From an uncultured Oscillospiraceae bacterium (GTDB lineage Bacteria; Bacillota; Clostridia; Oscillospirales; Oscillospiraceae): a DNA stretch of 64,000 nt. Where the stretch lies: NCBI GenBank assembly GCA_964446815.1, contig CAYUQN010000002.1, positions 5,463 to 69,462 on the forward strand. The letters are read 5' to 3'. This document shows positions 1 to 64,000 of this stretch, piece by piece; positions within the stretch are counted from its first letter, which is position 1, and each line of letters starts with the position of its first letter. Below the pieces are notes generated by a model, which was not told where the DNA came from, did no database searches, and was given only the letters and a program-made list of their open reading frames with translations. A program made the position numbers and the translations under genes.

Positions 1-3000
1 GCGAATCTCTTGACTCAGTTACCAATCCGTTGATTGAACTGCACAGCGTTGTCGATGCAGATTCCAGTCAGATTGAAGCCATTGAAATGGCAAAATCGGG
101 AAAGAGCTTTGTCCTGCAGGGTCCTCCCGGAACGGGAAAAAGCCAGACAATTACCAATATGATTGCAGAATGCCTCAGTGACGGAAAAAAGGTTCTGTTT
201 GTTTCCGAAAAACTGGCAGCACTAAATGTTGTCTATGATAAGCTGAAACAAGCAGGGCTTGCTGAGTTCTGCCTACAGCTTCATAGTCATAAGGCAAATA
301 AGAAGGATGTCATTGCCGATATTTGCCATACCTTGCGGGCAGGAAAAAGTACGGTTTCCTCTAAGGCGGATACGGAAATTGCCATAAAGGAAAAAGCACA
401 GCATCAGTTGGATGCTTATGCCATCGGGCTTCACAAGCAGCGTCCTGTCATTGAAAAAAGTCTGTATCAGTTGTATGAGTCTTATGCTGCGTTTCGCTCT
501 ACACCGGATGTTGAGTATTCTATCCCTCAACTTTCTTCCAAGGGTGAATCCTATTTGACAGAAACGGTTTCTCTTTTGGAGCAGTATGTGGATTACATTC
601 CCTCCGTTGGATATGATTATAGAAAAAATCCGTGGTACGGCTATATCAATCAAGATACATCATATCAAGCAAAAAGCGAGGTAAAGGGGAATCTTTCTGC
701 TGTCTCACAATTCTTGCAGGCGTTGATTCCTCTGCAGCGTGAAATTTCTGATAAATATGGAATACAATGTGCCAGCATCAATGATGCACATAGTTGGAAT
801 GCCTTTTTCAGCTTTGCGGCAACGTCCAAGCTGATTACACCGTCACTTTTGAATCGTGAGCATTTTGATGCGGTAAATTCTGCACTGCGCAAATTACAAA
901 TGCAAAGCGCAGATATTCTTGCTACTCGCACTGTATTGAACGCAGTATTTGATGACGATGTATATAAACTGGATGGTGCAGAGTATCACAAGAAGCTGAC
1001 AAAGCAGTTTGGAGGAGCTTTTTCCAGACTTTTCAATGCTGAGTACAAACAGCTTGTTACCAATCTTCGCTTGTGCAAGAAGGACGGGAAAAAGCCATCC
1101 TATAGCGAAGCTGTTGCGATGACGGAACGGCTTGCTTATTATCAGCAAAGAGACGCAGAGTTCGCTCAGGCGGAATTGCCAATCAAAGCATTTCTTGGTG
1201 AGGCATATAAGGGTGTTGAAACCGAATGGGAGTATGTGACGTCACAAATGGCGGCATTGGAGCAGATATTCTCCGCCGATATTGCTTTTGGGGCCCTGGG
1301 GCACTACACCGATTTTGAATCTGAGAGAGATACTTTCGCTGACTATCACCAAAAAATCGAAACGGCATTTGCCATCTGCAATGACAATACACTCAAGCAG
1401 ACAGCCGGTTACTTTGACCAGGCGATTTTAGACATTTACGCTGTGCCGTGCATTTTGACATCGACAAGATTGACGAGTTGCTTGGATGAAACGGACAAGC
1501 TGGATAACTGGTGTCATTTTAGAAATCTTCTGTCTAAGTTGGACGACCGGCAGGCTGTCCCTTATGTAAATGCGGCTATCGGTCAAAATATAGAACCGAA
1601 GCATATTGTGGGGGCATTCAAAAAGCAATTCTACTATCAATGGATCGATTCAATCCTGTCCGGAAACCCCGTTTTGGCTGTATTCAATCGAATTTCTCAA
1701 GATAAAGCAATCCGAATTTTCTCTGAGAAAGATACGGAGCAGTTTGAGATCAATAAGGCAAAAATCCGTGCAGAGCTTTCCTCTATGCGCCCGTCTCTTG
1801 ATATGATCGCATCCGGAAGCGCATTGTCGATTCTGCTTCGTGAAGGCGAGAAAAAGCGCAAGCAAAAAAGCATCCGTTCCCTGCTTGCGGAAACGGGGGA
1901 ACTGGTTCAGCGGATCAAGCCGTGCTTTTTGATGTCTCCGTTGAGCGTCAGTACTTTCCTTGCACCGGACTCCGTTCATTTCGATGTAGTAGTATTCGAC
2001 GAAGCGTCACAGATTTTCCCGCAGGACGCTGTCGGTGCAATCTATCGAGCAAATCAGCTGATCGTTGTGGGTGACTCAAAACAAATGCCGCCCAGCAATT
2101 TCTTCAATGCTACGATTGAAGCCGAGGACAACGATGAAGAAACCGGGGATGTAACAGACTTTGAATCTATCTTGGACCTGTGTTCGACATCTATGCAGCA
2201 GCTTCGGCTGCGTTGGCATTACCGCAGCCGTTATGAACAGCTGATTACTTTTTCCAACAAAAACTTCTACGACAACGATCTTGTGACATTCCCATCCTCT
2301 AAAGCAGATGCGCCGGGAATTGGTGTGGACTATTACTATGTAGACGGTGTTTTTGACCGCAAAGCGCATACCAATCGAAAGGAAGCAGAGTTCATTGTTG
2401 AGCTGATTTATCAGAATATCGAGAAGTATCCGAGCCGCAGTCTTGGCGTGGTTGCATTCAGCGTTGCTCAACAAGATTTGATTGACAAGCTGCTTTCTAA
2501 GCGGCGGCAGAGCACACCGGAAAAAGAGTTTTTCTTCAAGAATGACGGAAACGAGCCGTTCTTTATCAAAAACCTTGAAACAGTACAGGGTGACGAGAGA
2601 GATACGATCATTTTCAGCATTGCCTATGGCATTGATGCACAAGGACGCCTGCTGCACAACTTCGGACCGTTGAACCGTGTCGGCGGTGAGCGAAGATTGA
2701 ATGTCGCAGTAACTCGTGCAAAATGCAATGTGCAGCTAGTTTCCTCTATGCACTATACAGACATTGATTTAAAGCATACGTCTGCGGAGGGTGCAAAGCT
2801 GCTTCGTGAATATCTTGATTATGCAGAAAATGGTAGCATCGCACTGGAGCGGGCAATCTCTGTCAGTCCGTTTGAGCAATTTGATTCCGATTTTGAACTT
2901 GAGGTGTGCGAATTCTTAAGGTCCAAAGGCTTTTCGGTGGATACACAGGTTGGATGCTCCGGTTTCAGAATTGATCTCGGATTGAAGCTGCCAGATAGTT

Positions 3001-3791
3001 CTGATTATGTACTTGCGATTGAGTGCGATGGCGCAACCTATCATTCCTCTAAAAATGCACGTGACCGTGATCGCTTGAGGCAGGAAATTCTGGAACGCAT
3101 GGGCTGGAAGTTTTATCGGATCTGGTCTACAGATTGGTTCAGAAACAAATCGGTAGAGCAAATTCGTCTTTTGGAGGCAGCTGCGGATGCGGTTAAGAAT
3201 CCTACAGGAGCAGAAGTAAAACCGATAGATAATCAGCCAACAGAAACATTTGAGGAGATCGCTGTTGAAAAGCACTTTGAATTTCCTGCATATAAAGCAG
3301 CAGACATCCACAAGCTGAGCAGCCAATATCTTCCTCGTGATTTTAAAGGAATGATAAAAGCTATTTTGGAAATTGAAACACCTCTTTCAGAAGATTTGCT
3401 TTTAAAGCGCATTGTTTGGTGCTTTGGGCGCGAAAAGGTCACGAACGTTGTGCAGCGTGACTACGAGCAACAGATGTATGGATGCCAGCGTTACGGTATT
3501 ATTCGCAGAAACGGCTTTTTGTATCTGGATACCGGAAAAGAGATTCAGTTCAGAGGTCCGGGCGATATTGAGCGTGACATCAAACAGATTGCCCCGGAAG
3601 AATTAGCAGCCGGAATGTTTGAAATTTTGAAACAGAATGTGACGGCTGATAAGAATGGGCTGTATCGTTCTTTAGCGGCACAATGCGGCGTGACACGAGT
3701 TGGAAAAGCAATCAATGAAGCGATGGATACTGCATTGGATGCATTAAAGGATTGCGTCATTGTTGACGGTGATCAGGTATCTCTGAAGTGA
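1..3791 (+). CDS. SF1 (Upf1/DNA2-like) helicase fused to a Vsr/DUF559-like endonuclease fold and a DUF3320-like C-terminus; 5'-partial at the window edge
   Basis: The reading frame is open to nt 3 with no upstream stop. Motifs: Walker A GPPGTGKSQTI, motif II VVVFDEASQI, and AAA_12-type motifs LRWHYRSRYEQLI, VQGDERDTIIFS and RRLNVAVTRAK. These are followed by FRIDLGL..AIECDGATYHSS..RDRDRLRQEILERMGWKFYRIWSTDW (Vsr/DUF559-like) and a ~230-aa tail resembling DUF3320. Confidence 0.85.
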   Translation, partial: ESLDSVTNPLIELHSVVDADSSQIEAIEMAKSGKSFVLQGPPGTGKSQTITNMIAECLSDGKKVLFVSEKLAALNVVYDKLKQAGLAEFCLQLHSHKANKKDVIADICHTLRAGKSTVSSKADTEIAIKEKAQHQLDAYAIGLHKQRPVIEKSLYQLYESYAAFRSTPDVEYSIPQLSSKGESYLTETVSLLEQYVDYIPSVGYDYRKNPWYGYINQDTSYQAKSEVKGNLSAVSQFLQALIPLQREISDKYGIQCASINDAHSWNAFFSFAATSKLITPSLLNREHFDAVNSALRKLQMQSADILATRTVLNAVFDDDVYKLDGAEYHKKLTKQFGGAFSRLFNAEYKQLVTNLRLCKKDGKKPSYSEAVAMTERLAYYQQRDAEFAQAELPIKAFLGEAYKGVETEWEYVTSQMAALEQIFSADIAFGALGHYTDFESERDTFADYHQKIETAFAICNDNTLKQTAGYFDQAILDIYAVPCILTSTRLTSCLDETDKLDNWCHFRNLLSKLDDRQAVPYVNAAIGQNIEPKHIVGAFKKQFYYQWIDSILSGNPVLAVFNRISQDKAIRIFSEKDTEQFEINKAKIRAELSSMRPSLDMIASGSALSILLREGEKKRKQKSIRSLLAETGELVQRIKPCFLMSPLSVSTFLAPDSVHFDVVVFDEASQIFPQDAVGAIYRANQLIVVGDSKQMPPSNFFNATIEAEDNDEETGDVTDFESILDLCSTSMQQLRLRWHYRSRYEQLITFSNKNFYDNDLVTFPSSKADAPGIGVDYYYVDGVFDRKAHTNRKEAEFIVELIYQNIEKYPSRSLGVVAFSVAQQDLIDKLLSKRRQSTPEKEFFFKNDGNEPFFIKNLETVQGDERDTIIFSIAYGIDAQGRLLHNFGPLNRVGGERRLNVAVTRAKCNVQLVSSMHYTDIDLKHTSAEGAKLLREYLDYAENGSIALERAISVSPFEQFDSDFELEVCEFLRSKGFSVDTQVGCSGFRIDLGLKLPDSSDYVLAIECDGATYHSSKNARDRDRLRQEILERMGWKFYRIWSTDWFRNKSVEQIRLLEAAADAVKNPTGAEVKPIDNQPTETFEEIAVEKHFEFPAYKAADIHKLSSQYLPRDFKGMIKAILEIETPLSEDLLLKRIVWCFGREKVTNVVQRDYEQQMYGCQRYGIIRRNGFLYLDTGKEIQFRGPGDIERDIKQIAPEELAAGMFEILKQNVTADKNGLYRSLAAQCGVTRVGKAINEAMDTALDALKDCVIVDGDQVSLK

Positions 3792-3986
3792 TTTTAGAAT
3801 GAGGCATAGCATCGGGTAAGCAGGTCTTAGGGTGTCCCTAACGAGGCCTTTTGCGCAGCTCGGCAGAACGGAGTAAAAAGGCACTGCTCGCTCAGATGGC
3901 ACAGACATCGGGCGACGCACTGTTTGGCTCTGGAGGAGTACAAACAGTCTGCTCGTTAAGATAATGCAGACGATTTCAGAGCAACG

Positions 3987-4037
3987 AAAAAGAGGCGCAG
4001 CAGGTGCTTACTTGTACCTGACTGCGCCTCTGATTTT
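3987..4037. terminator. Bidirectional rho-independent terminator between the convergent helicase and tnpV-like genes
   Basis: The 10-bp stem AGAGGCGCAG/CTGCGCCTCT is flanked by an A-run on one side and a T-run on the other. Confidence 0.6.
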
Positions 4038-4056
4038 CATCAAATTTTGTTGCTGC

Positions 4057-4440
4057 TCACACGAAAATGACCTCTGCGTTTACGATTTCCGTGGCTCGAT
4101 TGCGGATGCTGTTGCTCCGCCTGACCCATTCCATCAGGTCACTTGCTTTGAGCTTTTCGGTCAAGTTTTCTCTTTCGGACAGTTCCTTCACAAGCGTATC
4201 AAACATCACCTGTGCCAGGAATTCCACCTCAGCAAGATAATCGTTCAGTGTACCGGCGGTCAACAGATTGTAGTATCTCACCCGGTGGTGCTCCTTCAGA
4301 TATCGTCGGTGCCGTTGCCCCCAAATGCCGATTTGCACATCTTCTTGGTTGCTGATTTTGAGATCAGGCAGAAAATAATCGCCCGCCTGTCGATATGTGC
4401 CGCCCAGTTTTTCAAACTCCGTCATTGTGTTTCCCTCCAT
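4057..4440 (-). CDS. tnpV: TnpV-like transposon-associated protein
   Basis: This 127-aa protein has the pattern typical of Clostridial TnpV proteins (Tn4451 family): G.WGQRHRRYLKEHHRVRYYNLLTAGTLNDYLAEV ... LKASDLMEWVRRSNSIRNRATEIV. Confidence 0.7.
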   Translation of the reverse strand: MEGNTMTEFEKLGGTYRQAGDYFLPDLKISNQEDVQIGIWGQRHRRYLKEHHRVRYYNLLTAGTLNDYLAEVEFLAQVMFDTLVKELSERENLTEKLKASDLMEWVRRSNSIRNRATEIVNAEVIFV

Positions 4441-4644
4441 TCATCCTGTGTATATGATCTTGAACTTTTTGTGCTTTGCACCGATGATTTTCAGCAGCAC
4501 TTCGTCAACAGTGTCGGTATATCTGCCCTCTGTGATGAGCCTGCTGCGCAGATCATTCAGACTCCCAATAAGAATCCGCCGCTCTGCATCATCAAGTGCA
4601 AGATGATATTTCTGTTTCACATTCTGCCCTCCTTGTGCTATCAT
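4441..4644 (-). CDS. Small conserved protein commonly paired with TnpV on Clostridial integrative elements
   Basis: This 67-aa ORF ends immediately before the tnpV start, so the two are adjacent with no gap. The YHLALDDAERRILIGSLNDLRSRLITEGRYTDTVDEVLLKI pattern resembles small proteins next to TnpV. No function is assigned. Confidence 0.5.
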   Translation of the reverse strand: MIAQGGQNVKQKYHLALDDAERRILIGSLNDLRSRLITEGRYTDTVDEVLLKIIGAKHKKFKIIYTG

Positions 4645-4781
4645 TGTAACGGATAGGGCAGTAAAAATCGAATGTGCGGATAAAATTCTAAAGAAGCTGT
4701 TCGTGTGCGAGATGAAATATGTGTGTTTCTGCCGGTTAATTCATTGTTTTATGAAATCCGTTATCAGCACTCGCACCATGA

Positions 4782-4814
4782 AAAAAGCACTGACTTACGT
4801 CAGTGCTTTTTTCA
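4782..4814. repeat. Terminator-like hairpin, copy A of a 33-nt direct repeat (copy B at 17338-17370)
   Basis: The sequence aaaaagcactgacttacgtcagtgcttttttca has the stem AGCACTGAC/GTCAGTGCT. It is identical to copy B except for one loop base. Confidence 0.8.
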
Positions 4815-4887
4815 ATGATATCCGCTTCTGTCGGAACGGGTGAAATATCCTCGACATCATATCGCACAAGCGATATATCATTTAACA

Positions 4888-4916
4888 TTGAACTCCGTTG
4901 TTGTCTATGCTACAAT
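4888..4916 (+). promoter_or_regulatory. Candidate sigma-70-type promoter for the 4957 gene
   Basis: TTGAAC, 17-nt spacer, TACAAT, about 40 nt upstream of the ATG. Confidence 0.35.
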
Positions 4917-4956
4917 ATATTTAGACTAATATCCCTGCAAGAAAGGAGAGCCGATA

Positions 4957-5373
4957 ATGTCAAACGAAGAACTGACCTTTTATCCCAAGCATCCCTCGGG
5001 GCTCAAGACCCTGAGGATAGAGACTGCCGCAATGCCTACACTGTATCAGGACTCCCCCTTTTCCGTCAAAGCCTTGCACGATGAGTTTACGGCGGATGCC
5101 GATGCCTTTTTGGCAAGGTATACGGACAAGCGTTTTGAAGTCAAGGGTATCGCAAAGAAGATAGGGCCGGATGTCCACAACAAGCCCTCGATAGAGATAT
5201 CCGACAGCGTAGACGGTCAGACCTACGCACTGACCATCTTCCCCACCGATGAGCACTACGGCAGGGTTTCCGTTGGCGATATCGTGACTGTGCGCGCAAA
5301 CTACCTTGTGATGAGCAATCTGTTCGGAACCGTAATGAAATTCAGTGAGCTCGTCCTTGTCGAAAAAGCATAA
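4957..5373 (+). CDS. Hypothetical protein, possibly an OB-fold (tRNA_anti-like) domain
   Basis: The ORF has an AAGGAGAG Shine-Dalgarno sequence 6 nt upstream and codon usage like its neighbours. The domain call is a weak recollection of the family pattern (RFEVKG.....TI.P.. V.V.A). Confidence 0.5.
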   Translation: MSNEELTFYPKHPSGLKTLRIETAAMPTLYQDSPFSVKALHDEFTADADAFLARYTDKRFEVKGIAKKIGPDVHNKPSIEISDSVDGQTYALTIFPTDEHYGRVSVGDIVTVRANYLVMSNLFGTVMKFSELVLVEKA

Positions 5374-5388
5374 CGAGGAGGTAATATT

Positions 5389-6339
5389 ATGATCGAACTG
5401 AACCGTCTCGGACTCGGGACAATGGGAATGTCCCTTGCACGGAATCCGGAAAACTCCGTAAAAACAATACACGCCGCTTTGGATTCCGGTATCACGCTTT
5501 TTAACACAGGCGAATTCTACAATGCCGGAGAGAGCGAGCTTATCGTTGGCAAGGCTATGAAGGGCGTTGACCGTGACAAATACTTTTTATCCCTCAAATT
5601 CGGCGTTCTGCCTTCACCCGAAGGCGGAATATACGGTCTTGACGTGAAGCCCCGTAATGTCAAGGGACATTTGGCATACTCACTCCGCCGCCTCGGTCTT
5701 GAGTATGTTGACATATACCAGCCTGCGAGAATGGATACGACCATTCCCGTGGAGGATATAGTCGGTGCAATAGCAGAGCAGGTCGAGGCAGGCTACGTCA
5801 AGCATATAGGACTTAGCATGGTGGATGCCGAAACTCTGCGTCGTGCCTGCAAGGTTCACCCGATCCACACCGTTGAGCTGGAATATTCCTTGGTGCAGCG
5901 TGATATTGAGAGGGAGCTTATCGCCACGGCAAAGGAGCTGGGCGTAAAGGTGCTTGCCTTCGGCACCGTTGGGCACGGACTGCTCCGTGACGATATTCTG
6001 ACGGCTCCGGTGAGCTCCGGCAGAGCTTGGGGGATGCTTGCCCCCGATTACCGTGAGAACAATCTTGCGATGATACGCAAGGTCAAGGCTATCGCAGACG
6101 AAAAGGGCATTTCCCTTTCTCAGCTTGCACTTATCTGGAGCCTTTCGAAGTACGACCATATACAAAGCCTCATCGGTACCGCAAATCCGGAGCATTTGCA
6201 AGCCGCGATCGATGCTCTTAATGTCGAACTCACCGCAGAGGATATAGACCGCATCGAAGCGGCTATCCCTTCGGAAAAGATACTCGGTCTCGGAATGCGA
6301 AACTTCGTCTTCACCGACGGCGTAATGTCTCCTGCATGA
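5389..6339 (+). CDS. Aldo/keto reductase family oxidoreductase
   Basis: This 316-aa protein has the typical AKR N-terminus LGLGTMGMS, plus ..FNTGEFYNAGESE.. and ..DIYQPARMD.. motifs. A GAGGAGG Shine-Dalgarno sequence lies upstream. Confidence 0.85.
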   Translation: MIELNRLGLGTMGMSLARNPENSVKTIHAALDSGITLFNTGEFYNAGESELIVGKAMKGVDRDKYFLSLKFGVLPSPEGGIYGLDVKPRNVKGHLAYSLRRLGLEYVDIYQPARMDTTIPVEDIVGAIAEQVEAGYVKHIGLSMVDAETLRRACKVHPIHTVELEYSLVQRDIERELIATAKELGVKVLAFGTVGHGLLRDDILTAPVSSGRAWGMLAPDYRENNLAMIRKVKAIADEKGISLSQLALIWSLSKYDHIQSLIGTANPEHLQAAIDALNVELTAEDIDRIEAAIPSEKILGLGMRNFVFTDGVMSPA

Positions 6340-6362
6340 TCAAAATTATTCTTTCACACAGT

Positions 6363-6398
6363 ACAAGAAGCTCCTTGCCACGGCAAGGAGCTTCTTGT
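6363..6398. terminator. Bidirectional terminator between the AKR gene and the minus-strand operon
   Basis: A perfect 17-bp stem, ACAAGAAGCTCCTTGCC/GGCAAGGAGCTTCTTGT. Confidence 0.6.
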
Positions 6399-6414
6399 AT
6401 CTTGTGCCACTATA

Positions 6415-7827
6415 TCACTCTTCACAGAGTTTTTTGAGGCTTTCCTCTTTTTTGAGCTGGAGCTCTGCGATCTTCTGTTTGCCGAGGGGGTACATGAATC
6501 GCAGGACGAGGAAAATGAGGATATACAGTATTGCGGGGATGAGCACGGAATCGGAGTACATACTGCCGAGGGTGTCGGCGGTTATCTTATCCGCATTCAG
6601 AACGTTGTCGGTATAGCCGATACGGAGCAGTGCAACGTTTACAAGTATAGCGGCGACGGTCTGACCGAGCTTGCGCATGAAAGTGAAGAAGGCGTAGCTT
6701 GTTGCTTCATCGTGGATGCCGTAGGTGATCTCGTTATAGTCGATTGCATCGGTTGCGATAGCCCAGACAAGGAGGAAGATGAAGGCATTGCCTATGCCCG
6801 ACAGCAGGCATACCGCAAGATAGACCCAGACATTTGAAGTGCCGGTGACGTAGAGGATGAGATTGCAGACACCTGCAAAGAGCATGCCGTATGCACAGAC
6901 CTCTCTGCGACCGAACTTTGTTCCCATCTTACCGGCAAAGAGCATTATGACCGCAACGGGGAGGTACTGACAGGCAGTGGGGAGCATGGACAGACCGGGA
7001 GCGTTGAAGTAGTAATTGAACAGATAGGGGTAGTAGCTCTGGCTGAACATCTGAGCCGCAAGGAAGAGCATACCGACGATGCACACCGCCATATAGGGAC
7101 GGCTCTTTAAGAGGGTCTTGATCATTTTGACGGTCTGACCCTTTTGACGAACGGCAGGCTTAGTCTGAACTCTTTCCTTTGTCCAGCGATAGCTCAAAAG
7201 GAAGAGCACAACGGAAAGAACGGCAATGATTATTACGCCGATGAGTATCTTCTGATACGACATAACGGAAGTGCCGTCAGCCTGCTTGGTGTAGCAGAAG
7301 CTTATGAGCAGCATGGCGGGGATTGCACCGAGGGTAGAGCCGATGGAGCGGAACACAGACAGTGAGGAACGTTCCTTTTCATCGGAGGTTATGACCTGAG
7401 CAAGTGAGCCGTAGGGTATGTTTATCGCAGTGTACATCATGCCGAACAGAATGTAGGTCACATATGCATAGATGAGATACTGAGAGTCCGTAAGTCCGGG
7501 GATCTTTACGAACATGAGGACAGCGGACAGTGCAACGGGGACCGCAAGTATCTTCAGCCAACGGCGGTATCTTCCGCCCTCGGTGTTCTTCATGCCGTCG
7601 ACTATGCGTCCCCAGATGGGGTCATTGATGGCATCCCAAACACGGGCTATGATGAACATTATCATGATGCTGACGATACCGATACCGAGAACGTCGGTGT
7701 AGTACTTTTGCAGTACGCTCTGCACCAGACCGAATACCAGCAGGGAGGCTGCGTCACCCATGGCATAGCCGATCTTGTCACGGGTACCTATACCGCTGGT
7801 TTTGGCGATGTAAGTTTTGTTTTCCAT
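6415..7827 (-). CDS. Glycoside-pentoside-hexuronide (GPH):cation symporter family MFS transporter
   Basis: This 470-aa polytopic protein carries the GPH signature region GYAMGD...ARVWDAINDPIWGRIVD, like MelB, YicJ and YihO. Confidence 0.85.
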   Translation of the reverse strand: MENKTYIAKTSGIGTRDKIGYAMGDAASLLVFGLVQSVLQKYYTDVLGIGIVSIMIMFIIARVWDAINDPIWGRIVDGMKNTEGGRYRRWLKILAVPVALSAVLMFVKIPGLTDSQYLIYAYVTYILFGMMYTAINIPYGSLAQVITSDEKERSSLSVFRSIGSTLGAIPAMLLISFCYTKQADGTSVMSYQKILIGVIIIAVLSVVLFLLSYRWTKERVQTKPAVRQKGQTVKMIKTLLKSRPYMAVCIVGMLFLAAQMFSQSYYPYLFNYYFNAPGLSMLPTACQYLPVAVIMLFAGKMGTKFGRREVCAYGMLFAGVCNLILYVTGTSNVWVYLAVCLLSGIGNAFIFLLVWAIATDAIDYNEITYGIHDEATSYAFFTFMRKLGQTVAAILVNVALLRIGYTDNVLNADKITADTLGSMYSDSVLIPAILYILIFLVLRFMYPLGKQKIAELQLKKEESLKKLCEE

Positions 7828-7844
7828 TATTTCACCTCTGTATT

Positions 7845-9761
7845 TTATTCAGCCGCCGCTTGGCGGAAAAGCTCCGAATATTTACTGTCCGCTCTGTAGA
7901 ACACCGGACACTCGCCCAAGGCTGCCTTGACCCTGTATTTTTTGCCGCCGAGGTATTTTTTGCCGCTCCAAAGATGCACCCAATCGCCTTCGGGAAGCTG
8001 CACGGTTTTGCTCTTTGCACCGAGCCTTGTGACCGGAGCGACGAAAACATCGTCACCGAACATATAGGCATACTCGTCCCTGTGAGCTGAATGATCGTTT
8101 GCGGCCCAGAAGTCGGGGCGTATGACGGGTACACCGCTTTGAGCCTTTTTAACGCAGTCCGCGACGTATGGCTTTATCGCAGCATGAAGCCTTGTGAGCC
8201 TTACGGTGTAAGGCAATACTCCCTCTGCGTCAAACTGACTGTTTGCCCACGGTCTTATGGATTCATGGCTACGCATAAGCGGCGAGAAGGTGCTCATCTC
8301 CATCCAACGGATAAAGAGCTCATCATTGCGCTTGAGCTTCATAAAGGAGAAGAAGCCGCCGATATCGCAATGCACCAAGCTCACACCGGAAAAGCCGAGT
8401 GAGAAGCTTGCCGGCATGACACTGGGCATACCGTAGTCATGCGTTGTATCGGTGTGCTGATCGCCGTTCCACATGATCGGGGCATAGGTCTGAATACCGG
8501 TGTAGCCGGAACGGGTGAAGAAAAACACGTCTTCACTTGCGTATTCCTCTATCGCCTCACGGTTGAGCTTTGCCCACATGACAGGCCACTTGTTGTGCAA
8601 AAGCTTGGGGTCGCCGTCATGAAGAACGCAGTCCGAGGGCAGGTATTCTCCGAAGTCCGCCATCCAACCGCTCATACCGAGGTCGAGCATATTACGCTTT
8701 ATGAGGACTTCCTTTGTATACCGCACCGCCTCGGGATTCGTAAGATCGAGCATACCTGCATCAAAGGTCGTCGACTTAATGTGGTACACGCTGCCGTCCT
8801 TATGGGTGATAAGGTAGCCCTTTCCCTTGCAGTAATTATAAAGCTCACTGCCCTTGACGAGATAGGGATTTATATAGCCGAGGAATCTCACACCACGTTC
8901 ATTGAGCTTTTTGACAGCACCGGCAAGATCGGGGTAGAGCTTATCGTCTACCTCCCAGTTCCACCAGACCTGCTTGCCCATGATCGTTCTGTTCTCACCG
9001 GACCAGTCCTGACTCCAGACGGCGGAGACCTTAACGCCGCTATCCAGCATCGCAAATGCCTTTTTGAGTATCGTCTCCGTACCGCCCTGAATACCGAGTA
9101 TCATGCCGTCATGGCACCAATCGGGGAGGTACTGTCTGTTCGGGACAAGCTTTTGAAGCTCAATTGCCAGCTCCTCGAAGCTGTCTGCCGTCAAAAGAGT
9201 GAGACTTTCGGGGCAGGAATCGAATCTGAAAAGGTATTCGCTTTCACCGAACTCCGAATAGCCGTCGGAGGCTGTGTCGAATTTAATGAGCCGCTTTTCG
9301 CTCGTCACAAAAACGGGCATGGGTGAGTAGGTGCCGATATCGCCATGTCCCTTTTCACGGTACAAAATCTTCGGCAAAAGTGCTTTTTCGATGATGGTAG
9401 ATGCTTTAATGTGCTCCGATACGAAGTTTACGACCCTTTCGCCTCTGAGATCGAGCTTTCGGTATTGCTCACCGCCGCCGAAGATCGCTTCGCCCTCTGT
9501 CGCCGGTATGCGAAATTCGTAGGCGTAGCCCTCCTCACCGAAAAGCTCCGCTTTGATACCCTTTTCAAGCTCGGTGAGCTTCATTTCAAGAGAATGTCCG
9601 TTTGCGGAAAACACCGTTTTGCCGTCTGCCTCGGATATCTCGACAAGGGGGATACGCTCCGCTTCCCTCTCCGTTACCGATACCGTGCCACGGGAAGCCT
9701 TATACTCCTTCTCGCAGCGTACAGCCGTAACGAAGCTCGGAGTAATAAGCATTTTCTTCAT
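7845..9761 (-). CDS. GH31 alpha-glycosidase of the YihQ (sulfoquinovosidase-like) subfamily
   Basis: Blocks closely resemble E. coli YihQ: PDWCHDGMILGIQGGTE, VWSQDWSG, GKQVWWNW, FLGYINPY, DLTNPEA, GWMADFGEYLP (nucleophile Asp), MWNGDQ (acid/base Asp) and PVFYRADS. See the findings for the altered sulfonate triad. Confidence 0.85.
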   Translation of the reverse strand: MKKMLITPSFVTAVRCEKEYKASRGTVSVTEREAERIPLVEISEADGKTVFSANGHSLEMKLTELEKGIKAELFGEEGYAYEFRIPATEGEAIFGGGEQYRKLDLRGERVVNFVSEHIKASTIIEKALLPKILYREKGHGDIGTYSPMPVFVTSEKRLIKFDTASDGYSEFGESEYLFRFDSCPESLTLLTADSFEELAIELQKLVPNRQYLPDWCHDGMILGIQGGTETILKKAFAMLDSGVKVSAVWSQDWSGENRTIMGKQVWWNWEVDDKLYPDLAGAVKKLNERGVRFLGYINPYLVKGSELYNYCKGKGYLITHKDGSVYHIKSTTFDAGMLDLTNPEAVRYTKEVLIKRNMLDLGMSGWMADFGEYLPSDCVLHDGDPKLLHNKWPVMWAKLNREAIEEYASEDVFFFTRSGYTGIQTYAPIMWNGDQHTDTTHDYGMPSVMPASFSLGFSGVSLVHCDIGGFFSFMKLKRNDELFIRWMEMSTFSPLMRSHESIRPWANSQFDAEGVLPYTVRLTRLHAAIKPYVADCVKKAQSGVPVIRPDFWAANDHSAHRDEYAYMFGDDVFVAPVTRLGAKSKTVQLPEGDWVHLWSGKKYLGGKKYRVKAALGECPVFYRADSKYSELFRQAAAE

Positions 9762-9775
9762 TCATTCGCCTCCAT

Positions 9776-10438
9776 TCAGCTTATGTTCAGCTTTATGTTT
9801 TTACCGCTTATTCCGCAAAATGCCCCTGCCTTTGCCTGTGGGGAATCGGGATGGCATATGAGCCACTTCCCACGCATCCAAAGGAGCTCGTCCTCGGGGG
9901 TGAGGCATTTATGCTCGATATCAAGCGGAGAATTTACGCCTTTTTCAAGTACTACGAGACAATTAAAGCCCTCATCCGATATGCGACAGGGTGCAAAATG
10001 CAGCGTTGTCGGGAATATCTCTACCGCCGTATCGGGAGGGAGATAAAAGCCCTTGACGCATTCGGAGGACAAAGCATTGTCCTTAATATCATTTTTGAGT
10101 GCAAGCAGCAGCACAAGCCCCGTTGTGCTGTAGTTTACCTCGCTGCACTTGTGATATTCGAGAGCGTTCAAAGTATAGCCGTGACCGTTACAGTAGCCTG
10201 CCTGAATATCCATTCCGCCGAACGCGGTCTTAATACCGTCCATTGCGTCCGTTTTCTCCAAGCTCTCAAGTGACGCAACATAACGGTTTCCGCTCTCGGG
10301 TATCGGTGTTGCCGCAAGGCGGCATGAAAGCTCCTCGGCACCTCCGATGTTAAGCACTCTGCCGTAGGCGCCAAATTCACTGCCCGAAACCTCAAAGAGC
10401 TCAAGGTCGGGGTTTTGGCTTCTTAGCCTTTCTATCAT
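9776..10438 (-). CDS. DUF4867 cupin-like protein, a candidate sugar (sulfoquinovose-type) isomerase
   Basis: This 220-aa protein overlaps the upstream ROK gene stop with an ATGA. As I recall, DUF4867 is the family of the sulfoquinovose isomerase in Firmicute sulfoglycolysis clusters. Confidence 0.6.
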   Translation of the reverse strand: MIERLRSQNPDLELFEVSGSEFGAYGRVLNIGGAEELSCRLAATPIPESGNRYVASLESLEKTDAMDGIKTAFGGMDIQAGYCNGHGYTLNALEYHKCSEVNYSTTGLVLLLALKNDIKDNALSSECVKGFYLPPDTAVEIFPTTLHFAPCRISDEGFNCLVVLEKGVNSPLDIEHKCLTPEDELLWMRGKWLICHPDSPQAKAGAFCGISGKNIKLNIS

Positions 10439-11625
10439 CGCAATCCGCCTCGCTTCATGTGATCCAAAACGGCAATGAGCCCTGCCGCCTTGTTTTCGAG
10501 AAGCCCGTTGTAGGGGCTTCGTTCTATTATTACGCTTCGGCGTGAGTCCACGCCCTCGTTCATTTCCGCAATAAGCTTTGAGAGATAGTAGCCGTTGTCG
10601 AATATTCTGCCGTAGAGCACTATCTTCTCGGGATCGACTATGTATATGACGGACTTTAAGGCATTTCCCAGTGCCGCCACCGCACGGTCGAGTATCGCCG
10701 CGATCTGTGCATCGCCGTTTCTTGCGGCATCGAGAACTGCATTTATATCAAGGCGATCCCTTTTACCGTCAAGCATTTTCCAAAGCAGCGGAGTTTTGCT
10801 TTCCGACATGAGGGACAGTGCATCCTCGCATATCGCCATCGGAGACGCCACCGTTTCAAGGCAACCGCTTTTGCCGCAGGCACAGGGCTTTCCGCCTCTG
10901 GGTATGATGGGTATGTGCCCTATCTCGGAGCATTGACCCGAGCCGCCGAACCAAATACTGTTGTCGGTGCAAAGAGCCGCGCCTATACCGTATTCGCAAC
11001 GCAAGAAGAACTGCGAACTTATATCCCTGTCCTTTGCCATGAACATCTGTGCGGCAAAAAGAGCTCGGACATTGTTCTCCATAACGGTAGGCAAGCCGCA
11101 AAGCGTTGAGACCTTGTCGGCAAGGGGATAATCGCTGCAATCAAGAGCACCCATGCTGTTTCGTGAGATACGCCCCAGCTCGTCGGTAGTGCCTCTGACG
11201 GCGATACCGACACCGAGAAGCTTCTCCCTCGGGATATCCGATGAGAGGCAAAGCAATCTTTCACAAAGCATTTTCAGCGTTGCATCGGGCTCTGCCCTGT
11301 CGCATAGCTCAAGCTCCTCGGAGAATATCACGCTGCCGTCAAGCCAAACTGCGGAAAGTATCGCCTGTCTCCTGTTTATGAGTATTCCGAGGGCACAGCG
11401 TGAGAAGGGATCAAGCTCTATCATGACCTCCTTGCGCCCTGCCCTGCCTTGGGACAGAGCGTCACCCTCGACTACAAGTCCCTCACTCATGAGCTCCGAG
11501 ACTATCTTCGTCATTGCGGCAGGGGTCAGTCCGAGACTTTCCGCAAGGCGTTTTCTGCTCATTGCTCCGTTTTCGTGCAGCAGCATTAAAACGGAGCTTC
11601 GATTTGTCCGTCTGACGTTGCTCAT
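10435..11625 (-). CDS. ROK family transcriptional regulator (NagC/XylR-like)
   Basis: It has an N-terminal wHTH (NRSSVLMLLHENGAMSRKRLAESLGLTPAAMTKIV) and the ROK zinc motif GHIPI..GGKPCACGKSGCLE. The start is set at MSNVRR, with an AGGTGA Shine-Dalgarno sequence, rather than the upstream in-frame ATG. Confidence 0.85.
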   Translation of the reverse strand: MSNVRRTNRSSVLMLLHENGAMSRKRLAESLGLTPAAMTKIVSELMSEGLVVEGDALSQGRAGRKEVMIELDPFSRCALGILINRRQAILSAVWLDGSVIFSEELELCDRAEPDATLKMLCERLLCLSSDIPREKLLGVGIAVRGTTDELGRISRNSMGALDCSDYPLADKVSTLCGLPTVMENNVRALFAAQMFMAKDRDISSQFFLRCEYGIGAALCTDNSIWFGGSGQCSEIGHIPIIPRGGKPCACGKSGCLETVASPMAICEDALSLMSESKTPLLWKMLDGKRDRLDINAVLDAARNGDAQIAAILDRAVAALGNALKSVIYIVDPEKIVLYGRIFDNGYYLSKLIAEMNEGVDSRRSVIIERSPYNGLLENKAAGLIAVLDHMKRGGLR

Positions 11626-11629
11626 ATTG

Positions 11630-12538
11630 TCACCTGCTTGGAGCACAGCTTGTACCTCCCTTATGATGTAGCTTGTTTCTGAGCAGTATCACCGCCGCAC
11701 CGATAAGCACGACGAATATACCGAGTATTTTTTCCGTTGTAAGGCTTTCGTTCAGGAACATAACGCCTATAAAGCAGCTCAGTATAGGCATAAGCAGGAG
11801 GTAGAGCTTAACGAGCCACACCTCATAATGCCGCAGATTGCGATAGTAAAAGTAATAGATAAACGTCTGTGCCAAGCCGCCGAGCACCGCAAGAGCCCAA
11901 AATCCGATGCCTGCATCCTCGGGTATATGTGCATCGCCGCCGAGCAGCACCGAGGTACAAAAGAGACTCAGTACGACAAAGTTATTGTAATACGAAACGG
12001 TGTTTGCATCCTTGCCGAACTTCTCCTGTGCCGCCTTTATGATGAAGGCGTTTGCCGTGACGCAGGCTGCACTTGCAAGGAAAAAGAGGTCATAGGCATT
12101 GAAGCTTATGCCCTTGAAGCTTAAACCCAGCACCATCAAGACGCCTACCAGCATGATAGCCGTACCCAGCCAATCGGAGGCATAGAGCCGCTTTTTGTAT
12201 ATGATGACCGTTGCGAGATTCACCATCAGGACATCGGTTTTCAAAAGGGCGGTACCGGTACTCAGTGAGCCCTTCATGTAACCGAGGTTTGCAAAGAGAT
12301 CGAGCAAAAAGCCGAACGCACCGATGAGCAGCAGTATCCACAGTCCCCTCTTCTGCCGCAAAAGCTTTTTGAAGCCGCCGACGGCAAACAGCTGTACCGT
12401 CAAAAATACAAGTGCCGTGCTGCGTAGCAAAAGCCCTGCCATATACGGCGATCCGGTCATGGAGACCATGAGCTTCGAAACGGCATAGTACACCGCCCAT
12501 GACACGACCATACCGCCTATCATAAACGCTCTTTTCAT
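11630..12538 (-). CDS. EamA/DMT family transporter, a candidate product exporter
   Basis: This 302-aa protein has ~10 TM segments in two EamA-like halves. Its start overlaps the stop of the upstream Fe-ADH gene. Confidence 0.75.
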   Translation of the reverse strand: MKRAFMIGGMVVSWAVYYAVSKLMVSMTGSPYMAGLLLRSTALVFLTVQLFAVGGFKKLLRQKRGLWILLLIGAFGFLLDLFANLGYMKGSLSTGTALLKTDVLMVNLATVIIYKKRLYASDWLGTAIMLVGVLMVLGLSFKGISFNAYDLFFLASAACVTANAFIIKAAQEKFGKDANTVSYYNNFVVLSLFCTSVLLGGDAHIPEDAGIGFWALAVLGGLAQTFIYYFYYRNLRHYEVWLVKLYLLLMPILSCFIGVMFLNESLTTEKILGIFVVLIGAAVILLRNKLHHKGGTSCAPSR

Positions 12539-13626
12539 TTCAGACCTTCGAACATCCTCACAAGAGCTGCCTTGTCCAGTGCCACGGGATTATTCTTCAT
12601 AAGCGGATGAGCGGCACAGTCCTCCGAGAGCTTTTCGATATCCACATCACAGAGCTCACAAAGTCTTGTTTTAAGCCCCCCCAGGCTTTTGAAATATGCG
12701 ATCCTCTCCGCCAAAGCCTCGGTGCTGTCAAGTCCCACCCTATGGCACAGCGTTTCAAGACGCTCATCTGCGTTTATCCTCACAAGGCTGTCAAGCGTAA
12801 AGGCACAGGCCTCACCGTGAGGCAAATGATAGTCAGCGGAAAGCGGATAGCTGCAAGCGTGACTTGCCGCGGTCTTGGGCTGTGCAAAGGCAAGTCCCGC
12901 AAGCAGGGAGGCAAGGGACATATTGCGTCTTGCCTTTGTATCGCCTCCGTCCTTATACGCAGCTTCGAGATTGTCGAGTATGAGCCGCACCGCCTCGGTC
13001 GCATAGGCATCGCAAATGGGCTGATGATTCACGCTCCAGTAGCCCTCAAGAGCATGGGCAAGGGCATCGAGACCGGTGTTCATCGTCGTCCTCGGCGGTA
13101 CGGAATAGGTAAGCTCCGGATCGACAATGGCTATCTTGGGCATGAACACGGGGTTATTTATAGTCTTTTTCTCGCTGTCACGGCTTATTACCGATACCTG
13201 AGTTACCTCACTGCCGGTACCTGCGGTAGTCGGTATCGCAATGACCGGAAGATGCTCCTTCGGGAAATTTGCCGTCTCGTAATAATACTCAACGCTCTCG
13301 CTGCCGCATACGCAAGCGGATGCAAGCTTTGCCGTGTCGATGGAGCTTCCGCCGCCGATGCCGATTATGCAATCGGCGGAGCAGTGCCTTGCCATTGCTG
13401 TAACGCTCTTTACGCCGCTTAGCCGAGGATTCGGCAAGACCTCGGAAAACACGGCACATACAGCGGGAACACTGCTTCTAATCTCATTTGCACGCTCGGC
13501 AAAATGCTTTCCGCAGACTATGACACAACGGGAAAGCGACTCCCTTTCAAGTATCTCACCGAGCTTTGACAGCTCACCTGTGCCGAAGTATATCTTAACA
13601 GGCTGAGAATATACGAAATCAGCCAT
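12535..13626 (-). CDS. Iron-containing (group III) alcohol dehydrogenase
   Basis: It has the typical N-terminus FVYSQPVKIYFG and motifs GIGGGSSIDTAK and metal-site HALEGYW...HG. The start is chosen at MADFVY, preceded by GAGGA. Confidence 0.85.
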   Translation of the reverse strand: MADFVYSQPVKIYFGTGELSKLGEILERESLSRCVIVCGKHFAERANEIRSSVPAVCAVFSEVLPNPRLSGVKSVTAMARHCSADCIIGIGGGSSIDTAKLASACVCGSESVEYYYETANFPKEHLPVIAIPTTAGTGSEVTQVSVISRDSEKKTINNPVFMPKIAIVDPELTYSVPPRTTMNTGLDALAHALEGYWSVNHQPICDAYATEAVRLILDNLEAAYKDGGDTKARRNMSLASLLAGLAFAQPKTAASHACSYPLSADYHLPHGEACAFTLDSLVRINADERLETLCHRVGLDSTEALAERIAYFKSLGGLKTRLCELCDVDIEKLSEDCAAHPLMKNNPVALDKAALVRMFEGLK

Positions 13627-14092
13627 AGATCTCATCCTCTATGCTCTCGACACAGGCGTTGAAGCGTTTGAGATTTGTCTGTCTCCAATCCTCAAGTCCC
13701 TCGAGCCATTCGGTATTCAAAAACGCCTTTACCATCTCTATTGCCATCTCGGGGCCTACTATCCAACCGCCCATGCACAGGACGTTTGCACCGTTTATCG
13801 CCCTTGCCATTTTTGCGGAGTATACACCCTCACAGGCTACTGCGTGTACGCCCTTGTATTTGTTTGCCACGATGCACATACCTGCACCGGTGCCGCATAT
13901 GAGTATCGCACGGTCATATTCACCGCTCTGTACCTTGGGTGCAACGGCGGATGCCACCTCGTAGTAGGGGTGAACCTTGTCCTCCGTCACCGTACCGAGG
14001 TCGGAGAAATCCGCACCGATCTCCGTAAGATATGCCTTTATCGCTTCCTTTGCGGCAAAGCCCGATTTATCGCTTCCAACAGCTATTTTCAT
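13619..14092 (-). CDS. RpiB/LacA/LacB family sugar(-phosphate) isomerase
   Basis: It has MKIAVGSDKSGF..., ILICGTGAGMCIVANK and a typical RpiB length. The start ATG overlaps the transketolase stop (ATGA). Confidence 0.85.
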   Translation of the reverse strand: MKIAVGSDKSGFAAKEAIKAYLTEIGADFSDLGTVTEDKVHPYYEVASAVAPKVQSGEYDRAILICGTGAGMCIVANKYKGVHAVACEGVYSAKMARAINGANVLCMGGWIVGPEMAIEMVKAFLNTEWLEGLEDWRQTNLKRFNACVESIEDEIYG

Positions 14093-15006
14093 CTTAATAT
14101 CTCCCATACCTTGTTTACAATATTCTCCTCCGTAAAGCCCATGATCTCTCTGAGATACGGAAGCTTTCCGACTTCACCGAAGCGGTCGGGTACTCCGATC
14201 GCATAAACCGGGATGCACTCTGCCGCCAATGCCTCGGTAACTGCCGAATGAAGCCCGCCGATGACATTGTGATTCTCAACGGTAAGCACATTACCGGTCT
14301 TGCGTGCAGATGCAATTACCGTCTCACGGTCTATGGGCTTTATCGTGTGTACGTTTATGACCTCACAGGATATGCCCTCATCCGACAGCTTCTTTGCCGC
14401 ATTCAAAACGTCGTTCGTCAAAAATCCGCTGACGAAAATGCTTATATCACTGCCGTCACGGAGCTTGTCCGCCTTAAACAGATCGAACTTGTAATCACTT
14501 GGAAAGACCTCGGGGGTCTCCTTGCGGAACATACGGATATAAACGCAGCCGTCATAGTCGTTTATGATCGGAAGTGCCGCTTTAAGCTGATTGTTGTCAA
14601 CAGGCTCAAATATCACGACACCGGGGACGGAACGCAAAACACCGATATCCTCCATGCTCATGTGAGTACCGCCGTTGAGCTCAGCGGCGATACCGGGATC
14701 GGTGCCGATGATCTTGACATTCATACCGGCATACGCAACGGATATTGCTATCTGATCGCAGATCCTACGGGTGGCAAAGGGTGTGAAGCTTTCGATATAG
14801 GGCTTAAAGCCGTAGCTTGCGAGTCCTGCCGCAACGGATGCCATGTTCTGCTCCGCTATGCCGCAGTCGAACATCTGATTCGGGAAACGCTCATAAAGTG
14901 CCCTCGTTCCGCTTGCCTTTGAAAGATCGGCGTCGAGAATACAGACATGGCGATCGGCCTCCATAAGCTTTGCCATACATTCGGCGTAAACAGCTCTCAT
15001 TTCCAT
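14089..15006 (-). CDS. Transketolase, C-terminal (pyrimidine-binding) subunit
   Basis: This 305-aa protein has the FDCGIAEQNMASVAAGLA motif. It is adjacent to and co-oriented with the N-terminal subunit, which is the split-TK arrangement. Confidence 0.9.
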   Translation of the reverse strand: MEMRAVYAECMAKLMEADRHVCILDADLSKASGTRALYERFPNQMFDCGIAEQNMASVAAGLASYGFKPYIESFTPFATRRICDQIAISVAYAGMNVKIIGTDPGIAAELNGGTHMSMEDIGVLRSVPGVVIFEPVDNNQLKAALPIINDYDGCVYIRMFRKETPEVFPSDYKFDLFKADKLRDGSDISIFVSGFLTNDVLNAAKKLSDEGISCEVINVHTIKPIDRETVIASARKTGNVLTVENHNVIGGLHSAVTEALAAECIPVYAIGVPDRFGEVGKLPYLREIMGFTEENIVNKVWEILR

Positions 15007-15007
15007 A

Positions 15008-15835
15008 TCAGCATTCTCCTCTCACTTCTTTTATCGCTTCCTCTGCCTCTGCTTCGGAAAGGTTCATATTGTGATTGCCTGCACCCTTTGCGATGACGGA
15101 TGCGACACCGCAGCCCTTAACGGTGTTGAGTATCACCATGGTGGGCTTTCCGCTGCCGAGATTCTTCTTTGCCTCGCTCACCGCCGAGGACACCAAAGAG
15201 ACATCGTTGCCGTCACTGACCTCGATAAGGTTCCAGCCGAAGGCACGCCACTTGTCACCAAGCGGTGCGATATCGCAGACCTCGGCAACACTGCCGTCTA
15301 TCTGCAGCTTATTGTAATCGGTAAAGCCTATTAAATTATCAAGCTTCTTCGCAGCGGCAAACATTGCAGCTTCCCAGATCTGACCCTCCTGAGATTCACC
15401 GTCACCGATAAGGGTGAAGATAAATGCTCCGTCACCCTCAAGCTTGGAGCCGAGAGCAACACCGGCTGCACATGAAAAGCCCTGACCGAGGCTGCCTGTG
15501 GTCATATCGACACCGACGGTACGGTTCATGTCACAATGGCTGGGAAGATTCGTACCGCTTCTGTTGAGCGTCAAAAGCTCAGCCTTGTCAAAGAAACCCC
15601 TGTTTGCGAGAGTTGCATACACAGCAGGGCCTGCATGACCCTTTGAGCATATAAACCTGTCACGTCCTGCCATCTTCGGGTTTTCGGGATCTATGTTCAT
15701 CTGCTGAAAATACAGCACGGCCAAAAGCTCGACAACGGAAAGGCAACCGCCGAGGTGACCTACTCCGAGGTGGCCTATGCACCGCAGCGTGTCACAGCGA
15801 ATATCCTTGCAGATCTCCTTCAAATCTTGTTTCAA
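15008..15835 (-). CDS. Transketolase, N-terminal (TPP-binding) subunit
   Basis: This 275-aa protein has GHLGGCLS, SKGHAGPAVYA and the TPP-binding motif GDGESQEGQIWEA. It uses a TTG start with a GGAGGA Shine-Dalgarno sequence 7 nt upstream. Confidence 0.9.
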   Translation of the reverse strand: MKQDLKEICKDIRCDTLRCIGHLGVGHLGGCLSVVELLAVLYFQQMNIDPENPKMAGRDRFICSKGHAGPAVYATLANRGFFDKAELLTLNRSGTNLPSHCDMNRTVGVDMTTGSLGQGFSCAAGVALGSKLEGDGAFIFTLIGDGESQEGQIWEAAMFAAAKKLDNLIGFTDYNKLQIDGSVAEVCDIAPLGDKWRAFGWNLIEVSDGNDVSLVSSAVSEAKKNLGSGKPTMVILNTVKGCGVASVIAKGAGNHNMNLSEAEAEEAIKEVRGEC

Positions 15836-15877
15836 TTTGAAATCCTCCTTATTTGATAAAAAGCTTTAATCAATTCG

Positions 15878-15906
15878 ATTTTAATATGTATATACCTCTT
15901 TGTCAA
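15878..15906 (-). promoter_or_regulatory. Candidate promoter of the 9-gene minus-strand operon
   Basis: On the minus strand: TTGACA, 17-nt spacer, TAAAAT, about 40 nt upstream of the transketolase start. Confidence 0.45.
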
Positions 15907-15918
15907 GAAATAAAAGCA

Positions 15919-15947
15919 TTGACAGCGGATGCTTTAAAGCTTATCAT
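15919..15947 (+). promoter_or_regulatory. Candidate divergent promoter for the FucI-like gene
   Basis: TTGACA, 17-nt spacer, TATCAT. The small palindrome TTAACtttGTTAA lies between the promoter and the Shine-Dalgarno sequence. Confidence 0.4.
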
Positions 15948-15988
15948 TGACACAGAAATTAACTTTGTTAATCAAAGGAGAAGCCGAT

Positions 15989-17329
15989 ATGAAAAACTTC
16001 ACCCCCATCTATGTTCCGGTCGGTGCTCCGACCTTCCATCTCGAATCTGCGGCAGAGCAGTTTGAAAGGTCGAAAAAGCTACTCGGCAGTATCGACGGCA
16101 GGTTTATATTCCCCGATGAAATGCTGCTTACGCTCGATCTGCTCACCGACTTTCTCGACGGAGTTTCCCCCGATGTCGTGGTGTTTCAGAATATAACCTT
16201 TGCAAATGCCGCATTCGTATCCGAGCTCAAGCGGCGTTTTGATTGCCCTGTTTTGCTGTGGACTCTCCGTGAACCGGTGATCGACGGCGGCAGGCTCCGC
16301 CTCAATTCGCTGACCGGTGCATATTCCGCCGCAAACGCAATGCACGCTTTCGGTGACGATAGCTTCGGCTACGTTTTCGGTTCCCCCGATGAGGCTCGCA
16401 CGAGGGCGGAGATAGCCTCATTCATCGAAGCGGCAAGGCTCAAAAAGCAAATGCGTTCTCTGCGTATGGCTGCTGTCGGTCATACTCCGCAGGGCTTCGG
16501 CTTCGGCAGAGCCCTGGATACGGAGCTTATGAACAAGTTCGGTGTGGAGCTTGTGTCCGTCGAGGCAAGGGAGCTGATAGCTTTGGCAAAGTCGTATTCC
16601 GATGATGAGTGCGAAGAGTATCTCAAAAAGTCGGAATGTGCAATGTGCGGTCTTGCCAAAACGCCCGAAAAAAATCGCCGTGACTATGCACGGCTTTACA
16701 AGGCTTATTCCGAATATGTGAGCAAAAACGGTATCGGAGCACTTGCATCACGCTGCTGGCCGGACTTCTTCACCGATTTCGGTACCCCGGTATGCTCGGT
16801 GCTGTCCATGCTCGGCGATGACGGTGTTGCGGCAGCCTGTGAGGCGGATATCTACGGTGCCTTGTCCATGTGGATGGGTATGTCTCTCAGCGGCTCACCG
16901 ACGTTTTTCGGTGATCCCGTATCCCTCGATGAGGGCGACAATTCGATCACCTTCTGGCATTGCGGTGCAGCCGCCTGTTCGCTTGCAAGGCGAGATACCG
17001 GAGCGGTCGTCGGCGTTCACCCCAATCGCAAGATAGGCCCTGCGATGGACTTCGGCTGTGAGGCGTATCCCGAGGTAACGGTGTTAAGAGTGGGAAAAAA
17101 GCCGGACGGCAGCTTCAGATTCTTTGTGTGTGAGGGCGAGGCTCTCGATAAGCCCAAGCAGTTTACCGGAACCTCGATAGTCGTCCGGACAAACGGCGAT
17201 TGCAGGAGCATCGTCGAAAGCAGCGTAAAGCAGGGCTTTGAGCCCCACTTTGCCGTCATCCGAGGTCACCACGCAAGCACTCTTGTAAACCTCGCCAAGC
17301 TCCTCGGTATCGAGGTATGTGAGTATTGA
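15989..17329 (+). CDS. L-fucose/L-arabinose isomerase family protein, substrate unknown
   Basis: This is a 446-aa protein starting at MKNFTPIYV with an AAAGGAG Shine-Dalgarno sequence. Family resemblance rests on ..GHTPQGFGFG.., ..ASRCWPDF.. and ..ACEADIYGALSM.. blocks. Confidence 0.65.
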   Translation: MKNFTPIYVPVGAPTFHLESAAEQFERSKKLLGSIDGRFIFPDEMLLTLDLLTDFLDGVSPDVVVFQNITFANAAFVSELKRRFDCPVLLWTLREPVIDGGRLRLNSLTGAYSAANAMHAFGDDSFGYVFGSPDEARTRAEIASFIEAARLKKQMRSLRMAAVGHTPQGFGFGRALDTELMNKFGVELVSVEARELIALAKSYSDDECEEYLKKSECAMCGLAKTPEKNRRDYARLYKAYSEYVSKNGIGALASRCWPDFFTDFGTPVCSVLSMLGDDGVAAACEADIYGALSMWMGMSLSGSPTFFGDPVSLDEGDNSITFWHCGAAACSLARRDTGAVVGVHPNRKIGPAMDFGCEAYPEVTVLRVGKKPDGSFRFFVCEGEALDKPKQFTGTSIVVRTNGDCRSIVESSVKQGFEPHFAVIRGHHASTLVNLAKLLGIEVCEY

Positions 17330-17337
17330 TAACAAGC

Positions 17338-17370
17338 AAAAAGCACTGACTTTCGTCAGTGCTTTTTTCA
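17338..17370. terminator. Bidirectional terminator hairpin, copy B of the 33-nt repeat, abutting the tRNA-Leu 3' end
   Basis: The sequence is aaaaagcactgactttcgtcagtgcttttttca. It lies 8 nt after the FucI-like stop and directly after the tRNA CCA end on the other strand. Confidence 0.75.
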
Positions 17371-17458
17371 TGGTGCACGAGGCGGGACTTGAACCCGCAC
17401 GCCCGGAGTGAGCACTAGAACCTGAATCTAGCGAGTCTGCCAATTCCACCACTCGTGC
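17371..17458 (-). tRNA. tRNA-Leu(CAG): tRNA-Leu, anticodon CAG, type II long variable arm, CCA encoded
   Basis: The reverse complement reads GCACGAG..CTAGA-TTCAGGT-TCTAG..GGGTTCAAGTCCC..CTCGTGCACCA. The acceptor stem has 7 bp, the anticodon loop has CAG, and a T-arm is present. Confidence 0.9.
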
Positions 17459-17477
17459 AAATCAATTGAGCTTAACT

Positions 17478-17506
17478 ATAATAGCATCTTGCCGCATTGA
17501 TGTCAA
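17478..17506 (-). promoter_or_regulatory. Candidate promoter for tRNA-Leu
   Basis: On the minus strand: TTGACA, 17-nt spacer, TATTAT, about 20 nt upstream of the tRNA 5' end. Confidence 0.55.
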
Positions 17507-17702
17507 GTAATTTTCTCCACAATCATCGGCATTTTCGCTTTGCCGAGTAGGGTTTAAGGAGTGGCAAAGCGACACTGCGGCGAGAACAGCCCCTCCCCGA
17601 ATCGGATCGCCGCCGAAAACGGCTTTGGGATCAAGGCTTAGTGGTGAAACTGTACAAATCGCCCGAGCCTCATTATGAGGTTCGGGCGATGGCTTTATAA
17701 AC

Positions 17703-17987
17703 TTACTGAGCAAGTGCTCTTTCGAGCCAAACGGTGGCAACGTCCATTGCCGCCCAGAATCCGTCCTTTTCGCTTTTTTTCACGATACGGTCACGGGACT
17801 TAATCGTGGGATCCGTGAGCTGAAGCTGAACGGAGACCTTGCTTGCCACGTCCAGATCCTTGACCTTCTTGGTCTCGAGTATCTGGAGCATGATGATGTA
17901 TTTATCCGCCATACTGCCGTAGTACACTATATTACCGGTACGTTGCAGAGGGCGACCCTTATATTCAAGTACCTTATCCTTTGCCAT
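17703..17987 (-). CDS. Hypothetical small protein (94 aa)
   Basis: The ORF has a GGAGG-containing Shine-Dalgarno sequence and lies 17 nt downstream of the PBP gene. It is followed by a hairpin at 17658-17690. No family was recognised. Confidence 0.55.
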   Translation of the reverse strand: MAKDKVLEYKGRPLQRTGNIVYYGSMADKYIIMLQILETKKVKDLDVASKVSVQLQLTDPTIKSRDRIVKKSEKDGFWAAMDVATVWLERALAQ

Positions 17988-18004
17988 GTTAAGCCTCCTT
18001 TTAA

Positions 18005-20152
18005 TTATGTCTCCGGCTCATCGGGAGGAAGTGCCGGATCTATCGGCGTTATCGGATCGATGGGATCCACGGGCACTACGGGATCGACGGGTGCATCGGG
18101 GTCAACGCCCTCCCAAATATTCGTGAGCTCCTCCTCGGTGCCGAATATATTCGTCGGATCGCCGCCGTAGGACATATTGAAGTCCTTATACGGAAGATCC
18201 TGATGCACAAGCTCCATGACGTCATGCCATATTTTGACCGCGGGGTTACCGGAGAAGTACATGGTCTCCGGAGTATCGTAGCCCGTCCAGACCGCACAGG
18301 TATAGTACGGAGTGTATCCGCAGAACCAACGATCCTTGTTTGCGGTGGTGGTACCGGTCTTGCCGGCAACGGGCATATTGTTTAGTCTCGATGAGCTGCC
18401 TGTGCCGTAGGTCGCCGCATTATTGAGCATATAAGTCATAACCCTTGCGGTATTCGATGAGAACGCCGTCTGAACATAGGGCTCCTTGTTGAGTATGACC
18501 TCGGTGCCGTCTGCGTTTGTGACCTTCAAATAGGTGTGCGATTCGATCATTACACCGTCGTTTGCGAGGGCGGAATACGCCTGTGCCATCTCTCTGACGG
18601 TGATACCGTAGTGCGGCTGACCGAGTGCCATTGCGGCGTAGTCCGCATCACTGTCGATAAGGCTTGTGACATTGAGGCGATTCCTCAGGAAATCAAGGGA
18701 AGCAGCCGGCGTCAGCTTATCCATTATCTGAGCGGAAACGGTGTTCTTGGAATCCTGAAGTGCCGTCAGTATCGTGATGACACCGTCATAGGTGTTGGGT
18801 GTGTTCTTGGGATACCAACCGTCGGGAGCCTTGGACAGCGTGACCTTGGTATCGTCTGCATCAAGCACCCATGTGCTCGGGGTGATCAGTCCGTACTCAA
18901 CAGCGGGGCCGTAGACCGAGATGGGCTTTATCGACGATCCGGGAGGTCTGGTGGTATCCGTTGCTCTGTTCAGACCGAAGTTTATCTCCTTCTCACCGGT
19001 GCCGCCGGAGAGTGCGACTATAGCACCGGTGGACTGGTTCATTATGACTATACCGCTCTGAAGCTGAGAATCCGTAGACCCCGTGGTTTGGGGAAGCTTA
19101 GTCAGATCGGTGTATATGGAGTCGACCTTCTGCTGGATGTCCATATCAATGCAGCAGTAAATGTGATAGCCGCCGTTGTAAATGAGCTGCTTTGCGGAGG
19201 TCTCGGTGATGCCCTTTTCCTTTGCAAGATCGCTCACAACGTCACTTATAACGGTCTCAACATAGTAGCTGTAGACGTTATTCGAGGTGCTTTCGCCCTC
19301 CTCACTTGCGGAGTATACGAACTGGAGCTCCTCCGCCACGGCATCCTTGTACTCCTGCTTCGTGATATAGCCTTGCTCGTACATCTGCTTCAGGATATCC
19401 TCCTGACGAGCCTTATTCTCATCGGGGTTCTGGAAGGGGTCATAGAGCGTGGGCAGATTCGTTATACCTACGATCGATGCACATTCCGCAAGCGAAAGCT
19501 CGGAAACGTCCTTGCCGAAATAGGTCTGTGCCGCAGTCTGAACGCCATAGCAGCCCTGACCGAAGTAGACAACATTGAGATACCACTCGATTATTTGATC
19601 CTTGTTGTAGTCCTTTTCAAACTCAAGTGCCTGGAATATCTCAAGCAGCTTTCGCTGAACGGTGATGTCATCCTGATGGGTAACGTTTTTGATGAGCTGC
19701 TGCGTTATCGTGGAACCGCCGAAGGTTCCTCTGGAGCCGGTGAACATATTGGCGAAGGCACCGACGGTTCTGATCCAGTCAACACCGTGATGATCGTAAA
19801 AACGCTTGTCCTCAATAGCGACGAGGGCGTGCTCCATATACTCGGGGATCTCCTCAAGATCGACCCACAAACGCTCCTCCTCACCGGACAGGATGGCAAG
19901 CTCCTTCCATTCACCGCTTTCATTGTCCTGATACCATATTATACTCGACTGCTTGAGCATTACATCGTCCATATCAAGCGGAGTGCTCGGGATGATGCTG
20001 GTCTCGATATAATCGGCAAAAATGCACAGGAACATAAGAGCCGTCAGAATACCGATAAGAAACAGCGTACCGATAACACGCATGATGATCCTAAAGGTTC
20101 CGACACCTTCTCTGCCGCCCTCTGCCATTGCCTTTTCTCTTGCCATACTCAC
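18005..20152 (-). CDS. Class A penicillin-binding protein (PBP1A-type glycosyltransferase/transpeptidase)
   Basis: It has an N-terminal TM segment and the GT51 motifs EDKRFYDHHGVD, GGSTITQQL and RKLLE. The transpeptidase motifs are SSIKP, SKN and KTGTT, followed by a Pro/Asp-rich tail. Confidence 0.9.
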   Translation of the reverse strand: MSMAREKAMAEGGREGVGTFRIIMRVIGTLFLIGILTALMFLCIFADYIETSIIPSTPLDMDDVMLKQSSIIWYQDNESGEWKELAILSGEEERLWVDLEEIPEYMEHALVAIEDKRFYDHHGVDWIRTVGAFANMFTGSRGTFGGSTITQQLIKNVTHQDDITVQRKLLEIFQALEFEKDYNKDQIIEWYLNVVYFGQGCYGVQTAAQTYFGKDVSELSLAECASIVGITNLPTLYDPFQNPDENKARQEDILKQMYEQGYITKQEYKDAVAEELQFVYSASEEGESTSNNVYSYYVETVISDVVSDLAKEKGITETSAKQLIYNGGYHIYCCIDMDIQQKVDSIYTDLTKLPQTTGSTDSQLQSGIVIMNQSTGAIVALSGGTGEKEINFGLNRATDTTRPPGSSIKPISVYGPAVEYGLITPSTWVLDADDTKVTLSKAPDGWYPKNTPNTYDGVITILTALQDSKNTVSAQIMDKLTPAASLDFLRNRLNVTSLIDSDADYAAMALGQPHYGITVREMAQAYSALANDGVMIESHTYLKVTNADGTEVILNKEPYVQTAFSSNTARVMTYMLNNAATYGTGSSSRLNNMPVAGKTGTTTANKDRWFCGYTPYYTCAVWTGYDTPETMYFSGNPAVKIWHDVMELVHQDLPYKDFNMSYGGDPTNIFGTEEELTNIWEGVDPDAPVDPVVPVDPIDPITPIDPALPPDEPET

Positions 20153-20297
20153 ACCTCCTTGTCGGGATGTTTATAATATAAAAGTGTATTGAGATCGCAT
20201 ACTACTGCTGAGTAAATCATTATATCACATTATGTCAAGTAGTAGTGTACTAATTGTTAATTTTGTTGGAAATAATATGGGCGAAGGAGTTGATAAA

Positions 20298-20624
20298 ATG
20301 CGATCAAAGATAAAACTAACGGTGCTGTGCGTACTTTTTGTCACGGCACTCGGATGCAGTGCAACGGCGATAAAAAGCTTAGGCAACGATACACATACCG
20401 CACCGCCGACCTCGGCGGTATACAATGAGCCGCAAGCCGCCTATTGGCTTTTCGACAGCGGCGGTTACGTTGCGGTTTACGCCGAGAACGATGAAAGCGG
20501 TGTCGAGATCACCGACATCGAGACGCAAACTCTCAACGATTACGACAGGGAGCTTCTCCGTGAGGGGATACCTGCAAAGGACAAAGCGGAGCTTTTGTCG
20601 CTGCTTGAAGATCTGAGCTCATAA
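20298..20624 (+). CDS. Putative lipoprotein, function unknown
   Basis: It has a signal peptide with the lipobox LTVLCVLFVTALGC. The start at MRSKIK is preceded by GAAGGAG. Confidence 0.6.
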   Translation: MRSKIKLTVLCVLFVTALGCSATAIKSLGNDTHTAPPTSAVYNEPQAAYWLFDSGGYVAVYAENDESGVEITDIETQTLNDYDRELLREGIPAKDKAELLSLLEDLSS

Positions 20625-20689
20625 TATGTACTTGAATTTTACAGCGGTATGGGGTAGAATAAAAGCAAATCATACAGGAGGCTTAAAAT

Positions 20690-20977
20690 ATGAGCAAAGA
20701 ATTCGGCAACGATTTTATCACAATTATAGATGACGACGGAAACGAGTTTGAGCTTGAGCTGCTCGACACCATGGATTATAACGGCGGCTCCTTCGCTGCG
20801 TTCCTCCCCACCGATATCCCCGAGGACGATCCCGAGTACGGTATTATCATTCTCCGTATAGTTCCCGACGAAAACGGCGACGATCTTTTCGAGTCCATCG
20901 ACGATGACGATGAGCTTCAGGATGTCTATGAGCATTTCTCCGTCCTGCTTTTCGATGACGAGGACGAGGAGGAATAA
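20690..20977 (+). CDS. DUF1292 family protein
   Basis: This 95-aa acidic protein has the characteristic ITIIDDDGNEFELELLDTMDYNGGSFAAF pattern. Confidence 0.75.
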   Translation: MSKEFGNDFITIIDDDGNEFELELLDTMDYNGGSFAAFLPTDIPEDDPEYGIIILRIVPDENGDDLFESIDDDDELQDVYEHFSVLLFDDEDEEE

Positions 20978-20989
20978 GTTCCCTCGACA

Positions 20990-21237
20990 CAGCATAAAGT
21001 ATTAAGAGCTCTGCATTGTGCGTGATCGCCCATTTGGGCATTAGGCTCAATTAAACCCACATTTCCTATAAGGGATGCCGATTTGAATCTGCGGATTGCA
21101 GGCCTCCCGACCAAAAGTCGGACGTTGGAAGCAGCGAAACAGAACTTAGGCGACCCACCTGCCGAACCGTGCAGGTTATAATCGAGCCACACGGCAAAAG
21201 CGGAGCTACCCCGACAGCATATGCTGTCGGGGTTTTT
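20990..21237 (+). ncRNA. Candidate structured ncRNA or long 3' UTR ending in a strong terminator; family not recognised
   Basis: This is ~230 nt of non-coding sequence with several local hairpins: GCCCAtttGGGC, CCGACcaaaaGTCGG and ACCTGCcgaaccgtGCAGGT. It ends at the terminator CCCCGACAGCATATGCTGTCGGGG+TTTTT (21209-21237). holB has its own promoter downstream. Confidence 0.3.
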
Positions 21238-21300
21238 CATTTCTACCTACGGTGCGAAGCAATATTTACAGTTTCATAATTTTCACCCATTAATTCGCCG

Positions 21301-21329
21301 TTGACTTGAGGCTCAATAAATAGTAAAAT
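21301..21329 (+). promoter_or_regulatory. Candidate promoter for holB
   Basis: TTGACT, 17-nt spacer, TAAAAT, about 20 nt upstream of the ATG. Confidence 0.45.
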
Positions 21330-21350
21330 AAACTGATTTGGAGGTGCGGT

Positions 21351-22124
21351 ATGGAAAAACTTTCTCACGCATATATAGTATCCTCCTCCGATAGCGGAGA
21401 GCGTGAGCGACTTGCTCTCTCACTGGCATCGGAAATGCTCTGCTGCTCTGCGACTAACCGTCCCTGCGGTGTATGCCGCAACTGCCGTAAGGTCAAAAAC
21501 GGTACTCATCCCGATCTCACTTTCGTCCGTCGCCTGACGGATGATAAGGGTAAGCTCAAAAAGGAGATCGCCGTTGACCAGATCCGTGATATGAGTGCCG
21601 ATGCATTTGTCCTTCCGAATGAAGCCGATGCCAAGGTCTACATCATCGAGGAAGCCGAGCTCATGAACGAGCACGCTCAGAATGCAGCCCTCAAAACTCT
21701 TGAGGAGCCTCCGAAGGGGGCACACTTCATCCTGTGCACGGATAATCCGGAGAAGCTTTTGATCACGGTCAGATCTCGCTGTACCGTGCTTCGCAAAAAC
21801 TGCGATGCCGAGCTTTTCGGTGATGATGCGGGGAAGTCGGCGGAGGAATTCATTAGCCGTATCGAATCGGGGAAAAGGCATGAGCTGCTTTCCTGGTGCA
21901 TGGCAAACGAAGCGACGGATAACGCAAAGACCAAGGAGTTTTTGGAGGCGGTAAAGGCCCGACTCATAATGTCGCTGAAGCAGCATGACACTGCATTTTC
22001 ATCGGCGGAGGCTCTGCGGCTCATTGAGCTTTGTGAGCACTGCCTTGCGATGCTCGGTGTAAACACCGGCACGAAACATATTTACGGCCTCCTTGCCGTA
22101 AAGGGAATCGAGGAAAAAAGTTGA
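21351..22124 (+). CDS. holB: DNA polymerase III subunit delta' (short form)
   Basis: It has HAYIV.., a degenerate P-loop, the zinc module CGVCRNCRKVKNGTHPDL, and box VII SRC (TVRSRCTVL). Confidence 0.8.
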   Translation: MEKLSHAYIVSSSDSGERERLALSLASEMLCCSATNRPCGVCRNCRKVKNGTHPDLTFVRRLTDDKGKLKKEIAVDQIRDMSADAFVLPNEADAKVYIIEEAELMNEHAQNAALKTLEEPPKGAHFILCTDNPEKLLITVRSRCTVLRKNCDAELFGDDAGKSAEEFISRIESGKRHELLSWCMANEATDNAKTKEFLEAVKARLIMSLKQHDTAFSSAEALRLIELCEHCLAMLGVNTGTKHIYGLLAVKGIEEKS

Positions 22125-23416
22125 TTGAAGTTATAAGCGTAAAATTCAAGGGGCGTGGCAAAAGCTATTATTTTGACCCTGCCGATAAGGTGATCAAGGT
22201 CGGCCAGCAGGTCGTTGTCGAGACCAGCAAGGGTCTTGAGATGGCCGAGTGTACCCGTACCAATCACTATGTGGAGGAGACTGCCGTGGTGCAGCCTCTC
22301 CGTCCCGTGATAAGGATCGCCACGGCGGACGATCTGCGTATCACGGAGATCAATAAAAATCGCGAAAAGGAAGCTTTCGAGATATGCCGTCAGAAGATCG
22401 CGGAGCACGGTCTCGATATGAAGCTTGTGGATGTCGAGTGCAATTTCGAGGGAAGCAAGACAATGTTCTTCTTCACCTCCGACGGCAGGGTCGATTTCCG
22501 CGAGCTCGTAAAGGATCTTGCCGGTATCTTCCGTAACCGTATCGAGCTGCGTCAGATCGGCGTTAGGGATGAAGCAAAGATGCTCGGCGGCTTGGGCATA
22601 TGCGGAAGGCCCTTCTGTTGCAGCAGATTTTTGGATGATTTCCAGCCGGTATCGACAAAGATGGCAAAGGTGCAGTCCATGTCCTTAAACCCCGGTAAGA
22701 TATCCGGCACCTGCGGAAGACTCATGTGCTGTCTGAGATATGAGCAGGAGGCGTATGAGGAGCTTGTCAAGAGCGTTCCCAAGCAGGGTGCCTTCGTTGA
22801 AACTCCCGATGGCTACGGCAATGTCACGCAGGTAAATCTCCTGCGTCAGCTCGTCAAGGTAAAGCTTGACGGTGAGGGTGACGATACGGTCAAGACCTTC
22901 CGTTCCGTTGAGGTCGCGACCGTACCCGGTGGCAGACCCAAGGACGGTGAGGCACCTCCCTCCGTGCTGAAATATATACCGGAGCCCGAGCCGGAACCGG
23001 AGATCGAGAACGAATGGGCTTTGCCCTCCATGTTCACCGAGGATGCTCCGACCGAGGAGGAGAAGCCCGAGGAGCTAAAGCCTGCAAAGAGCCGTCGCAA
23101 TCGCAGGCACCGTCAGAAGCCCAAAAACGGCGAAAAGAAGCAGACTGCCGAAAAGAAGCAGACTGTTGAGAAGAAGGAGCAGCCCACACACGTCGAGGTT
23201 CATGAGAAACAGACCGTGCGTGCAAAGTCCAAGCACAACGCCGCAAGAAAGAAAAAGCCCGAGATCCCCAAGGAAAAGCCGGTAGAGGTCAAGGAGATAG
23301 CGGTAGCTCCTTCCAAGGAGGATGCACCCAAGAAAAAGAACAACAATAACCGACGTCGCTATTACCGCCACGGAAAGCCGAAAAACAAACAAGGCGGTGA
23401 AGCTGCAAAGCAATAA
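22121..23416 (+). CDS. ricT: PSP1 domain protein (RicT/YaaT-like) with a long basic low-complexity C-terminal extension
   Basis: The TTG start overlaps the holB stop. It has the PSP1 core, including the Cys cluster GICGRPFCCSRF...GTCGRLMCCLRYE, and the holB-yaaT synteny seen in Bacillus. The last ~150 aa are rich in K, E, P and R. Confidence 0.8.
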   Translation: MIEVISVKFKGRGKSYYFDPADKVIKVGQQVVVETSKGLEMAECTRTNHYVEETAVVQPLRPVIRIATADDLRITEINKNREKEAFEICRQKIAEHGLDMKLVDVECNFEGSKTMFFFTSDGRVDFRELVKDLAGIFRNRIELRQIGVRDEAKMLGGLGICGRPFCCSRFLDDFQPVSTKMAKVQSMSLNPGKISGTCGRLMCCLRYEQEAYEELVKSVPKQGAFVETPDGYGNVTQVNLLRQLVKVKLDGEGDDTVKTFRSVEVATVPGGRPKDGEAPPSVLKYIPEPEPEPEIENEWALPSMFTEDAPTEEEKPEELKPAKSRRNRRHRQKPKNGEKKQTAEKKQTVEKKEQPTHVEVHEKQTVRAKSKHNAARKKKPEIPKEKPVEVKEIAVAPSKEDAPKKKNNNNRRRYYRHGKPKNKQGGEAAKQ

Positions 23417-23430
23417 CGGAGGTATCCGAT

Positions 23431-23955
23431 ATGAGCGTTAAAACGGAAAAGCCGAAAAAGGAAAAGAAGCCCAAGAAGCTGCACGGACCTATGAAAATGA
23501 GCGTCAAGGTGTCGATCACCCTCGGTGCTCTGCTTATCGCGTTTATAGTTGTGGCACTGAGCTTCGGCTCCGGTGCAATGACATTTAAGCCCGGCTCCGT
23601 GCAATCGCACGATGAGCCTACGGACGTATCCGAATCCCCTGTCGTCAACGATGACGGCACCGTAGTTCCGCAGGCCAAGAAGTATACCGTCCTCGTATCC
23701 GTCGGCTACGGCGGAACGGCAAGCCCCGAGGGCAGCATCAGTGTTGAGGAAAACGGTGCGATAACCATAGGCTTCACTCCCGATGAGGGCTATGAGATCC
23801 TGTCCGTCACGGTAGACGGTCAGGATGTCGGAGCAAAGACAAGCTATACCCTCTCAAACGTCAGGGAGAATCACAGCGTCGTGGTAACCTTCGAAAAGCT
23901 GCCGGAGCCCTCTCCCAGTCCCAGTCCCTCTCCCGAGGTTCAACCCGAAGAATAA
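23431..23955 (+). CDS. Membrane-anchored protein with a divergent InlB B-repeat-like (Ig-like) domain
   Basis: It has a basic N-terminus and a TM segment (ITLGALLIAFIVVALSF). It also has the repeat pattern YTVLVSVGYGGTASPEG...GYEILSVTVDGQDV and a PSPSPSPSP tail. Confidence 0.55.
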   Translation: MSVKTEKPKKEKKPKKLHGPMKMSVKVSITLGALLIAFIVVALSFGSGAMTFKPGSVQSHDEPTDVSESPVVNDDGTVVPQAKKYTVLVSVGYGGTASPEGSISVEENGAITIGFTPDEGYEILSVTVDGQDVGAKTSYTLSNVRENHSVVVTFEKLPEPSPSPSPSPEVQPEE

Positions 23956-23966
23956 CGGAGGAGCGA

Positions 23967-24425
23967 ATGGAAGGAATACTCAAGACCCTCTTTTGGGCAA
24001 TGGTGCCCGTTTCCGAGATCAGGGGGGCCATCCCCGTCGGTATCGCCAACGGTGTCGATCCGTGGCTTGCGTATGCCATCGGAGTTGTCGGCAATATGCT
24101 GCCGATACCGCTGCTTATCCTGCTCACCCGTCGTGTGCTGCTGTGGATGAATAAGCACAATATCCTCACCGGATTTTCAAATTGGCTTCAGCGTAAGGGT
24201 GAGGAAAAGGGAAAGGTCGTTCAGACGTATTCGTTCTGGGGACTTTTGATCCTCGTTGCGATCCCCCTCCCTGGGACGGGTGCGTGGACGGGTGCTCTCG
24301 TGGCATCGCTGCTGAATATGCGGCTGAGAAGTGCCCTGCCGTCGATCGGTCTGGGTGTCATGATAGCAGGACTTATAGTCATTGCCGTCACCATGGGTGT
24401 CATCTCCGTCGGTAATTTGATTTGA
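23967..24425 (+). CDS. Small multidrug export-like membrane protein (COG2426 family)
   Basis: This 152-aa protein has 4 TM segments and the motif PVSEIRGAIPVGI typical of the family. Confidence 0.6.
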   Translation: MEGILKTLFWAMVPVSEIRGAIPVGIANGVDPWLAYAIGVVGNMLPIPLLILLTRRVLLWMNKHNILTGFSNWLQRKGEEKGKVVQTYSFWGLLILVAIPLPGTGAWTGALVASLLNMRLRSALPSIGLGVMIAGLIVIAVTMGVISVGNLI

Positions 24426-24474
24426 GATATAAGCTGAGGGGCGGTAGCGGTTCGACTTCTCTCAACTTAAGCAA

Positions 24475-24505
24475 GCCTCCCATCCAAAAGGATGGGAGGC
24501 TTTTT
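24475..24505 (+). terminator. Rho-independent terminator
   Basis: Stem GCCTCCCATCC/GGATGGGAGGC, loop aaaa, followed by TTTTT. Confidence 0.7.
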
Positions 24506-24643
24506 CAGCTTCTGCGGTAGCTTGCCATAAACTGAGGGGAGTCGAGCATTCGGTATTATTTGACTGTACAGAATAATATTCCTTGCTATTCCGTCAAAAG
24601 ACTGTTAAAATGTTTGATAACAAATCCTTTAAGGGGTGTTATT

Positions 24644-26152
24644 ATGGACGATCTGCAAACCAGAAAGAGAAATCTGATAATGTTTCCGCTCGGCACCATA
24701 GGACGTGACATGGTATACAACCTGTTCATAAACTTCCTCATGGTGTACATACTCTTTACCCGCAATCTGACCGTTGCTCAGCTATCCGCAATAACGGTCA
24801 TCACCATCGCTGCAAGAGTTTTCGATGCACTAAACGACCCCATCATGGGCAACATCATCGAACGCACCCGTACCCGTTGGGGCAAGTTCAAGCCTTGGCT
24901 CGTCATCGGTATACTCTCGACAAGTGTTGTCATCTACCTCATGTTCAACACCGATCTTCAGGGCTGGAGCTTCGTATGGTTCTTCGGTGTCATGTACTTC
25001 ATGTACTCGATAACCTACACCATGCACGACATCTCCTACTGGGGCATGGTACCTGCTCTGTCCTCCGATGCAAACGCTCGAAATCAGTTCACCTCAAGAG
25101 CGACCCTGTGTGCAGGTATCGGCGGCACCATCGCCTCCATGCTCATCCCCATGCTCACTACCGGTGATATGGCGATCGGCGGTTCGGCAAAAACCGCCTA
25201 CGGCACCATCGCAACGGTCATTTGCATCCTTGCGCCGCTGTTTCTGTGCTTCACCGTGTTTGGTGTCAAGGAACGCCGTGACTACAAGGAAGCTCCTCCC
25301 ATCAGCTTCAAAAAGATCTGGAAGACCATCACCGGCAACGATCAGCTCCTTTGGGTATCCCTTGCATTCCTTATCCAGCAGGTCGGCAACGGTATCGTTA
25401 TCGGCGGCATAGGCTCGATCTATGTGTACTTCGACTTCGGCTATGAGGGCGGACTGTACACCATCTTCTCCACCATCGGTATGGCGGCAACGGCATTCCT
25501 CATGATCTTCTATCCTGCAATCTCAAGACGTATCGACCGCAAGCCGCTTATGCGTAAGCTGCTTTATATTTCCCTTGTGGGCTATGTTGTGACGATAGGT
25601 GCAGGACTTCTGCTCACCGCAAGCACCCTCAAGTTCATTCTCATCGTCCTCGGCTATATGCTCTCAAACTTCGGTCAGTACGGCTTCTACCTTGTCATGA
25701 TGATCTCCATTCTCAACACCGTTGAATACAATGAGTACATGACCGGTGACCGTGACGAGGCTATAATCTCCTCACTGCGTCCCTTCCTGACCAAGCTCGG
25801 CGGTGCCATCGTCGTTCTCATCACCAACGTGAGCTACATTATATTCAAGGTCACCGATTTCTCAAACGGCATATCCGATATCGAAAACGCGGCATCCAAG
25901 GCAACGGAGCTTGCCAAGGGCGATGCCGACAAGATAGCTCAGATAGCAGCGGACAAATCCGCCGATATCGCAAATATCTTAAACGGTGTCAGCAGCACCC
26001 AGATCACCGGACTTCTCCTGTGCATGACCCTGCTCCCCTGCGTTTTGATGCTTCTTTCCTACTTCATCTACAAGCGTCATTATAAGCTTGACGAAAAGGA
26101 ATACGACCGCATTTGTGCCGTTATCGAGGAGCGGAAGGTGAAGGACGCATGA
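24644..26152 (+). CDS. GPH family glycoside:cation symporter (second copy in the window)
   Basis: The start at MDDLQTRK follows AAGGGGTG. It has the GPH signature ARVFDALNDPIMGNIIERT and 12 predicted TM segments, with a ~50-aa hydrophilic loop before the last TM. Confidence 0.8.
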   Translation: MDDLQTRKRNLIMFPLGTIGRDMVYNLFINFLMVYILFTRNLTVAQLSAITVITIAARVFDALNDPIMGNIIERTRTRWGKFKPWLVIGILSTSVVIYLMFNTDLQGWSFVWFFGVMYFMYSITYTMHDISYWGMVPALSSDANARNQFTSRATLCAGIGGTIASMLIPMLTTGDMAIGGSAKTAYGTIATVICILAPLFLCFTVFGVKERRDYKEAPPISFKKIWKTITGNDQLLWVSLAFLIQQVGNGIVIGGIGSIYVYFDFGYEGGLYTIFSTIGMAATAFLMIFYPAISRRIDRKPLMRKLLYISLVGYVVTIGAGLLLTASTLKFILIVLGYMLSNFGQYGFYLVMMISILNTVEYNEYMTGDRDEAIISSLRPFLTKLGGAIVVLITNVSYIIFKVTDFSNGISDIENAASKATELAKGDADKIAQIAADKSADIANILNGVSSTQITGLLLCMTLLPCVLMLLSYFIYKRHYKLDEKEYDRICAVIEERKVKDA

Positions 26153-26910
26153 GCCTGACCTCGTTTGTACTGCGATTTGCTTCTCCGCCGCCTAAGGTGG
26201 AGGAGCATGACCGCTATCTGTTCATAGGGCCGCATCCGGACGATATCGAGATAGGAGCCGGTGCGACTGCCGCAAAGCTCGCAGCCATGGGCAAAAAGCT
26301 CTGCTTCCTCATATGCACCGACGGTCGCTTCGGCTCGGAGACAGTAGCTCCCGATGAGCTTATCGAGATACGCAAGGCAGAGGCAATTAAAAGTGCGAAA
26401 ATGCTCGGCGTTACAGATGTTCGGTTTTTGGGCTTGTGCGACGGCGGCTTTTACGATGAGACGGAGCTGTGCCGAGGTATCGCAAAGACGATAGGCGACT
26501 TCAAGCCCGATCTCGTTCTTGCGCCCGACTGCTTTGTGGCAAGCGAGTCTCACACCGATCATCTCAACGTTGGCAAGGCTGCTGCAAGAGCAGCGTACTT
26601 TGCACCCTACTCCGGTGTTGCCGCGGCAATGGGTGCGGATAGTGCCGATGTCAAGGGCATAGCCTATTACATGACGGCAAAGCCCAACCGCTATGTTTTG
26701 ACCTCGAGTGAGCTTGTGCGGCTTCAACTCGACTCCGTTGCAAAGTGCCATGTCAGCCAGTTTGATGCAGACGGCATGAAGGCACTGTCACTGTATCTGA
26801 GGATACGCTCTCTCGATTTCGGGTTGAGAAATCTGAGCTCCCACGCCGAGGGCTTCCGCTGCATCAGTGCCCAGGGTATGCACTGTATGCCCGAATCCGA
26901 CTTCATTTGA
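26149..26910 (+). CDS. PIG-L/LmbE family deacetylase
   Basis: The ATGA overlap with the transporter stop suggests translational coupling. It has the motif GPHPDDIEIGAGAT and a later HTDH. Confidence 0.8.
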   Translation: MSLTSFVLRFASPPPKVEEHDRYLFIGPHPDDIEIGAGATAAKLAAMGKKLCFLICTDGRFGSETVAPDELIEIRKAEAIKSAKMLGVTDVRFLGLCDGGFYDETELCRGIAKTIGDFKPDLVLAPDCFVASESHTDHLNVGKAAARAAYFAPYSGVAAAMGADSADVKGIAYYMTAKPNRYVLTSSELVRLQLDSVAKCHVSQFDADGMKALSLYLRIRSLDFGLRNLSSHAEGFRCISAQGMHCMPESDFI

Positions 26911-26931
26911 ATCAAACGCATAGTGCATAGA

Positions 26932-26963
26932 AAAACAGCCAAGGCGGAAGCCTTGGCTGTTTG
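26932..26963. terminator. Bidirectional terminator between convergent genes
   Basis: Stem CAGCCAAGGC/GCCTTGGCTG with flanking A- and T-runs. Confidence 0.65.
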
Positions 26964-26972
26964 GCTTTTCAA

Positions 26973-28235
26973 TTATTCCTCCTCGGCGGGAGGGAGGAGC
27001 TTTACAAGAAGCTTTTCGACCCTGAGCCCGTCCATTTGGAGCACGGTCACGGAGAAGCCCTCGTATTCAAACGAATCTCCGACCTTGGGGAAGCTGCCGA
27101 ACATCTCGATAGTCCAGCCGCCGACAGTCTCGCTTTCGAAATCAAAGCTGTCCTCGCTGAGCTCCATAAGCTCAACGAAGTCGGATATGACCATATCGCC
27201 GTCCAGCTCAAACTGACCGTCGGGTCTTTCGACGACTTCTTCCTCGACCTCGTCGGTCTCGTCCCAGATCTCACCGACAAGCTGCTCCAAAACGTCCTCC
27301 ATCGACAAAACGCCGAGGGTGCCGCCGTATTCGTCAACGACTATCGCAAGGTGCTGCTTTGCATGGCGAAGCTCACTGAGCACCGCAGGCAGCTTCATCG
27401 TCTTATACACATAGCACACGGGCATAAGCAGACCGCGAATGTCGGGTTTTTCATCACCGGCAAGTGCCTTGAGGAAGTGATTGAGGTACAAAACGCCTAT
27501 CACATTGTCAACGCCATCTTCGTAAACGGGAATACGGGAGAAAGGCGATTCGTCAATGACCTTCATGATATCGTCCCAATCGTCCTCAACATCGAGGGCA
27601 AGCATATCGACTCTTGCGGTCATGACCTCGTATGCCATAATATCGGAGAAGTCGATCGCAGCCTGAACAAGCTCGGATCTGTCCTCATCCAATACGGCTT
27701 CGTCTTCCGCCGTCTCGATTATCGAGGAAAGCTCCTCGACCGCCGCATCGTCATCATCGCCCTTATCCTCACCCTTGAGAGGCAGACAAATGAGACGGAC
27801 AAGACCCACAACAAGCCAGATCAGTGGCTTTAAGATAATGCCCAGACCTCTGACGATATACGCATGACGCAAAGCGATGCGGTTTGCACTGCCCTTTGCG
27901 ACGATCTTGGGCATAGTCTCACCGAAGATGATGACCAGTAGCGTAATGGTCAAGGTGGATACCCACGCATAATCGTCACCCAAAAGCTCGATGACGGCAA
28001 GGGAGCCGAGAGAGGATGCCGCGATATTGACAAGGTTATTGCCTATGAGTATTGCCGAAAGGGTATCGTCGAATTTATCGACTATCTTCACTGCGACGGC
28101 GGCGGATTTTTTACCGTCCTCCATCGACTTTTCAAGCCTCACTCTGTTGCAGGCGGAGTACGCCATTTCGGAGGAGGAGAAGAAGTTGGAGCAGCACACG
28201 CAAATGATTATAGCTACGATATAGAAGCTTATCAT
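26973..28235 (-). CDS. CNNM/CorC-HlyC family transporter (DUF21-CBS pair-CorC_HlyC)
   Basis: It has an N-terminal 4-TM DUF21 domain (SSSEMAYS..), a CBS pair, and the C-terminal transporter-associated domain. Confidence 0.85.
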   Translation of the reverse strand: MISFYIVAIIICVCCSNFFSSSEMAYSACNRVRLEKSMEDGKKSAAVAVKIVDKFDDTLSAILIGNNLVNIAASSLGSLAVIELLGDDYAWVSTLTITLLVIIFGETMPKIVAKGSANRIALRHAYIVRGLGIILKPLIWLVVGLVRLICLPLKGEDKGDDDDAAVEELSSIIETAEDEAVLDEDRSELVQAAIDFSDIMAYEVMTARVDMLALDVEDDWDDIMKVIDESPFSRIPVYEDGVDNVIGVLYLNHFLKALAGDEKPDIRGLLMPVCYVYKTMKLPAVLSELRHAKQHLAIVVDEYGGTLGVLSMEDVLEQLVGEIWDETDEVEEEVVERPDGQFELDGDMVISDFVELMELSEDSFDFESETVGGWTIEMFGSFPKVGDSFEYEGFSVTVLQMDGLRVEKLLVKLLPPAEEE

Positions 28236-29530
28236 ACCGTGCCCTCACCTCCTTCCTCGATATGGGAAAGGCTGAGCCGCATTATACGGTTATGCACCAT
28301 TTCCGTCACCGTGACTTTGAGCCCGTGATAAAGGAAGCTGTCACCGACAGAGGGAATGGCGGCAAATTGCTCATATGCCCATTTGCCGAGAAGCTTATTA
28401 TATGTATCGTCGTCCTCATCGGGATCGTCAAACTCCAAAAGCTCGAAAACATCCGTCAGTGCCATTTCCGCTTCACAGTCCCAAGCACCGTCGGGGGATT
28501 GACGATAGGGCTCGGAAACATCGTCGTCCTCGTCCCAGATCTCACCGACAAGCTCCTCAAGGATGTCCTCGACCGTAACGATGCCGAGGGTGCCGCCGTA
28601 GCTATCCGTCACGACAGCCATATTGAGACGCTTTTTGCTCATAACGGGGAGCAGATCGTCGATCATCATCGACTCGTGGACAAAATATGCCTCGTCCAAT
28701 AGCGACCTTAAATCGTCCTTATCCCCGTGAAGATACGCCTTTATGTAGGTTCGTATCTGAAGTATGCCTATGATATTGTCAATGTTGCCCTCGTAGACGG
28801 GGAGTCTCGAATGTTTTACGTTGCGAACGAACTCGAGGATATCCTCCGCGTTCATGTTGACGTCGATAGCGGCAAGATCGACTCTCGAGGTCAGTATGCT
28901 TTCGACCGTCGTACCGCCGAATTGCAGTGCCGAGGAAATGAGCTCACCCTGTTCGGAGGAAAGCTTGTTATCCTCCGTCATGTCCTCGATAATATCGTAC
29001 AGCTCATCCTCCGTCACGGATATCTCGGGATCGCTCTTAACGAACTTCGCCGCGAAATTCCCTATAGCGGTGAGCACGGCGGATATGGGGTAAAGGATCT
29101 TCATGAAAATACTCAAGGAGCCCGATACCGCAAGCGACAGCGTTTCACCGTATTTTTTTGCAATGCTCTTGGGTAGCATCTCACCTGCGAAGAACACGAC
29201 CAGCGTGGTGACAAAGGTGCTCACCGTTACGGCTGCGCCGACATCGCCCTTGGCCTGCGTCACAAGATTCGTCACCGTGACCGTCACGATCGTAGCTGCG
29301 GTGATGTGAACTATATTGGTGCCGATAAGTATCGTAGTAATTGCACGGTCAAAGTTTTCGAGGATCCAGAGGGTCTTTTTCGCCCTACCGTCGCCCCTGT
29401 CTGCCCTCATCTTGATACGCACCTTGGACACCGAAGCGATCGAGGTCTCCGCCACGGCAAAGTATGCCGCAAGCAAAAGTAAAACAACAAGAATAATGAT
29501 AACTGATAATAGACTACCGTCTCCGTCCAT
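28232..29530 (-). CDS. CNNM/CorC-HlyC family transporter, upstream paralog
   Basis: It has the same architecture (AVAETSIASVSK.., CBS pair, CorC_HlyC domain). Its stop overlaps the start of the downstream paralog. Confidence 0.85.
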   Translation of the reverse strand: MDGDGSLLSVIIILVVLLLLAAYFAVAETSIASVSKVRIKMRADRGDGRAKKTLWILENFDRAITTILIGTNIVHITAATIVTVTVTNLVTQAKGDVGAAVTVSTFVTTLVVFFAGEMLPKSIAKKYGETLSLAVSGSLSIFMKILYPISAVLTAIGNFAAKFVKSDPEISVTEDELYDIIEDMTEDNKLSSEQGELISSALQFGGTTVESILTSRVDLAAIDVNMNAEDILEFVRNVKHSRLPVYEGNIDNIIGILQIRTYIKAYLHGDKDDLRSLLDEAYFVHESMMIDDLLPVMSKKRLNMAVVTDSYGGTLGIVTVEDILEELVGEIWDEDDDVSEPYRQSPDGAWDCEAEMALTDVFELLEFDDPDEDDDTYNKLLGKWAYEQFAAIPSVGDSFLYHGLKVTVTEMVHNRIMRLSLSHIEEGGEGTV

Positions 29531-29718
29531 TTAGGATCAACACGCTCCATTCGGTTTAGAATTAAAATTCAGTATAGCATAGCAGGGATTAACAGTCAAT
29601 ATTTTTAACTCGAATATGCTGATAATACAGCGAAAAACAGGTTTTTGTTCCTTGAAAAAATGTCTGAAATATGGTATTGTTGAGACATAAAATATTGTAT
29701 TTTTCGGAGGTTGATTTT

Positions 29719-30228
29719 ATGTTTTCCGTCGGTGAGACGATAGTGTACGGAACTAACGGGGTGTGCGAGATCAAGGAGATTTCACGGATGAAGTTCGGCG
29801 CTGCAGTCGGTGAATATTACGTTTTGTCTCCCGTGAATGCTCCGAAAAGCGTTCTGTATGTCCCGACGGGGAACGAAAAGCTTGCCGGCAAAATGCGTCC
29901 GCTGCTGAGCAGCAGCGACCTTTATGCGGTCATCGACGATGCCGCCTCCGATGCCCTTCCGTGGATAAGCGATGACGCAGGCAGGAAAAATTATTGCGAC
30001 AGTGTTGTGAAGGCAGGCGATCGCCGTGAGCTTATGCGGCTCATTTCAATGCTTTATCTGAGACGTGAGGAGCTCAAAAACAACAAGAAGCACTTTCACA
30101 ACATCGATGCTCAATACCTCAAAACCGCCGAGCGTATGCTAAACGATGAGTTTTCCTATGTGCTTGGTATCCCCACCGATGACGTTCCCGAGTTCATCCG
30201 CCTGAGAGTCATAAAAGCCAACGGCTGA
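29719..30228 (+). CDS. CarD_CdnL_TRCF family transcriptional regulator-like protein
   Basis: The N-terminus FSVGETIVYGTNGVCEIKEI...YYVL.P is typical of CarD/CdnL-type RNAP-interacting domains. The start follows GGAGG. Confidence 0.65.
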   Translation: MFSVGETIVYGTNGVCEIKEISRMKFGAAVGEYYVLSPVNAPKSVLYVPTGNEKLAGKMRPLLSSSDLYAVIDDAASDALPWISDDAGRKNYCDSVVKAGDRRELMRLISMLYLRREELKNNKKHFHNIDAQYLKTAERMLNDEFSYVLGIPTDDVPEFIRLRVIKANG

Positions 30229-30248
30229 TAAGCGAAAAATCGACGAGC

Positions 30249-30530
30249 AAAAGCGATAGGCTGATACTCAGGTCTGCACCGCACCTTTCACGGCTCCCTT
30301 GTGTAAAGAGAGCCGTCAAAAATCCTTGATTTTTGACTGAGGGATCGTTGCCATGCTTGCATCAACATCCATTGGAAATCCGGTGGTTTTAGTCGAACCA
30401 CTGCCGCCTGTCAGCTTAAGCTTTGCAACAATTGATTCAAAGCCCATACTTACATAAAAACAGACAATGCTCCGGTTTTCACGGAAGCATTGTCTGTTCC
30501 TTTTTTTGATCTTATCAGCCTATCGCTTTT
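30249..30530. repeat. 282-bp element bounded by 18-bp perfect terminal inverted repeats (MITE-like), containing the local terminator
   Basis: IR-L aaaagcgataggctgata (30249-30266) is the exact reverse complement of IR-R tatcagcctatcgctttt (30513-30530). The interior is non-coding, with the hairpins GTCAAAAATCcttGATTTTTGAC and a 16-bp-stem terminator at 30456-30507. Confidence 0.55.
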
Positions 30531-30531
30531 A

Positions 30532-32355
30532 TTATGCCTTGCCTTTCATGACGGCTCTCATACGGAGGCTGTGATCGAGGATGCTCTTGCGGAGACGGAG
30601 GCTCTTGGGAGTGACCTCCAAAAGCTCATCATCGGCAAGGAACTCCAAGCACTGCTCAAGGCTCATCTGCTTGGGCGGAACAAGACGCAGAGCCTCATCG
30701 GAGCCGGAAGCACGGGTATTGGTAAGGTGCTTGGTGCGGCAGACGTTTACGGCGATATCCTCGTTCTTGGGGCATACGCCGACGACCATTCCGCCGTAAA
30801 CCTTGGTGCCCGGGGTTATGAACATCGCACCACGCTCCTGAGCGTTCCAAATACCGTAGGCAACTGCCTCACCGGTCTCGAAGGCTATGAGCGATCCGGT
30901 GCTGCGGCGACTGAGATCGCCCTTGTACGCCTCGTACTTTTCAAATACGGATGCCATGATGCCCTCACCCTTGGTGTCGGTCAAGAACTCGTTGCGGTAG
31001 CCGAAAAGACCTCTTGACGGGACAAGGTAGGTGAGCTTAACACGGTTGCCGACAGGGAGCATTTCAACGAATTCGCCCTTTCTGGCGCCGAGCTTTTCCA
31101 TAACGGAGCCCATGAAATCGGAGGGGACATCGGCAACGACACGTTCAATGGGCTCACACATAACGCCGTCTATCTCCTGATAAAGCACTCTCGGAGGGGA
31201 TACCTGAAATTCGTAGCCCTCACGACGCATAGTCTCGATGAGGATGGAAAGGCTCATTTCGCCTCTGCCTGCTACGTTGAAGGAATCGGTCGAGCCCTCG
31301 ACATCGGTAACTCTGAGGGAAACGTCCTTGAGCGTCTCACGCATAAGACGGTCACGGATCTGCCTTGAGGTCACGAATTTACCCTCACGTCCGGCAAAGG
31401 GACTGTCATTGACGGAGAAGGTCATTTCCAAGGTGGGAGCGGAGATCTTGACAAAGCTCAAGGGCTCTGCAACGCCTCTTGCGCATATCGTATCACCGAT
31501 GGTGATATCACCGATACCGCTCATTGCGATTATGTTTCCGGCACCTGCTTCGGTGACGGGGACTTTATTAAGCCCGTCAAATTCATAGAGGGATACCGCC
31601 TTTGCCTTCATAGTCGGCTCATCGGGGTGATGGTAATTGCAGACCTCGATCTCCTGATTCTGACGGATAATGCCACGCTCTATACGGCCTATTGCGATAC
31701 GACCGACATATTCGTTGTAGTCGACGCTGGAAACAAGCATCTGGAAGGGCGAATCGAGATCCTGCTCGGGAGCCGGAATGTACTCGAGAATAGTCTCAAA
31801 CAGGGGCTTGAGATCGGTACCTGCGACCTCGGGACTGTAGCTTGCGGTGCCCTGTCTGCCGGAGCAGAAAAGCATGGGGGAGTCAAGCTGCTCATCGGTT
31901 GCATCGAGATCCATGAGAAGCTCAAGCACCTCATCGATGACCTCATGTATACGCTGGTCGGGACGGTCGATCTTATTTACGACGACGATGACGCGGTGGC
32001 CGAGCTCAAGAGCCCTCGAAAGGACAAATCTTGTCTGCGGCATGGGGCCTTCCGCAGCATCGACAAGCAAGATTACGCCGTTTACCATCTTGAGTATACG
32101 CTCGACCTCGCCGCCGAAATCGGCGTGACCCGGGGTATCGACTATATTTATCTTAGTGTCGCCGTACACGACGGCGGTGTTCTTTGCCATGATGGTTATT
32201 CCGCGTTCACGCTCAAGGTCGTTCGAGTCCATGACGCGATCGACGACCTCCTGGTTTTCTCTGTAGACACCGCTCTGCTTGAGCATTTCATCGACAAGGG
32301 TGGTTTTGCCGTGGTCAACGTGGGCGATTATAGCTACGTTTCTGAGTTTATTCAT
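30532..32355 (-). CDS. typA: Translational GTPase TypA/BipA
   Basis: This 607-aa protein has the G1 motif AHVDHGKTT and DTPGHADFGGEV, NKIDR, and is collinear with BipA throughout. Confidence 0.95.
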   Translation of the reverse strand: MNKLRNVAIIAHVDHGKTTLVDEMLKQSGVYRENQEVVDRVMDSNDLERERGITIMAKNTAVVYGDTKINIVDTPGHADFGGEVERILKMVNGVILLVDAAEGPMPQTRFVLSRALELGHRVIVVVNKIDRPDQRIHEVIDEVLELLMDLDATDEQLDSPMLFCSGRQGTASYSPEVAGTDLKPLFETILEYIPAPEQDLDSPFQMLVSSVDYNEYVGRIAIGRIERGIIRQNQEIEVCNYHHPDEPTMKAKAVSLYEFDGLNKVPVTEAGAGNIIAMSGIGDITIGDTICARGVAEPLSFVKISAPTLEMTFSVNDSPFAGREGKFVTSRQIRDRLMRETLKDVSLRVTDVEGSTDSFNVAGRGEMSLSILIETMRREGYEFQVSPPRVLYQEIDGVMCEPIERVVADVPSDFMGSVMEKLGARKGEFVEMLPVGNRVKLTYLVPSRGLFGYRNEFLTDTKGEGIMASVFEKYEAYKGDLSRRSTGSLIAFETGEAVAYGIWNAQERGAMFITPGTKVYGGMVVGVCPKNEDIAVNVCRTKHLTNTRASGSDEALRLVPPKQMSLEQCLEFLADDELLEVTPKSLRLRKSILDHSLRMRAVMKGKA

Positions 32356-32499
32356 TATAATGCAACTCCTCTACATCCGTTTCAACACAAACAATTATTT
32401 TAACACCCTTTGCGGTAAATTACAATATTTTTTGTGCAAGATATAAAAAAACCGTCGCAAGACTTTTGCCCTGCGACGGTGGACAGCTTGATCCTCAAC

Positions 32500-32931
32500 T
32501 TACTTTTCCGGAGCTTTTCTGAGGCATATGAGCACACCGACAAGGGTGGCCAAAAGACCTATACCGAGGTATGCGAGAAAGGTGATGCCGTAGGCGGTCT
32601 CGACTGTGAATGCCTGCCACAGTATCACGGGGACTGCCAAAAACGGAACGTCATACATCACTATGCCCTGTACCCAGTATCCTCCGACTGTCGCAACAAG
32701 GGCGACGACAAAGGAGAGGGCGATGATAAGGCCTCGTCTTTCAAAAGCGGAGCCTCCGTCCGAGATATACTCATAGCCCTTTTTGAGAACTATCGGGACA
32801 AGGACACCCAAAGCCGGTGAGAAAAAGCCCATCCCGAATACGAGTATCCAAACAATAACACAAAGCAGAGCGATGACTATCGCTCCGACTGTAGCCTTTC
32901 TGTATGCAGAAGCTTTTGACATGGCACGCAC
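32500..32931 (-). CDS. Hypothetical integral membrane protein (4 TM)
   Basis: This 143-aa hydrophobic ORF is followed by a terminator hairpin at ~32450-32485. No family was recognised. Confidence 0.55.
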   Translation of the reverse strand: MRAMSKASAYRKATVGAIVIALLCVIVWILVFGMGFFSPALGVLVPIVLKKGYEYISDGGSAFERRGLIIALSFVVALVATVGGYWVQGIVMYDVPFLAVPVILWQAFTVETAYGITFLAYLGIGLLATLVGVLICLRKAPEK

Positions 32932-33028
32932 CTCCGTTCAAAGGATTTTACCATACCAAAGCACAAAGGTCAAGCTTGGCAAATGCTGCGGTATGTGGTA
33001 GAATAAGAAAAAACGCAAGGAGGAAGCC

Positions 33029-33322
33029 ATGCTCTTATTTCAGATATACCGCAGTGCAAGCACAAAGGTCGTGGGACTGCTTCAGGGCAGCTTAAACTAT
33101 ACCAAGGACAAGTACGAAGAGGTCGCAGGAGATAACCCTGCCGAGATCCTCAACGGAATAACGCTGGAGCTTGAGCCCTATGTTTTCGGCGACGAGACGA
33201 TGACGGCGGAAAAGGCCCATGAGCTCATCGAGGCGTACACCGCATTTCAGGAAGCGTTCGACGTTGATATGGATGAGGAGATATCCGGTCTCGAAAGCAT
33301 CCTGATGTATATGGATATTTAA
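33029..33322 (+). CDS. Hypothetical small acidic protein
   Basis: This 97-aa ORF has an AAGGAGGAAG Shine-Dalgarno sequence. It is followed by a bidirectional terminator at 33326-33354. Confidence 0.5.
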   Translation: MLLFQIYRSASTKVVGLLQGSLNYTKDKYEEVAGDNPAEILNGITLELEPYVFGDETMTAEKAHELIEAYTAFQEAFDVDMDEEISGLESILMYMDI

Positions 33323-33370
33323 AGTAAAAAAAGCCGTCCGATGATCGGACGGCTTAAATACTTATTTGGC

Positions 33371-33610
33371 TCAGTCGGTGACGTAGGGCAGAAGAGCGAT
33401 AACACGGGCTCTCTTGATCGCCTCGGTGAGCTGACGCTGATGCATTGCACAGGTACCGGTGGTACGACGGGGCAGGATCTTGCTGCGTTCGGACATATAG
33501 CGGCGAAGCTTTGCGGTGTCCTTATAGTCGATGCCGGTGGCCTTGTCTACGCAAAACTGGCAAACTTTCCTGCGTTTGCGATTCTTGGGATTGTTCTTAT
33601 CAAAAGCCAT
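33371..33610 (-). CDS. rpsR: 30S ribosomal protein S18
   Basis: This 79-aa protein has [10 protein letters not shown]......IDYKD..LRRY.SERSKI.PRR.TG.CA.HQR.L...IKRAR..ALLPY. Confidence 0.95.
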
Positions 33611-33634
33611 AGCTGTATCCTCCTGTTAGATTTT

Positions 33635-34084
33635 TCAGAACGGCAGTTCGCCGTCATCGTCGCTCAGCTCGGAAAATGCACTTGCGCCCATGGAGGGGCT
33701 TACACTGTCAAAGCCGTTGTATGCGGGACGGGACTCACTGCTTCTTTCGCCGCCGTCGCGGCGTTTGCTTTCACCGAAATAGATATTCTCAACAACTACT
33801 TCAGCACTGCGACGCTTACCGCCTTCACGGTCGGTCCAGTCACGGATCTGCAAACGGCCTGCAACGACCGCCATGCTGCCCCTCTGGAAATACTTGCTGA
33901 CAAATTCGGCTGTCTGACGCCATGCAACACAGTCGATAAAATCGGTCTGTCTCTCTCCGCCGTCTCTACCGCCGAAATCACGGTCAACGGCAAGGGAGAA
34001 GGATGCAACGGCCGTCTGGGACTGGGTGTATCTGAGCTCCGGATCACGGGTCAGACGTCCCATAATGGTGATGTGATTAAGCAT
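33635..34084 (-). CDS. ssb: Single-stranded DNA-binding protein
   Basis: It has MLNHITIMGRLTRDPELRYT, an OB fold, and the acidic tip DDDGELPF. Confidence 0.95.
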   Translation of the reverse strand: MLNHITIMGRLTRDPELRYTQSQTAVASFSLAVDRDFGGRDGGERQTDFIDCVAWRQTAEFVSKYFQRGSMAVVAGRLQIRDWTDREGGKRRSAEVVVENIYFGESKRRDGGERSSESRPAYNGFDSVSPSMGASAFSELSDDDGELPF

Positions 34085-34095
34085 TGTCTGTCTCC

Positions 34096-34401
34096 TTACT
34101 CTGCACGCAGGGTGATAAGGCGACGCAGAATGCCGTCGGTTATGCCGAGGATACGGTCAAGCTCTGCCGGCAGATCGGGGGAGCCGGTGAACTTCATGAG
34201 AACATAGTAGCCTTCGGAAATGTAGTTGATCTCGTAAGCGAGTTTACGCTTACCCATCTCCTCCAATTCGTCCAGGGTACCATTGGCCTCAACGATTGCC
34301 TTGAACTTCTCGACGATCGCAGCGATCTGCTCCTCGCTGAAGTTCGGGTTGATGATGTACATTACTTCGTACTTTTCGATTGCTTTTGCCATGGTTTGCA
34401 C
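34096..34401 (-). CDS. rpsF: 30S ribosomal protein S6
   Basis: It has YEVMYIINP......I..IVEKF...V...G, and the rpsF-ssb-rpsR synteny is present. Confidence 0.95.
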   Translation of the reverse strand: MQTMAKAIEKYEVMYIINPNFSEEQIAAIVEKFKAIVEANGTLDELEEMGKRKLAYEINYISEGYYVLMKFTGSPDLPAELDRILGITDGILRRLITLRAE

Positions 34402-34499
34402 CTCCTTCTGGTCTTTTGGCCCCCGTCATTACGGGAGCAAGGAATAACCCATCCGATGGACAGGCTTTATAATTATACCCTTTTTTATCGGAATGTCAA
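34402..34499 (-). promoter_or_regulatory. rpsF promoter plus a structured 5' leader, a candidate S6:S18 autoregulatory leader
   Basis: On the minus strand: TTGACA, 16 nt, TATAAT. This is followed by a ~65-nt leader with paired segments (CCATCGGATGG, CCCCGTAATGACGGGGG) ending at AGGAGG. Confidence 0.45.
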
Positions 34500-35890
34500 G
34501 GGCTTTTTGCGTCTTTTTTCATTGCAGGGAGCTCCGAGGCGGCAAATATCGCGACCGCTGCAGCGGATACGACAACCGCAGTGCCGACCTCACCGTCGAT
34601 CGCCGCTGCTACAGCACTCACAAGAGCACATACGGCAATGACCGAGGCAAGGATATATGTCCTGCGGTCGATGCGTTTTTTGAGAGCGGAGCTGAAAACA
34701 AAGTAGAGTATCACTGCCGCAAACAGCGTTGCCACGGATATTATAAGAGCCGAAAGAGCCGAAACATAGTCGCCGTGCATAGCATCTGCCTTGTCATGAG
34801 CCGCGGCAAGCAGCGTATCAAATTCGTCGTCATCGCTTCCGAGCCCCATGCCGACAAATCGGGAATGACTTCTCTCTATAAGCTTTTGCATCGACTCGTA
34901 ATCAGAAAGGCCTTCCGCCTTGGAATCGAGCTCTGCCTTGCGGTCAAGGAGCTTTTCCTCATTTTCGGCAATAAGAGCAGCCGCTTCGATGAGCCCCTCC
35001 TTGGTGCCGTAGAGCTCACTGCCTATGGTGTTGAGCTGATTCTTACCTGCCGCAAGCTGAGCCTCCGCCATTGCAAGAGCTGACTTTGCCTCAAGAAGCT
35101 GTGCATACAGCTCATCGAGTTGCCGCTCACCCTGATCAAGCTGAGCCTCCGCCGACGGGATAGTGAACTCCGCCATTTCGAGTATGCCCGAAAGCATATC
35201 GAGGGCAAGCTTTGCCGTGGAAAGGGAGGATGCCGTTTGAGCGAGGGTTTCATCACTGAGCTGCATACCTGCCGATTCCGATACCGCCTTGAGTGCGTCC
35301 TCATGGCTCATGCCGCCATCTTCAAGTGCCGCTATCTGAGCGAGCACCGCATTGTAGCTCTCAAGGCTGTCATTATAAACCGAAAGCCCCAGCTCGTACA
35401 TTTGACGACCCTGCTCGAACTCCGCCTTCTGTGCTTCGAATTCCGCCTTGCCCTGCTCAAACTGATCACGACCCTGCTCATATGCACCGAAGCCGTATTC
35501 AAGCTGAAGCTTGCCGCTGTCTATACCGCTTTGTCCGCTGCCGAGAGTGCTCATGCCTACGGTGTATTGCAGGAGATTCTGATTGTACTCCGCAGCATTG
35601 AGCTCGTACTCTTTTACATCAGCTTCATGCTGCATAAGGCTCAGCTCATATTCTGCCGCAGTCTTATCATACTCCGCCTTGGCTTTTTCGTAAGCATCCT
35701 TTTGCTTTGCGGTCTCACTCACAGCATTGTCAAGCTCCGTCAGTGAGGCGTTAAAGCCGTCGTACTCTTCCTTGTCGACGGAAAGCAGGCTCAGATCGCC
35801 CACCAAAGCCGCCACACCGGATATCGCACCGAAAATGCAGGCTATCGCCAGAAACACCGATATTATCTTCGCATAGCTTGTACCTGCCAT
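34496..35890 (-). CDS. Membrane protein with a long extracellular coiled-coil (YhgE/Pip-like heptad region) and C-terminal TM segments
   Basis: The start at MAGTSY is preceded by GGGGTGA. It has an N-terminal TM segment, ~330 aa of repetitive A/E/Q/L coiled coil (e.g. EQGKAEFEAQKAEFEQGRQMYELG), and 3 C-terminal TM segments. Confidence 0.6.
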   Translation of the reverse strand: MAGTSYAKIISVFLAIACIFGAISGVAALVGDLSLLSVDKEEYDGFNASLTELDNAVSETAKQKDAYEKAKAEYDKTAAEYELSLMQHEADVKEYELNAAEYNQNLLQYTVGMSTLGSGQSGIDSGKLQLEYGFGAYEQGRDQFEQGKAEFEAQKAEFEQGRQMYELGLSVYNDSLESYNAVLAQIAALEDGGMSHEDALKAVSESAGMQLSDETLAQTASSLSTAKLALDMLSGILEMAEFTIPSAEAQLDQGERQLDELYAQLLEAKSALAMAEAQLAAGKNQLNTIGSELYGTKEGLIEAAALIAENEEKLLDRKAELDSKAEGLSDYESMQKLIERSHSRFVGMGLGSDDDEFDTLLAAAHDKADAMHGDYVSALSALIISVATLFAAVILYFVFSSALKKRIDRRTYILASVIAVCALVSAVAAAIDGEVGTAVVVSAAAVAIFAASELPAMKKDAKSP

Positions 35891-36057
35891 AAAGTCACCC
35901 CAAATATACATTATAATTATGGGGGAAGTATAATACATTCCGTTCGATTTCACAAGCGACGATACAAAAAGTTTACATACTGTTTTTTATTATTGTGGCA
36001 ATTTGCGATCACATATGATATAATGTTAACCCCAATATGAATAGTGAGGTAATTGCC

Positions 36058-37284
36058 ATGGATATAAATAAGATAAAAGCCTATGCCGAGCTCATCGTTA
36101 AGGTCGGTGTGAACATCAAGGAAGGGCAGGAGGTCATTGTTGATGCCGAGCTCGATCAGCCCGAATTCGTTGAGATGATCGTTGAGGAGTGCTACAAGGC
36201 AGGTGCAAGTGATGTTCGTGTCGAGTGGTCGCATCAGCCCTTGCAGCTTCTTAACGTCAAGTACCGCACCGCAGAGGCCCTCGGCACCGTTCGTGATTGG
36301 GAGCGTGAAAAGCTCCTCTACCGTGCAAAGACCCTCCCTGCCATGATCTATCTCGAATCCGCCGATCCCAACGGGCTTGACGGTATGGATCAGGAAAAGT
36401 GCGGTGCCGCACTCGGTATGCGTTGGAGCGTTATCAAGCCGATACGGGATGAGATGGATAACAAGTATCAGTGGTGCATTGCAGCCGTTCCGGGCAAAAA
36501 GTGGGCAAAGAAGGTCTTCCCCGAGCTTTCGACCGATGAGGCTATGGAAAAGCTTTGGGAGGCGATACTCTATACCTCCCGTGCGGACGGTGACGGTATA
36601 TTGGCATGGCGTGAGCATAATGCAGATCTAAAGAGCCGCTGCGATTATCTCAATTCCCTCGGTCTTCGCAGGCTCAAATACAGCTCGGCAAACGGAACCG
36701 ATTTCTCCGTAGGTCTCATCCCCGAGGCAATGTTCCTTGCCGGTGCGGAGGACACCTTGGGAAGCGGTATTACCTATAACCCCAACATCCCCAGCGAGGA
36801 AGTGTTCACCACTCCCAAGAGCGGCGATGCCGAGGGCATAGTGTATTCGACCAGACCTCTTTCCTACAGAGGCGTTATGATCGAAAACTTCTCCATACGC
36901 TTCGAGGGCGGCAAGGCAGTCGAGGTGCACGCGGAAAAGAATGAGGATGCACTTCGCACCATGATATCCCTTGATGAGGGTGCTGCCATGCTCGGTGAGT
37001 GTGCCCTTGTACCGTATGACAGTCCCATTCGCAACAGCGGTATAATGTTCTACAATACCCTGTTTGACGAGAATGCAGCCTGTCACCTTGCACTCGGTGC
37101 CGGCTTCACAAGCTGCATAAGGGATTACGATAAACTCGGCATCGAGAAGTGCCGTGAGATAGGTGTTAACGATTCCATGATCCATGAGGACTTCATGATA
37201 GGCAGTGAGGATATGAACATCACCGGTATCACGGCAGACGGTAAAGAGATCGCCATCTTCCGCAACGGCGATTGGGCGTTTTAA
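36058..37284 (+). CDS. M29 family aminopeptidase (AmpS/PepS-like)
   Basis: It has KAYAELIVKVGVNIKEGQEV, ...FDENAACHLALGAGF.. and ..HEDFMIGS.., which are characteristic of peptidase M29. Confidence 0.85.
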   Translation: MDINKIKAYAELIVKVGVNIKEGQEVIVDAELDQPEFVEMIVEECYKAGASDVRVEWSHQPLQLLNVKYRTAEALGTVRDWEREKLLYRAKTLPAMIYLESADPNGLDGMDQEKCGAALGMRWSVIKPIRDEMDNKYQWCIAAVPGKKWAKKVFPELSTDEAMEKLWEAILYTSRADGDGILAWREHNADLKSRCDYLNSLGLRRLKYSSANGTDFSVGLIPEAMFLAGAEDTLGSGITYNPNIPSEEVFTTPKSGDAEGIVYSTRPLSYRGVMIENFSIRFEGGKAVEVHAEKNEDALRTMISLDEGAAMLGECALVPYDSPIRNSGIMFYNTLFDENAACHLALGAGFTSCIRDYDKLGIEKCREIGVNDSMIHEDFMIGSEDMNITGITADGKEIAIFRNGDWAF

Positions 37285-37308
37285 TACATAGGCTTCGGGA
37301 GAGGTATC

Positions 37309-39204
37309 ATGAGTAATAAGCATGAAAGCGACAATTTGAATACCGAACGCACTCTCATAATGAACACTGCGGAGCTTGAGGAAAAGCTGCGTCGTGCAAG
37401 AGAGGATGCGATAGCCGCCGAGTCCGACTTAAAAACGGATTATGTCTTGACCCCCGACGGTGAATTGGATTTTAGCAGCATCCTCGGTGATGAGGATGGC
37501 TATGAGGAGCCGGAGCCCGAGTATGATGACTATGAGGAGGAGCCGACCCCCACACCGAAAAGGACTCAGAGTGCCGCCGCGAAAAGGATAATCGCCCAAC
37601 GCAACGAGGAAAAGCGCAGAAAAAAACGCACCCTGATAATAATCGGTGTCGTGCTTGCGGTCGTTGCCGCCATCGTAATCGGCACTGTGATAATCAGAAA
37701 CGCAGCCCAAAACGTTGCGTATACGAACGCCTTTGAGCAGGCTCAAGGCTATTACTACGACGGCAAATACGATGAGGCACTCGATGAGCTTCGCAATGCC
37801 CTTGCCATAAAAAAGACGGATGAATGTCTCCTGCTCATGTCCGAGTGCTACGAGGCAAAGAGCGATTATGTGAATGCCATCGCCATTCTGGAAAGCTCAA
37901 CGAGCGGAAGCAGTGTCATCGAAAAACGCCTTGAGCAGCTTCGTGAGGCGAAGGAGGAATATGACGCAGGCAAGACCGTCATAATCTGCGGTGAGCCCTA
38001 TGCATCCGACACCGAGGTCCTCGATCTCAGCGGCGGAGGTCTTAAATCAAGCCGCCTCGGTGATCTCAACAAGCTCACCGAGCTTACGAATCTCGATCTT
38101 TCCGACAATGCCATAGTATCCCTGAGCTTCCTTGAGGGACTCGATAAGCTCAAGACCCTCGATCTTTCGAATAACAGGATAAAGGATATTTCCGTGCTCT
38201 CGGGTATGACGGAACTTCGCACGCTATACCTTGACGGAAATAAGATCGAGGATTTCACTCCGCTTCACTCTCTTAGCGGTCTGAGCATACTGTCCATAAC
38301 CGGTATGGAGATCAGCGAAACTCAGCTCACGGAGCTCAAAGAAGCCCTGCCCTCCTGCATCATCTACAGTGATGATGCATCCCCCGATGTCGTGGAGATC
38401 AACATAGGCGGCAAGCGATTCAACAGTGACGTTGTGAGCCTCGACCTCTCCGACTGCGGCATTACCGATATATCGCTTTTGTCGCTTTGCACTTCACTTG
38501 AGAGGCTTGACCTCAGCGGCAACTCGATAAAGGATCTGACCCCCTTGGTCGATCTCACGAAGCTCAGGAGCCTGAATCTTGAAAACAACAAGGTGAGCGA
38601 TCTCAAGCCGCTTTTGGGTCTCAAGAAGCTTGAGTACCTGAATCTTGCGAATAATGAGATAACTTCGATCACCGCACTGTCCGAGCTCAAAAAGCTTACC
38701 GAGCTGCACCTTTCCCACAACGAGCTCAAGGGTCTTTCCGCACTGTCCGAGCTCACCTCTCTCAAGACCCTGTGCCTTGACGATGCCGACATTAAGGACA
38801 GCTACCTTGCAAAGCTTTATAAGCTCAGCTCTCTCCGCACCCTGCTTCTTGACAACAACGAGGAGCTTAGCCAAAGTGCCGTAAATGAGCTGAAAGCAAA
38901 GCTGCCGGATTGCACCGTGAGCTTCACCCCCGTGGTGGTGACCCTGGAGCTCGGCGGCAAGACCTTTAAGAGCGATGTCACGGAGCTCAGTCTTGTGGGC
39001 TGCAACATCACCGATATCAGCGTTCTCGCTCGCTGCACTGCCCTCAAGACTCTTGATCTGAGCGATAACCCGATAAATGACGCAAGTGCTCTCTACGGTC
39101 TGACCTCACTTCGTGAGCTCTACATATCCGGAACCAACCTCACTCCGGATCAAATTGCGGAGCTTGAAGCGAAGCTTCCCGATTGCGTTGTCAATGTCAT
39201 GTGA
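37309..39204 (+). CDS. Membrane-anchored TPR plus leucine-rich repeat (LRR) surface protein
   Basis: It has an acidic N-terminus, one TM segment (LIIIGVVLAVVAAIVIGTVII) and a TPR-like segment. Three LRR modules of 22-aa repeats (LxxLxLSxNxIxDxSxL) follow, each closed by a ..ELKxxLPxCxV.. cap. Confidence 0.8.
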   Translation: MSNKHESDNLNTERTLIMNTAELEEKLRRAREDAIAAESDLKTDYVLTPDGELDFSSILGDEDGYEEPEPEYDDYEEEPTPTPKRTQSAAAKRIIAQRNEEKRRKKRTLIIIGVVLAVVAAIVIGTVIIRNAAQNVAYTNAFEQAQGYYYDGKYDEALDELRNALAIKKTDECLLLMSECYEAKSDYVNAIAILESSTSGSSVIEKRLEQLREAKEEYDAGKTVIICGEPYASDTEVLDLSGGGLKSSRLGDLNKLTELTNLDLSDNAIVSLSFLEGLDKLKTLDLSNNRIKDISVLSGMTELRTLYLDGNKIEDFTPLHSLSGLSILSITGMEISETQLTELKEALPSCIIYSDDASPDVVEINIGGKRFNSDVVSLDLSDCGITDISLLSLCTSLERLDLSGNSIKDLTPLVDLTKLRSLNLENNKVSDLKPLLGLKKLEYLNLANNEITSITALSELKKLTELHLSHNELKGLSALSELTSLKTLCLDDADIKDSYLAKLYKLSSLRTLLLDNNEELSQSAVNELKAKLPDCTVSFTPVVVTLELGGKTFKSDVTELSLVGCNITDISVLARCTALKTLDLSDNPINDASALYGLTSLRELYISGTNLTPDQIAELEAKLPDCVVNVM

Positions 39205-39341
39205 ATTTTAGACAAAATGTGAGCAAAATTTTAAAATTGTTGCGGCACATTTCATAAAATGTTCTTTTCTTTTCACGAACAGTATGCTATAATAAGGATA
39301 CACAGGTGAAAACCCGTGAACGCAGAAAGGAGCACGATAGC

Positions 39342-39887
39342 ATGAAGTTCACTTTTACCGAGAAAAGGATGGGAAGCTCCGAGGAGCTCAGAGCCTATAC
39401 CGAGAAGAAGGTCGGCAAGCTGGATCGCTTTTTCAAGACCGAAAGCTCGGCGTTTGTCACCTTCAGTATGGAGCGTGGCCGCTTCCTCGCAGAGATCACC
39501 ATCAGCAACAACGGCCTTTATTTTAGGGCAAGCGAACTTACAAACGACATGTACGCCTCCGTCGATTCGAGTGTCGCCGCAATTGAACGGCAGATACGGA
39601 AGAATAAGACTCGCCTTGAAAAGCGTCTGAGAGAGGGAGCTCTGGAGCGTGAGGTCAAACCCTCCTATGTGCCGGCTTCGGATGATGAAGCAGAGGAATT
39701 CAACATTGTCCGCAGCAAGCGTTTCTCCATCAAGCCCATGTCGCCGGAGGAAGCCATTCTCCAAATGAATCTGCTTGAGCATGAGTTCTTTGTGTTCAGG
39801 AACGATGAGGAGGACGGCGCCATCTCAGTAGTCTACCGCCGCAAGAACGGCGGCTACGGTCTGATCTGTGACGATAACGCAGACTGA
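39342..39887 (+). CDS. hpf: Ribosome hibernation promoting factor, long form
   Basis: It has MKFTFTEKRMG...LDRFF.. and a C-terminal dimerisation domain (IVRSKRFSIKPMSPEEAILQMNLLEHEFFVFRN). The Shine-Dalgarno sequence is AAAGGAG. Confidence 0.9.
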   Translation: MKFTFTEKRMGSSEELRAYTEKKVGKLDRFFKTESSAFVTFSMERGRFLAEITISNNGLYFRASELTNDMYASVDSSVAAIERQIRKNKTRLEKRLREGALEREVKPSYVPASDDEAEEFNIVRSKRFSIKPMSPEEAILQMNLLEHEFFVFRNDEEDGAISVVYRRKNGGYGLICDDNAD

Positions 39888-39944
39888 TAAATGAATTATT
39901 CTTTGACCCCACCTATCGGTGGGGTCGATTTTTGGGAGAAGGAT

Positions 39945-40859
39945 ATGGATTATATTGAAGTAAGCATAGAAACACCGGAGAGCGAATTGAACACTCGCAG
40001 CGATGAGCTCATAGCACTTGGGATAAACGGCGTCGTTATCGAAAGCGAAAACGACTTTGCCGATTTTCTGGAGAACAATCACCAGTATTGGGACTATGTT
40101 GACGATGAGCTTGCAGGCAAGTTCAAGGGCGTTTCGAGGATAAAGTGTTATATCGAAATGAACCCGGAGGGCGAAGAGCTGCTCACGGAGTTAAAGAATC
40201 GCTATAATGTCGAGACGAAAACGGTAAGGGACAGCGATTGGGAAAACAACTGGAAGGCGTACTATAAGCCCATCGAGATCGGCAAGAAGCTGCTCATCCT
40301 ACCGGAGTGGGAGAAATTGGATAAAACGGAGCGTTCCGTTCTCAGACTCGATCCGGGACTTATGTTCGGAAGCGGCAGTCATGCCACAACGAGAATGTGT
40401 CTCACAGCACTTGAGGACTGTGCAAGCTCGGGCAAGAGAGCACTTGACCTCGGCTGCGGCAGTGGGATACTCGGTATCGGTGCGATAGTGCTCGGCTGCG
40501 ATGCGGCAGTCGGCTGTGACATTGACCCCAAGGCTCCCGATGTCGTCATGTCCAACGCCGCCTTAAACGGTATAGGCAAGGACAGGCTGAGGATCTATGC
40601 CGGTGATATAATCGGTGACGCATCCCTGCGAAAGAGCTTGGGCGGCGGCTTTGATATCGTGCTTGCCAATATTGTTTCCGATGTCATAATTCCGCTTGCT
40701 CCTTATGTGAGAGGCTTCATGTCGGATGAGGCGGTGTTCATTACCTCGGGCATTATCGACGGCAGAGAGCAAGAGGTTGCCTCCGCCCTCAAAGCCTCGG
40801 GCTTCGAGATCCTCCGCCACCTCAACGAGGAAGAATGGCACTGCTTTGTGTGCAGATGA
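39945..40859 (+). CDS. prmA: Ribosomal protein L11 methyltransferase
   Basis: It has MDYIEVSIET..., DWENNWKAYYKPI, FGSGSHATT and the SAM motif LDLGCGSGILGI. The start is chosen by family-typical N-terminus. Confidence 0.85.
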   Translation: MDYIEVSIETPESELNTRSDELIALGINGVVIESENDFADFLENNHQYWDYVDDELAGKFKGVSRIKCYIEMNPEGEELLTELKNRYNVETKTVRDSDWENNWKAYYKPIEIGKKLLILPEWEKLDKTERSVLRLDPGLMFGSGSHATTRMCLTALEDCASSGKRALDLGCGSGILGIGAIVLGCDAAVGCDIDPKAPDVVMSNAALNGIGKDRLRIYAGDIIGDASLRKSLGGGFDIVLANIVSDVIIPLAPYVRGFMSDEAVFITSGIIDGREQEVASALKASGFEILRHLNEEEWHCFVCR

Positions 40860-40921
40860 TAATTCAAAATCGGCAGGAGAATAAAACTGTCTCGGTCATA
40901 ATAATGTCGGTATGAATAAGC

Positions 40922-40958
40922 ACTCTCTCGGTTGATGAGCTCGACCGAGAGAGTTTTT
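40922..40958 (+). terminator. Rho-independent terminator after prmA
   Basis: Stem ACTCTCTCGGT/ACCGAGAGAGT followed by TTTTT. Confidence 0.7.
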
Positions 40959-41259
40959 CTTTGCCAATGTGAAATCCATCATCGGCAGTAAAAATTGTTG
41001 CCATGCTCACACACTTGGCTCTCCCTATAGGCGAGTCAAGAGATGGTGCGGTGCATTTTAATAACTGCGATGCAACGACCGACACCGATGCGGAAAACGT
41101 TTTGGTGTGGCATAAATCCATCCCCCCTCTCACTTGCTTGTGAAATTTCAAACCTGCTGTATGTGTTGTAAAATGTGTAATTGAATGTTATAATAATATT
41201 TTAGCGGCAATGCCGTAATATCTCCGGGGCAAGCCAGCCTCGGGAAAGGAAGAATTATT

Positions 41260-42684
41260 ATGAAACAATCCGAAAAATCCATGGACAAAATCGTTGCCCT
41301 GTGCAAAAACAGAGGCTTCGTCTACCCCGGCAGTGAGATCTACGGAGGTCTTGCAAACTCTTGGGACTACGGCCCCTTGGGTGTTGAATTCAAGAACAAT
41401 GTCAAGAAGGCATGGCTCAAAAAGTTCGTTCAGGAGAGCCCCTACAATGTCGGTCTCGATGCCGCCATTATCATGAATCCCCAGACCTGGATCACCACCG
41501 GTCACGTTGCCGGTTTCTCCGATCCTCTGCTTGACTGCAAGTCCTGCAAAGCACGTCACCGTGCCGATAAGCTCATCGGTGAGGAGCACCATGAGGTCAA
41601 TGTCGATGCCATGAGCTTCGACGAAATGGATGCGTTCATCGCCGCCCATGAGGATGTCGTCTGCCCCATCTGCGGTAAGCACGACTTCACCCCGATCAGA
41701 AAGTTCAATCTCATGTTCAAGACCGCCATCGGTGTCACCGAGGACTCCAGCTCCACCTGCTACCTCCGTCCCGAGACCGCACAGGGCATTTTCGTAAACT
41801 TTGCCAACATCGCCCGTACCACCAGAAAGAAGCTGCCCTTCGGCGTTTGCCAGGTCGGTAAGGCCTTCAGAAACGAGATAACCCCGGGCAACTTCATCTT
41901 CCGTATCAGAGAATTCGAGCAGATGGAATGTGAGTTCTTCTGCAAGCCCGGCACCGACCTTGAGTGGTTTGCATACTGGAAGGACTACTGCAAAAACTGG
42001 CTGCTTTCCCTCGGCATCAGTGAGGACAACCTCCGCCTGAGAGATCATGAGCCTGCCGAGCTTGCGTTCTATTCCCGTGCCACCACCGATATAGAATACG
42101 CCTTCCCGTTCACCGATTGGGGCGAGCTGTGGGGCATTGCCGACCGTACCGATTACGACCTGAGCCGCCACCAGGAGGCATCGGGTAAGGATCTCACATA
42201 CTTCGATCAGGAGACCAACGAGCACTACATTCCCTATGTCATCGAGCCCTCACTCGGCTGTGACCGTGTTGCACTTGCCTTCCTTTGCGAGGCATATGAC
42301 GAGGAGGTCGTCGGTCAGGACAAGAAGGGCAACGACGATGTTCGTACCGTTTTGCGTCTGCATCCCGCTCTGGCTCCGTTTAAGTGTGCCATCCTGCCTC
42401 TTAGCAAGAAGGAGATACTCACCGGCCCTGCAATGGAGCTTTACCGTGAGCTGTCCGCTCACTTCATGGTAGACTACGATGAGACCGGCTCCATCGGTAA
42501 GCGTTATCGCCGTGAGGACGAGATCGGCACTCCGTTCTGCATCACCTTTGACTTCAACACCGTCGGTACCGAGACCGATGAGGCGGATCATTGCGTTACC
42601 GTCCGTGAGAGAGATTCCATGCAGCAGGTGCGTATACCCATCTCCGAGGTCAGAGCTTACATTGAGGAGCGTATAAAGTTCTGA
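41260..42684 (+). CDS. glyQS: Glycine--tRNA ligase (homodimeric alpha2 type)
   Basis: This 474-aa protein has [45 protein letters not shown], and an anticodon-binding C-terminus. Confidence 0.95.
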
Positions 42685-42685
42685 T

Positions 42686-43024
42686 ATGAACACCGGAGAA
42701 GATTTCGTAAAAAAGATAAAGCCCATCGGCTGTGTGCTGTTCCTTGCTTTGTTCGTCGGCTTCCTGCTGGTATGCTTTTTCGGCGGTGCTCCGATAAACG
42801 GCTATGCTCCGCCGCAGGACAGTGAGTATTACGCAGAGCATTTGTCGGAGCTCAAAGCGGAGCTCGAGAAGAATGTCTTCCCCGAGCTTGAAGGCATCAC
42901 AGCCTGTGAGCTTTCGCAAGACAGGCTTTGTATTACGGTCGATCCCGATGAATATGAGGATGTGAAGTACGCGATCACGTTCTATTACGATGAAGAATTA
43001 TTTGAGTTTTTAAAGGAAGAATAA
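42686..43024 (+). CDS. Hypothetical membrane-anchored small protein
   Basis: This 112-aa protein starts 1 nt after the glyQS stop and has a single TM segment (IGCVLFLALFVGFLLVCFF). Confidence 0.5.
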   Translation: MNTGEDFVKKIKPIGCVLFLALFVGFLLVCFFGGAPINGYAPPQDSEYYAEHLSELKAELEKNVFPELEGITACELSQDRLCITVDPDEYEDVKYAITFYYDEELFEFLKEE

Positions 43025-43028
43025 TGAT

Positions 43029-44924
43029 ATGAAAGACGGATTTTTTAAAGTAGCCGCCGCGTCACCTATGATAAAGGTCGCGGATACCGACTATAACGCG
43101 GATCGCATTATCGAGTGCATCGCCGAGGCAGCAGGCAAGGGCGTAAAGCTCATCTCCTTCCCCGAGCTTGTCATAAGCGGCTGCTCCTGCTACGATCTTT
43201 TTAACCACGGTGTCCTTCTGAGAGGTGCCGAGGCCGCTCTCGAAAAAATCGTGGATGCCACCGCACAGCTTGATATCATGTCCGTTGTCGGACTGCCCTT
43301 TGCCCCCAGAGGCGGAGCGCTGTACAGTGTTGCGGCGATAGTCTACGGCGGTGAGATCCTTGCCATGATCCCCAGAACCGAGGTCAAGGGAACCTCCTTT
43401 ACCGCTCCCGAAAAAGAGATACGCACCGTCTCCTTCGGCTCCGAGGGTCAGTTTGACGTCGACTTCGGTACCGAGATAATCCTCAGTGCCGACTTCCCCC
43501 GTTCTCTTGCCATCGCAGTCGAGCTCGGTGCCGATGCCGATGCCGTCATGGCTCCGGCGGCACGTCATGCGGTCTCCGGTGCAAGTCTTATCGTAAGCCT
43601 TGCATCCTTCCCCTCGACCGTCAGTTCCACCGATGAAGCCACCGCAAAGATAAAGTACCGCTCCGAGAATCTCAAGTGTGCAATGCTCCTTGCCGCTCCC
43701 GGTAAGGGTGAAAGCAGTACCGACAATGTGTTCTCCGGTCTCTGCATGATAGCCGAAAACGGTCAGGTGCTTGCATCCGATGAGTGTGAGAATTGCATGG
43801 TGATCTCCGAGGTCGATATGGATTATATCGAGAACCTCCGCCGTAAGGCAGGCTCCTTCGGTGTCGGGACCTATCCGCACTATGAGTTCCGTTGGGACAA
43901 TGAGCTGTGCGAGACTACGCTCACACGCAGCTATCGCAAGCTTCCGCATCTCCCCGAGTTTGAGCGTGACATGGGCAAGTACTGCCGCAGAATGATAGAC
44001 ATTCAGGTATCCGGCCTTATAAAGCGTATGCAGTACGCAGGACTGGATCACTGCGTTGTCGGTATCTCCGGCGGTGTCGATTCCACTCTGTGTGTCATGA
44101 TCTGCGCCGAGGCAATGAAGCGTATGGGTCTGCCCTCTACAAATGTTGTTGCCTGCACTCTGCCTTGCTTCGGTACCTCGTCCCGTACCAAGTCCAATGC
44201 GATAATCGTTGCGGAGCAGGTCGGTGCGGAGGTCAGAGTTATAGATATCGGTGAGAGCGTGTACAAGCACTTTGACGATATCGGTCACGCACATGACGAT
44301 TACTCCGTTGCTTTCGAGAATGCACAGGCCCGTGAACGCACTCAGGTGCTCATGGATATCGCTAACAAGGTCAACGGTCTGGATGTCGGCACCGAGGATC
44401 TGAGCGAATTTGTCGACGGTTGGTGTACCTATAACGGCGACCACACCAGTATGTACGACGTTAACATGGGACTCACCAAGACCCAAGTTCGTGCAGGTGT
44501 ACGCTATATCGCGCAGCACACCGATGACAAGGTGCTTGCCGATGCGCTTTGGGACGTTCTGGACTGCCCCGTAACTCCCGAGCTTCTGCCCATCACCGCC
44601 GATGAGATCGAGCAAAAGAGTGAGGAAAGCGTCGGCTCCTATTCGCTTCAGGACTTCTTCACTCACAAGATGATGATCTGCGGCTTCTCTCCGGCAAAAA
44701 CTCTGCGTATCGCAAAGACGGTGTGGCACGATGAATTCTCCGATGAGGAGCTTGTAAAGTGGCTAACGAGCTATTGCAAGCGTTACTTCTCACAGCAGTT
44801 TAAGCGTAGCTGTCTCATGGACGGCCCTGCTGTTGAGGCGTTCTCCGTGTCTCCGAGAAACGGCTTCCTCATCCCCTCCGATGCGGAAAATACCCTGTTC
44901 GTAAAGGATATCGAGAAAGCATAA
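43029..44924 (+). CDS. nadE: Glutamine-dependent NAD+ synthetase (CN-hydrolase plus NadE domains)
   Basis: It has an N-terminal nitrilase-like domain (ISFPEL..) and a C-terminal PP-loop GISGGVDSTL. Confidence 0.9.
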   Translation: MKDGFFKVAAASPMIKVADTDYNADRIIECIAEAAGKGVKLISFPELVISGCSCYDLFNHGVLLRGAEAALEKIVDATAQLDIMSVVGLPFAPRGGALYSVAAIVYGGEILAMIPRTEVKGTSFTAPEKEIRTVSFGSEGQFDVDFGTEIILSADFPRSLAIAVELGADADAVMAPAARHAVSGASLIVSLASFPSTVSSTDEATAKIKYRSENLKCAMLLAAPGKGESSTDNVFSGLCMIAENGQVLASDECENCMVISEVDMDYIENLRRKAGSFGVGTYPHYEFRWDNELCETTLTRSYRKLPHLPEFERDMGKYCRRMIDIQVSGLIKRMQYAGLDHCVVGISGGVDSTLCVMICAEAMKRMGLPSTNVVACTLPCFGTSSRTKSNAIIVAEQVGAEVRVIDIGESVYKHFDDIGHAHDDYSVAFENAQARERTQVLMDIANKVNGLDVGTEDLSEFVDGWCTYNGDHTSMYDVNMGLTKTQVRAGVRYIAQHTDDKVLADALWDVLDCPVTPELLPITADEIEQKSEESVGSYSLQDFFTHKMMICGFSPAKTLRIAKTVWHDEFSDEELVKWLTSYCKRYFSQQFKRSCLMDGPAVEAFSVSPRNGFLIPSDAENTLFVKDIEKA

Positions 44925-45067
44925 CAGCAAAACCGCCGAAACAATTTGAGCAAAAACTCCCCACGGCAAAAGTCGAGGGGAGTTTTTAAACTCGATGCAA
45001 AAAAGACTTGACTTTGTGGCGGATGTGAATTATAATACACAAGCTGTAACTTAATAGTTTTGCACTC

Positions 45068-45160
45068 GGAGAAGTCGCGTAGTCCGGCCGAGCGCGCACG
45101 ATTGGAAATCGTGTAAACCCCATAAGGGTTTCGAGGGTTCAAATCCCTCCTTCTCCGCCA
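45068..45160 (+). tRNA. tRNA-Ser(GGA): tRNA-Ser, anticodon GGA, long variable arm, CCA encoded
   Basis: It reads GGAGAAG...CACGA-TTGGAAA-TCGTG...GAGGGTTCAAATCCCTC CTTCTCC GCCA. A terminator hairpin follows at 45163-45205. Confidence 0.9.
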
Positions 45161-45319
45161 ACAAAAAGCACACATTTGTCTACCTGACGAATGTGTGCTT
45201 TTTTGATTGAAGTGCGCTAAGGTGCATGAAGAGGCTTCGCCACATTAGGGTGCGCTTCGCTTCATGTTCTGCGAGCAGATCACTTCATGAAAAGCTTCTG
45301 CAAGCTCATATTGATATGC

Positions 45320-45353
45320 AAAATCGGGTAGCCCAACAGGGTACCCGATTTTT
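45320..45353. terminator. Terminator ending the minus-strand 45.4-55.1 kb operon
   Basis: Stem ATCGGGTA/TACCCGAT with flanking A- and T-runs, 30 nt downstream of the aminotransferase stop. Confidence 0.6.
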
Positions 45354-45384
45354 GTCGTCTTATTCATTTACCTGCTTATCTGTC

Positions 45385-46512
45385 CTATTCATGTACGAAC
45401 ACGGAGCGGATCAGGTCGGTGACTTTTTCGATATCCTCTGCGGTCATCTTTGTATCGCTTGGGAGGCACACACCGTTCTCAAACAGCTCCTCACTTACCG
45501 GTCTGTCGCTCACCGAGACAAAGGGGCACTCGGAGAAAACAGGCTGCATATGCATGGGCTTCCAGACATGGCGTGCCTCGATGCCGTGCTTTGCCAGCTC
45601 ACCGATAAGCTCGCTTGGCTTTACGCCGCAATCCTTATCAAGCAGCACGGTACTCAGCCAACGGTTGCTGCTGCAATCCTCGGGCTCTGTGGGAAAGCTC
45701 ATCGGGAGCTCGGAAAGCCGTGCTTTATAGGTTTCAAAGATCTCACGCTTCTTTGCTATACGCTGCGGAAGCACCTTCATCTGTCCCCTGCCTATTCCTG
45801 CACTCACATTGCTCAGGCGGTAGTTATAGCCTATCTCCTCATGCTGATACCACGGAAAGGGCTCCCTTGCCTGAGTCGCAAGCTTCAGGGCATGGGCTGC
45901 ATCGGCTTCGTTCTCGCACAGGAGCATACCGCCTCCGGAGGTGGTGATTATCTTGTTCCCGTTGAAGGAAAGGGCTCCGAAAACGCCGAAGGTGCCGCAG
46001 GCTCTCCCCTTGTACGTTGAGCCGAGGGCTTCTGCTGCATCCTCGATCAGCACTATACCGTGCTCCTCGCAGATATCGCAAAGCTCACTTAATCTCGCCG
46101 GTGTACCGTAAAGGTGGACGGCTATCAGTGCCTTGGGGGCTCCGTAAAGCTCTATCGCCTTGCGGACTGCATCGGGGTCAATATTCCAGCTTTCCGGCTC
46201 CGAGTCAATATACACCGCTCTTGCACCGCAATAGGCTATCGGATTTGCCGATGCCGAGAAGGTCAGGCTCTGGCAAAAGACCGTATCCCCTGCTCCGACA
46301 TCCGAGAGGATCAGGGCAAGGTGCAAGGCGGCAGTGCCGGAGGACAGTGCGACGGTACTGCCCGATCCGGTAAAGCATTTTACGGATTTTTCGAATTCGT
46401 TTACGTTTTCGCCCAAGGGTGCTATCCAATTCTTATTGAAAGCATCATGGACATACTCAAGCTCATAGCCCTCATCCGACATATGGGGGCTTGAAAGAAA
46501 TATTCTATCCAT
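45385..46512 (-). CDS. DegT/DnrJ/EryC1/StrS family sugar aminotransferase (PglE-like)
   Basis: The start is at MDRIFLSSPHM, preceded by GGAGAG. It has NWIAPLG and the PLP-Lys region SFNGNKIITTSGGG. Confidence 0.9.
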   Translation of the reverse strand: MDRIFLSSPHMSDEGYELEYVHDAFNKNWIAPLGENVNEFEKSVKCFTGSGSTVALSSGTAALHLALILSDVGAGDTVFCQSLTFSASANPIAYCGARAVYIDSEPESWNIDPDAVRKAIELYGAPKALIAVHLYGTPARLSELCDICEEHGIVLIEDAAEALGSTYKGRACGTFGVFGALSFNGNKIITTSGGGMLLCENEADAAHALKLATQAREPFPWYQHEEIGYNYRLSNVSAGIGRGQMKVLPQRIAKKREIFETYKARLSELPMSFPTEPEDCSSNRWLSTVLLDKDCGVKPSELIGELAKHGIEARHVWKPMHMQPVFSECPFVSVSDRPVSEELFENGVCLPSDTKMTAEDIEKVTDLIRSVFVHE

Positions 46513-46532
46513 GTTTTCTCTCCTGTCCGATA

Positions 46533-48416
46533 TCACACCGTACTTACATTTCTATGATAGGTGGGGACGATCTGTGCAATGGTATCACGCAGATGCTCCT
46601 CCTCGCCTTCTCCGATTTTTTTGAGCTCGGAGAGTCTTTCGTCAAGATGCTCTGCATCGAAATCGGTCTCTCCGCCGATATAAATGAGGTCGTTTGCCGT
46701 CTTTTGCATACCCTCACCTGAGAGCAGCAGCTCCTCGTAGAGCTTCTCACCCGGTCTGAGTCCGGTGTACACTACGGGGATATCGACATCGGGCTCAAGC
46801 CCCGAAAGGCGGATCATGTTCCTTGCAAGATCGTCTATCCTCACGGGCTCACCCATATCGAGTACAAATATCTCACCGCCCTTGGCATAGGCACCTGCCT
46901 GGAAAATGAGCTGCACCGCCTCGGGAATAGTCATAAAGTAGCGTATGACGTTCTTGTCCGTTACCGTCACGGGACCGCCCTCTCTTATCTGACGGCGAAA
47001 CAGCGGTATTACGCTGCCTGCCGAGCCTAAGACATTGCCGAAGCGAACTGCGACGTATTCCGTATCGCTCCTGCCGTTCCACATTTGGACTATCATTTCG
47101 CATATACGCTTTGATGCTCCCATGACGTTCGTGGGGTTTACCGCCTTATCGGTCGAAACGAGGATCATACGCTTTGTGCCGTACTTATCCGCCGCTGCCA
47201 CAACGTTATAGGTGCCGAACACATTGTTCTTTATCGCTTCAAGGGGTGAATTCTCCATAAGCGGAACGTGCTTATGTGCCGCAGCGTGACAAACGAGGTC
47301 GGGGCGGTACTTATCGAATATGTACTCGACCCTTGCTTTGTCACGCACCGAGCCTATCAGCACCGTGAGATTCAGCTCCGGATGTGTACGTTTTAGCTCC
47401 ATTTGCAGATCGTAGGCATTGTTCTCGTAGATGTCGAAAATGATGAGCCGCTCCGGAGACTGCGTTGCCGCCTGACGGCAAAGCTCACTGCCTATGCTTC
47501 CGCCGCCGCCTGTGACAAGAACGGTCTTGCCCTTTATGTAGCCTGCGACCTCATCGAGATCGATCTTGACTATATCTCTGCCGAGGAGGTCTTCTATGTC
47601 GACCTCCTTGACCTTTTGTATGCTGACCTCGCCGTTTGCAAGCTGATAAAGTCCCGGAAGGCTTCTGAGCTTACAGCCGGTGGCATGGCATATCTCAAGG
47701 ATATCGAGCTTCTGCCTCCTGCTTGCGGAGGGTATCGCAAGTATGATCTCCTCGATACCGTACTTCTCCGCAGCGGAGATTATCATCTCCTTGCCGCCGA
47801 TGATCTTAACGCCGTGGATATAGCTGCCACGCTTCGAGGGATCGTCGTCGATGACGCAGACGACTTTGTTCTCGGAATGGACGCTGTTCCTGAACTCTCT
47901 TATCAGCATGGAGCCGGATTCACCGCCGCCGATGAGCATGGTACGCCTTTGCTCGGAGCTTGGTACGGTCTTTGCTCTTCTGCGTCGCAGTGCCCTGTAC
48001 ACAAGACGCAAAAGTCCCGTTGCCGCAGCAAGCAGCATGGTGTAGATGATCGGGTAGCTCAGCGGCATCCTCGTATCCGCAAGCAGCAGCATCAGGAAGA
48101 AGTTCAGCAAGGCGGATACAGTCGCCGCTATCCCAATTCGCAAAAGCTCATTGTAGCCCGCAAATTCCCACAGGCTGTTGTACAGATTAAAGCCCCAATA
48201 CAGCAGCACCGTGACGGCGGTATTTATAAGTGCATATCTCAAATACCGCTCAAGGTAGAACATGAACGCCGAGTTGGACAGCGTCATACCGTCGACGGAA
48301 AAGCGGATAAACAGTGTGGCTATCGCCGCAATATTTATCAGCACCGCATCGGCGGCTACAAGGAATAAGACCCTTACGAGCTTTTCCCTGCTCCATTCGT
48401 TTTTTAATCTCCCCAT
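46533..48416 (-). CDS. Membrane-bound nucleotide-sugar 4,6-dehydratase (CapD/PglF-like)
   Basis: It has 4 N-terminal TM segments, then the Rossmann motif VLVTGGGGSIGSEL and the CapD core (NVMGASKR..). Confidence 0.9.
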   Translation of the reverse strand: MGRLKNEWSREKLVRVLFLVAADAVLINIAAIATLFIRFSVDGMTLSNSAFMFYLERYLRYALINTAVTVLLYWGFNLYNSLWEFAGYNELLRIGIAATVSALLNFFLMLLLADTRMPLSYPIIYTMLLAAATGLLRLVYRALRRRRAKTVPSSEQRRTMLIGGGESGSMLIREFRNSVHSENKVVCVIDDDPSKRGSYIHGVKIIGGKEMIISAAEKYGIEEIILAIPSASRRQKLDILEICHATGCKLRSLPGLYQLANGEVSIQKVKEVDIEDLLGRDIVKIDLDEVAGYIKGKTVLVTGGGGSIGSELCRQAATQSPERLIIFDIYENNAYDLQMELKRTHPELNLTVLIGSVRDKARVEYIFDKYRPDLVCHAAAHKHVPLMENSPLEAIKNNVFGTYNVVAAADKYGTKRMILVSTDKAVNPTNVMGASKRICEMIVQMWNGRSDTEYVAVRFGNVLGSAGSVIPLFRRQIREGGPVTVTDKNVIRYFMTIPEAVQLIFQAGAYAKGGEIFVLDMGEPVRIDDLARNMIRLSGLEPDVDIPVVYTGLRPGEKLYEELLLSGEGMQKTANDLIYIGGETDFDAEHLDERLSELKKIGEGEEEHLRDTIAQIVPTYHRNVSTV

Positions 48417-48434
48417 AACAATTACCTCTTAGGC

Positions 48435-49871
48435 TCAGTTGGTGCCGTCGGCTTCGGTGTCCCCATAATTTTTACCGTAGCCGTAGCCGTAACCGTAGCC
48501 ATACTTATAACCGTAGCCGTAGCCGTAACCGTTTTTCTTCATGGTGCCTCCGGACACGGCATTGAGTATATAGCCCGAGACCTCAGTTCCGCTCTCGCTG
48601 AGTCTTGTCATGCTCTCAATAACGGAGCTTCTGCTTGCGTAGTTTTGCTTTATGACCATGATCGCCGCATCGCATATCTCCGCAACATCCTCGGCATCGG
48701 TGAGCAGAGAGCAGGGCGGTGTGTCGATCAAAACATAGTCGTATACTTCCTTGAGCCCGTCAATAAGTGCGGTGAATATTCCGCCTCTCATAAGCTCATC
48801 GTTTTCGTCGGCGTTCTCTCCGGCATAGAGAACATCGAAATCATCGAGCTTATGAACGGTCGTTGCGGCGGATGCCGTACCTTCCAGTATTTCCGTAAGA
48901 CCGGCACATTCCTTTTCACCGGTCATCTTGTACATTGACGGATTTCGCAGGTCGCAGTCTATAAGCAGCACCTTTCTGTGGAGCTTTGCAAAGGAGTAGG
49001 CGAGGTTATACGCCACAGTCGTCTTGCCCTCACCGGAAGCGGCACTGCATATAAGCAGCGTCTTTTGCTCCCTGTCACGCATACGCTTGTCCAGTCTCAC
49101 CGCAAGAGTTCTGAACGATTCTCTGTAATATCTGTCCGTGACCGAGGGGAGGGTCAGATTCTTTGTGCTCATTTTACTGCGTTTTTTGACCGCCACCGTG
49201 GGCAAGGTACCGAGGTAACGCACATTGCTGCGGTTTTGCAGATCCTCTCTGCCCATAACGGTGGATTTCGTGTAGCCGTAGATAAACGCAAGCACCAGAC
49301 CCAGTGCAAGCCCCACGACAACGCCTTTTTTGGCGGAGTCCGTCCAATTACGCTGATTGTCGGGCTCATCGGGCATACCGGTCTCGTCAACGATATTCAT
49401 ATAGGTCGGGCCTACAACGAACTCCGCAACCTGCGGATAATTCTTTATCACCGACTGCAAAACATCATAGCAAAGCTTTGCATCGCCGCCCTTGACCGAA
49501 AGCACGATCATATTCGCGCCCTCGACCGCGGTCGCACTTATCGAGGGAAGCGCCGAGGTCCCGACATCCGCCTTAACAAGATCGCTGAGTACGCCGCTTG
49601 TGAGGATATAGGGAAAGGTCTTTTCCATCTGCTGTGCCGCAGCCTGATTGAAGGTCGCAACACTTGACTGATTCTCATTCACCGTATACACGCTGAAGGT
49701 GACCGATGCACTGTAGGACGGGACATAGCTTGTCCATGCACGGTAGCCCATGCCCACACCGCCGAGTAGGGTGAGGAGCAGTACCAGCCACCAAAGCCGT
49801 TTAAGTCCCTGTAAAAAGACATCCAAAAGTCTACCCGGAGAAAAGCTCCGTACAACGCCTTCGTTATTCAT
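48435..49871 (-). CDS. Fused Wzz-like modulator/bacterial tyrosine (BY) kinase, copy 2
   Basis: The start is at MNNEGV, with a GGAGAGGAGAGAGG Shine-Dalgarno sequence, overlapping the upstream stop. It has a 2-TM Wzz-type domain, Walker A SGEGKTT, A' LLIDCDLRNP, Walker B VLIDTPP, and the tail GYGYGYGYKYGYGYGYGYGKNYG. Confidence 0.85.
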   Translation of the reverse strand: MNNEGVVRSFSPGRLLDVFLQGLKRLWWLVLLLTLLGGVGMGYRAWTSYVPSYSASVTFSVYTVNENQSSVATFNQAAAQQMEKTFPYILTSGVLSDLVKADVGTSALPSISATAVEGANMIVLSVKGGDAKLCYDVLQSVIKNYPQVAEFVVGPTYMNIVDETGMPDEPDNQRNWTDSAKKGVVVGLALGLVLAFIYGYTKSTVMGREDLQNRSNVRYLGTLPTVAVKKRSKMSTKNLTLPSVTDRYYRESFRTLAVRLDKRMRDREQKTLLICSAASGEGKTTVAYNLAYSFAKLHRKVLLIDCDLRNPSMYKMTGEKECAGLTEILEGTASAATTVHKLDDFDVLYAGENADENDELMRGGIFTALIDGLKEVYDYVLIDTPPCSLLTDAEDVAEICDAAIMVIKQNYASRSSVIESMTRLSESGTEVSGYILNAVSGGTMKKNGYGYGYGYKYGYGYGYGYGKNYGDTEADGTN

Positions 49872-51372
49872 TGCCTCTCTCCTCTCCGCCATGGGACTTA
49901 GTCTGACTGCGGCTTCCGTAGCCGTACTTGCCGTAACCGTACTTGCCGTAGCCGTGACCGTTGCCGTAGCCGTATTTGCCACCGCTTCCGTAGCTGTAGC
50001 CGTCACTGAGATCGGCGGCTCTTACATTGTTGAAAACACAGCCTATCAGTCTGCCGCAGGCTGCGGACAGCACGTCGATGGAGTCGTTTATCACCTTGAC
50101 CGGTGCGGTATCCTGCCGCACCACCAAGATCGCGGCATCGGCAAGCTCCGCTATACACTCTGCATCGGGGCTGACGGACATGGGCGGAGTGTCGATTATA
50201 ATGCAGTCGACATTCTCCCTTGCCTCATATATCAGCTCTCTCATCGCCTTACCGCTCACAAGCTCGGTGGAACGGTCTGTACCCTGACGGCCGAGGATCA
50301 GTCCCATCTGGTATCCCCTGTCGGATATCAGCGTATCTTTAAGTGCCGCCTTGCCGCCGAGGTAATCAACGATGCTTGCGTACTTTTTGTCCTGATAATT
50401 CATTATCTTGTGCAGAGCCGGCTTCTTCATATCGCCGTCTATCAGGATGACGTTCTTACGCTTCCTGTTCATTGCAAGTGCAAGATTTGCCGCAACGGTG
50501 CTCTTGCCCTCGTTTTCGTAAACGGAGGTCACCATGATGACCTTTGCACCGTCCCTACGCATATGATAATCGACTCTTGTGCGAAGCTTTCTGAAGGTCT
50601 CCGCAAAGGCAAAGCCCGTTTGCGGATTCGTTATGAGTATGCTTCTCTTGCCTCGGGAGAGGAGATCCTTCAGCCTCTTGTACTTGCGTTCGTGATACAC
50701 CGTTGCCAAAAGCTTTGTGTCAAGCTTTGCCTCGACCTCCTCGGATACCTTGACGGTATCTCTCAGGTAGGCCCTGATTATCACAAGCAGCATCGCCGCA
50801 GCCGCAGCAACAAGAGCCGCAAGTCTTGCCATGCCCAGTGCACCCGAGGGATTTACTGCCGTGGTCGGGATCGTCGGCTGACGCAGTATATCCAGCGTCA
50901 CGGTGCTCAGCGTCTTTTCCGCTATCTCACCGTAATTATGCAGCACCGCTTGCGTCATGAGATATGCCTCACCGGGGCTTCCTGCCGTCACGGTCATCTC
51001 GATGAGGTTCGTTTCCTCTATGACCGTTGCGGTTATCTCACCGTATACCCTGTCGGTGTCAAGCTCCTGTGCGACTCTCTTTTTCATTACATCGCTGTCG
51101 ATGATCTCGGAGAAGGAGCTTGCCAAGCTTTGAGCGGCGGCAAGATTTGAATACACCGAGCCGTTGCCCTCTCTCACGGATACGACAAAGGTGGTGTTCG
51201 TCATGTACTTAGGAGTGTAAAGTGCGGAGCTTGCGATATATGCCCAGCAGCCGGCTATTATCGCAACGGCAACTATAAGCCAAAGCTTATTGAGTACCTC
51301 TCTGAGCAGCAGCAGGGGGTGGAAGCCCTGTACGTTCTCATGGGAGGAGGCAACGCTTTTCTTTTCATTCAT
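49864..51372 (-). CDS. Fused Wzz-like modulator/BY-kinase, copy 1
   Basis: It has a 2-TM Wzz-type domain, Walker A ENEGKST, A' ILIDGDMKKP, Walker B IIIDTPP, and the tail GYSYGSGGKYGYGNGHGYGKYGYGKYGYG. Confidence 0.85.
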   Translation of the reverse strand: MNEKKSVASSHENVQGFHPLLLLREVLNKLWLIVAVAIIAGCWAYIASSALYTPKYMTNTTFVVSVREGNGSVYSNLAAAQSLASSFSEIIDSDVMKKRVAQELDTDRVYGEITATVIEETNLIEMTVTAGSPGEAYLMTQAVLHNYGEIAEKTLSTVTLDILRQPTIPTTAVNPSGALGMARLAALVAAAAAMLLVIIRAYLRDTVKVSEEVEAKLDTKLLATVYHERKYKRLKDLLSRGKRSILITNPQTGFAFAETFRKLRTRVDYHMRRDGAKVIMVTSVYENEGKSTVAANLALAMNRKRKNVILIDGDMKKPALHKIMNYQDKKYASIVDYLGGKAALKDTLISDRGYQMGLILGRQGTDRSTELVSGKAMRELIYEARENVDCIIIDTPPMSVSPDAECIAELADAAILVVRQDTAPVKVINDSIDVLSAACGRLIGCVFNNVRAADLSDGYSYGSGGKYGYGNGHGYGKYGYGKYGYGSRSQTKSHGGEERGNE

Positions 51373-51385
51373 AGCTCTGCCCTCC

Positions 51386-52213
51386 TCAACCGACTACGAC
51401 GATGAGCCTTGTCATGCTCTGTCCGTCACCGTAGCCGTAAAAGTAATCGACCGTGTAAACGCCCTCGGTCTCGGTATCGACATTGTTCTCGATACGAAGT
51501 CCGCTTGTGCCCTCACGAAGCTCATCATTGACCTTGTAGCTCTTGACATAGCCCTCGGGGGCAAAGTCCGAGTCCGTGGGGAGGTATATGAGATAGCTTG
51601 TGAGGCTTATCTCCGCCTCGTTCGGTATACGCTCCGTGACCGTTACCGGAAGCTCAAGATGTACCGTATCCCCCAGCTTATTCGTAACGCTGAGCCTCAC
51701 CTTATGCTCACCGACATCGGAAAGAGTAAGGCTCTTGCCCAAAAGTGCGTACTTCACACCGTCGGATATATCGCCGTCGAAAACGTCGGTAGCCGTGATA
51801 TACTTCAAAAGCTCGGCATCTGTGCCCTTTGCGAATATGAGCGGTGCCGAGATCTCAAAGCTCGGTGACTTATAGTCCGAGAACTTCACCGTTCTCTCCG
51901 CTCTTACCATGTGATTGTTCGAGTCGAAGGCGGCATAGCTCACCTTTGCGACACCGTTGCCGGTAAAGCTGCTTATCCCCTCGACTATGAGGGACGCAGT
52001 CACGTCACCGTCCTCGGGATCGCTTGCGGTAACGCCGACGAGCAGCTCCTCATCGGTGTAGCTCGTTCCCACCGTCACCGTATCGCTGTCAAAGGTTATG
52101 ACCGGAGACTGCGGACCGGAGGTGATGCTGACATAGTATTCGTAGCCTATGACCGCTCCCACCGACAGCAGGACAAGTATAAGCATGATTATCGCCGTTT
52201 TGTGTTTTCTCAT
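51386..52213 (-). CDS. Membrane-anchored protein with two Ig-like (DUF5011-type) domains
   Basis: It has an N-terminal TM segment (IIMLILVLLSVGAVIGY). Two repeats carry the D..DGD(V/I)(T/S) pattern (TASDPEDGDVTASL and TATDVFDGDISDGV). Confidence 0.6.
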   Translation of the reverse strand: MRKHKTAIIMLILVLLSVGAVIGYEYYVSITSGPQSPVITFDSDTVTVGTSYTDEELLVGVTASDPEDGDVTASLIVEGISSFTGNGVAKVSYAAFDSNNHMVRAERTVKFSDYKSPSFEISAPLIFAKGTDAELLKYITATDVFDGDISDGVKYALLGKSLTLSDVGEHKVRLSVTNKLGDTVHLELPVTVTERIPNEAEISLTSYLIYLPTDSDFAPEGYVKSYKVNDELREGTSGLRIENNVDTETEGVYTVDYFYGYGDGQSMTRLIVVVG

Positions 52214-52227
52214 ATGGGTGCCTCTTT

Positions 52228-52977
52228 TCAGTATATCTGAAATCTGTCTATCCGCAAAAGCTCCTTGTTGTCAATGATCCTTTGCGGGTTTTCGCAAAGC
52301 AGCAGCTCCGCAAGCTCCTCCGAATAATTGACGCTGATATGGCCGTAAGCGTCCGTCATATCGGGAGTTCGTGCTCCGGCTCCGTGAGCGTCACTTGCTA
52401 TGCAGCTCACCGATGCCTCGGAAAGTAAAATATCGGCAAGCTTGGCGGCGCGTCTACCGAATCTTCCGTAAAGACTGCCCTTGTTTAGCTGTATCCCAAC
52501 GCCGTCGGAATACCATTCGATCGCCGTCTCCGGTCTGTCCTGTAAGGCAAAGTACCGCTCCGGATGTGCCAATATCGGTACAATACCGTCGTCCAGCAAT
52601 CTGTAAAGCACGCTCTGCATAAATACCGAGCCTGCATAAAAATCAAATTCGATGAGCAGATACCTGCTTCCGTTGAGCGTCGGCAATCTGCCCTCCCGGC
52701 AGAGTCTCGGGACATCGGCGGTGCCGAATACCTCAGTGCCGAGGTAAAGCTCCAAGGGAATATCCGCTGCGGCGATCTCCTCTTTAAGCTCCTCAAAAGC
52801 CCTCGTGAGCTTATCCGAAGCAAAGTTTTCAAACCGCCCTATTTGATTGCAATGCGGTGTCGCTATCATCTGCTCCGTTCCGCATTCGGCGGCGATCTCC
52901 GCCATGGAAAGCGAGGTCAGCATATCCTGAGAGCCGTCGTCAAGCGAGGGAATGATATGCGAATGTATGTCTATCAT
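52228..52977 (-). CDS. cpsB: CpsB/CapC-type PHP-domain protein-tyrosine phosphatase
   Basis: It has the canonical N-terminus MIDIHSHIIPSLDDGS, preceded by GGGAGG, and ..IATPH.. and ..ILAHPERY.. motifs. Confidence 0.9.
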   Translation of the reverse strand: MIDIHSHIIPSLDDGSQDMLTSLSMAEIAAECGTEQMIATPHCNQIGRFENFASDKLTRAFEELKEEIAAADIPLELYLGTEVFGTADVPRLCREGRLPTLNGSRYLLIEFDFYAGSVFMQSVLYRLLDDGIVPILAHPERYFALQDRPETAIEWYSDGVGIQLNKGSLYGRFGRRAAKLADILLSEASVSCIASDAHGAGARTPDMTDAYGHISVNYSEELAELLLCENPQRIIDNKELLRIDRFQIY

Positions 52978-53438
52978 TTGTGCCTCCCAAAATGCTTTTT
53001 GAGCCGTGACACCGCTCCCAGGATCGAACGCCTGTGTCCGAAGCTGAGGCTCCAGAGTCTTTTGTAAAATATCCACACGGGGCTTTGAGTTCCTATCTGC
53101 TTGCCCTTTCGTCTTGCCCTGAGGGCGATAGCAAATACGCTGTCCGCTGCAATGGGGCCCTCGAGCTCATCCTGTGCATCTCCGGAAAACCACAAGCCGT
53201 CGCCGTCTGATTTTCTCAGGCGATGCAATATCCATCGACCGTTTGAGCGCCTGTACAGCAAAATGTCCCCACGCTTAAAGGCTTCCTTGGGCTTTGTAAG
53301 CCACACCGCATCCCTGCCGGGGTACAAAAACGGAAGCATACTTGCACCGCTTACCGAAAGCGGAAGCTCCGCTCCCTCATTCAGAAGCTCGATATATTCC
53401 GGCATAAGCTCATCGGGGGAAAGGATCCTCTTTTTCAT
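52974..53438 (-). CDS. S24/S26-like serine peptidase fold protein with no N-terminal TM segment
   Basis: It has the motifs SGASMLPFL, then RGDILLY, then WILHRL. Both its start and its stop overlap the neighbouring genes by 4 nt. Confidence 0.6.
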   Translation of the reverse strand: MKKRILSPDELMPEYIELLNEGAELPLSVSGASMLPFLYPGRDAVWLTKPKEAFKRGDILLYRRSNGRWILHRLRKSDGDGLWFSGDAQDELEGPIAADSVFAIALRARRKGKQIGTQSPVWIFYKRLWSLSFGHRRSILGAVSRLKKHFGRHK

Positions 53439-55147
53439 CGGCTCTCCTCCGTCAGCTTCGTTCCGCTGAGTCTATAGCGTCTGTCGCAGAAATCGGCGGT
53501 CTGCGGTCTGTGAGTTATGATTATGATGGTTCGGCTCTTGCCGCTTTGCTTGAGATTGTTTAAGAGCTTAAGCTCCGTTTCCTCATCGAGAGCACTCGTT
53601 GCCTCGTCAAGAAGCAGAACGGGAGCATCCAAAAGCAGTGCCCTTGCTATCGCGATACGCTGTGCCTGACCCTCCGAAAAGCCTCGACCCAGCTCACCCG
53701 TATCGCTGTTTACGCCCTTGGGGAGCTTCGAAACGAAGTCAAAGGCACAGGCAAGCTTCAGTGCATCCTCTATCATCGCGTCGCTTGCATCGGGTCGCAC
53801 CATACGCAGATTGTCCGCCACCGTGCCGGCAAGCACCGTATTGCCCTGAGGTACGTAGGCAAATGCCCTCCTCGTTGCGGCGGAAAGCTTCATCTCCTCG
53901 CCATTTACCCTCAGCACCGCCTCACCGCTTTTCGGCTTAATGAGACCCAGAATCAGCCGGATCATCGTGGTCTTGCCCTCACCGGAGGCACCTGTCAGTG
54001 CGACCGTATCGCCCATTTTTGCGTCAAAGCATATATCCTCAAGCACCGTCTCACCGTTTGCGTAGGCAAAATCGACGTTTCTCAGCTCAAGCTCACAGCT
54101 TTCGGGAACGTCTATGTTCTCTCTCGCACCGTCCTCCTCCGGGAGCTCCGTCACCGCCATGATCCTGCCTGCGGAGGTCGTAACGGATATTGCCGAGGGT
54201 ACAAGGCCTATCAGCGTCGTAAACGATGAACGGAGCATATTCGTAAGCTGCAAGAACATCGTCAGCGTACCGAAGGATATGAAGCCCGTCCACAGTCTGT
54301 ACACTCCCCAGCCGAAGCAGCCCACGGATATGCACAGTCCCAAAACCGACATGACCATGCTTGCGATAACGGAAAATCTGTTGTACTCCAAAAGTGCCTT
54401 GCGGTAGCTCTCCTGCATATCTGTCATCCTGTCACGGAAGCCGTCCATCACGCCGAAGGCTTTTATGGACACAAGATTGCGGAAGGAGTCCTCATGAAAG
54501 GACATGACCCGGCTTCCGATCTCCTTCATCCTTGAGCTGTACTCTCGCATTCTTGCGACTATTGCCCTTGAGCAGATGACGGAAAGCGGAACGCCTATAA
54601 GAGCTATCAGAGCCATGGTGCTGTCGAAAAACAGGATGATGACCAAAGCACCCAAAAACTGAACGCTTCCCGATACAAGGGATGGCAAAAGGCTTGTAAC
54701 ACCCGATGCAACGGTGTTTACATCGCCGTTTAGCCTGTTTATAAGGTCTCCGCTTCGAAAGCTTTCGAGCGATTCCCAGTCGGTGCGGAGCATACGGTCA
54801 TATACCTCCGCCTGGATGCCGTTTTGCACTCTGATATTTATAATGGCTGCGATCCGTGATGCGGCAGCCTGCATAAGAACGCTGCCGAGCATGAGTCCCA
54901 CCATCAGGGAGGCCGCCAAAACGATACCGCCCGTGTCAAAGCCGGTCACAACGTCTATAAGCTTTTTCATTGCAAGACCGGAGAGCAGGGACATGAGCGT
55001 TCCCATAACGCCGAGAAGGATATGGATAATGACGGCGGCACGGTAGCGGCGGAAATACTTCAGCATCCACCGTGTCTCACTCCACATTTCTTTGAAGTAG
55101 CCTTCCCGTATTTTACTTTTCAGCTTTTGCGAAAACCTCATGTGCAT
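53435..55147 (-). CDS. ABC exporter, fused permease/ATPase (MsbA/type I exporter-like), no C39 peptidase domain
   Basis: It has a 6-TM domain, Walker A GASGEGKTT, signature FSEGQAQR, and Walker B LLLDEATSALD. Confidence 0.9.
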   Translation of the reverse strand: MHMRFSQKLKSKIREGYFKEMWSETRWMLKYFRRYRAAVIIHILLGVMGTLMSLLSGLAMKKLIDVVTGFDTGGIVLAASLMVGLMLGSVLMQAAASRIAAIINIRVQNGIQAEVYDRMLRTDWESLESFRSGDLINRLNGDVNTVASGVTSLLPSLVSGSVQFLGALVIILFFDSTMALIALIGVPLSVICSRAIVARMREYSSRMKEIGSRVMSFHEDSFRNLVSIKAFGVMDGFRDRMTDMQESYRKALLEYNRFSVIASMVMSVLGLCISVGCFGWGVYRLWTGFISFGTLTMFLQLTNMLRSSFTTLIGLVPSAISVTTSAGRIMAVTELPEEDGARENIDVPESCELELRNVDFAYANGETVLEDICFDAKMGDTVALTGASGEGKTTMIRLILGLIKPKSGEAVLRVNGEEMKLSAATRRAFAYVPQGNTVLAGTVADNLRMVRPDASDAMIEDALKLACAFDFVSKLPKGVNSDTGELGRGFSEGQAQRIAIARALLLDAPVLLLDEATSALDEETELKLLNNLKQSGKSRTIIIITHRPQTADFCDRRYRLSGTKLTEESR

Positions 55148-55303
55148 ACTCCGCCCATTATCATTGCAATACAGATTATTTTATCATATTTTGGTGATTT
55201 GGCAATACTATATTATATATAAATTTATCCTCCCCCTGCAAATTTTCACCCCACCGGCAAAGCAGTAAATACTTACTCAGCACACTCACTTGTGCAAGGC
55301 GAC

Positions 55304-55339
55304 AAAAAAAGAAAAGCTCCATGACCTTTATCATGGAGC
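55304..55339 (-). terminator. Rho-independent terminator directly after the 43-aa peptide gene
   Basis: On the minus strand: GCTCCATGAtaaaggTCATGGAGC followed by TTTTCTTTTTTT. Confidence 0.7.
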
Positions 55340-55360
55340 GTTTCTTTTCTAATAATAAAA

Positions 55361-55492
55361 TTAAGCCTTGTAGCCCTGAATGGCACCGATGAGACCCTCA
55401 ATGTAGGTGGGGATCCAACCGAGAAGATCCTTTACGAGGTTGAGCTTATCCTCAATTGCCAGACGGACATCTTCGTCAATATGAATGCACAT
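55361..55492 (-). CDS. 43-aa amphipathic peptide (MCIHIDEDVRLAIEDKLNLVKDLLGWIPTYIEGLIGAIQGYKA)
   Basis: The internal ATG of the 67-aa ORF is preceded by a strong AGGAGGA Shine-Dalgarno sequence 5 nt upstream. The gene has its own terminator and lies just upstream of the ABC exporter operon on the same strand. Confidence 0.55.
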   Translation of the reverse strand: MCIHIDEDVRLAIEDKLNLVKDLLGWIPTYIEGLIGAIQGYKA

Positions 55493-55604
55493 GGTACTTC
55501 CTCCTAAAATTATTGTTCGGATGTTATAACTATACCACAAACCGATGCAATTTGTAAATAACAATTTTTACTTTGGCTCAAAAAAGAGCATTTTGGGAAA
55601 AAAA

Positions 55605-56879
55605 TCAGTCGTCAAGCATGATTTCGAGTATTTCGCTGTCCGTTTCCTTCATGCCTTCCCTTGCAAGCTTGCCCACACTTTCGATGGTTTTCTCGACATC
55701 GTCCTTGATTATACCGTCACCGCCGTGGAGACCCTTGCCCTTTTCGTAAAGGTCAAATCCCAAAAGTCCTGCCTCGACCGCAGATGCTATTTTAGTTGCA
55801 CAGGAGGGCTTTGCACCGTCACACACGGTACCGGAGATCATTCCGAGGGTGTTGGTTATCGTTGAGGACACCGCCTCATAGCTGCCGTCGCACAGCCATG
55901 CGACACCTGCCGCGGCACCGCAGCCTGCGGATACCGCACCGCAGAACGCCGACAGTCTGCCGATGGGGGTCTTCTGATGTATGGTAATGAGGTTGGATAT
56001 AACAAGTGCTCTGAGCAGCTTTTCACGGCATACGCCCATATCCTGAGCGTAAACGATAACGGGCAAGGAAGCCGTCATGCCCTGATTGCCGCTGCCGGAC
56101 ACGATGACAACGGGGAGCTCACAGCCGCTCATTCTGGCATCCGAGCCTGCCGCCGCCTGTGCTCTCGCACGGACTCGCACATCGTCTCCCCTCGTCATGA
56201 GCAGGGTCTTACCTATCGATGCGCCGTATTCGCCCTTGAGTCCTTCCTCGGATATTGCATAGTTATATTCTATCTGCTTTTCAAGCATCTCACGGACATC
56301 ATTGAGATCGACACATTCGGCAAACTCAACGATCTCCTTTACGTTCAGCACGCTGCGATCCGTCTCGCCGCCGTCGGAATCCGCTTCCTCGGCACGGAGC
56401 AGCACCTCACCGTTTTTCTCAACGAGAACGATATTGGTGTGATAATCCGCAATACGCAAACGCACCCTATCCGTTCCCTTGTAAAGGCAGAGGTCAATAT
56501 CCAAAAGCTTGGGGCTCTCCGATTTCATGACCGTCATGGGGCAGGAATCCATAAGCTCTTTTATAAGATGGATATCCTCCTCACGAACCTCCGCCAGAAC
56601 CTCAAGCTGCTTTTCGGCATCGCCTACCGCAACACCGGCTGCCACCGCTGCGGCAATACCCTTGAGTCCCCCTGTATTCGGGACTACTACGCTCTTGACG
56701 TTTTTGATGATGTTACCGCTTATGACAACATCTATCTTGTCGGGTATCGCTCCCAGAACCTCTCTCGCTTTTGCGGCGGCATACGCCATTGCGATAGGCT
56801 CCGTACAGCCCATTGCGGGGATAAGCTCTTCCCTGAGGATCTGCAAATACTGACCGTATTTCTTATCGCCCTTTTCCAT
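55605..56879 (-). CDS. L-cysteine desulfidase family protein (YhaM/CyuA, UPF0597)
   Basis: Blocks match E. coli YhaM: AMGCTEPIA, SGSGNQGMTASLPV and CDGAKPSCATKIASA. Confidence 0.8.
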   Translation of the reverse strand: MEKGDKKYGQYLQILREELIPAMGCTEPIAMAYAAAKAREVLGAIPDKIDVVISGNIIKNVKSVVVPNTGGLKGIAAAVAAGVAVGDAEKQLEVLAEVREEDIHLIKELMDSCPMTVMKSESPKLLDIDLCLYKGTDRVRLRIADYHTNIVLVEKNGEVLLRAEEADSDGGETDRSVLNVKEIVEFAECVDLNDVREMLEKQIEYNYAISEEGLKGEYGASIGKTLLMTRGDDVRVRARAQAAAGSDARMSGCELPVVIVSGSGNQGMTASLPVIVYAQDMGVCREKLLRALVISNLITIHQKTPIGRLSAFCGAVSAGCGAAAGVAWLCDGSYEAVSSTITNTLGMISGTVCDGAKPSCATKIASAVEAGLLGFDLYEKGKGLHGGDGIIKDDVEKTIESVGKLAREGMKETDSEILEIMLDD

Positions 56880-57064
56880 AAAAAATCTCCTTCCTATCTG
56901 TTTTTTTCGTTCTTTTTAACCATTATAACAAATCGAAGTAAATTTGTATAGTTATTTTCTTCTATTCTTTGTGACAGTTAATTGTCAAAATAGCTTGTAA
57001 ATTGTCAACAAGGTGTGGTATAATGAACAAACCGTGAATTAATTTTAGTTTTGAGGTGTTTCTT

Positions 57065-57688
57065 TTGATCGGCTTTTACAATTACACCGTATGGCTGACC
57101 TATGTAGGTATGCTTTCTTCCGTCATCGGTATCACCCTCGCTTGCGGAGGCCATCCCGTTGCCGCAGTCATATGTCTCATGTTCTCCGGCCTTTGCGATA
57201 TGTTCGACGGTATCGTTGCCCGTACCAAAAAGGACCGTACAGAGGAGGAACGTAATTACGGTATCCAGCTTGACTCTCTGAGCGATGTCATTTGCTTCGG
57301 CGTTCTCCCCGTTGTCATCGGATACTCCATCGGTGCCGATGCATGGTGGCAGGTCGCCATCATGGCTCTGTTTGCTCTTTGCGGTCTTATCAGACTTGCA
57401 TATTATAATGTCACCGAGGAGACCCGTCAGAAAACCGAGACGAGTAAGCGTAAGCATTACCTCGGTGTACCCATTACCACCTCCTCTTTAAGCGTTCCCC
57501 TCGTGTTCTGCTTCAGAGGACTTTTGGGTGCCGCCTTCCCCTATGTGTACACCGCATTGCTCCTGGTAAACGGTGCGTTCTACATTCTGCCCATTCAGGT
57601 GAAAAAGCCCGGCAAAACCGGTCTTGTGATCATGCTCCTGCTCGGCATAATCTTCACCGCTGCGATCCTGATCTCGCATTACATTTGA
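57065..57688 (+). CDS. pssA: CDP-alcohol phosphatidyltransferase, probable phosphatidylserine synthase
   Basis: It uses a TTG start after GAGGTG, giving MIGFYNYTV. It has the motif DMFDGIVAR(x8)GIQLDSLSDVICFG. Confidence 0.75.
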   Translation: MIGFYNYTVWLTYVGMLSSVIGITLACGGHPVAAVICLMFSGLCDMFDGIVARTKKDRTEEERNYGIQLDSLSDVICFGVLPVVIGYSIGADAWWQVAIMALFALCGLIRLAYYNVTEETRQKTETSKRKHYLGVPITTSSLSVPLVFCFRGLLGAAFPYVYTALLLVNGAFYILPIQVKKPGKTGLVIMLLLGIIFTAAILISHYI

Positions 57689-57760
57689 TATTTGACATTA
57701 AGAAAACAGGCGATGTTCCAAATCGGAACATCGCCTGTTTTTACACTTATGGATCACTTC

Positions 57761-58201
57761 TTATTCTACTTCGACTACGCCGTCGTCCTTGATGGTGACG
57801 GTCATACCGGTCTTGACGTATTCGAGGAACTCGTCACCGAGATTGTCGACAACGGGCATTTTTGCCTCGGTCCATACGTCACCGAGGATGGCACCGGATG
57901 CTGCCAGAGGATCGATCTCCTTGGAGAACAGCATACAGGCAGGCTGCTTTTCAAGAGCGCAAACGGTGAAAAGCACCATACCGCCGGTGGTCGAGCCGAT
58001 GGTCATGGGCAGGCACAGTGCCTTGCCGATCATGGGCTTCTTGTAGATCTCGGCGTTATTCTGGTCGCCGCACTTCATCTTCTTGTCACCGAACATCATG
58101 CCCATCTGATAAGAGGCAAGCGTATTAAAACCGCCGTGGGATACCAGAGCTTCTGCGGTGCAGGTGCCGGGGACAACTACTCTGCCTTTGAAAGTCTTCA
58201 T
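57761..58201 (-). CDS. Aconitase X swivel-domain subunit (DUF126)
   Basis: The start is at MKTFKGRVVVPG, overlapping the upstream stop (ATGA). It has the conserved ..GSTTGG.. block. Confidence 0.75.
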   Translation of the reverse strand: MKTFKGRVVVPGTCTAEALVSHGGFNTLASYQMGMMFGDKKMKCGDQNNAEIYKKPMIGKALCLPMTIGSTTGGMVLFTVCALEKQPACMLFSKEIDPLAASGAILGDVWTEAKMPVVDNLGDEFLEYVKTGMTVTIKDDGVVEVE

Positions 58202-59484
58202 TTCTTTGCCTCCCTCTTGCTTGTGATGGTTTGCAGGATCTCCGCCTCGGTGTAGTAGCGGGCGCTGGTGTAGGTCCTGAGCTTGTTGGAGGATGTGATG
58301 ACTGCCTTGGATTTGCACAGAGGATTGTTCATGTACATAAGAGGGCAAATATAGCTGAGGATAACGCCCATGCTCTTGAGCTTATTGAACTGGGGCGTCT
58401 TCTTGAACTCATTGATAACGGGGGTGGAGGCGGTGAACACCGTGGGAACGGTAACCTTTTTAAGTCCGTTATTATTAAGAGCGGTCTCAACACGCTCGGT
58501 CCAGTCGATGAGCTGGGCATAGGTCATATGGGGGCAGCCTACGAAGCAAAGAGCAGGCTCTGCATCGGGGTTCTTCCAAATGACGGGGTAGTTTGCCTTG
58601 ACTCTCTCGAGCTCGGCATCGTCGATAACATAGACCTTGGCACCCTCGGCAATGAGGCTTTCGCCCTGATCGACCGCTTCGGGAGTGAGGTTTTCAATGT
58701 GGTACAGACCGACTGCACCGTTGGAGGCTGTAGCCGCACCGAAGTCCTTGAGGTAGGTGCAGGCTTCGTCATTGAGCTCGGTGCCTATCCACTTGTCAAG
58801 TCCCTTGACATAGGGCACTTCCTCCATGACCTTCATGCCGATAGCGGAGCCTAAAAGCTGAGCCTCGGGCTTCTTCTCGCACTTGACCTCAACGACCCAG
58901 GTCGCCTTGCGGTTCTCGTCAAGCAGGAGACCGAACTCGGGAACAAAGCCGGCGATCGAGCCCATGAGCTCTATCATACCGGAGTTGCGGTTGCACTTTG
59001 CGCCGAGGACGGAGTTTGCGTACACGACGGCGGAGGATTCCGCCCAGGAGAGCACCTCACCCTTTTGGGGCTTGTTACCTACCTGATCGAGATAGCAGGT
59101 GCAGGTGTAGTCATCGTCGCTGGTTATGCCGAGCTTGCGAAGCTGCTCCTCATAATCATCCTGCTCCGTGTACATGAATTTCTTGAACACGAGATCCTCG
59201 ATAAGGTTGCTGGGAACGTTCTTGTCCAGAGGCTTGGGGTCTGCGGTGAATTTCTGATCGGAGACAAGTCCTGCGTCGATTATCTGCTGATACAGATCAT
59301 ACACGGGCTTCATGACCTTCAGTCCGAAGCTTATGACCGTGTGACCGTACTTTGAGCTGATCGGCACCATTCTCTCGGCACCGAAGGTCTCTCCGTACAT
59401 AACAAGGGTCTTTACGACCTTTGCCATTGTTTCGCCCTTTTCGCCGTTTAACATTGCCTGTTGCTCAGGCGTAAGTTTCATCAA
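58198..59484 (-). CDS. Aconitase X catalytic subunit (DUF521)
   Basis: It has MKLTPEQQAMLNGEKGETMAKVVKTLVMYGETFGAERM, typical of AcnX large subunits, at 428 aa. Confidence 0.75.
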   Translation of the reverse strand: MMKLTPEQQAMLNGEKGETMAKVVKTLVMYGETFGAERMVPISSKYGHTVISFGLKVMKPVYDLYQQIIDAGLVSDQKFTADPKPLDKNVPSNLIEDLVFKKFMYTEQDDYEEQLRKLGITSDDDYTCTCYLDQVGNKPQKGEVLSWAESSAVVYANSVLGAKCNRNSGMIELMGSIAGFVPEFGLLLDENRKATWVVEVKCEKKPEAQLLGSAIGMKVMEEVPYVKGLDKWIGTELNDEACTYLKDFGAATASNGAVGLYHIENLTPEAVDQGESLIAEGAKVYVIDDAELERVKANYPVIWKNPDAEPALCFVGCPHMTYAQLIDWTERVETALNNNGLKKVTVPTVFTASTPVINEFKKTPQFNKLKSMGVILSYICPLMYMNNPLCKSKAVITSSNKLRTYTSARYYTEAEILQTITSKREAKK

Positions 59485-59609
59485 AACTGATCATCCCTTT
59501 CTTTGTTTGTCATGTGTTTAACAATTCAATTGTATACCAAGTGTATAGCTTTGTCAACAAAACAAATACCGCATTTCGGGAATTTTCTTCCGAAATGCGG
59601 TAATCGCTT

Positions 59610-60053
59610 TCATTTGAGGGCATCGGCCTCGGGCATCATTTCATTTGAAATACGGTCGAGAAGCTGACCGAAAAGGGCGGACTCCTCCGCAGTGAAGCCT
59701 TCCCTCATTCTCGAGGTCACGGTCTCGACATAGCTACGCATAATATCGGTGTAGCCGTAGTACTTATCCGAGAGGACAAGGTGGTATTCCCGTCTGTCGG
59801 TCTCGGAATTTTGGCGTATCAGATAGCCTTTTTTGATAAGATTATTGACCTTATAGGTTGCGTTCGACTGCGATATATTGAGAAACTCGGCAAACTGCCC
59901 GACTGTCGGCTCATGCAGAGCATGGATGACCTCGATCGAAAACGCCTCCATCGCCGTAAGCGAGCCCTCACGCTCACGCACAAGCTCGAATATCCGCCTG
60001 AAAAACTCCAGCTTGAACTTGTCGTAAACCTCGATAAAGCTTTTCTCCATCAT
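59610..60053 (-). CDS. MarR family transcriptional regulator
   Basis: It has a winged HTH (GQFAEFLNISQSNATYKVNNLIKKGYLIRQNSETDRREY). The start is set at MMEKSF, after GGGGGA. A terminator hairpin follows at ~59568-59600. Confidence 0.8.
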   Translation of the reverse strand: MMEKSFIEVYDKFKLEFFRRIFELVREREGSLTAMEAFSIEVIHALHEPTVGQFAEFLNISQSNATYKVNNLIKKGYLIRQNSETDRREYHLVLSDKYYGYTDIMRSYVETVTSRMREGFTAEESALFGQLLDRISNEMMPEADALK

Positions 60054-60175
60054 TATGTTTTTCCCCCGTTTAAACATCTGTCAAAAAACTATACTGTCAT
60101 TCTAATATAATTTTGACTTTTTGTAAAGCCGAAAATGCCATGTTAATTTTCGTTGCTTGCCTAAATCGGGGAGTA

Positions 60176-60487
60176 TCAGGCAAGTCGGAGTCCGACTACG
60201 CCGAGCAAAACCGCTGCGATGCAGATGAGCTTTCTTTTGCTTTTGCTTTCTTTGAAAACGAGGATTCCGAACACTACATTTAGCACCGTGCCGAGTCCTG
60301 TCCATACCGCATAGGCAGGGCCTAAGGGCAAAGTTTTTACCGCTATCGACAAAAGCCCAATGCTGCAAAGCACGCTTATTACGGTGAGCACGGTATACTT
60401 TACGTTTTTGAGTCCGTCACTGAGCTTCATAAATACGGTGAACGCCAGCTCGAACACCGACGCACCTATGACCACTGCCCACATCAT
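60176..60487 (-). CDS. SMR family transporter subunit (paired, Gdx/SugE-like)
   Basis: This 103-aa protein has 4 TM segments and the conserved Glu in TM1 (SVFELAF). Its start overlaps the partner's stop (ATGA). Confidence 0.8.
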   Translation of the reverse strand: MMWAVVIGASVFELAFTVFMKLSDGLKNVKYTVLTVISVLCSIGLLSIAVKTLPLGPAYAVWTGLGTVLNVVFGILVFKESKSKRKLICIAAVLLGVVGLRLA

Positions 60488-60819
60488 GCCTTGTCCTCCG
60501 TTTTTATCCCGATTATGCCGCCGCAAAGCAGTATAAGCGACACGATTTTGAGTACGCTCACCGCCTCATGGAGCAGGAAAATTCCCTCGATCGCCGTACC
60601 GACGATACCGATTCCGGTGAACACGGCATAGCTTGTGCCTATACCGAGGGTCTTGACCGACTTTGCAAGCAAAAAGAAGCCGATCACGAGCACTGCCACC
60701 GTGATTACGGACGGTAGCAGCACCGTAAAGCCGTGGCTGAGCTTCATCGTATATGCCCAGATCGGCTCACTGATACCGGCAAGAAGCAGGCATATCCATG
60801 CCTTGGATCTATCGTTCAT
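60484..60819 (-). CDS. SMR family transporter subunit (Gdx/SugE-like)
   Basis: It has AWICLLLAGISEPIWAYTMKLSHGFTVLLPSVITV...YAVFTGIG, which closely follows the E. coli SugE pattern. Confidence 0.85.
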   Translation of the reverse strand: MNDRSKAWICLLLAGISEPIWAYTMKLSHGFTVLLPSVITVAVLVIGFFLLAKSVKTLGIGTSYAVFTGIGIVGTAIEGIFLLHEAVSVLKIVSLILLCGGIIGIKTEDKA

Positions 60820-60821
60820 AG

Positions 60822-60919
60822 CTTTCTCCTTTGTGTAAAAATATCGAAAAGCCCGAGAGAGTACACTTAAACTCTCCCGGGCCTGACCTGTGCAAGGCAC
60901 AGCGGAGGCCTATAAAACC
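60822..60919 (-). promoter_or_regulatory. Candidate riboswitch/attenuator leader of the SMR pair (guanidine-riboswitch-like 3' element plus terminator)
   Basis: The minus-strand RNA reads GGCCU-CCG-[CUGUGCcuuGCACAG]-GUC-AGGCC-CGGGAGAG..CUCUCUCGGG-CUUUUCG. The GCCCGGGAGA box overlaps the 5' arm of a terminator hairpin (60852-60881), about 30 nt before the Shine-Dalgarno sequence. Confidence 0.4.
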
Positions 60920-61828
60920 TTATATATTATCAATATAGCTGCAAGCGGCGAGGGCGGCGGCGGAACCGTCGGCACAGGCGGTGGTGAGCTGACGAACGCT
61001 CTTTTTGCGGCAGTCACCGGCAACGAAAATGCCCTCGGTCATCGTGCGACAGCTTTCGTCGGAATCGGCGTAGCCCCCATCATCGAGCTTAACATACTCG
61101 GCAAAAAGTGCATTGTCCGGTGCATGGCCTATTGCGACGAAAAGACCGTCGATCTCAAGCTCACGCTCCGCACCCTCTTTATCCGCAACGGTGATGCCGC
61201 AAAGCGAGGCTTCGCCGTGCAGTGCCTTTACCGTGCTGCCGAGGATAAACTCGACATTTTTCTTTTCGGACAAAGCCTCAACAAGCTTTGCCTCGCCACG
61301 GAAGCTGTCCCTACGGTGGATGAGGTAGACCTTTTCGCTTGTCTCCGAAAGGAGCATCGCATCCTGCAAGGCGGAGTTGCCGCCACCGTACACCGCAACG
61401 GGTCTGCCCTTGTAAAAGGCACCGTCACACACGGCACAGAAGCAGACGCCTGCTCCGACCAGTTCTTCTTCCCTGCAAAGTCCCATCATTCTGGGCTTTG
61501 CTCCGGTCGCTATTATGACGCTTTTTGCCTCAAACTCTCCGCCGAAGTCGGTGCGTACCCTTTTGACATTGCCGGTAAGCTCAAGCGAGACCACCTCGTC
61601 AAGCTCAAATTCCGCACCCTGCTTTTCCGCCTGAGCCATCAGCCTGTCACCGAGCTCAAGGCCGGATATCGACTCGATAGTCGGGAAATTCTCCACCTTG
61701 GGCGACCATGTTATCTGACCGCCGAAGCTGCTTTTTTCTATTACCAGAACGGACTTTCCCGCTCTGCGTGCGTAGAGGGCGGCAGTTAATCCTGCCGGCC
61801 CTCCGCCGATGACGATAATATCGTACAT
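60920..61828 (-). CDS. trxB: Thioredoxin-disulfide reductase
   Basis: It has the FAD motif IIVIGGGPAGLTAALY, the redox centre CAVCDG, and the NADPH motif VYGGGNSA. Confidence 0.95.
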   Translation of the reverse strand: MYDIIVIGGGPAGLTAALYARRAGKSVLVIEKSSFGGQITWSPKVENFPTIESISGLELGDRLMAQAEKQGAEFELDEVVSLELTGNVKRVRTDFGGEFEAKSVIIATGAKPRMMGLCREEELVGAGVCFCAVCDGAFYKGRPVAVYGGGNSALQDAMLLSETSEKVYLIHRRDSFRGEAKLVEALSEKKNVEFILGSTVKALHGEASLCGITVADKEGAERELEIDGLFVAIGHAPDNALFAEYVKLDDGGYADSDESCRTMTEGIFVAGDCRKKSVRQLTTACADGSAAALAACSYIDNI

Positions 61829-61838
61829 ACTTTTTCCT

Positions 61839-64000
61839 TTACTTAAACAAATACTGCTTTATTGCGACCGCTCCGGCGATCTTCTCAACACTGTCACCGT
61901 TTATGACGACAAGAGTCGGTGCCTGACGGATATCGTAGGATCTTGCAAGCTCCTCGTTTTCCTCGGCGTTTACCTTATCATACTCAAAGCCTGCCTTATC
62001 CAGATAGCCGTATGCCATGCGGCAATTGGGGCAATTGGTCTTGACGAAAAGGATATTCTTCTTTGCACCCTCAACAGGGCTGCACTCGCATTTATCCTCG
62101 CTCTCGGGCATATTCAGCGGTCCCTCATGGGTGAGAACGGAGGTCTCGACGTTGTATTCCTTGCGGTCTTTGTACTCCTGAGTCTTGCCGTTGTTCCAAT
62201 TCTGAACGGGACGGTAGTAGCCGGTGATGCGGCTGTAGACCTCGGCAGGCTCACCGCATTCGGGACAGATAAACTGCTCACCGGCAAGGTAGCCGTGATT
62301 CTTACATACGGAGTAGGTCGGGCTGATGGTGTAGTACGGAAGCTTGTAGTTTTCCGCTATCTTGCGAACGAGATTTGCCGCAGCCTCCCATGTGGGAAGC
62401 TTCTCACCGAGGAAGGCGTGGAACACGGTTCCGGAGGTGTAGAGAGTCTGGAGCTCGTCCTGAATGTCAAGTGCGGAGAAAATATCATCGGTGTAGCTGA
62501 CGGGGAGGTGGCTGGAGTTGGTGTAGTAAGGAACACCGGATGCCTCGTTTGCAGTGATGATATCGGGGAACTGCTCCTTGTCGTGCTTTGCAAGACGGTA
62601 GGAGGTGCTTTCCGCAGGTGTCGCCTCGAGATTGTAGAGGTCGCCGTACTGCTCCTGATAGTCGGACAGCCTCTCCCTCATGTGATTGAGCACCTTCTTG
62701 GTGAATTCCTGGCACTTCTCATGGGTCATGTCGCAGCCTATCCACTTTGCGTTGAGGCCTGCCTCGTTCATGCCGACAAGGCCGATGGTGGAGAAGTGAT
62801 TGTCAAAGGTGCCGAGGTAGTACTTGGTGTAGGGGTAAAGTCCCTCATTGAGGAGCTTGGTGATGACGGTACGCTTGATCTTGAGGGAGCGTGCTGCGAT
62901 ATCCATCATCTTGTCGAGACGCTTGAAGAAGTCTGCCTCGTCGTTTGCGAGATATGCGATACGGGGCATATTGATCGTAACAACACCGACAGAGCCGGTG
63001 CTCTCACCGGAGCCGAAGAAGCCGCCGGACTTCTTGCGAAGCTCACGGAGGTCAAGACGCAGACGGCAGCACATGGAACGAACGTCCGAGGGCTCCATAT
63101 CGGAGTTTATGTAGTTGGAGAAGTAGGGAGTGCCGTACTTTGCGGTCATCTCAAAGAGAAGTCTGTTGTTCTCGGTGGGAGTCCAGTCAAAGTCACGGGT
63201 GATGGAATAGGTGGGGATAGGGTACTGGAAGCCACGACCGTTTGCGTCACCCTCGATCATGATGTTGATGAACGCCTTGTTGACCATTGCCATTTCCTCT
63301 ACGCAATCGCCATAGGTGAAATCCTGCTCCTTGCCGCCGACTATGGCAGGCATATCCTTGAGGTCGGCGGGAACAGTCCAGTCAAGTGTGATATTGGAGA
63401 ACGGTGCCTGAGTGCCCCAACGGGAGGGAGTGTTCACACCGAAGATGAAGCTCTGGATGCACTGCTTGACTTCCTTATAGCTAAGCTTGTCGACCTTGAC
63501 AAAGGGAGCAAGGTAGGTGTCGAAGCTGGAGAACGCCTGTGCTCCTGCCCACTCGTTCTGCATTATGCCGAGGAAGTTTACCATCTGATTGCAGAGGGTG
63601 GAGAGGTGGCTTGCAGGTGAGGAGTTGATCTTACCCGGGATGCCGAGGCCCTGCTGGATGAGCTGCTTCAAGCTCCATCCTGCACAGTAGCCGGTGAGCA
63701 TACTGAGGTCATGCAGATGGAAATCGCAGTTGCGGTGAGCGTTTGCTATCTCCTCATCATAGATCTCACTGAGCCAGTAGTTGGCAGTGATCGCACCGCT
63801 GTTGGAAAGGATGAGTCCGCCGACGGAATAGGTGACGGTGGAGTTTTCCTTGACACGCCAGTCAAGAACATTGACATAGCTGTTGACGGTCTCCTTATAG
63901 TCAAGGTAGGTGCTCTTCATGTTGCGGAGCTTCTCTCTCTGCTTACGGTAGAGGATATATGCCTTTGCGACACCCTCATAGCCGCCCTTGGACAGGACAG
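61839..64000 (-). CDS. nrdD: Anaerobic (class III) ribonucleoside-triphosphate reductase with a C-terminal fused thioredoxin/NrdH-like domain; 5'-partial at the window edge
   Basis: The frame stays open upstream of the listed ATG (..AKAYILYRKQREKLRN, the end of an ATP-cone). It has the Zn site CPECG and the glycyl-radical motif SRITGYYRPV. A ~105-aa extension follows with a CPNC redox motif and a Trx-fold pattern. Confidence 0.9.
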   Translation of the reverse strand, partial: VLSKGGYEGVAKAYILYRKQREKLRNMKSTYLDYKETVNSYVNVLDWRVKENSTVTYSVGGLILSNSGAITANYWLSEIYDEEIANAHRNCDFHLHDLSMLTGYCAGWSLKQLIQQGLGIPGKINSSPASHLSTLCNQMVNFLGIMQNEWAGAQAFSSFDTYLAPFVKVDKLSYKEVKQCIQSFIFGVNTPSRWGTQAPFSNITLDWTVPADLKDMPAIVGGKEQDFTYGDCVEEMAMVNKAFINIMIEGDANGRGFQYPIPTYSITRDFDWTPTENNRLLFEMTAKYGTPYFSNYINSDMEPSDVRSMCCRLRLDLRELRKKSGGFFGSGESTGSVGVVTINMPRIAYLANDEADFFKRLDKMMDIAARSLKIKRTVITKLLNEGLYPYTKYYLGTFDNHFSTIGLVGMNEAGLNAKWIGCDMTHEKCQEFTKKVLNHMRERLSDYQEQYGDLYNLEATPAESTSYRLAKHDKEQFPDIITANEASGVPYYTNSSHLPVSYTDDIFSALDIQDELQTLYTSGTVFHAFLGEKLPTWEAAANLVRKIAENYKLPYYTISPTYSVCKNHGYLAGEQFICPECGEPAEVYSRITGYYRPVQNWNNGKTQEYKDRKEYNVETSVLTHEGPLNMPESEDKCECSPVEGAKKNILFVKTNCPNCRMAYGYLDKAGFEYDKVNAEENEELARSYDIRQAPTLVVINGDSVEKIAGAVAIKQYLFK

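Follow-up and report, generated by a model that had tools for sequence, protein, structure and literature searches.

A predicted sulfo-transketolase locus for sulfoquinovose, with a variant GH31 glycosidase, in an uncultured Oscillospiraceae-like gut Firmicute

For Clostridia of the rumen and gut, the sulfo-transketolase (sulfo-TK) pathway of sulfoquinovose (SQ) degradation has been documented thoroughly (ISME J 2026). Recombinant enzymes of Clostridium sp. MSTE9 catalyse the sulfo-TK steps, and the FucI-like SqvD/SftI is the proven isomerase that converts SQ to sulfofructose (SF); the names SqwGH, SqwI and SqwF, which an earlier note on this DNA had given for the transketolase, isomerase and reductase, are correct (PMC9594981). 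The same note had counted few characterised examples, but the pathway can no longer count as rare: in the cow rumen it is the dominant route of SQ degradation, and 35.5% of 313 Ca. Limivicinus genomes encode it, while homologous rumen Ca. Limivicinus clusters are transcribed during conversion of SQ to isethionate, and Caproiciproducens KNHs216 carries out this conversion (PMC13219744). Some Ca. Limivicinus species harbor two yihQ copies, with signs of lateral transfer (PMC13219744). A homologous Faecalicatena cluster is, according to published data, induced by SQ.

We analysed a window of 64,000 nucleotides, the whole stretch of DNA under study, which contains a ten-gene cluster of nine close-packed minus-strand genes (15835..6415) and a divergent FucI-like gene (15989-17329). 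Judged from its sequence, this is very probably a complete, self-regulated sulfo-TK locus for SQ in an Oscillospiraceae-like gut Firmicute that is uncultured and strictly anaerobic. It adds another member, with a variant GH31, to a pathway that was already known. The earlier note had described a nine-gene, one-strand operon with overlapping or near-abutting genes, and this held: the open reading frames (ORFs) lie exactly at the coordinates it gave, Pfam and NCBIfam return the families it named for all ten genes, and the junctions range from a 17-nt overlap to a 17-nt gap. The genes are the following.

15008-15835, minus strand: TK-N, putative SqwG (PF00456, E=3.6e-46); 1-nt gap to TK-C
14089-15006, minus strand: TK-C, putative SqwH (PF02779 and PF02780); 4-nt overlap with the RpiB-like gene
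ORF 13619-14107, called 13619..14092, minus strand: RpiB-like, putative SqwI (PF02502, E=1.8e-43); 8-nt overlap with the ADH gene
ORF 12535-13635, called 12535..13626, minus strand: Fe-ADH, putative SqwF (PF00465 and PF25137); 11-nt gap to EamA
ORF 11630-12538, called 11630..12523, minus strand: EamA/DMT permease (PF00892, two repeats); 17-nt overlap with ROK
10435-11646, minus strand: ROK protein with N-terminal wHTH (PF00480, E=1.4e-34); 4-nt overlap with DUF4867
9776-10438, minus strand: DUF4867 cupin, SqvB/SftX (PF16161, 218 bits); 14-nt gap to GH31
7845-9761, minus strand: GH31 YihQ-like alpha-glycosidase (NCBIfam PRK10426, the YihQ model, 619 bits vs cutoff 553); 17-nt gap to GPH
6415-7827, minus strand: GPH/MFS_2 cation symporter (PF13347, E=2.6e-73; TIGR00792, 293 bits)
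ORF 15947-17329, ATG-called 15989-17329, plus strand: FucI-like SqvD/SftI, 446 aa (NF048012; PF02952 C-domain)

Gene callers on identical public contigs place some starts slightly further in (sqvD ATG 15989, RpiB-like 14092, ADH 13626, EamA 12523), and the junction lengths were computed with these shorter starts. On the same contigs TK-N is called at 275 aa; it begins with TTG, preceded by AGGAGG.

The grouping of these genes is far beyond chance. Their set and order recur in dozens of species-level genomes. SqvD, TK-N, TK-C, the RpiB-like gene and the ADH occur together in at least 59 of 80 such genomes, and all eight core families in 33. The sqvD gene diverges from TK-N in 72 of the 80 loci, at 61-75% identity, the Fe-ADH directly follows the RpiB-like gene in 63, and EamA follows the ADH in 56. 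Two Ca. Limivicinus MAG loci (L053 and L072) show the same core order with 72-75% TK-C identity, and no species representative exceeds 81% identity in TK-C.

The residues of the core enzymes point in the same direction. The TK-N translation carries the GDG...N ThDP/metal motif, and TK-C aligns with the C-chain of PDB 6YAK (E=8e-66). In this alignment, TK-C reads R4/A31/F/D103/R158, or "RAFDR", where an ordinary split transketolase has RSFHR, so that the phosphate-orienting Ser and His are swapped for Ala and Asp. RAFDR is the motif of sulfofructose transketolases and RSFHR that of ordinary ones (PMC11659671, section 3.4). These residues are kept in 77 to 80 of the 80 related loci and also in the more distant sulfo-TK clusters L086 and L089. 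TK-N and TK-C thus probably constitute the split sulfofructose transketolase SqwGH. The RpiB-like protein retains D9, C66, T68, N100 and R137 of Escherichia coli RpiB but shows H10->K, H99->I, R133->L and H134->E, meaning that the catalytic Cys, Thr and Asp are present while His99 and two of the three phosphate ligands are gone. His99 of RpiB opens the furanose ring, and an acyclic tetrose needs no such opening. The signature is common to 75 to 77 of 78 compared sequences, the sole ordinary RpiB (in L088) reading H/H/R/H. The protein is therefore predicted to be SqwI, interconverting 4-deoxy-4-sulfoerythrose and 4-deoxy-4-sulfoerythrulose.

The divergent FucI-like protein matches the NCBIfam "sulfoquinovose isomerase" model NF048012 over its full length (E=9.9e-120, 400 bits, under the 700-bit cutoff) but is only about 25% identical to its SqvD-type counterparts in certain other sulfo-TK and sulfo-TAL clusters. 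It is presumably the SQ isomerase SqvD/SftI, forming 6-deoxy-6-sulfofructose. The earlier note had taken this gene for an addition made by this copy; the gene is present, but it is the SQ-to-SF isomerase of the pathway (PMC9594981; NF048012 match). The DUF4867 family assignment was likewise borne out. In the pathway SqvB/SftX is at most a putative helper in mutarotation or ring opening, and published work detected no activity (PMC11968277). DUF4867 accompanies the sulfoglycolysis clusters of Firmicutes as a conserved accessory, with a mutarotase or ring-opening role proposed for it. The protein of this locus matches PDB 9GYY (188 bits, E=9e-55), which we read as the structure of the B. megaterium DUF4867 protein described in PMC11968277; the PDB table names no organism.

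The Fe-ADH scored only 171 bits against the SarD model (cutoff 700); the curated models that fitted it best were PsrA and ErcA, and the top PDB hit was a methanol dehydrogenase. Specificity is not readable from such matches, and the gene is a candidate SqwF, reducing sulfoacetaldehyde to isethionate with NADH. The EamA permease is the predicted isethionate exporter, standing in for the TauE-type SqwE of other clusters. The SQ-induced Faecalicatena cluster also harbors a DMT permease, and TauE fills the exporter role in L085 and L089.

The distinctive element of this sulfo-TK copy is the unusual form of its sugar-releasing GH31. We mapped its residues on an alignment with E. coli YihQ (PDB 5AED, E=3e-134). 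The catalytic D369 and D434 are present, and Q251 and W267 correspond to YihQ Q288 and W304, whereas R301, G368 and Y508 are changed to Q264, T331 and F470. Of the three canonical residues that contact the sulfonate, two (R301 and Y508) are hence missing, and across the family the G368->T331 change is coupled to R301->Q and Y508->F. The description of this protein as YihQ-like stands for its overall sequence, which clears the PRK10426 cutoff, but not for the Q/E-RWY sulfonate motif of the canonical enzymes. The four solved structures of YihQ-like proteins all read R...W...Y, and Q-types were at least as numerous as R-types among the surveyed GH31 homologues. By these residues the protein belongs to a large Q/T subclass that is still located in sulfoglycolysis clusters, and we infer that it is a sulfoquinovosidase of a variant (Q/T/F) subclass. 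Of 32 related loci, 28 have a GPH gene next to the Q-type GH31, and the symporter, like YihO, is the predicted route of entry for SQ or SQ-glycerol. The sulfo-TK core lies beside a canonical Q-R-W-Y sulfoquinovosidase in 21 loci; in both examined (L001 and L017) the canonical GH31 is accompanied by DUF624, and in L001 by an ABC importer as well.

The ROK protein was read as a regulator rather than a kinase because of its N-terminal wHTH (MarR/HTH_24 matches at residues 18-58). Its sugar-binding domain carries a CxCGxxGCxE zinc motif, and it scored 150 bits against the NagC model (cutoff 650) and 140 bits against the Mlc model (cutoff 530). The earlier note had presented the regulator, too, as an addition of this copy, but a homologous "putative transcriptional regulator" lies directly upstream of SqvB in the archetype MSTE9 cluster (PMC11659671 supplement). 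A homologue is also found in the Faecalicatena cluster, and ROK genes recur in other sulfo-TK and sulfo-TAL clusters. The regulatory features are the following.

15878..15906, minus strand: operon promoter, sigma-70-like TTGACA-17-TAAAAT, 11/12 consensus positions
15919..15947, plus strand: sqvD promoter, sigma-70-like TTGACA-17-TATCAT, 11/12 consensus positions
15853..15873, no strand: palindrome O1, TTGATAAAAAGCTTTAATCAA, consensus TTGATTAA-N5-TTAATCAA
15955..15975, no strand: palindrome O2, GAAATTAACTTTGTTAATCAA, same motif as O1 but weaker, 3 mismatches to consensus
6362..6399, no strand: hairpin with a 17-bp stem between the GPH and aldo/keto-reductase genes
17338..17367, no strand: hairpin AAAAAGCACTGAC-N4-GTCAGTGCTTTTT between sqvD and tRNA-Leu, from a terminator scan and repeat search

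The operon -35 box (TTGACAAA) is invariant in an eight-sequence alignment, and both the -35 and the -10 of the sqvD promoter are conserved across species. O1 lies between the operon -10 and the TK-N ribosome-binding site, O2 just downstream of the sqvD -10. The motif has only these two hits in 64 kb (0.26 expected) and is found at the same position in other species, where a TTAATTAAC-N-TTTAAnAATCA element is conserved at the place of O2. Of 77 loci, 34 have it in the 600 bp ahead of TK-N, compared to 17 sites in the remaining 1.33 Mb, and it is present in 28 of 49 loci with ROK compared to 6 of 28 without. The 21-bp palindromes after each -10 are thus probably ROK operators, and the ROK protein a predicted repressor of both divergent promoters. 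The hairpin between the convergent genes is likely a bidirectional terminator closing the operon (6335-6420, minus strand, folds at -36.5 kcal/mol, z=-6.4; 0 of 200 shuffles fold as well), and another bidirectional terminator, the hairpin at 17338..17367, separates sqvD from tRNA-Leu. This second hairpin doubles as one arm of a repeat that has its sole other copy at 4782-4811.

The chemistry of the proposed route is taken from published work on homologues, and all its assignments to these genes are inferential. The GPH symporter would bring in SQ-glycerol or SQ, and the GH31 would cleave the alpha-sulfoquinovoside. DUF4867 may aid anomerisation or ring opening, a role that is putative in any system, and SqvD would turn SQ into SF. 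SqwGH would move C1-C2 onto glyceraldehyde-3-P, giving xylulose-5-P and 4-deoxy-4-sulfoerythrose, SqwI would yield 4-deoxy-4-sulfoerythrulose, and SqwGH would take off a second ketol unit to give sulfoacetaldehyde, which SqwF would convert to isethionate for the EamA permease to send out. The operon-encoded ROK/wHTH protein probably represses both back-to-back promoters via the palindromes, SQ or SF being the proposed reliever of repression. A sulfo-TK operon ending in isethionate export, which had been proposed on gene content, is now supported by residue-level signatures and comparative genomics as well.

We considered whether the genes might form an ordinary carbohydrate operon with no sulfonate link, in which a normal transketolase and RpiB sit beside an alpha-glucosidase, a symporter and a ROK regulator or kinase. 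All ten proteins do come from large general families, and the best NCBIfam names are "transketolase", "ribose-5-phosphate isomerase B" and "alpha-glucosidase". However, the Ala and Asp of TK-C, the loss of H10, H99, R133 and H134 from the RpiB-like protein, the wHTH of the ROK regulator, the co-occurrence of the gene set with SQ isomerase, DUF4867 and canonical SQases in many species and the induction or transcription of homologous clusters on SQ make this reading extremely improbable. A bifurcated sulfo-TK/sulfo-TAL pathway (as in Faecalicatena and Caproiciproducens) or a sulfoacetate-forming sulfo-TK variant (SqwD/SqwKL) is also very unlikely, although somewhat less so. Both exist in related Clostridia (PMC11659671, PMC13219744, PMC12890257), but here the Fe-ADH occupies the SqwF position, and in the cluster, its flanks and the other larger ORFs of the 64-kb window Pfam scans turned up neither a transaldolase (PF00923) nor a CoA-acylating aldehyde dehydrogenase nor an ADP-forming CoA ligase.

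The alternative with most to recommend it, though still an unlikely one, accepts the sulfo-TK core but has GH31 and GPH serve another substrate than canonical YihQ (a different glycoside of SQ, a glycoside of some modified sulfosugar or a neutral alpha-glycoside), so that the GH31 would be no sulfoquinovosidase proper, with free SQ entering otherwise. It would account for the coupled Q264, T331 and F470 changes, and locus L017, where a canonical Q-R-W-Y GH31 with DUF624 occurs alongside a Q-Q-W-F GH31 with GPH, suggests non-redundant roles. Two of four individually checked Q-type GH31 proteins, each paired with GPH, lie outside obvious sulfoglycolysis clusters, one of the pairs adjoining a rhamnosidase and an AraC regulator. 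Against this, 31 of the 80 loci have a Q-type as the sole GH31 neighboring their sulfo-TK core, and 20 of 26 metagenome Q-type loci have SqvD, DUF4867, transaldolase or SF-type transketolase genes, the exceptions being mostly contigs of <6.5 kb. The score above the curated YihQ cutoff and the retention of W304, Q288 and both catalytic Asp also favor a variant sulfoquinovosidase.

Compared with known systems, the locus resembles that of Clostridium sp. MSTE9 (Liu et al. 2021, covered by the reviews PMC9594981 and PMC12890257) in SqvD, SqwGH, SqwI, SqwF, GH31 and the isethionate product, and in a DUF4867 SqvB directly after a ROK-type regulator, the likeness being judged by enzyme families. It differs in that MSTE9 has its ADH ahead of the transketolase genes (judged from IMG gene numbers 2524472426-2437) and an ABC importer and SqwE sulfite/sulfonate exporter in place of the GPH symporter and EamA permease. 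The Ca. Limivicinus (Oscillospiraceae), Caproiciproducens and Neosphaerochaeta clusters share habitat class, bacterial order and the isethionate-forming pathway (PMC13219744). Unlike in these rumen and gut clusters, the housekeeping proteins of the window cluster with human-gut "Firmicutes bacterium CAG:555/CAG:240", and whereas Caproiciproducens has an additional transaldolase and no YihQ in its clusters, here there is a variant GH31 and no transaldolase.

The GH31 aligns over its full length with the subfamily 13 SQases (YihQ 5AED/5OHT, A. tumefaciens 5OHS and E. rectale SftG 6PNR; E=1e-124 to 1e-134) and shares their nucleophile and acid/base Asp, Q288 and W304, but has Q, F and T in place of R301, Y508 and G368. 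With NagC/Mlc/XylR-type repressors the ROK protein has in common the wHTH, the ROK domain with its zinc motif and candidate operators in the form of AT-rich palindromes of ~21 bp that overlap the promoter or follow closely after it, although its scores fall far under the equivalog cutoffs for NagC and for Mlc. Sulfo-TAL (sulfo-SFT) clusters of Bacillus, E. rectale and Clostridium likewise combine SqvD/SftI, DUF4867, GH31, ROK and a GPH or ABC importer, and that of Clostridium sp. DL1XJH146 (L085) even pairs a Q-type GH31 with GPH, ROK and DUF4867. Those clusters, however, have a transaldolase, an SLA reductase and a TauE exporter and form a C3 sulfonate, whereas transketolase, SqwI and SqwF would lead to a C2 sulfonate here.

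In the ORF list, nine minus-strand ORFs follow one another between 15835 and 6415, and one plus-strand ORF, divergent from them, ends at 17329. Pfam and NCBIfam assign the nine to Transketolase_N (TK-N), Transket_pyr plus Transketolase_C (TK-C), LacAB_rpiB (RpiB-like), Fe-ADH, EamA, ROK, DUF4867, GH31 and MFS_2/GPH, and the divergent one (sqvD) to Fucose_iso_C. Positions and family assignments thus bore out the nine-gene, one-strand operon described in the earlier note. Starts were checked against gene calls on public contigs 99.99-100% identical to the window, which are shorter for four genes (sqvD, ATG 15989; RpiB-like, 14092; ADH, 13626; EamA, 12523). With those starts, every junction is either an overlap of 4-17 nt or a gap of 1-17 nt; the RpiB-like gene overlaps TK-C by 4 nt. 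A 460-aa form of SqvD starting at a TTG was rejected, since it would overlap its own -10 box and public gene calls take ATG 15989. The operon ends at a hairpin with a 17-bp stem (6362-6399), and another hairpin (17338-17367) stands between sqvD and tRNA-Leu.

In the published sulfo-TK pathway, whose enzymes were characterized in Clostridium sp. MSTE9, sulfoquinovose (SQ) is isomerized to sulfofructose (SF) by the FucI-like SqvD (PF02952) (Liu et al. 2021, reviewed in PMC9594981 and PMC12890257). The split transketolase SqwGH converts SF into 4-deoxy-4-sulfoerythrose, which SqwI (PF02502) turns into 4-deoxy-4-sulfoerythrulose, and SqwGH then yields sulfoacetaldehyde, which SqwF (PF00465) reduces to isethionate, the exporter being SqwE (PMC9594981, PMC12890257). 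The identification of this pathway, initially made from gene content, was supported by residue-level tests and comparative genomics, and the operon is, judging from its sequence, very probably a sulfo-TK pathway locus. A bifurcated TK/TAL pathway and a sulfoacetate variant were rejected, as such genes are absent from the ORFs scanned in the window; scans of the cluster and of larger ORFs in the rest of the window revealed neither SqwD nor SqwKL.

TK-C (the putative SqwH) aligns with the ordinary split transketolase of Carboxydothermus (PDB 6YAK) at E=8e-66, and in this alignment its head-group residues are R4, A31, F, D103 and R158 (RAFDR). Compared to 6YAK, both arginines are kept, while the phosphate-orienting serine is replaced by Ala31 and the histidine by Asp103. 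RAFDR has been described for SF transketolases and RSFHR for ordinary ones, and the Faecalicatena proteins sharing the RAFDR motif are 58-68% identical to those of MSTE9 (PMC11659671). These residues are kept in 77-80 of the 80 related loci, as well as in two more distant sulfo-TK clusters. No structure of a sulfo-TK transketolase (SqwGH) was found in the PDB.

The RpiB-like protein (PF02502; putative SqwI), whose gene adjoins the transketolase genes, keeps D9, C66, T68, N100 and R137 of E. coli RpiB in the alignment, but carries the changes H10 to K, H99 to I, R133 to L and H134 to E. We take H99 of RpiB to be the furanose ring opener and R133, H134 and R137 to be phosphate ligands; for an acyclic C4 sulfonate, ring opening is unnecessary. 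The K/I/L/E signature is present in 75-77 of the 78 sequences compared, the sole exception being an ordinary RpiB in another locus (L088), encoded beside a ribulose-phosphate epimerase. As that protein carries H/H/R/H, it serves as an internal control for the signature. An ordinary pentose-phosphate transketolase and RpiB were thus rejected, since the motif residues of both TK-C and the RpiB-like protein speak against them.

The divergent FucI-like gene had been regarded as an add-on of this copy. Since the literature defines SqvD as the enzyme of the SQ-to-SF step, this gene is the core isomerase rather than an extra. Its product aligns to 438 of the 443 positions of the NCBIfam sulfoquinovose isomerase model NF048012 (E=9.9e-120), with a score of 400 bits that lies below the 700-bit equivalog cutoff, and the gene is syntenic in 72 of the 80 loci. 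No relatives were found in the PDB at E<=0.01. Sulfoglycolysis clusters contain at least two deeply divergent types of FucI-like isomerase: the window SqvD is 61-75% identical to the proteins of 72 rumen or gut loci and only about 25% identical to those of three other clusters (L085, L086 and L089). The DUF4867 protein (SqvB/SftX equivalent), found in a sulfoglycolysis cluster with SqvD, scores 218.5 bits against PF16161 (cutoff, 28.7) and 188 bits against PDB 9GYY, which we take to be a solved DUF4867 protein. Mutarotation or ring opening is the proposed function of this family, but a study devoted to it saw no activity (PMC11968277). The Fe-ADH occupies the SqwF position in the operon; its substrate is not readable from sequence, and the specificities of the ADH and the exporter are putative assignments from gene position alone.

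The TK-C alignment was scanned against one genome per species, giving 582 relatives, the best 80 of which were analyzed. All of these 80 (67-81% identity) belong to uncultured Oscillospiraceae, Lachnospiraceae or other Clostridia, and many of them are MAGs from ruminant guts, two being assigned to Ca. Limivicinus; MSTE9 was absent among them. SqvD, TK-N, TK-C, the RpiB-like protein and ADH occur together in 59 of the 80 loci, and 33 harbor all eight core families in the window order with sqvD divergent. More distant sulfo-TK clusters with a canonical SQase, a TauE exporter and a ROK protein (L089) have TK-N, TK-C and RpiB-like proteins about 56-61% identical to those of the window. The housekeeping proteins of the window cluster at at least 90% identity with "Firmicutes bacterium CAG:555/CAG:240" and "Oscillospiraceae bacterium," and the window also encodes an anaerobic NrdD and a BofC-like sporulation protein. 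Separately, an ENA metagenome scaffold (L086, 1-13644) carries a sulfo-TK-like variant without Fe-ADH, comprising genes for ROK, SqvD-type, DUF4867, TK-N, TK-C (RAFDR) and RpiB-like proteins, a GFO/IDH/MocA oxidoreductase, an ABC importer, an AP_endonuc_2 (xylose-isomerase-like TIM) protein, a Q-type GH31 (glutamine at the R301 position, see below) and a glycerate kinase; the fate of sulfoacetaldehyde may differ in this cluster.

The ROK protein consists in Pfam of an N-terminal MarR/HTH_24 winged helix and a ROK domain. A role as sugar kinase was rejected because of this winged helix and because the DxGxT ATP motif is seemingly absent from the translation. The regulator had also been considered an addition of this copy, which did not hold: the MSTE9 cluster has a "putative transcriptional regulator" (IMG 2524472433) immediately before SqvB, and the homologue of this regulator in Faecalicatena bears the annotation NBD/HSP70-type sugar kinase, which we read as the ROK family. 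In the 153-bp region between sqvD and TK-N, two promoters lie back to back and agree with the consensus at 11 of 12 positions each, with a palindrome resembling TTGATTAA-N5-TTAATCAA after either one:

15853-15873, palindrome O1, 21 bp, after the operon promoter
15955-15975, palindrome O2, 21 bp, after the sqvD promoter

These are the only two matches in the 64 kb, where 0.26 would be expected. A clear phylogenetic footprint consists of the -35, the -10, the palindrome and the ribosome-binding site, in species whose proteins are merely 60-80% identical. Of 77 loci, 34 have the palindrome in the 600 bp upstream of TK-N, compared to 17 sites in the other 1.33 Mb (about 58-fold enrichment), and it is commoner in loci with a ROK gene (28 of 49) than in those without (6 of 28). 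The palindrome is probably a ROK operator, and we regard it as a candidate. A full-text literature search for sulfoquinovose together with the ROK family found nothing.

The GH31 protein had been called YihQ-like. In overall sequence this stood, with an alignment to E. coli YihQ at E=3e-134 and 619.3 bits against the YihQ model NF007746/PRK10426 (cutoff, 553). The catalytic aspartate pair is also present, D369 in GWMADFGE and D434 in MWNGDQ, corresponding to the YihQ nucleophile D405 and acid/base D472. What failed was the canonical SQase motif Q/E-R-W-Y (Q288, R301, W304 and Y508 in YihQ), which serves sulfonate and side-chain recognition (PMC12780224). The window protein reads Q251, Q264, W267 and F470, with R replaced by Q and Y by F, and was therefore filed as a noncanonical, "YihQ-like, variant subclass" protein. 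All four solved YihQ-like structures have R...W...Y. In our survey of the YihQ-like family (proteins P0173-P0440), the proteins were clustered at 50% identity, and the best 150 representatives have Q at the R301 position more often than R. Exactly one other column of a 236-sequence alignment tracks R versus Q, the equivalent of E. coli G368, where 104 of 108 R-types have Gly and 88 of 103 Q-types have Thr (T331 in the window). No report of this coupling was found in the searchable full-text literature.

Across the 80 genome loci, two GH31 clades adjoin the same sulfo-TK core. Clade A (canonical Q-R-W-Y) shares 35-41% identity with the window protein and has no second GH31 beside it in 20 loci; in the two loci examined its companions are DUF624 (L001 and L017) and, in L001, additionally an ABC importer. 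Clade B (Q-Q-W-F, 60-75% identical to the window protein) is found in 32 loci and has a GPH symporter as its neighbor in 28 of these; L017 has both clades. Two Q-type proteins lie in other clusters, P0176 of Clostridium sp. DL1XJH146 in a textbook sulfo-TAL cluster and P0177 in a sulfo-TK-like one. SqvD, DUF4867, transaldolase or SF-type transketolase genes accompany the Q-type in 20 of 26 metagenome loci, the remainder being mostly contigs shorter than 6.5 kb; two Q-type proteins inspected individually lie outside such clusters. Judged by gene context, Q-type GH31s belong to sulfoglycolysis.

A decayed pseudo-enzyme was rejected, since Q-Q-W-F and both catalytic aspartates are kept in all of the approximately 30 clade B sequences that span these positions. 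A different glycoside specificity would accord with the loss of the canonical arginine and tyrosine, but the window protein shares its operon with SqwGHIF-type genes, and we consider this reading improbable. The window GH31 is most likely an SQase with a remodeled, uncharged sulfonate pocket, as its context suggests. That it represents a large, apparently uncharacterized YihQ-like subclass (R301 to Q with a coupled G368 to T and, in this clade, Y508 to F) that is embedded in sulfo-TK and sulfo-TAL clusters, usually with GPH, and that the palindromes are the operator of the ROK regulator, is a combined proposal to which we give about an even chance. If Q-types are active SQases, GH31 would have a second, charge-neutral mode of sulfonate recognition, or a distinct SQ-glycoside specificity, and SQase surveys based on R-W-Y would count too few. 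There is evidence here that the published R-W-Y rule for GH31 SQases overlooks a large Q/T subclass associated with sulfoglycolysis.

The surroundings of the cluster contain the following features:

within 30-4700, helicase, 1253 aa, with an MTES_1575 restriction-endonuclease domain and a weak, sub-threshold DUF3320 match
4057-4440, minus strand, TnpV transposon protein
5389-6339, plus strand, aldo/keto reductase, convergent on the operon end and in the same position in the near-identical contig L082
17371-17458, minus strand, tRNA-Leu(CAG)
21005-21210, plus strand, 6S RNA (Rfam, 65 bits)
24560-26152, plus strand, second MFS_2/GPH-type transporter, 530 aa, 7 kb from the cluster
37309-39204, plus strand, leucine-rich-repeat protein, 631 aa
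45068-45160, plus strand, tRNA-Ser(GGA)
45385-53076, minus strand, capsule/exopolysaccharide block (DegT aminotransferase, Polysacc_synt_2, two Wzz/tyrosine-kinase-like proteins, CpsB)

The 6S RNA and the two tRNAs are ordinary chromosomal context. No role in SQ metabolism is evident for the aldo/keto reductase, and no link of the second GPH-type transporter to a glycosidase was seen among those checked. Region 30-4700 has a lower GC content (0.43-0.46 versus 0.51-0.53) and is probably part of a mobile or defense element bordering the cluster; within the window, no recombinase was seen. The hairpin AAAAAGCACTGAC-N4-GTCAGTGCTTTTT, preceded by GCACCATG, which includes the final bases of tRNA-Leu, has only two copies in the window, inverted at 4773-4812 and 17338-17376, where none would be expected by chance. 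They flank a 12.6-kb segment with a tRNA_anti-like gene, the aldo/keto reductase and the SQ cluster. Positions 2012-13468 of a metagenome contig (L081, SRR17221338) are 100.000% identical to window 5916-17372 over 11,457 bp, spanning the entire SQ cluster. On the left, L081 continues into an unrelated flank with TetR and HXXEE genes, and homology ends exactly at the 3' end of tRNA-Leu(CAG), at window 17371/17372. This suggests either that the cluster as a whole moved laterally or recombined very recently, or that the assembly is chimeric at the hairpin.

Gut fermentation of SQ to isethionate supplies H2S-producing Desulfovibrionaceae. The locus adds, usefully although expectedly, one more uncultured gut Oscillospiraceae-like lineage to the known sulfo-TK degraders. 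The residue signatures of SqwH and SqwI tell them from housekeeping transketolase and RpiB, allowing better annotation. For Firmicute sulfoglycolysis clusters, the palindromes offer a testable motif as candidate operator of the ROK regulator and, if confirmed, would be the first operator of a ROK-type sulfoglycolysis regulator. For Faecalicatena, sulfo-TK physiology and proteomics have been done (PMC11659671). During SQ-to-isethionate conversion in the cow rumen, sqwGHI is transcribed by Ca. Limivicinus, Caproiciproducens and Sphaerochaetaceae; among 313 Ca. Limivicinus genomes, the share encoding the pathway is 35.5% (PMC13219744). MSTE9, Faecalicatena and rumen taxa thus already provide examples of such sulfo-TK clusters; what appears to be new is the Q/T(/F) GH31 subclass, the use of the SqwI and SqwH signatures to guide annotation, and the candidate operator motif.

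What the first reader, a model, noticed from the sequence alone, without database searches (positions are those of the whole stretch)
45385..55147. Capsule-type regulatory and sugar-precursor genes fused into one operon with an ABC exporter and an S24-like peptidase, but no glycosyltransferase, flippase or polymerase
Eight co-directional genes have 4-nt overlaps or gaps of at most ~20 nt. They are an ABC exporter, an S24-like peptidase, the CpsB phosphatase, an Ig-domain membrane protein, two fused Wzz/BY-kinases, a CapD/PglF dehydratase and a DegT/PglE aminotransferase. The operon then stops at a terminator next to tRNA-Ser.

A normal Wzy-type locus would continue with a priming phosphoglycosyltransferase, glycosyltransferases, Wzx and Wzy. 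None is present. The exporter/peptidase pair, translationally coupled to cpsB, is not part of any capsule paradigm I know. The unit may be a tyrosine-phosphorylation signalling/secretion module or a truncated or rearranged EPS locus.
Basis: partly seen in the sequence, partly recalled or inferred. Interest (0 to 1): 0.65.

Follow-up and report, generated by a model that had tools for sequence, protein, structure and literature searches.

The report
Capsule-kinase operon carrying a peptide-export remnant
This is a real operon, conserved across gut Clostridia, in which capsule-control kinase, phosphatase and sugar-precursor genes are joined to a peptide-cleaving enzyme and its exporter; the latter pair is what remains of a peptide-modification gene cassette that habitually travels with this kinase module, a link that the literature searches run here did not find described.

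Summary
Eight co-directional minus-strand genes (45385-55147) with overlaps or gaps of 20 nt or less encode an ABC exporter, a small peptidase, CpsB, an Ig-like membrane protein, two fused Wzz/BY-kinases, a CapD dehydratase and a DegT aminotransferase. The 64-kb window holds no glycosyltransferase, Wzx, Wzy or priming transferase.

The gene order is not an artefact. It recurs in independent metagenome contigs and in dozens of species of Oscillospiraceae, Ruminococcus, Acutalibacteraceae and Lachnospiraceae, in several different orders.

The "S24-like" peptidase is a soluble clan-SF enzyme with Sec11/SipW-type Ser/His motifs. In relatives it sits with PqqD, a radical-SAM/SPASM enzyme, a ScmC/HprK-like protein, NTP_transf_5 and Cys-containing precursor peptides that share a leader. 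This is a sacti/ranthipeptide-like RiPP cassette. The peptidase also occurs fused to the N-terminus of the same ABC exporter family, as the C39 domain does in peptidase-containing ABC transporters (PCATs).

The window's clade has lost the modification genes. It keeps the exporter and peptidase under purifying selection.

My best reading is a capsule-control and precursor operon merged with a split, PCAT-like unit that cleaves a peptide leader and exports the peptide. Its substrate in this species is unknown. I rate it a new variant of known kinds, of moderate to high interest.

The parts
55178..55205 (-). Sigma-70-like promoter candidate for the operon (TTGCCA, 16 nt, TAAAAT, with an upstream TG), about 30 nt before the ABC start
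   Evidence: Consensus scan, 10 of 12 matches. It is a consensus match only. Homology with a related species' flank ends at 55300, just upstream.
53435..55147 (-). ABC exporter half-transporter (TMD plus NBD, 570 aa; a 568-aa start is also possible). It has no C39 domain.
   Evidence: ABC_membrane and ABC_tran. It is below every curated NCBIfam cut-off, including PglK, MsbA and HlyB. Walker A GASGEGKT, signature FSEGQ, Walker B VLLLDE, five hydrophobic segments. 41% identical (E 1e-146) to the ABC part of a fused peptidase-ABC protein.
52974..53438 (-). Soluble 154-aa clan-SF peptidase with Sec11/SipW-type motifs (SGxSMxPFL Ser33, LHR His72, GDAQD) and two C-terminal amphipathic helices. It overlaps both neighbouring genes by 4 nt.
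   Evidence: Invariant residues in alignment A1. Best PDB profile hit SEC11A, E 0.0036, aligning the Ser and His motifs. AF2 model pLDDT 89.7. Fold hits to LexA, lambda cI, UmuD' and SpsB. No TM segment predicted. dN/dS 0.04-0.32.
52228..52977 (-). CpsB-type PHP phosphotyrosine phosphatase (249 aa from the ATG at 52977)
   Evidence: PF19567 E 1.9e-60. Cps4B model 138 bits, below the equivalog cut-off. The 249-aa gene call is the same in independent contigs.
51386..52213 (-). Single-pass membrane protein with extracellular Ig-like repeats (275 aa). It always precedes the two kinases.
   Evidence: PF16403 E 2.4e-13. One N-terminal TM segment. Alignment A2. Ig-WzzK adjacency in 51 of 80 loci.
49864..51372 (-). 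Fused Wzz (two TM segments plus loop) and BY-kinase 1. It has atypical Walker A (SVYENEGKST) and A' (DGDMKKP) motifs and a C-terminal YG-rich tail with 9 Tyr.
   Evidence: Wzz, AAA_31 and ParA. TIGR01007 124.7 bits, above the cut-off of 108. Motifs and TM segments.
48435..49871 (-). Fused Wzz and BY-kinase 2 (478 aa from the ATG at 49871). It has a canonical Walker A (SAASGEGKTT) and a YG-repeat tail with 11 Tyr.
   Evidence: TIGR01007 137.8 bits. Motifs. 478-aa gene call in independent contigs. YG-coding DNA repeats D1/D2.
46533..48416 (-). Membrane-anchored CapD/PglF-type UDP-GlcNAc 4,6-dehydratase (627 aa)
   Evidence: Polysacc_synt_2 E 1.2e-119 and CoA_binding_3. PseB and FnlA models below cut-off.
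45385..46536 (-). DegT/PglE/LegC-like PLP aminotransferase; the last gene of the operon
   Evidence: PF01041 E 2.9e-95. LegC family 367.5 bits against a cut-off of 420.
45320..45352 (-). Hairpin followed by TTTT, directly after the DegT stop; probable operon terminator
   Evidence: Inverted repeat I18, 14-nt arms, 5-nt loop. Sequence read. The automatic scan did not list it because the T run has only 4 T.
45163..45203 (.). Second, stronger hairpin flanked by A and T runs, next to tRNA-Ser; probably a bidirectional terminator
   Evidence: Inverted repeat I2, 18-nt arms, 94% complementary. Sequence. tRNA-Ser at 45068-45160.

Best explanation
The locus is one operon built from three functional blocks.

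(1) Capsule/EPS assembly control. This block holds a CpsB phosphotyrosine phosphatase, an Ig-like membrane protein and two tandem Wzc-like proteins in which the Wzz co-polymerase domain is fused to a BY-kinase with a Tyr-rich tail. By analogy with CpsBCD and Wzc/Wzb, cycles of autophosphorylation and dephosphorylation would tune polymerisation and export. The glycosyltransferase, Wzx and Wzy genes that do this work lie elsewhere in the genome.

(2) Precursor supply. A PglF/CapD-type dehydratase and a PglE/LegC-like aminotransferase would make a UDP-4-amino-4,6-dideoxy-HexNAc. Sugars of this kind typically start a repeat unit.

(3) A two-gene unit for cleaving a peptide leader and exporting the peptide. 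A soluble Ser/His clan-SF peptidase is translationally coupled to an ABC exporter. This is a split analogue of peptidase-containing ABC transporters (PCATs).

Block 3 is what remains of a sacti/ranthipeptide-like RiPP cassette: precursor, radical-SAM/SPASM enzyme, PqqD, ScmC/HprK-like protein, NTP_transf_5, peptidase and exporter. That cassette is physically interleaved with this particular kinase module across several Clostridia families. The window's clade lost the modifying genes but kept the peptidase and exporter.

Shown: the gene content, the conservation and interleaving, the fusions, the loss pattern and the purifying selection.
Inferred: the enzymatic roles, that block 3 handles a peptide, and that it is functionally tied to the kinase module.
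Unknown: the substrate in this species.
For: Gene identities.

The same eight-gene order occurs in independent metagenome contigs.

Of 80 genome loci centred on the peptidase, counts within 10 kb are:
- fused Wzz-kinases: 53
- the Ig protein: 52
- the ABC exporter: 51
- CpsB: 47
- PqqD: 42
- NTP_transf_5: 27
- the ScmC-like protein: 25
- radical SAM: 24
At least four different gene orders occur, with cassette genes interleaved among kinase-module genes.

Family identities of the neighbours.

Precursor candidates with a shared leader (MKK-Y-x-KPEL...) and Cys-containing cores occur in about 20 loci. The leader weakly resembles the StsA sactipeptide family.

Reverse check from the Ig motif, by my hand count of the listing: about 33 of about 38 informative modules of the type Ig plus two fused kinases carry at least one cassette gene. 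Classical split CpsC/CpsD loci carry none.

Fusions:
- Peptidase plus ABC exporter of the same family (41% identity; the cluster has 2,515 members, including a [Ruminococcus] lactaris protein).
- NTP_transf_5 plus peptidase.

Peptidase fold and Ser/His motifs. No TM segment is predicted.

In the PqqD-less clade, dN/dS is 0.04-0.32 for the peptidase and 0.07-0.13 for the exporter in the less saturated (closely related) pairs.

In the ABC tree, the window's clade is nested among cassette-bearing clades.

In Acutalibacteraceae, the same module runs straight into DegT, a priming transferase, GT2 and LicD-type genes.
Against: - No precursor peptide, PqqD or radical-SAM gene lies in the 64-kb window. 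What the peptidase and exporter act on here is therefore unknown.
- Peptidase activity, export and tyrosine phosphorylation are all untested.
- Similarity of the peptidase to solved signal peptidases is weak (E 0.004 by sequence, 4e-3 by fold), and the curated S26 model is not passed.
- The fused peptidase-ABC gene of [Ruminococcus] lactaris, and several peptidase-ABC pairs, lie away from any capsule genes. The pair can therefore work independently of the kinase module.
- Gene linkage may reflect shared regulation or shared island mobility rather than a shared mechanism.
- The rest of the genome could not be searched for glycosyltransferase, Wzx and Wzy genes.
Confidence: 0.6

Rival explanations
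1. The ABC exporter is a PglK-like flippase or polymer exporter that stands in for Wzx. The small peptidase-like protein is then an accessory factor. On this reading the operon is a complete control, precursor and translocation unit for a glycan.
For: - It sits in one operon with PglF- and PglE-like genes.
- The exporter matches the PglK and MsbA models at low E-values.
- In L049 the peptidase-ABC pair directly follows a priming transferase in a glycan locus. In Acutalibacteraceae the cassette is flanked by glycan genes.
Against: - PglK scores 169 bits against a cut-off of 1000. This is no better than many unrelated exporter families such as HlyB, CydDC and bacteriocin exporters.
- The partner peptidase keeps its invariant catalytic Ser and His. 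It is fused to the exporter's N-terminus in relatives, as in PCATs.
- It is adjacent to a PqqD peptide-recognition protein in 22 loci and lies close to precursor peptides.
- Peptidase-ABC pairs and fusions also occur with no glycan genes nearby.
Confidence: 0.12
2. The peptidase is a dedicated SipW-like signal peptidase. It would process a secreted or membrane protein of the locus, for example the Ig-like protein or sortase substrates in relatives, as SipW does for TapA and TasA in the Bacillus subtilis biofilm operon.
For: - Sec11/SipW-type Ser/His motifs.
- The peptidase and the Ig-like protein are the two fastest-evolving proteins of the operon: 61% and 70% identity between the window and L010, against 81-91% for the other six.
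- In Ruminococcus the peptidase stays with the kinases and CpsB while the other cassette genes lie 3 kb away.
- The SipW precedent is from my own knowledge.
Against: - No TM anchor or signal sequence is predicted, so the active site is expected in the cytoplasm.
- It is fused to the cytoplasmic N-terminus of an ABC exporter and to a cytoplasmic nucleotidyltransferase in relatives.
- It pairs with PqqD, a cytoplasmic leader-binding protein.
- It scores below the curated signal-peptidase cut-off (21.5 against 51.85 bits).
Confidence: 0.1
3. Two unrelated units merely lie side by side: a bacteriocin-type export/processing pair and a capsule-control operon. Both are island-borne surface or competition genes, and there is no functional coupling.
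For: - The locus behaves like a variable island. A close relative has 96.5% identical flanks but a 73% identical, inverted locus. In another relative the flank continues into different genes at 55300.
- Peptidase-ABC units exist on their own elsewhere.
Against: - 4-nt overlaps join ABC to the peptidase and the peptidase to cpsB.
- Linkage survives several rearrangements, and the genes interleave. The peptidase lies between kinase 2 and CpsB; NTP_transf_5 lies before the Ig gene; PqqD lies before CpsB.
- About 33 of about 38 modules of this kinase type carry cassette genes, by hand count.
Confidence: 0.15
4. The exporter and peptidase are decaying leftovers with no current function.
For: The modification genes and the precursor are missing from the window.
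Against: - Both reading frames are intact, with catalytic and ATPase motifs preserved.
- dN/dS is well below 1 across the whole PqqD-less clade.
- The pair is retained in about 13 species representatives.
Confidence: 0.03

Closest known systems
CpsB/CpsC/CpsD of Streptococcus pneumoniae; CapA/CapB/CapC of Staphylococcus aureus; Wzc/Wzb of E. coli (BY-kinase control of Wzy-dependent capsule). From my own knowledge.
   Same: A PHP-type phosphatase; a Wzz-type two-TM modulator; a P-loop BY-kinase with Walker A and B motifs and a C-terminal Tyr cluster; a position at the head of polysaccharide genes.
   Different: - The modulator and kinase are fused, as in Gram-negative Wzc, although the host is a Firmicute.
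- There are two tandem copies, one with atypical Walker A and A' motifs.
- An extra Ig-like membrane protein is always present.
- There is no CpsA/LCP protein here.
- No glycosyltransferase, Wzx or Wzy gene lies in the locus.
Bacillus subtilis tkmA-ptkA-ptpZ-ugd operon. From my own knowledge.
   Same: A stand-alone operon that combines a BY-kinase, its modulator, a PHP phosphatase and a nucleotide-sugar enzyme, away from the glycosyltransferase operon.
   Different: Different sugar enzymes (dehydratase and aminotransferase instead of Ugd); fused and duplicated kinases; an Ig-like protein; and an exporter/peptidase pair.
Peptidase-containing ABC transporters (PCATs: ComA, LagD, PCAT1). From my own knowledge.
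   Same: An ABC half-transporter paired with a cytoplasmic leader peptidase. In relatives the peptidase is fused to the exporter's N-terminus.
   Different: The peptidase is a clan-SF Ser/His enzyme, not a C39 Cys protease. It is a separate polypeptide here. No double-glycine substrate is known.
Sactipeptide and ranthipeptide gene clusters (StsA/StsB, PapA/PapB, SCIFF) and the split lasso B1 (PqqD) / B2 protease arrangement
   Same: In relatives: a Cys-containing precursor with a conserved leader, a radical-SAM/SPASM maturase, a discrete PqqD protein, a protease and an ABC exporter.
   Different: - All matches are below the curated cut-offs.
- The protease class differs.
- Extra ScmC/HprK-like and NTP_transf_5 proteins are present.
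- The cassette is embedded in a capsule-kinase module.
- In the window only the protease and exporter remain.
Sec11/SipW (S26B) signal peptidases, including the B. subtilis tapA-sipW-tasA biofilm operon
   Same: SGxSMxP Ser and HR His motifs; a GD-x-x-D box; the clan-SF fold; a position in a surface-matrix operon.
   Different: No TM anchor; predicted to be cytoplasmic; below the curated model cut-off; partners are PqqD and an ABC exporter.
Campylobacter Pgl pathway (PglF, PglE, PglK)
   Same: A PglF-type membrane dehydratase, a PglE-type aminotransferase and an ABC exporter in one operon.
   Different: No PglD, PglC or PglB is present. The exporter scores far below the PglK cut-off, and it keeps the company of peptide-processing genes.

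Membership tests
BY-kinase capsule-control module (CpsBCD / Wzc-Wzb type) | PHP-family phosphotyrosine phosphatase CpsB | tested here: met
   PF19567 E 1.9e-60, 204.6 bits against a cut-off of 27.
BY-kinase capsule-control module (CpsBCD / Wzc-Wzb type) | Wzz-type modulator with two TM segments flanking an extracellular loop | tested here: met
   PF02706 in kinase 1 (36.3 bits, above the cut-off). It is weaker in kinase 2 (19.3 bits, below the cut-off). Two hydrophobic segments in each protein.
BY-kinase capsule-control module (CpsBCD / Wzc-Wzb type) | P-loop kinase domain with Walker A, A' and B motifs and a C-terminal Tyr cluster | tested here: met
   TIGR01007 124.7 and 137.8 bits against a cut-off of 108. 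Tails carry 9 and 11 Tyr. Kinase 1 has atypical A and A' motifs.
BY-kinase capsule-control module (CpsBCD / Wzc-Wzb type) | Tyrosine autophosphorylation and CpsB-dependent dephosphorylation | not testable with these tools
   Needs biochemistry.
Complete Wzy-dependent CPS/EPS locus | Priming phosphoglycosyltransferase, glycosyltransferases, Wzx and Wzy in the same locus | tested here: not met
   None in the operon. None among the further window ORFs scanned against Pfam. The PGT, LCP and sortase HMMs hit nothing in the window.
Peptidase-containing ABC transporter (PCAT) | ABC exporter with a TMD and an NBD | tested here: met
   ABC_membrane and ABC_tran; ATPase motifs.
Peptidase-containing ABC transporter (PCAT) | N-terminal C39 cysteine peptidase domain | tested here: not met
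   No C39 hit. The exporter starts directly with its TM region. Relatives carry an N-terminal clan-SF domain instead.
Peptidase-containing ABC transporter (PCAT) | Leader-bearing peptide substrate encoded nearby | tested here: not met
   No precursor-like ORF in the window. The 43-aa ORF upstream belongs to the flank.
S26B signal peptidase (Sec11/SipW) | Clan-SF fold | tested here: met
   Fold hits to LexA, lambda cI, UmuD', SpsB and E. coli SPase I, probability about 1, E from 4e-3, on a model with pLDDT 89.7.
S26B signal peptidase (Sec11/SipW) | Ser nucleophile in SGxSMxP and His in an HR motif | tested here: met
   S33, H72 and R73 are invariant in 18 sequences. They align to the SEC11A motifs.
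S26B signal peptidase (Sec11/SipW) | Membrane anchor placing the catalytic domain outside the cytoplasm | tested here: not met
   No hydrophobic segment predicted. The model shows only two amphipathic C-terminal helices.
S26B signal peptidase (Sec11/SipW) | Passes the curated family model | tested here: not met
   TIGR02228 21.5 bits against a cut-off of 51.85.
S24 LexA-like peptidase | Ser/Lys catalytic pair and a PF00717 match | tested here: not met
   No invariant Lys. The window protein has no Pfam hit. Some distant relatives do match PF00717.
Radical-SAM RiPP cluster (sacti/ranthipeptide type) | Radical-SAM/SPASM maturase, a PqqD recognition protein and a Cys-containing precursor | tested here: not met
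   Absent from the window. Present next to the orthologous peptidase and exporter in many relatives.
PglK-type lipid-linked oligosaccharide flippase | Passes the curated PglK model | tested here: not met
   NF050066 169 bits against a cut-off of 1000.
UDP-diNAcBac / 4-amino-sugar pathway (PglF-PglE-PglD) | 4,6-dehydratase and C4 aminotransferase | tested here: met
   Polysacc_synt_2 E 1.2e-119; DegT E 2.9e-95. The exact substrate and product are inferred.
UDP-diNAcBac / 4-amino-sugar pathway (PglF-PglE-PglD) | N-acetyltransferase PglD | tested here: not met
   None of the eight operon genes is an acetyltransferase.

The most novel reading that the evidence does not exclude
In gut Clostridia, a radical-SAM-modified peptide cassette and a special capsule tyrosine-kinase module (Ig-like protein plus two Wzc-like fusions plus CpsB) form one system. 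In this system an exported peptide, cut by a new class of leader peptidase (a soluble Sec11-like Ser/His enzyme working with an ABC exporter), controls or is required for capsule assembly. The window's lineage would have simplified the system to peptidase plus exporter, acting on an unmodified or distally encoded peptide.
Probability: 0.2. Interest if true: 0.8.

Novelty: new variant of a known kind. Interest (0 to 1): 0.6.

Why it matters
Capsules and exopolysaccharides shape how gut commensals meet the host, phages and each other. Their control in Clostridia is almost unstudied.

The data define a widespread and apparently undescribed locus type. In it, a distinctive tyrosine-kinase module is regularly merged with a peptide maturation and export cassette.

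If the link is functional, it would be a peptide-dependent switch for capsule assembly. It would also add a new leader-peptidase class to RiPP biology and to ABC-exporter biology.

The hypotheses are directly testable:
- mutants of the peptidase or exporter, scored for capsule and phosphotyrosine;
- peptidomics of culture supernatants.

The work also supplies a precursor leader motif for genome mining.

Tried and rejected
1. The 43-aa ORF upstream of the exporter (55361-55492) as the substrate. It has its own promoter, a ribosome-binding site and a terminator.
   - No relative has a conserved small ORF in that position.
   - Its only homologues are 93-95% identical. In those contigs the gene follows the SDH_alpha gene but is followed by a different, opposite-strand gene, and homology to the window stops at 55300.
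   - It belongs to the flank. Rejected.

2. The exporter as a PglK or MsbA orthologue. All curated models are far below cut-off.

3. The cassette or glycan-assembly genes lying elsewhere in the window. HMMs for PqqD, radical SAM, ScmC-like, NTP_transf_5, LCP, sortase B and the priming transferase hit nothing.

4. Att-like direct repeats at the island borders. None found.

5. A reverse search starting from the Ig-like protein with the search for related loci. It failed twice because no conserved stretch was available. I replaced it with a degenerate DNA motif scan.

6. Literature searches combining PqqD, HPr kinase, nucleotidyltransferase, S24/S26, radical SAM, tyrosine kinase, exopolysaccharide and ranthipeptide. 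None returned a paper describing this arrangement. Absence from the library is not proof of novelty.

7. A peptidase-CpsB fusion protein (P0139). It lacks the N-terminal His motif of CpsB and may be a frameshift artefact. I did not use it as evidence.

Full report
**1. Observation**

The region 45385-55147 holds eight minus-strand ORFs.

Pfam and NCBIfam assign them as follows:
- ABC exporter: ABC_membrane plus ABC_tran.
- A 154-aa protein with no Pfam hit and only a weak match to archaeal-type signal peptidase I (TIGR02228, E 1.7e-4, below cut-off).
- CpsB: PF19567, E 1.9e-60.
- A membrane protein with Ig-like repeats: PF16403.
- Two proteins that each join a Wzz domain to a BY-kinase domain. 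TIGR01007 gives 124.7 and 137.8 bits, both above the cut-off of 108.
- A CapD/PglF-type dehydratase: Polysacc_synt_2, E 1.2e-119.
- A DegT aminotransferase closest to LegC and PglE.

With the gene starts used in independent gene calls, the junctions are -4, -4, +14, +13, -8, +18 and +20 (or -4) nt. A promoter-like site lies about 30 nt upstream of the exporter. Two hairpins with T runs lie between DegT and tRNA-Ser(GGA).

No glycosyltransferase, Wzx, Wzy or priming transferase was found. Thirty further window ORFs were scanned against Pfam, three of them without a hit. They gave housekeeping or sugar-catabolism families, for example NadE, a class II aminoacyl-tRNA synthetase (tRNA-synt_2b with an HGTP anticodon-binding domain), PrmA, HPF, a PBP, BipA, NrdD, AcnX and transketolase. 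Locus-derived HMMs for the priming transferase, LCP, sortase B and the cassette proteins hit nothing outside the operon. Not every ORF of the window was scanned against Pfam.

**2. The gene order is not an artefact**

The identical peptidase occurs on 16 contigs. Eight contigs from independent sequencing runs were inspected and all show the same gene order as far as each contig reaches.

A profile of the peptidase family found 111 matches among species-representative genomes, and 80 loci were fetched. I mapped these with tblastn and with HMMs built from the neighbours.

Counts within 10 kb of the peptidase:
- fused Wzz-kinases: 53 loci
- the Ig-like protein: 52
- the ABC exporter: 51
- CpsB: 47

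The same eight genes in the same order recur in at least six other species representatives (L009, L010, L011, L021, L028, L032).

**3. What the exporter/peptidase pair is**

Clustering the neighbours revealed further families that travel with the peptidase:
- PqqD (PF05402), found in 42 loci
- a radical-SAM/SPASM enzyme, in 24
- a P-loop protein weakly similar to ScmC and HprK-related kinases, in 25
- NTP_transf_5 (PF14907), in 27

Between these genes lie small ORFs of 54-140 aa. They share an N-terminal leader (MKK-Y-x-KPEL-x-x-E-x-F-E-L-x-Q-x-IA) and have Cys-containing cores. About 20 loci have them. The leader weakly resembles the StsA sactipeptide family. The radical-SAM enzyme hits the StsB, PapB, PqqE and mycofactocin-type maturases, all below curated cut-offs. 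This is the anatomy of a sacti/ranthipeptide-like RiPP cluster.

The peptidase itself:
- Ser33 (in SGxSMxPFL), His72-Arg73 and a GDAQD box are invariant, and there is no invariant Lys.
- Its best solved relative by profile is human SEC11A, aligned over the Ser and His motifs (E 0.0036).
- A confident model (pLDDT 89.7) matches LexA, lambda cI, UmuD' and bacterial signal peptidases, which together make up clan SF.
- No TM segment is predicted, so the active site should face the cytoplasm.

A search of 1.84 billion representative proteins found 11,520 clusters at E up to 0.001 and 3,325 at E up to 1e-10. Among the best 150 were natural fusions:
- Peptidase plus ABC exporter (P0107). Its exporter part is 41% identical to the window's exporter over the full length. 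Its cluster has 2,515 members, including a [Ruminococcus] lactaris protein.
- NTP_transf_5 plus peptidase. Four of the four such proteins tested (464-629 aa, peptidase domain at the C-terminus) had this architecture.

The first fusion mirrors the C39-ABC architecture of peptidase-containing ABC transporters. The frequent PqqD-peptidase adjacency (22 loci) mirrors the split B1/B2 arrangement of lasso peptide systems. I therefore read the pair as a leader peptidase with its exporter.

**4. Link to the kinase module**

The cassette and the kinase module are interleaved, not merely adjacent. The arrangements seen are:
- Oscillospiraceae: ABC-peptidase-(PqqD)-CpsB-Ig-K-K-(CapD...), where K is a fused Wzz-kinase.
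- Ruminococcus: NTP5-Ig-K-K-peptidase-CpsB, with radical SAM, ScmC-like, precursor and PqqD about 3 kb away on the other strand.
- Acutalibacteraceae: CpsB-Ig-K-K-ABC-PqqD-rSAM-precursor-ScmC-peptidase-NTP5-DegT-priming transferase-GT2....
- Anaerostipes: PqqD-peptidase alone.

As a reverse test, I scanned genomes for a DNA motif of the Ig-like protein and mapped the hits. Counts here are my hand count of that listing. Modules of the type Ig plus two fused kinases carried at least one cassette gene in about 33 of about 38 informative 8-kb chunks. Classical loci with separate CpsC and CpsD and a short Ig-like protein carried none. The linkage is therefore specific to this kinase architecture.

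**5. The window's lineage**

No PqqD, radical-SAM, ScmC-like, NTP_transf_5 or precursor gene lies in the window.

In a neighbour-joining tree of the exporters, the window's clade is nested among clades that carry the cassette genes. The clade has about 13 species representatives, and all of them lack those genes. Loss is the simplest account.

Within this clade, dN/dS is 0.04-0.32 for the peptidase and 0.07-0.13 for the exporter in the less saturated (closely related) pairs. Both are maintained by selection. Between the window and L010, the peptidase and the Ig-like protein are the fastest-evolving proteins of the operon (61% and 70% identity, against 81-91% for the rest).

The locus behaves like a variable island:
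- A close relative (L012/L089) has 96.5% identical tRNA-synthetase-to-NadE flanks. Its locus is only 73% identical, is inverted, and lacks DegT and the tRNA gene.
- In another relative, the SDH_alpha flank is followed by different genes beyond 55300.

**6. Mechanism proposed**

Block 1 is CpsB, the Ig-like protein and the two Wzc-like proteins. By analogy with CpsBCD and Wzc/Wzb, it would control polymerisation and export by cycling tyrosine phosphorylation of the YG-rich tails (9 and 11 Tyr).

Block 2 is CapD and DegT. It would supply a UDP-4-amino-4,6-dideoxy-HexNAc.

Block 3 is the peptidase and exporter. It would cleave and export a peptide.

The glycan-assembly genes must lie elsewhere. 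The B. subtilis tkmA-ptkA-ptpZ-ugd operon is a precedent for a kinase, phosphatase and sugar-enzyme operon lying apart from the glycosyltransferases (my own knowledge).

The substrate of block 3 in this species is unknown. So is whether it feeds back on the kinases.

**7. Rivals**

- A PglK-like flippase role for the exporter. This is disfavoured by the score (169 bits against 1000) and by the peptide-processing company the exporter keeps.
- A SipW-like role in processing the Ig-like protein. This is disfavoured by the missing membrane anchor and the cytoplasmic fusion partners.
- Mere juxtaposition of two islands. This is disfavoured by the overlaps and the interleaving. It is not excluded, because peptidase-exporter units also occur alone.
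- Decay. This is excluded by the evidence of selection.

**8. Novelty**

Every component belongs to a known kind. Three things appear new:
- the systematic merger of a RiPP-type cassette with a specific BY-kinase module;
- a clan-SF Ser/His enzyme in the PCAT-like peptidase position;
- the reduced two-gene form seen here.

Seven literature searches found no description of this arrangement. That is weak evidence only.

Verdict: a new variant of known kinds; interest 0.6.

Noticed in passing
window 55361-55492 (-): A 43-aa ORF (MCIHIDEDVRLAIEDKLNLVKDLLGWIPTYIEGLIGAIQGYKA). It has its own promoter-like site (55558..55529), an AGGAGG ribosome-binding site and a strong terminator (55339..55316). 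It is conserved at 93-95% only in close relatives, where it follows the SDH_alpha gene. Its function is unknown, and it is not part of the operon.
   Followed up: yes
L012/L089 compared with window 41166-55225: A close relative shares 96.5% identical tRNA-synthetase-to-NadE flanks. Its version of the locus is only 73% identical, is inverted, and lacks DegT and tRNA-Ser. The locus is a hypervariable, relocating island, as capsule loci often are.
   Followed up: partly
L020, L023, L065, L068, L074 (between PqqD and the precursor): A membrane-anchored protein of about 190-290 aa with a weak FxLYD-domain match recurs inside the cassette, next to the precursor gene. Its role is unknown.
   Followed up: partly
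L217-L219 ([Ruminococcus] lactaris-like contigs): The fused peptidase-ABC gene sits in front of a Ser/Thr kinase, an unknown 404-aa protein, a PP2C-domain protein with a weak restriction-enzyme match, and an AAA ATPase. This is a different context and possibly a defence context.
   Followed up: no
L014, L016, L018, L019, L024-L026, L034, L038, L039: In many Oscillospiraceae relatives the kinases (or CapD) are followed by an LCP transferase, a gene of about 0.4-1.2 kb, and a class B sortase. This suggests that both a glycopolymer and a protein are anchored to the wall by the same locus.
   Followed up: no
L035, L036, L043, L055, L060, L066, L071, L079 (Anaerostipes and relatives): An orphan PqqD-peptidase gene pair sits between trkA/trkH and two LeuC/LeuD-like pairs. 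No radical-SAM enzyme, exporter or kinase is within 10 kb.
   Followed up: no
L093, L095, L107, L116, L135, L158, L162, L176, L188, L190, L192, L203, L207, L211: Classical Lachnospiraceae capsule loci (CpsB, separate CpsC and CpsD) are followed by a short protein that shares the same Ig-like motif. An Ig-like partner of the kinase is therefore broader than the fused-kinase module.
   Followed up: partly
window 49864-51372 (-): Kinase 1 has a non-canonical Walker A (SVYENEGKST) and A' (DGDMKKP), while kinase 2 is canonical. The tandem pair may be an active/regulatory heteromer.
   Followed up: partly
window 30-3791 (+): A 1,253-aa protein with superfamily-1 helicase domains (AAA_11, AAA_12) and a C-terminal MTES_1575 restriction-endonuclease-like domain.
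   Followed up: no
window 37309-39204 (+): A 631-aa protein with TPR and many leucine-rich repeats, lying between an M29 aminopeptidase gene and the hibernation factor gene.
   Followed up: no
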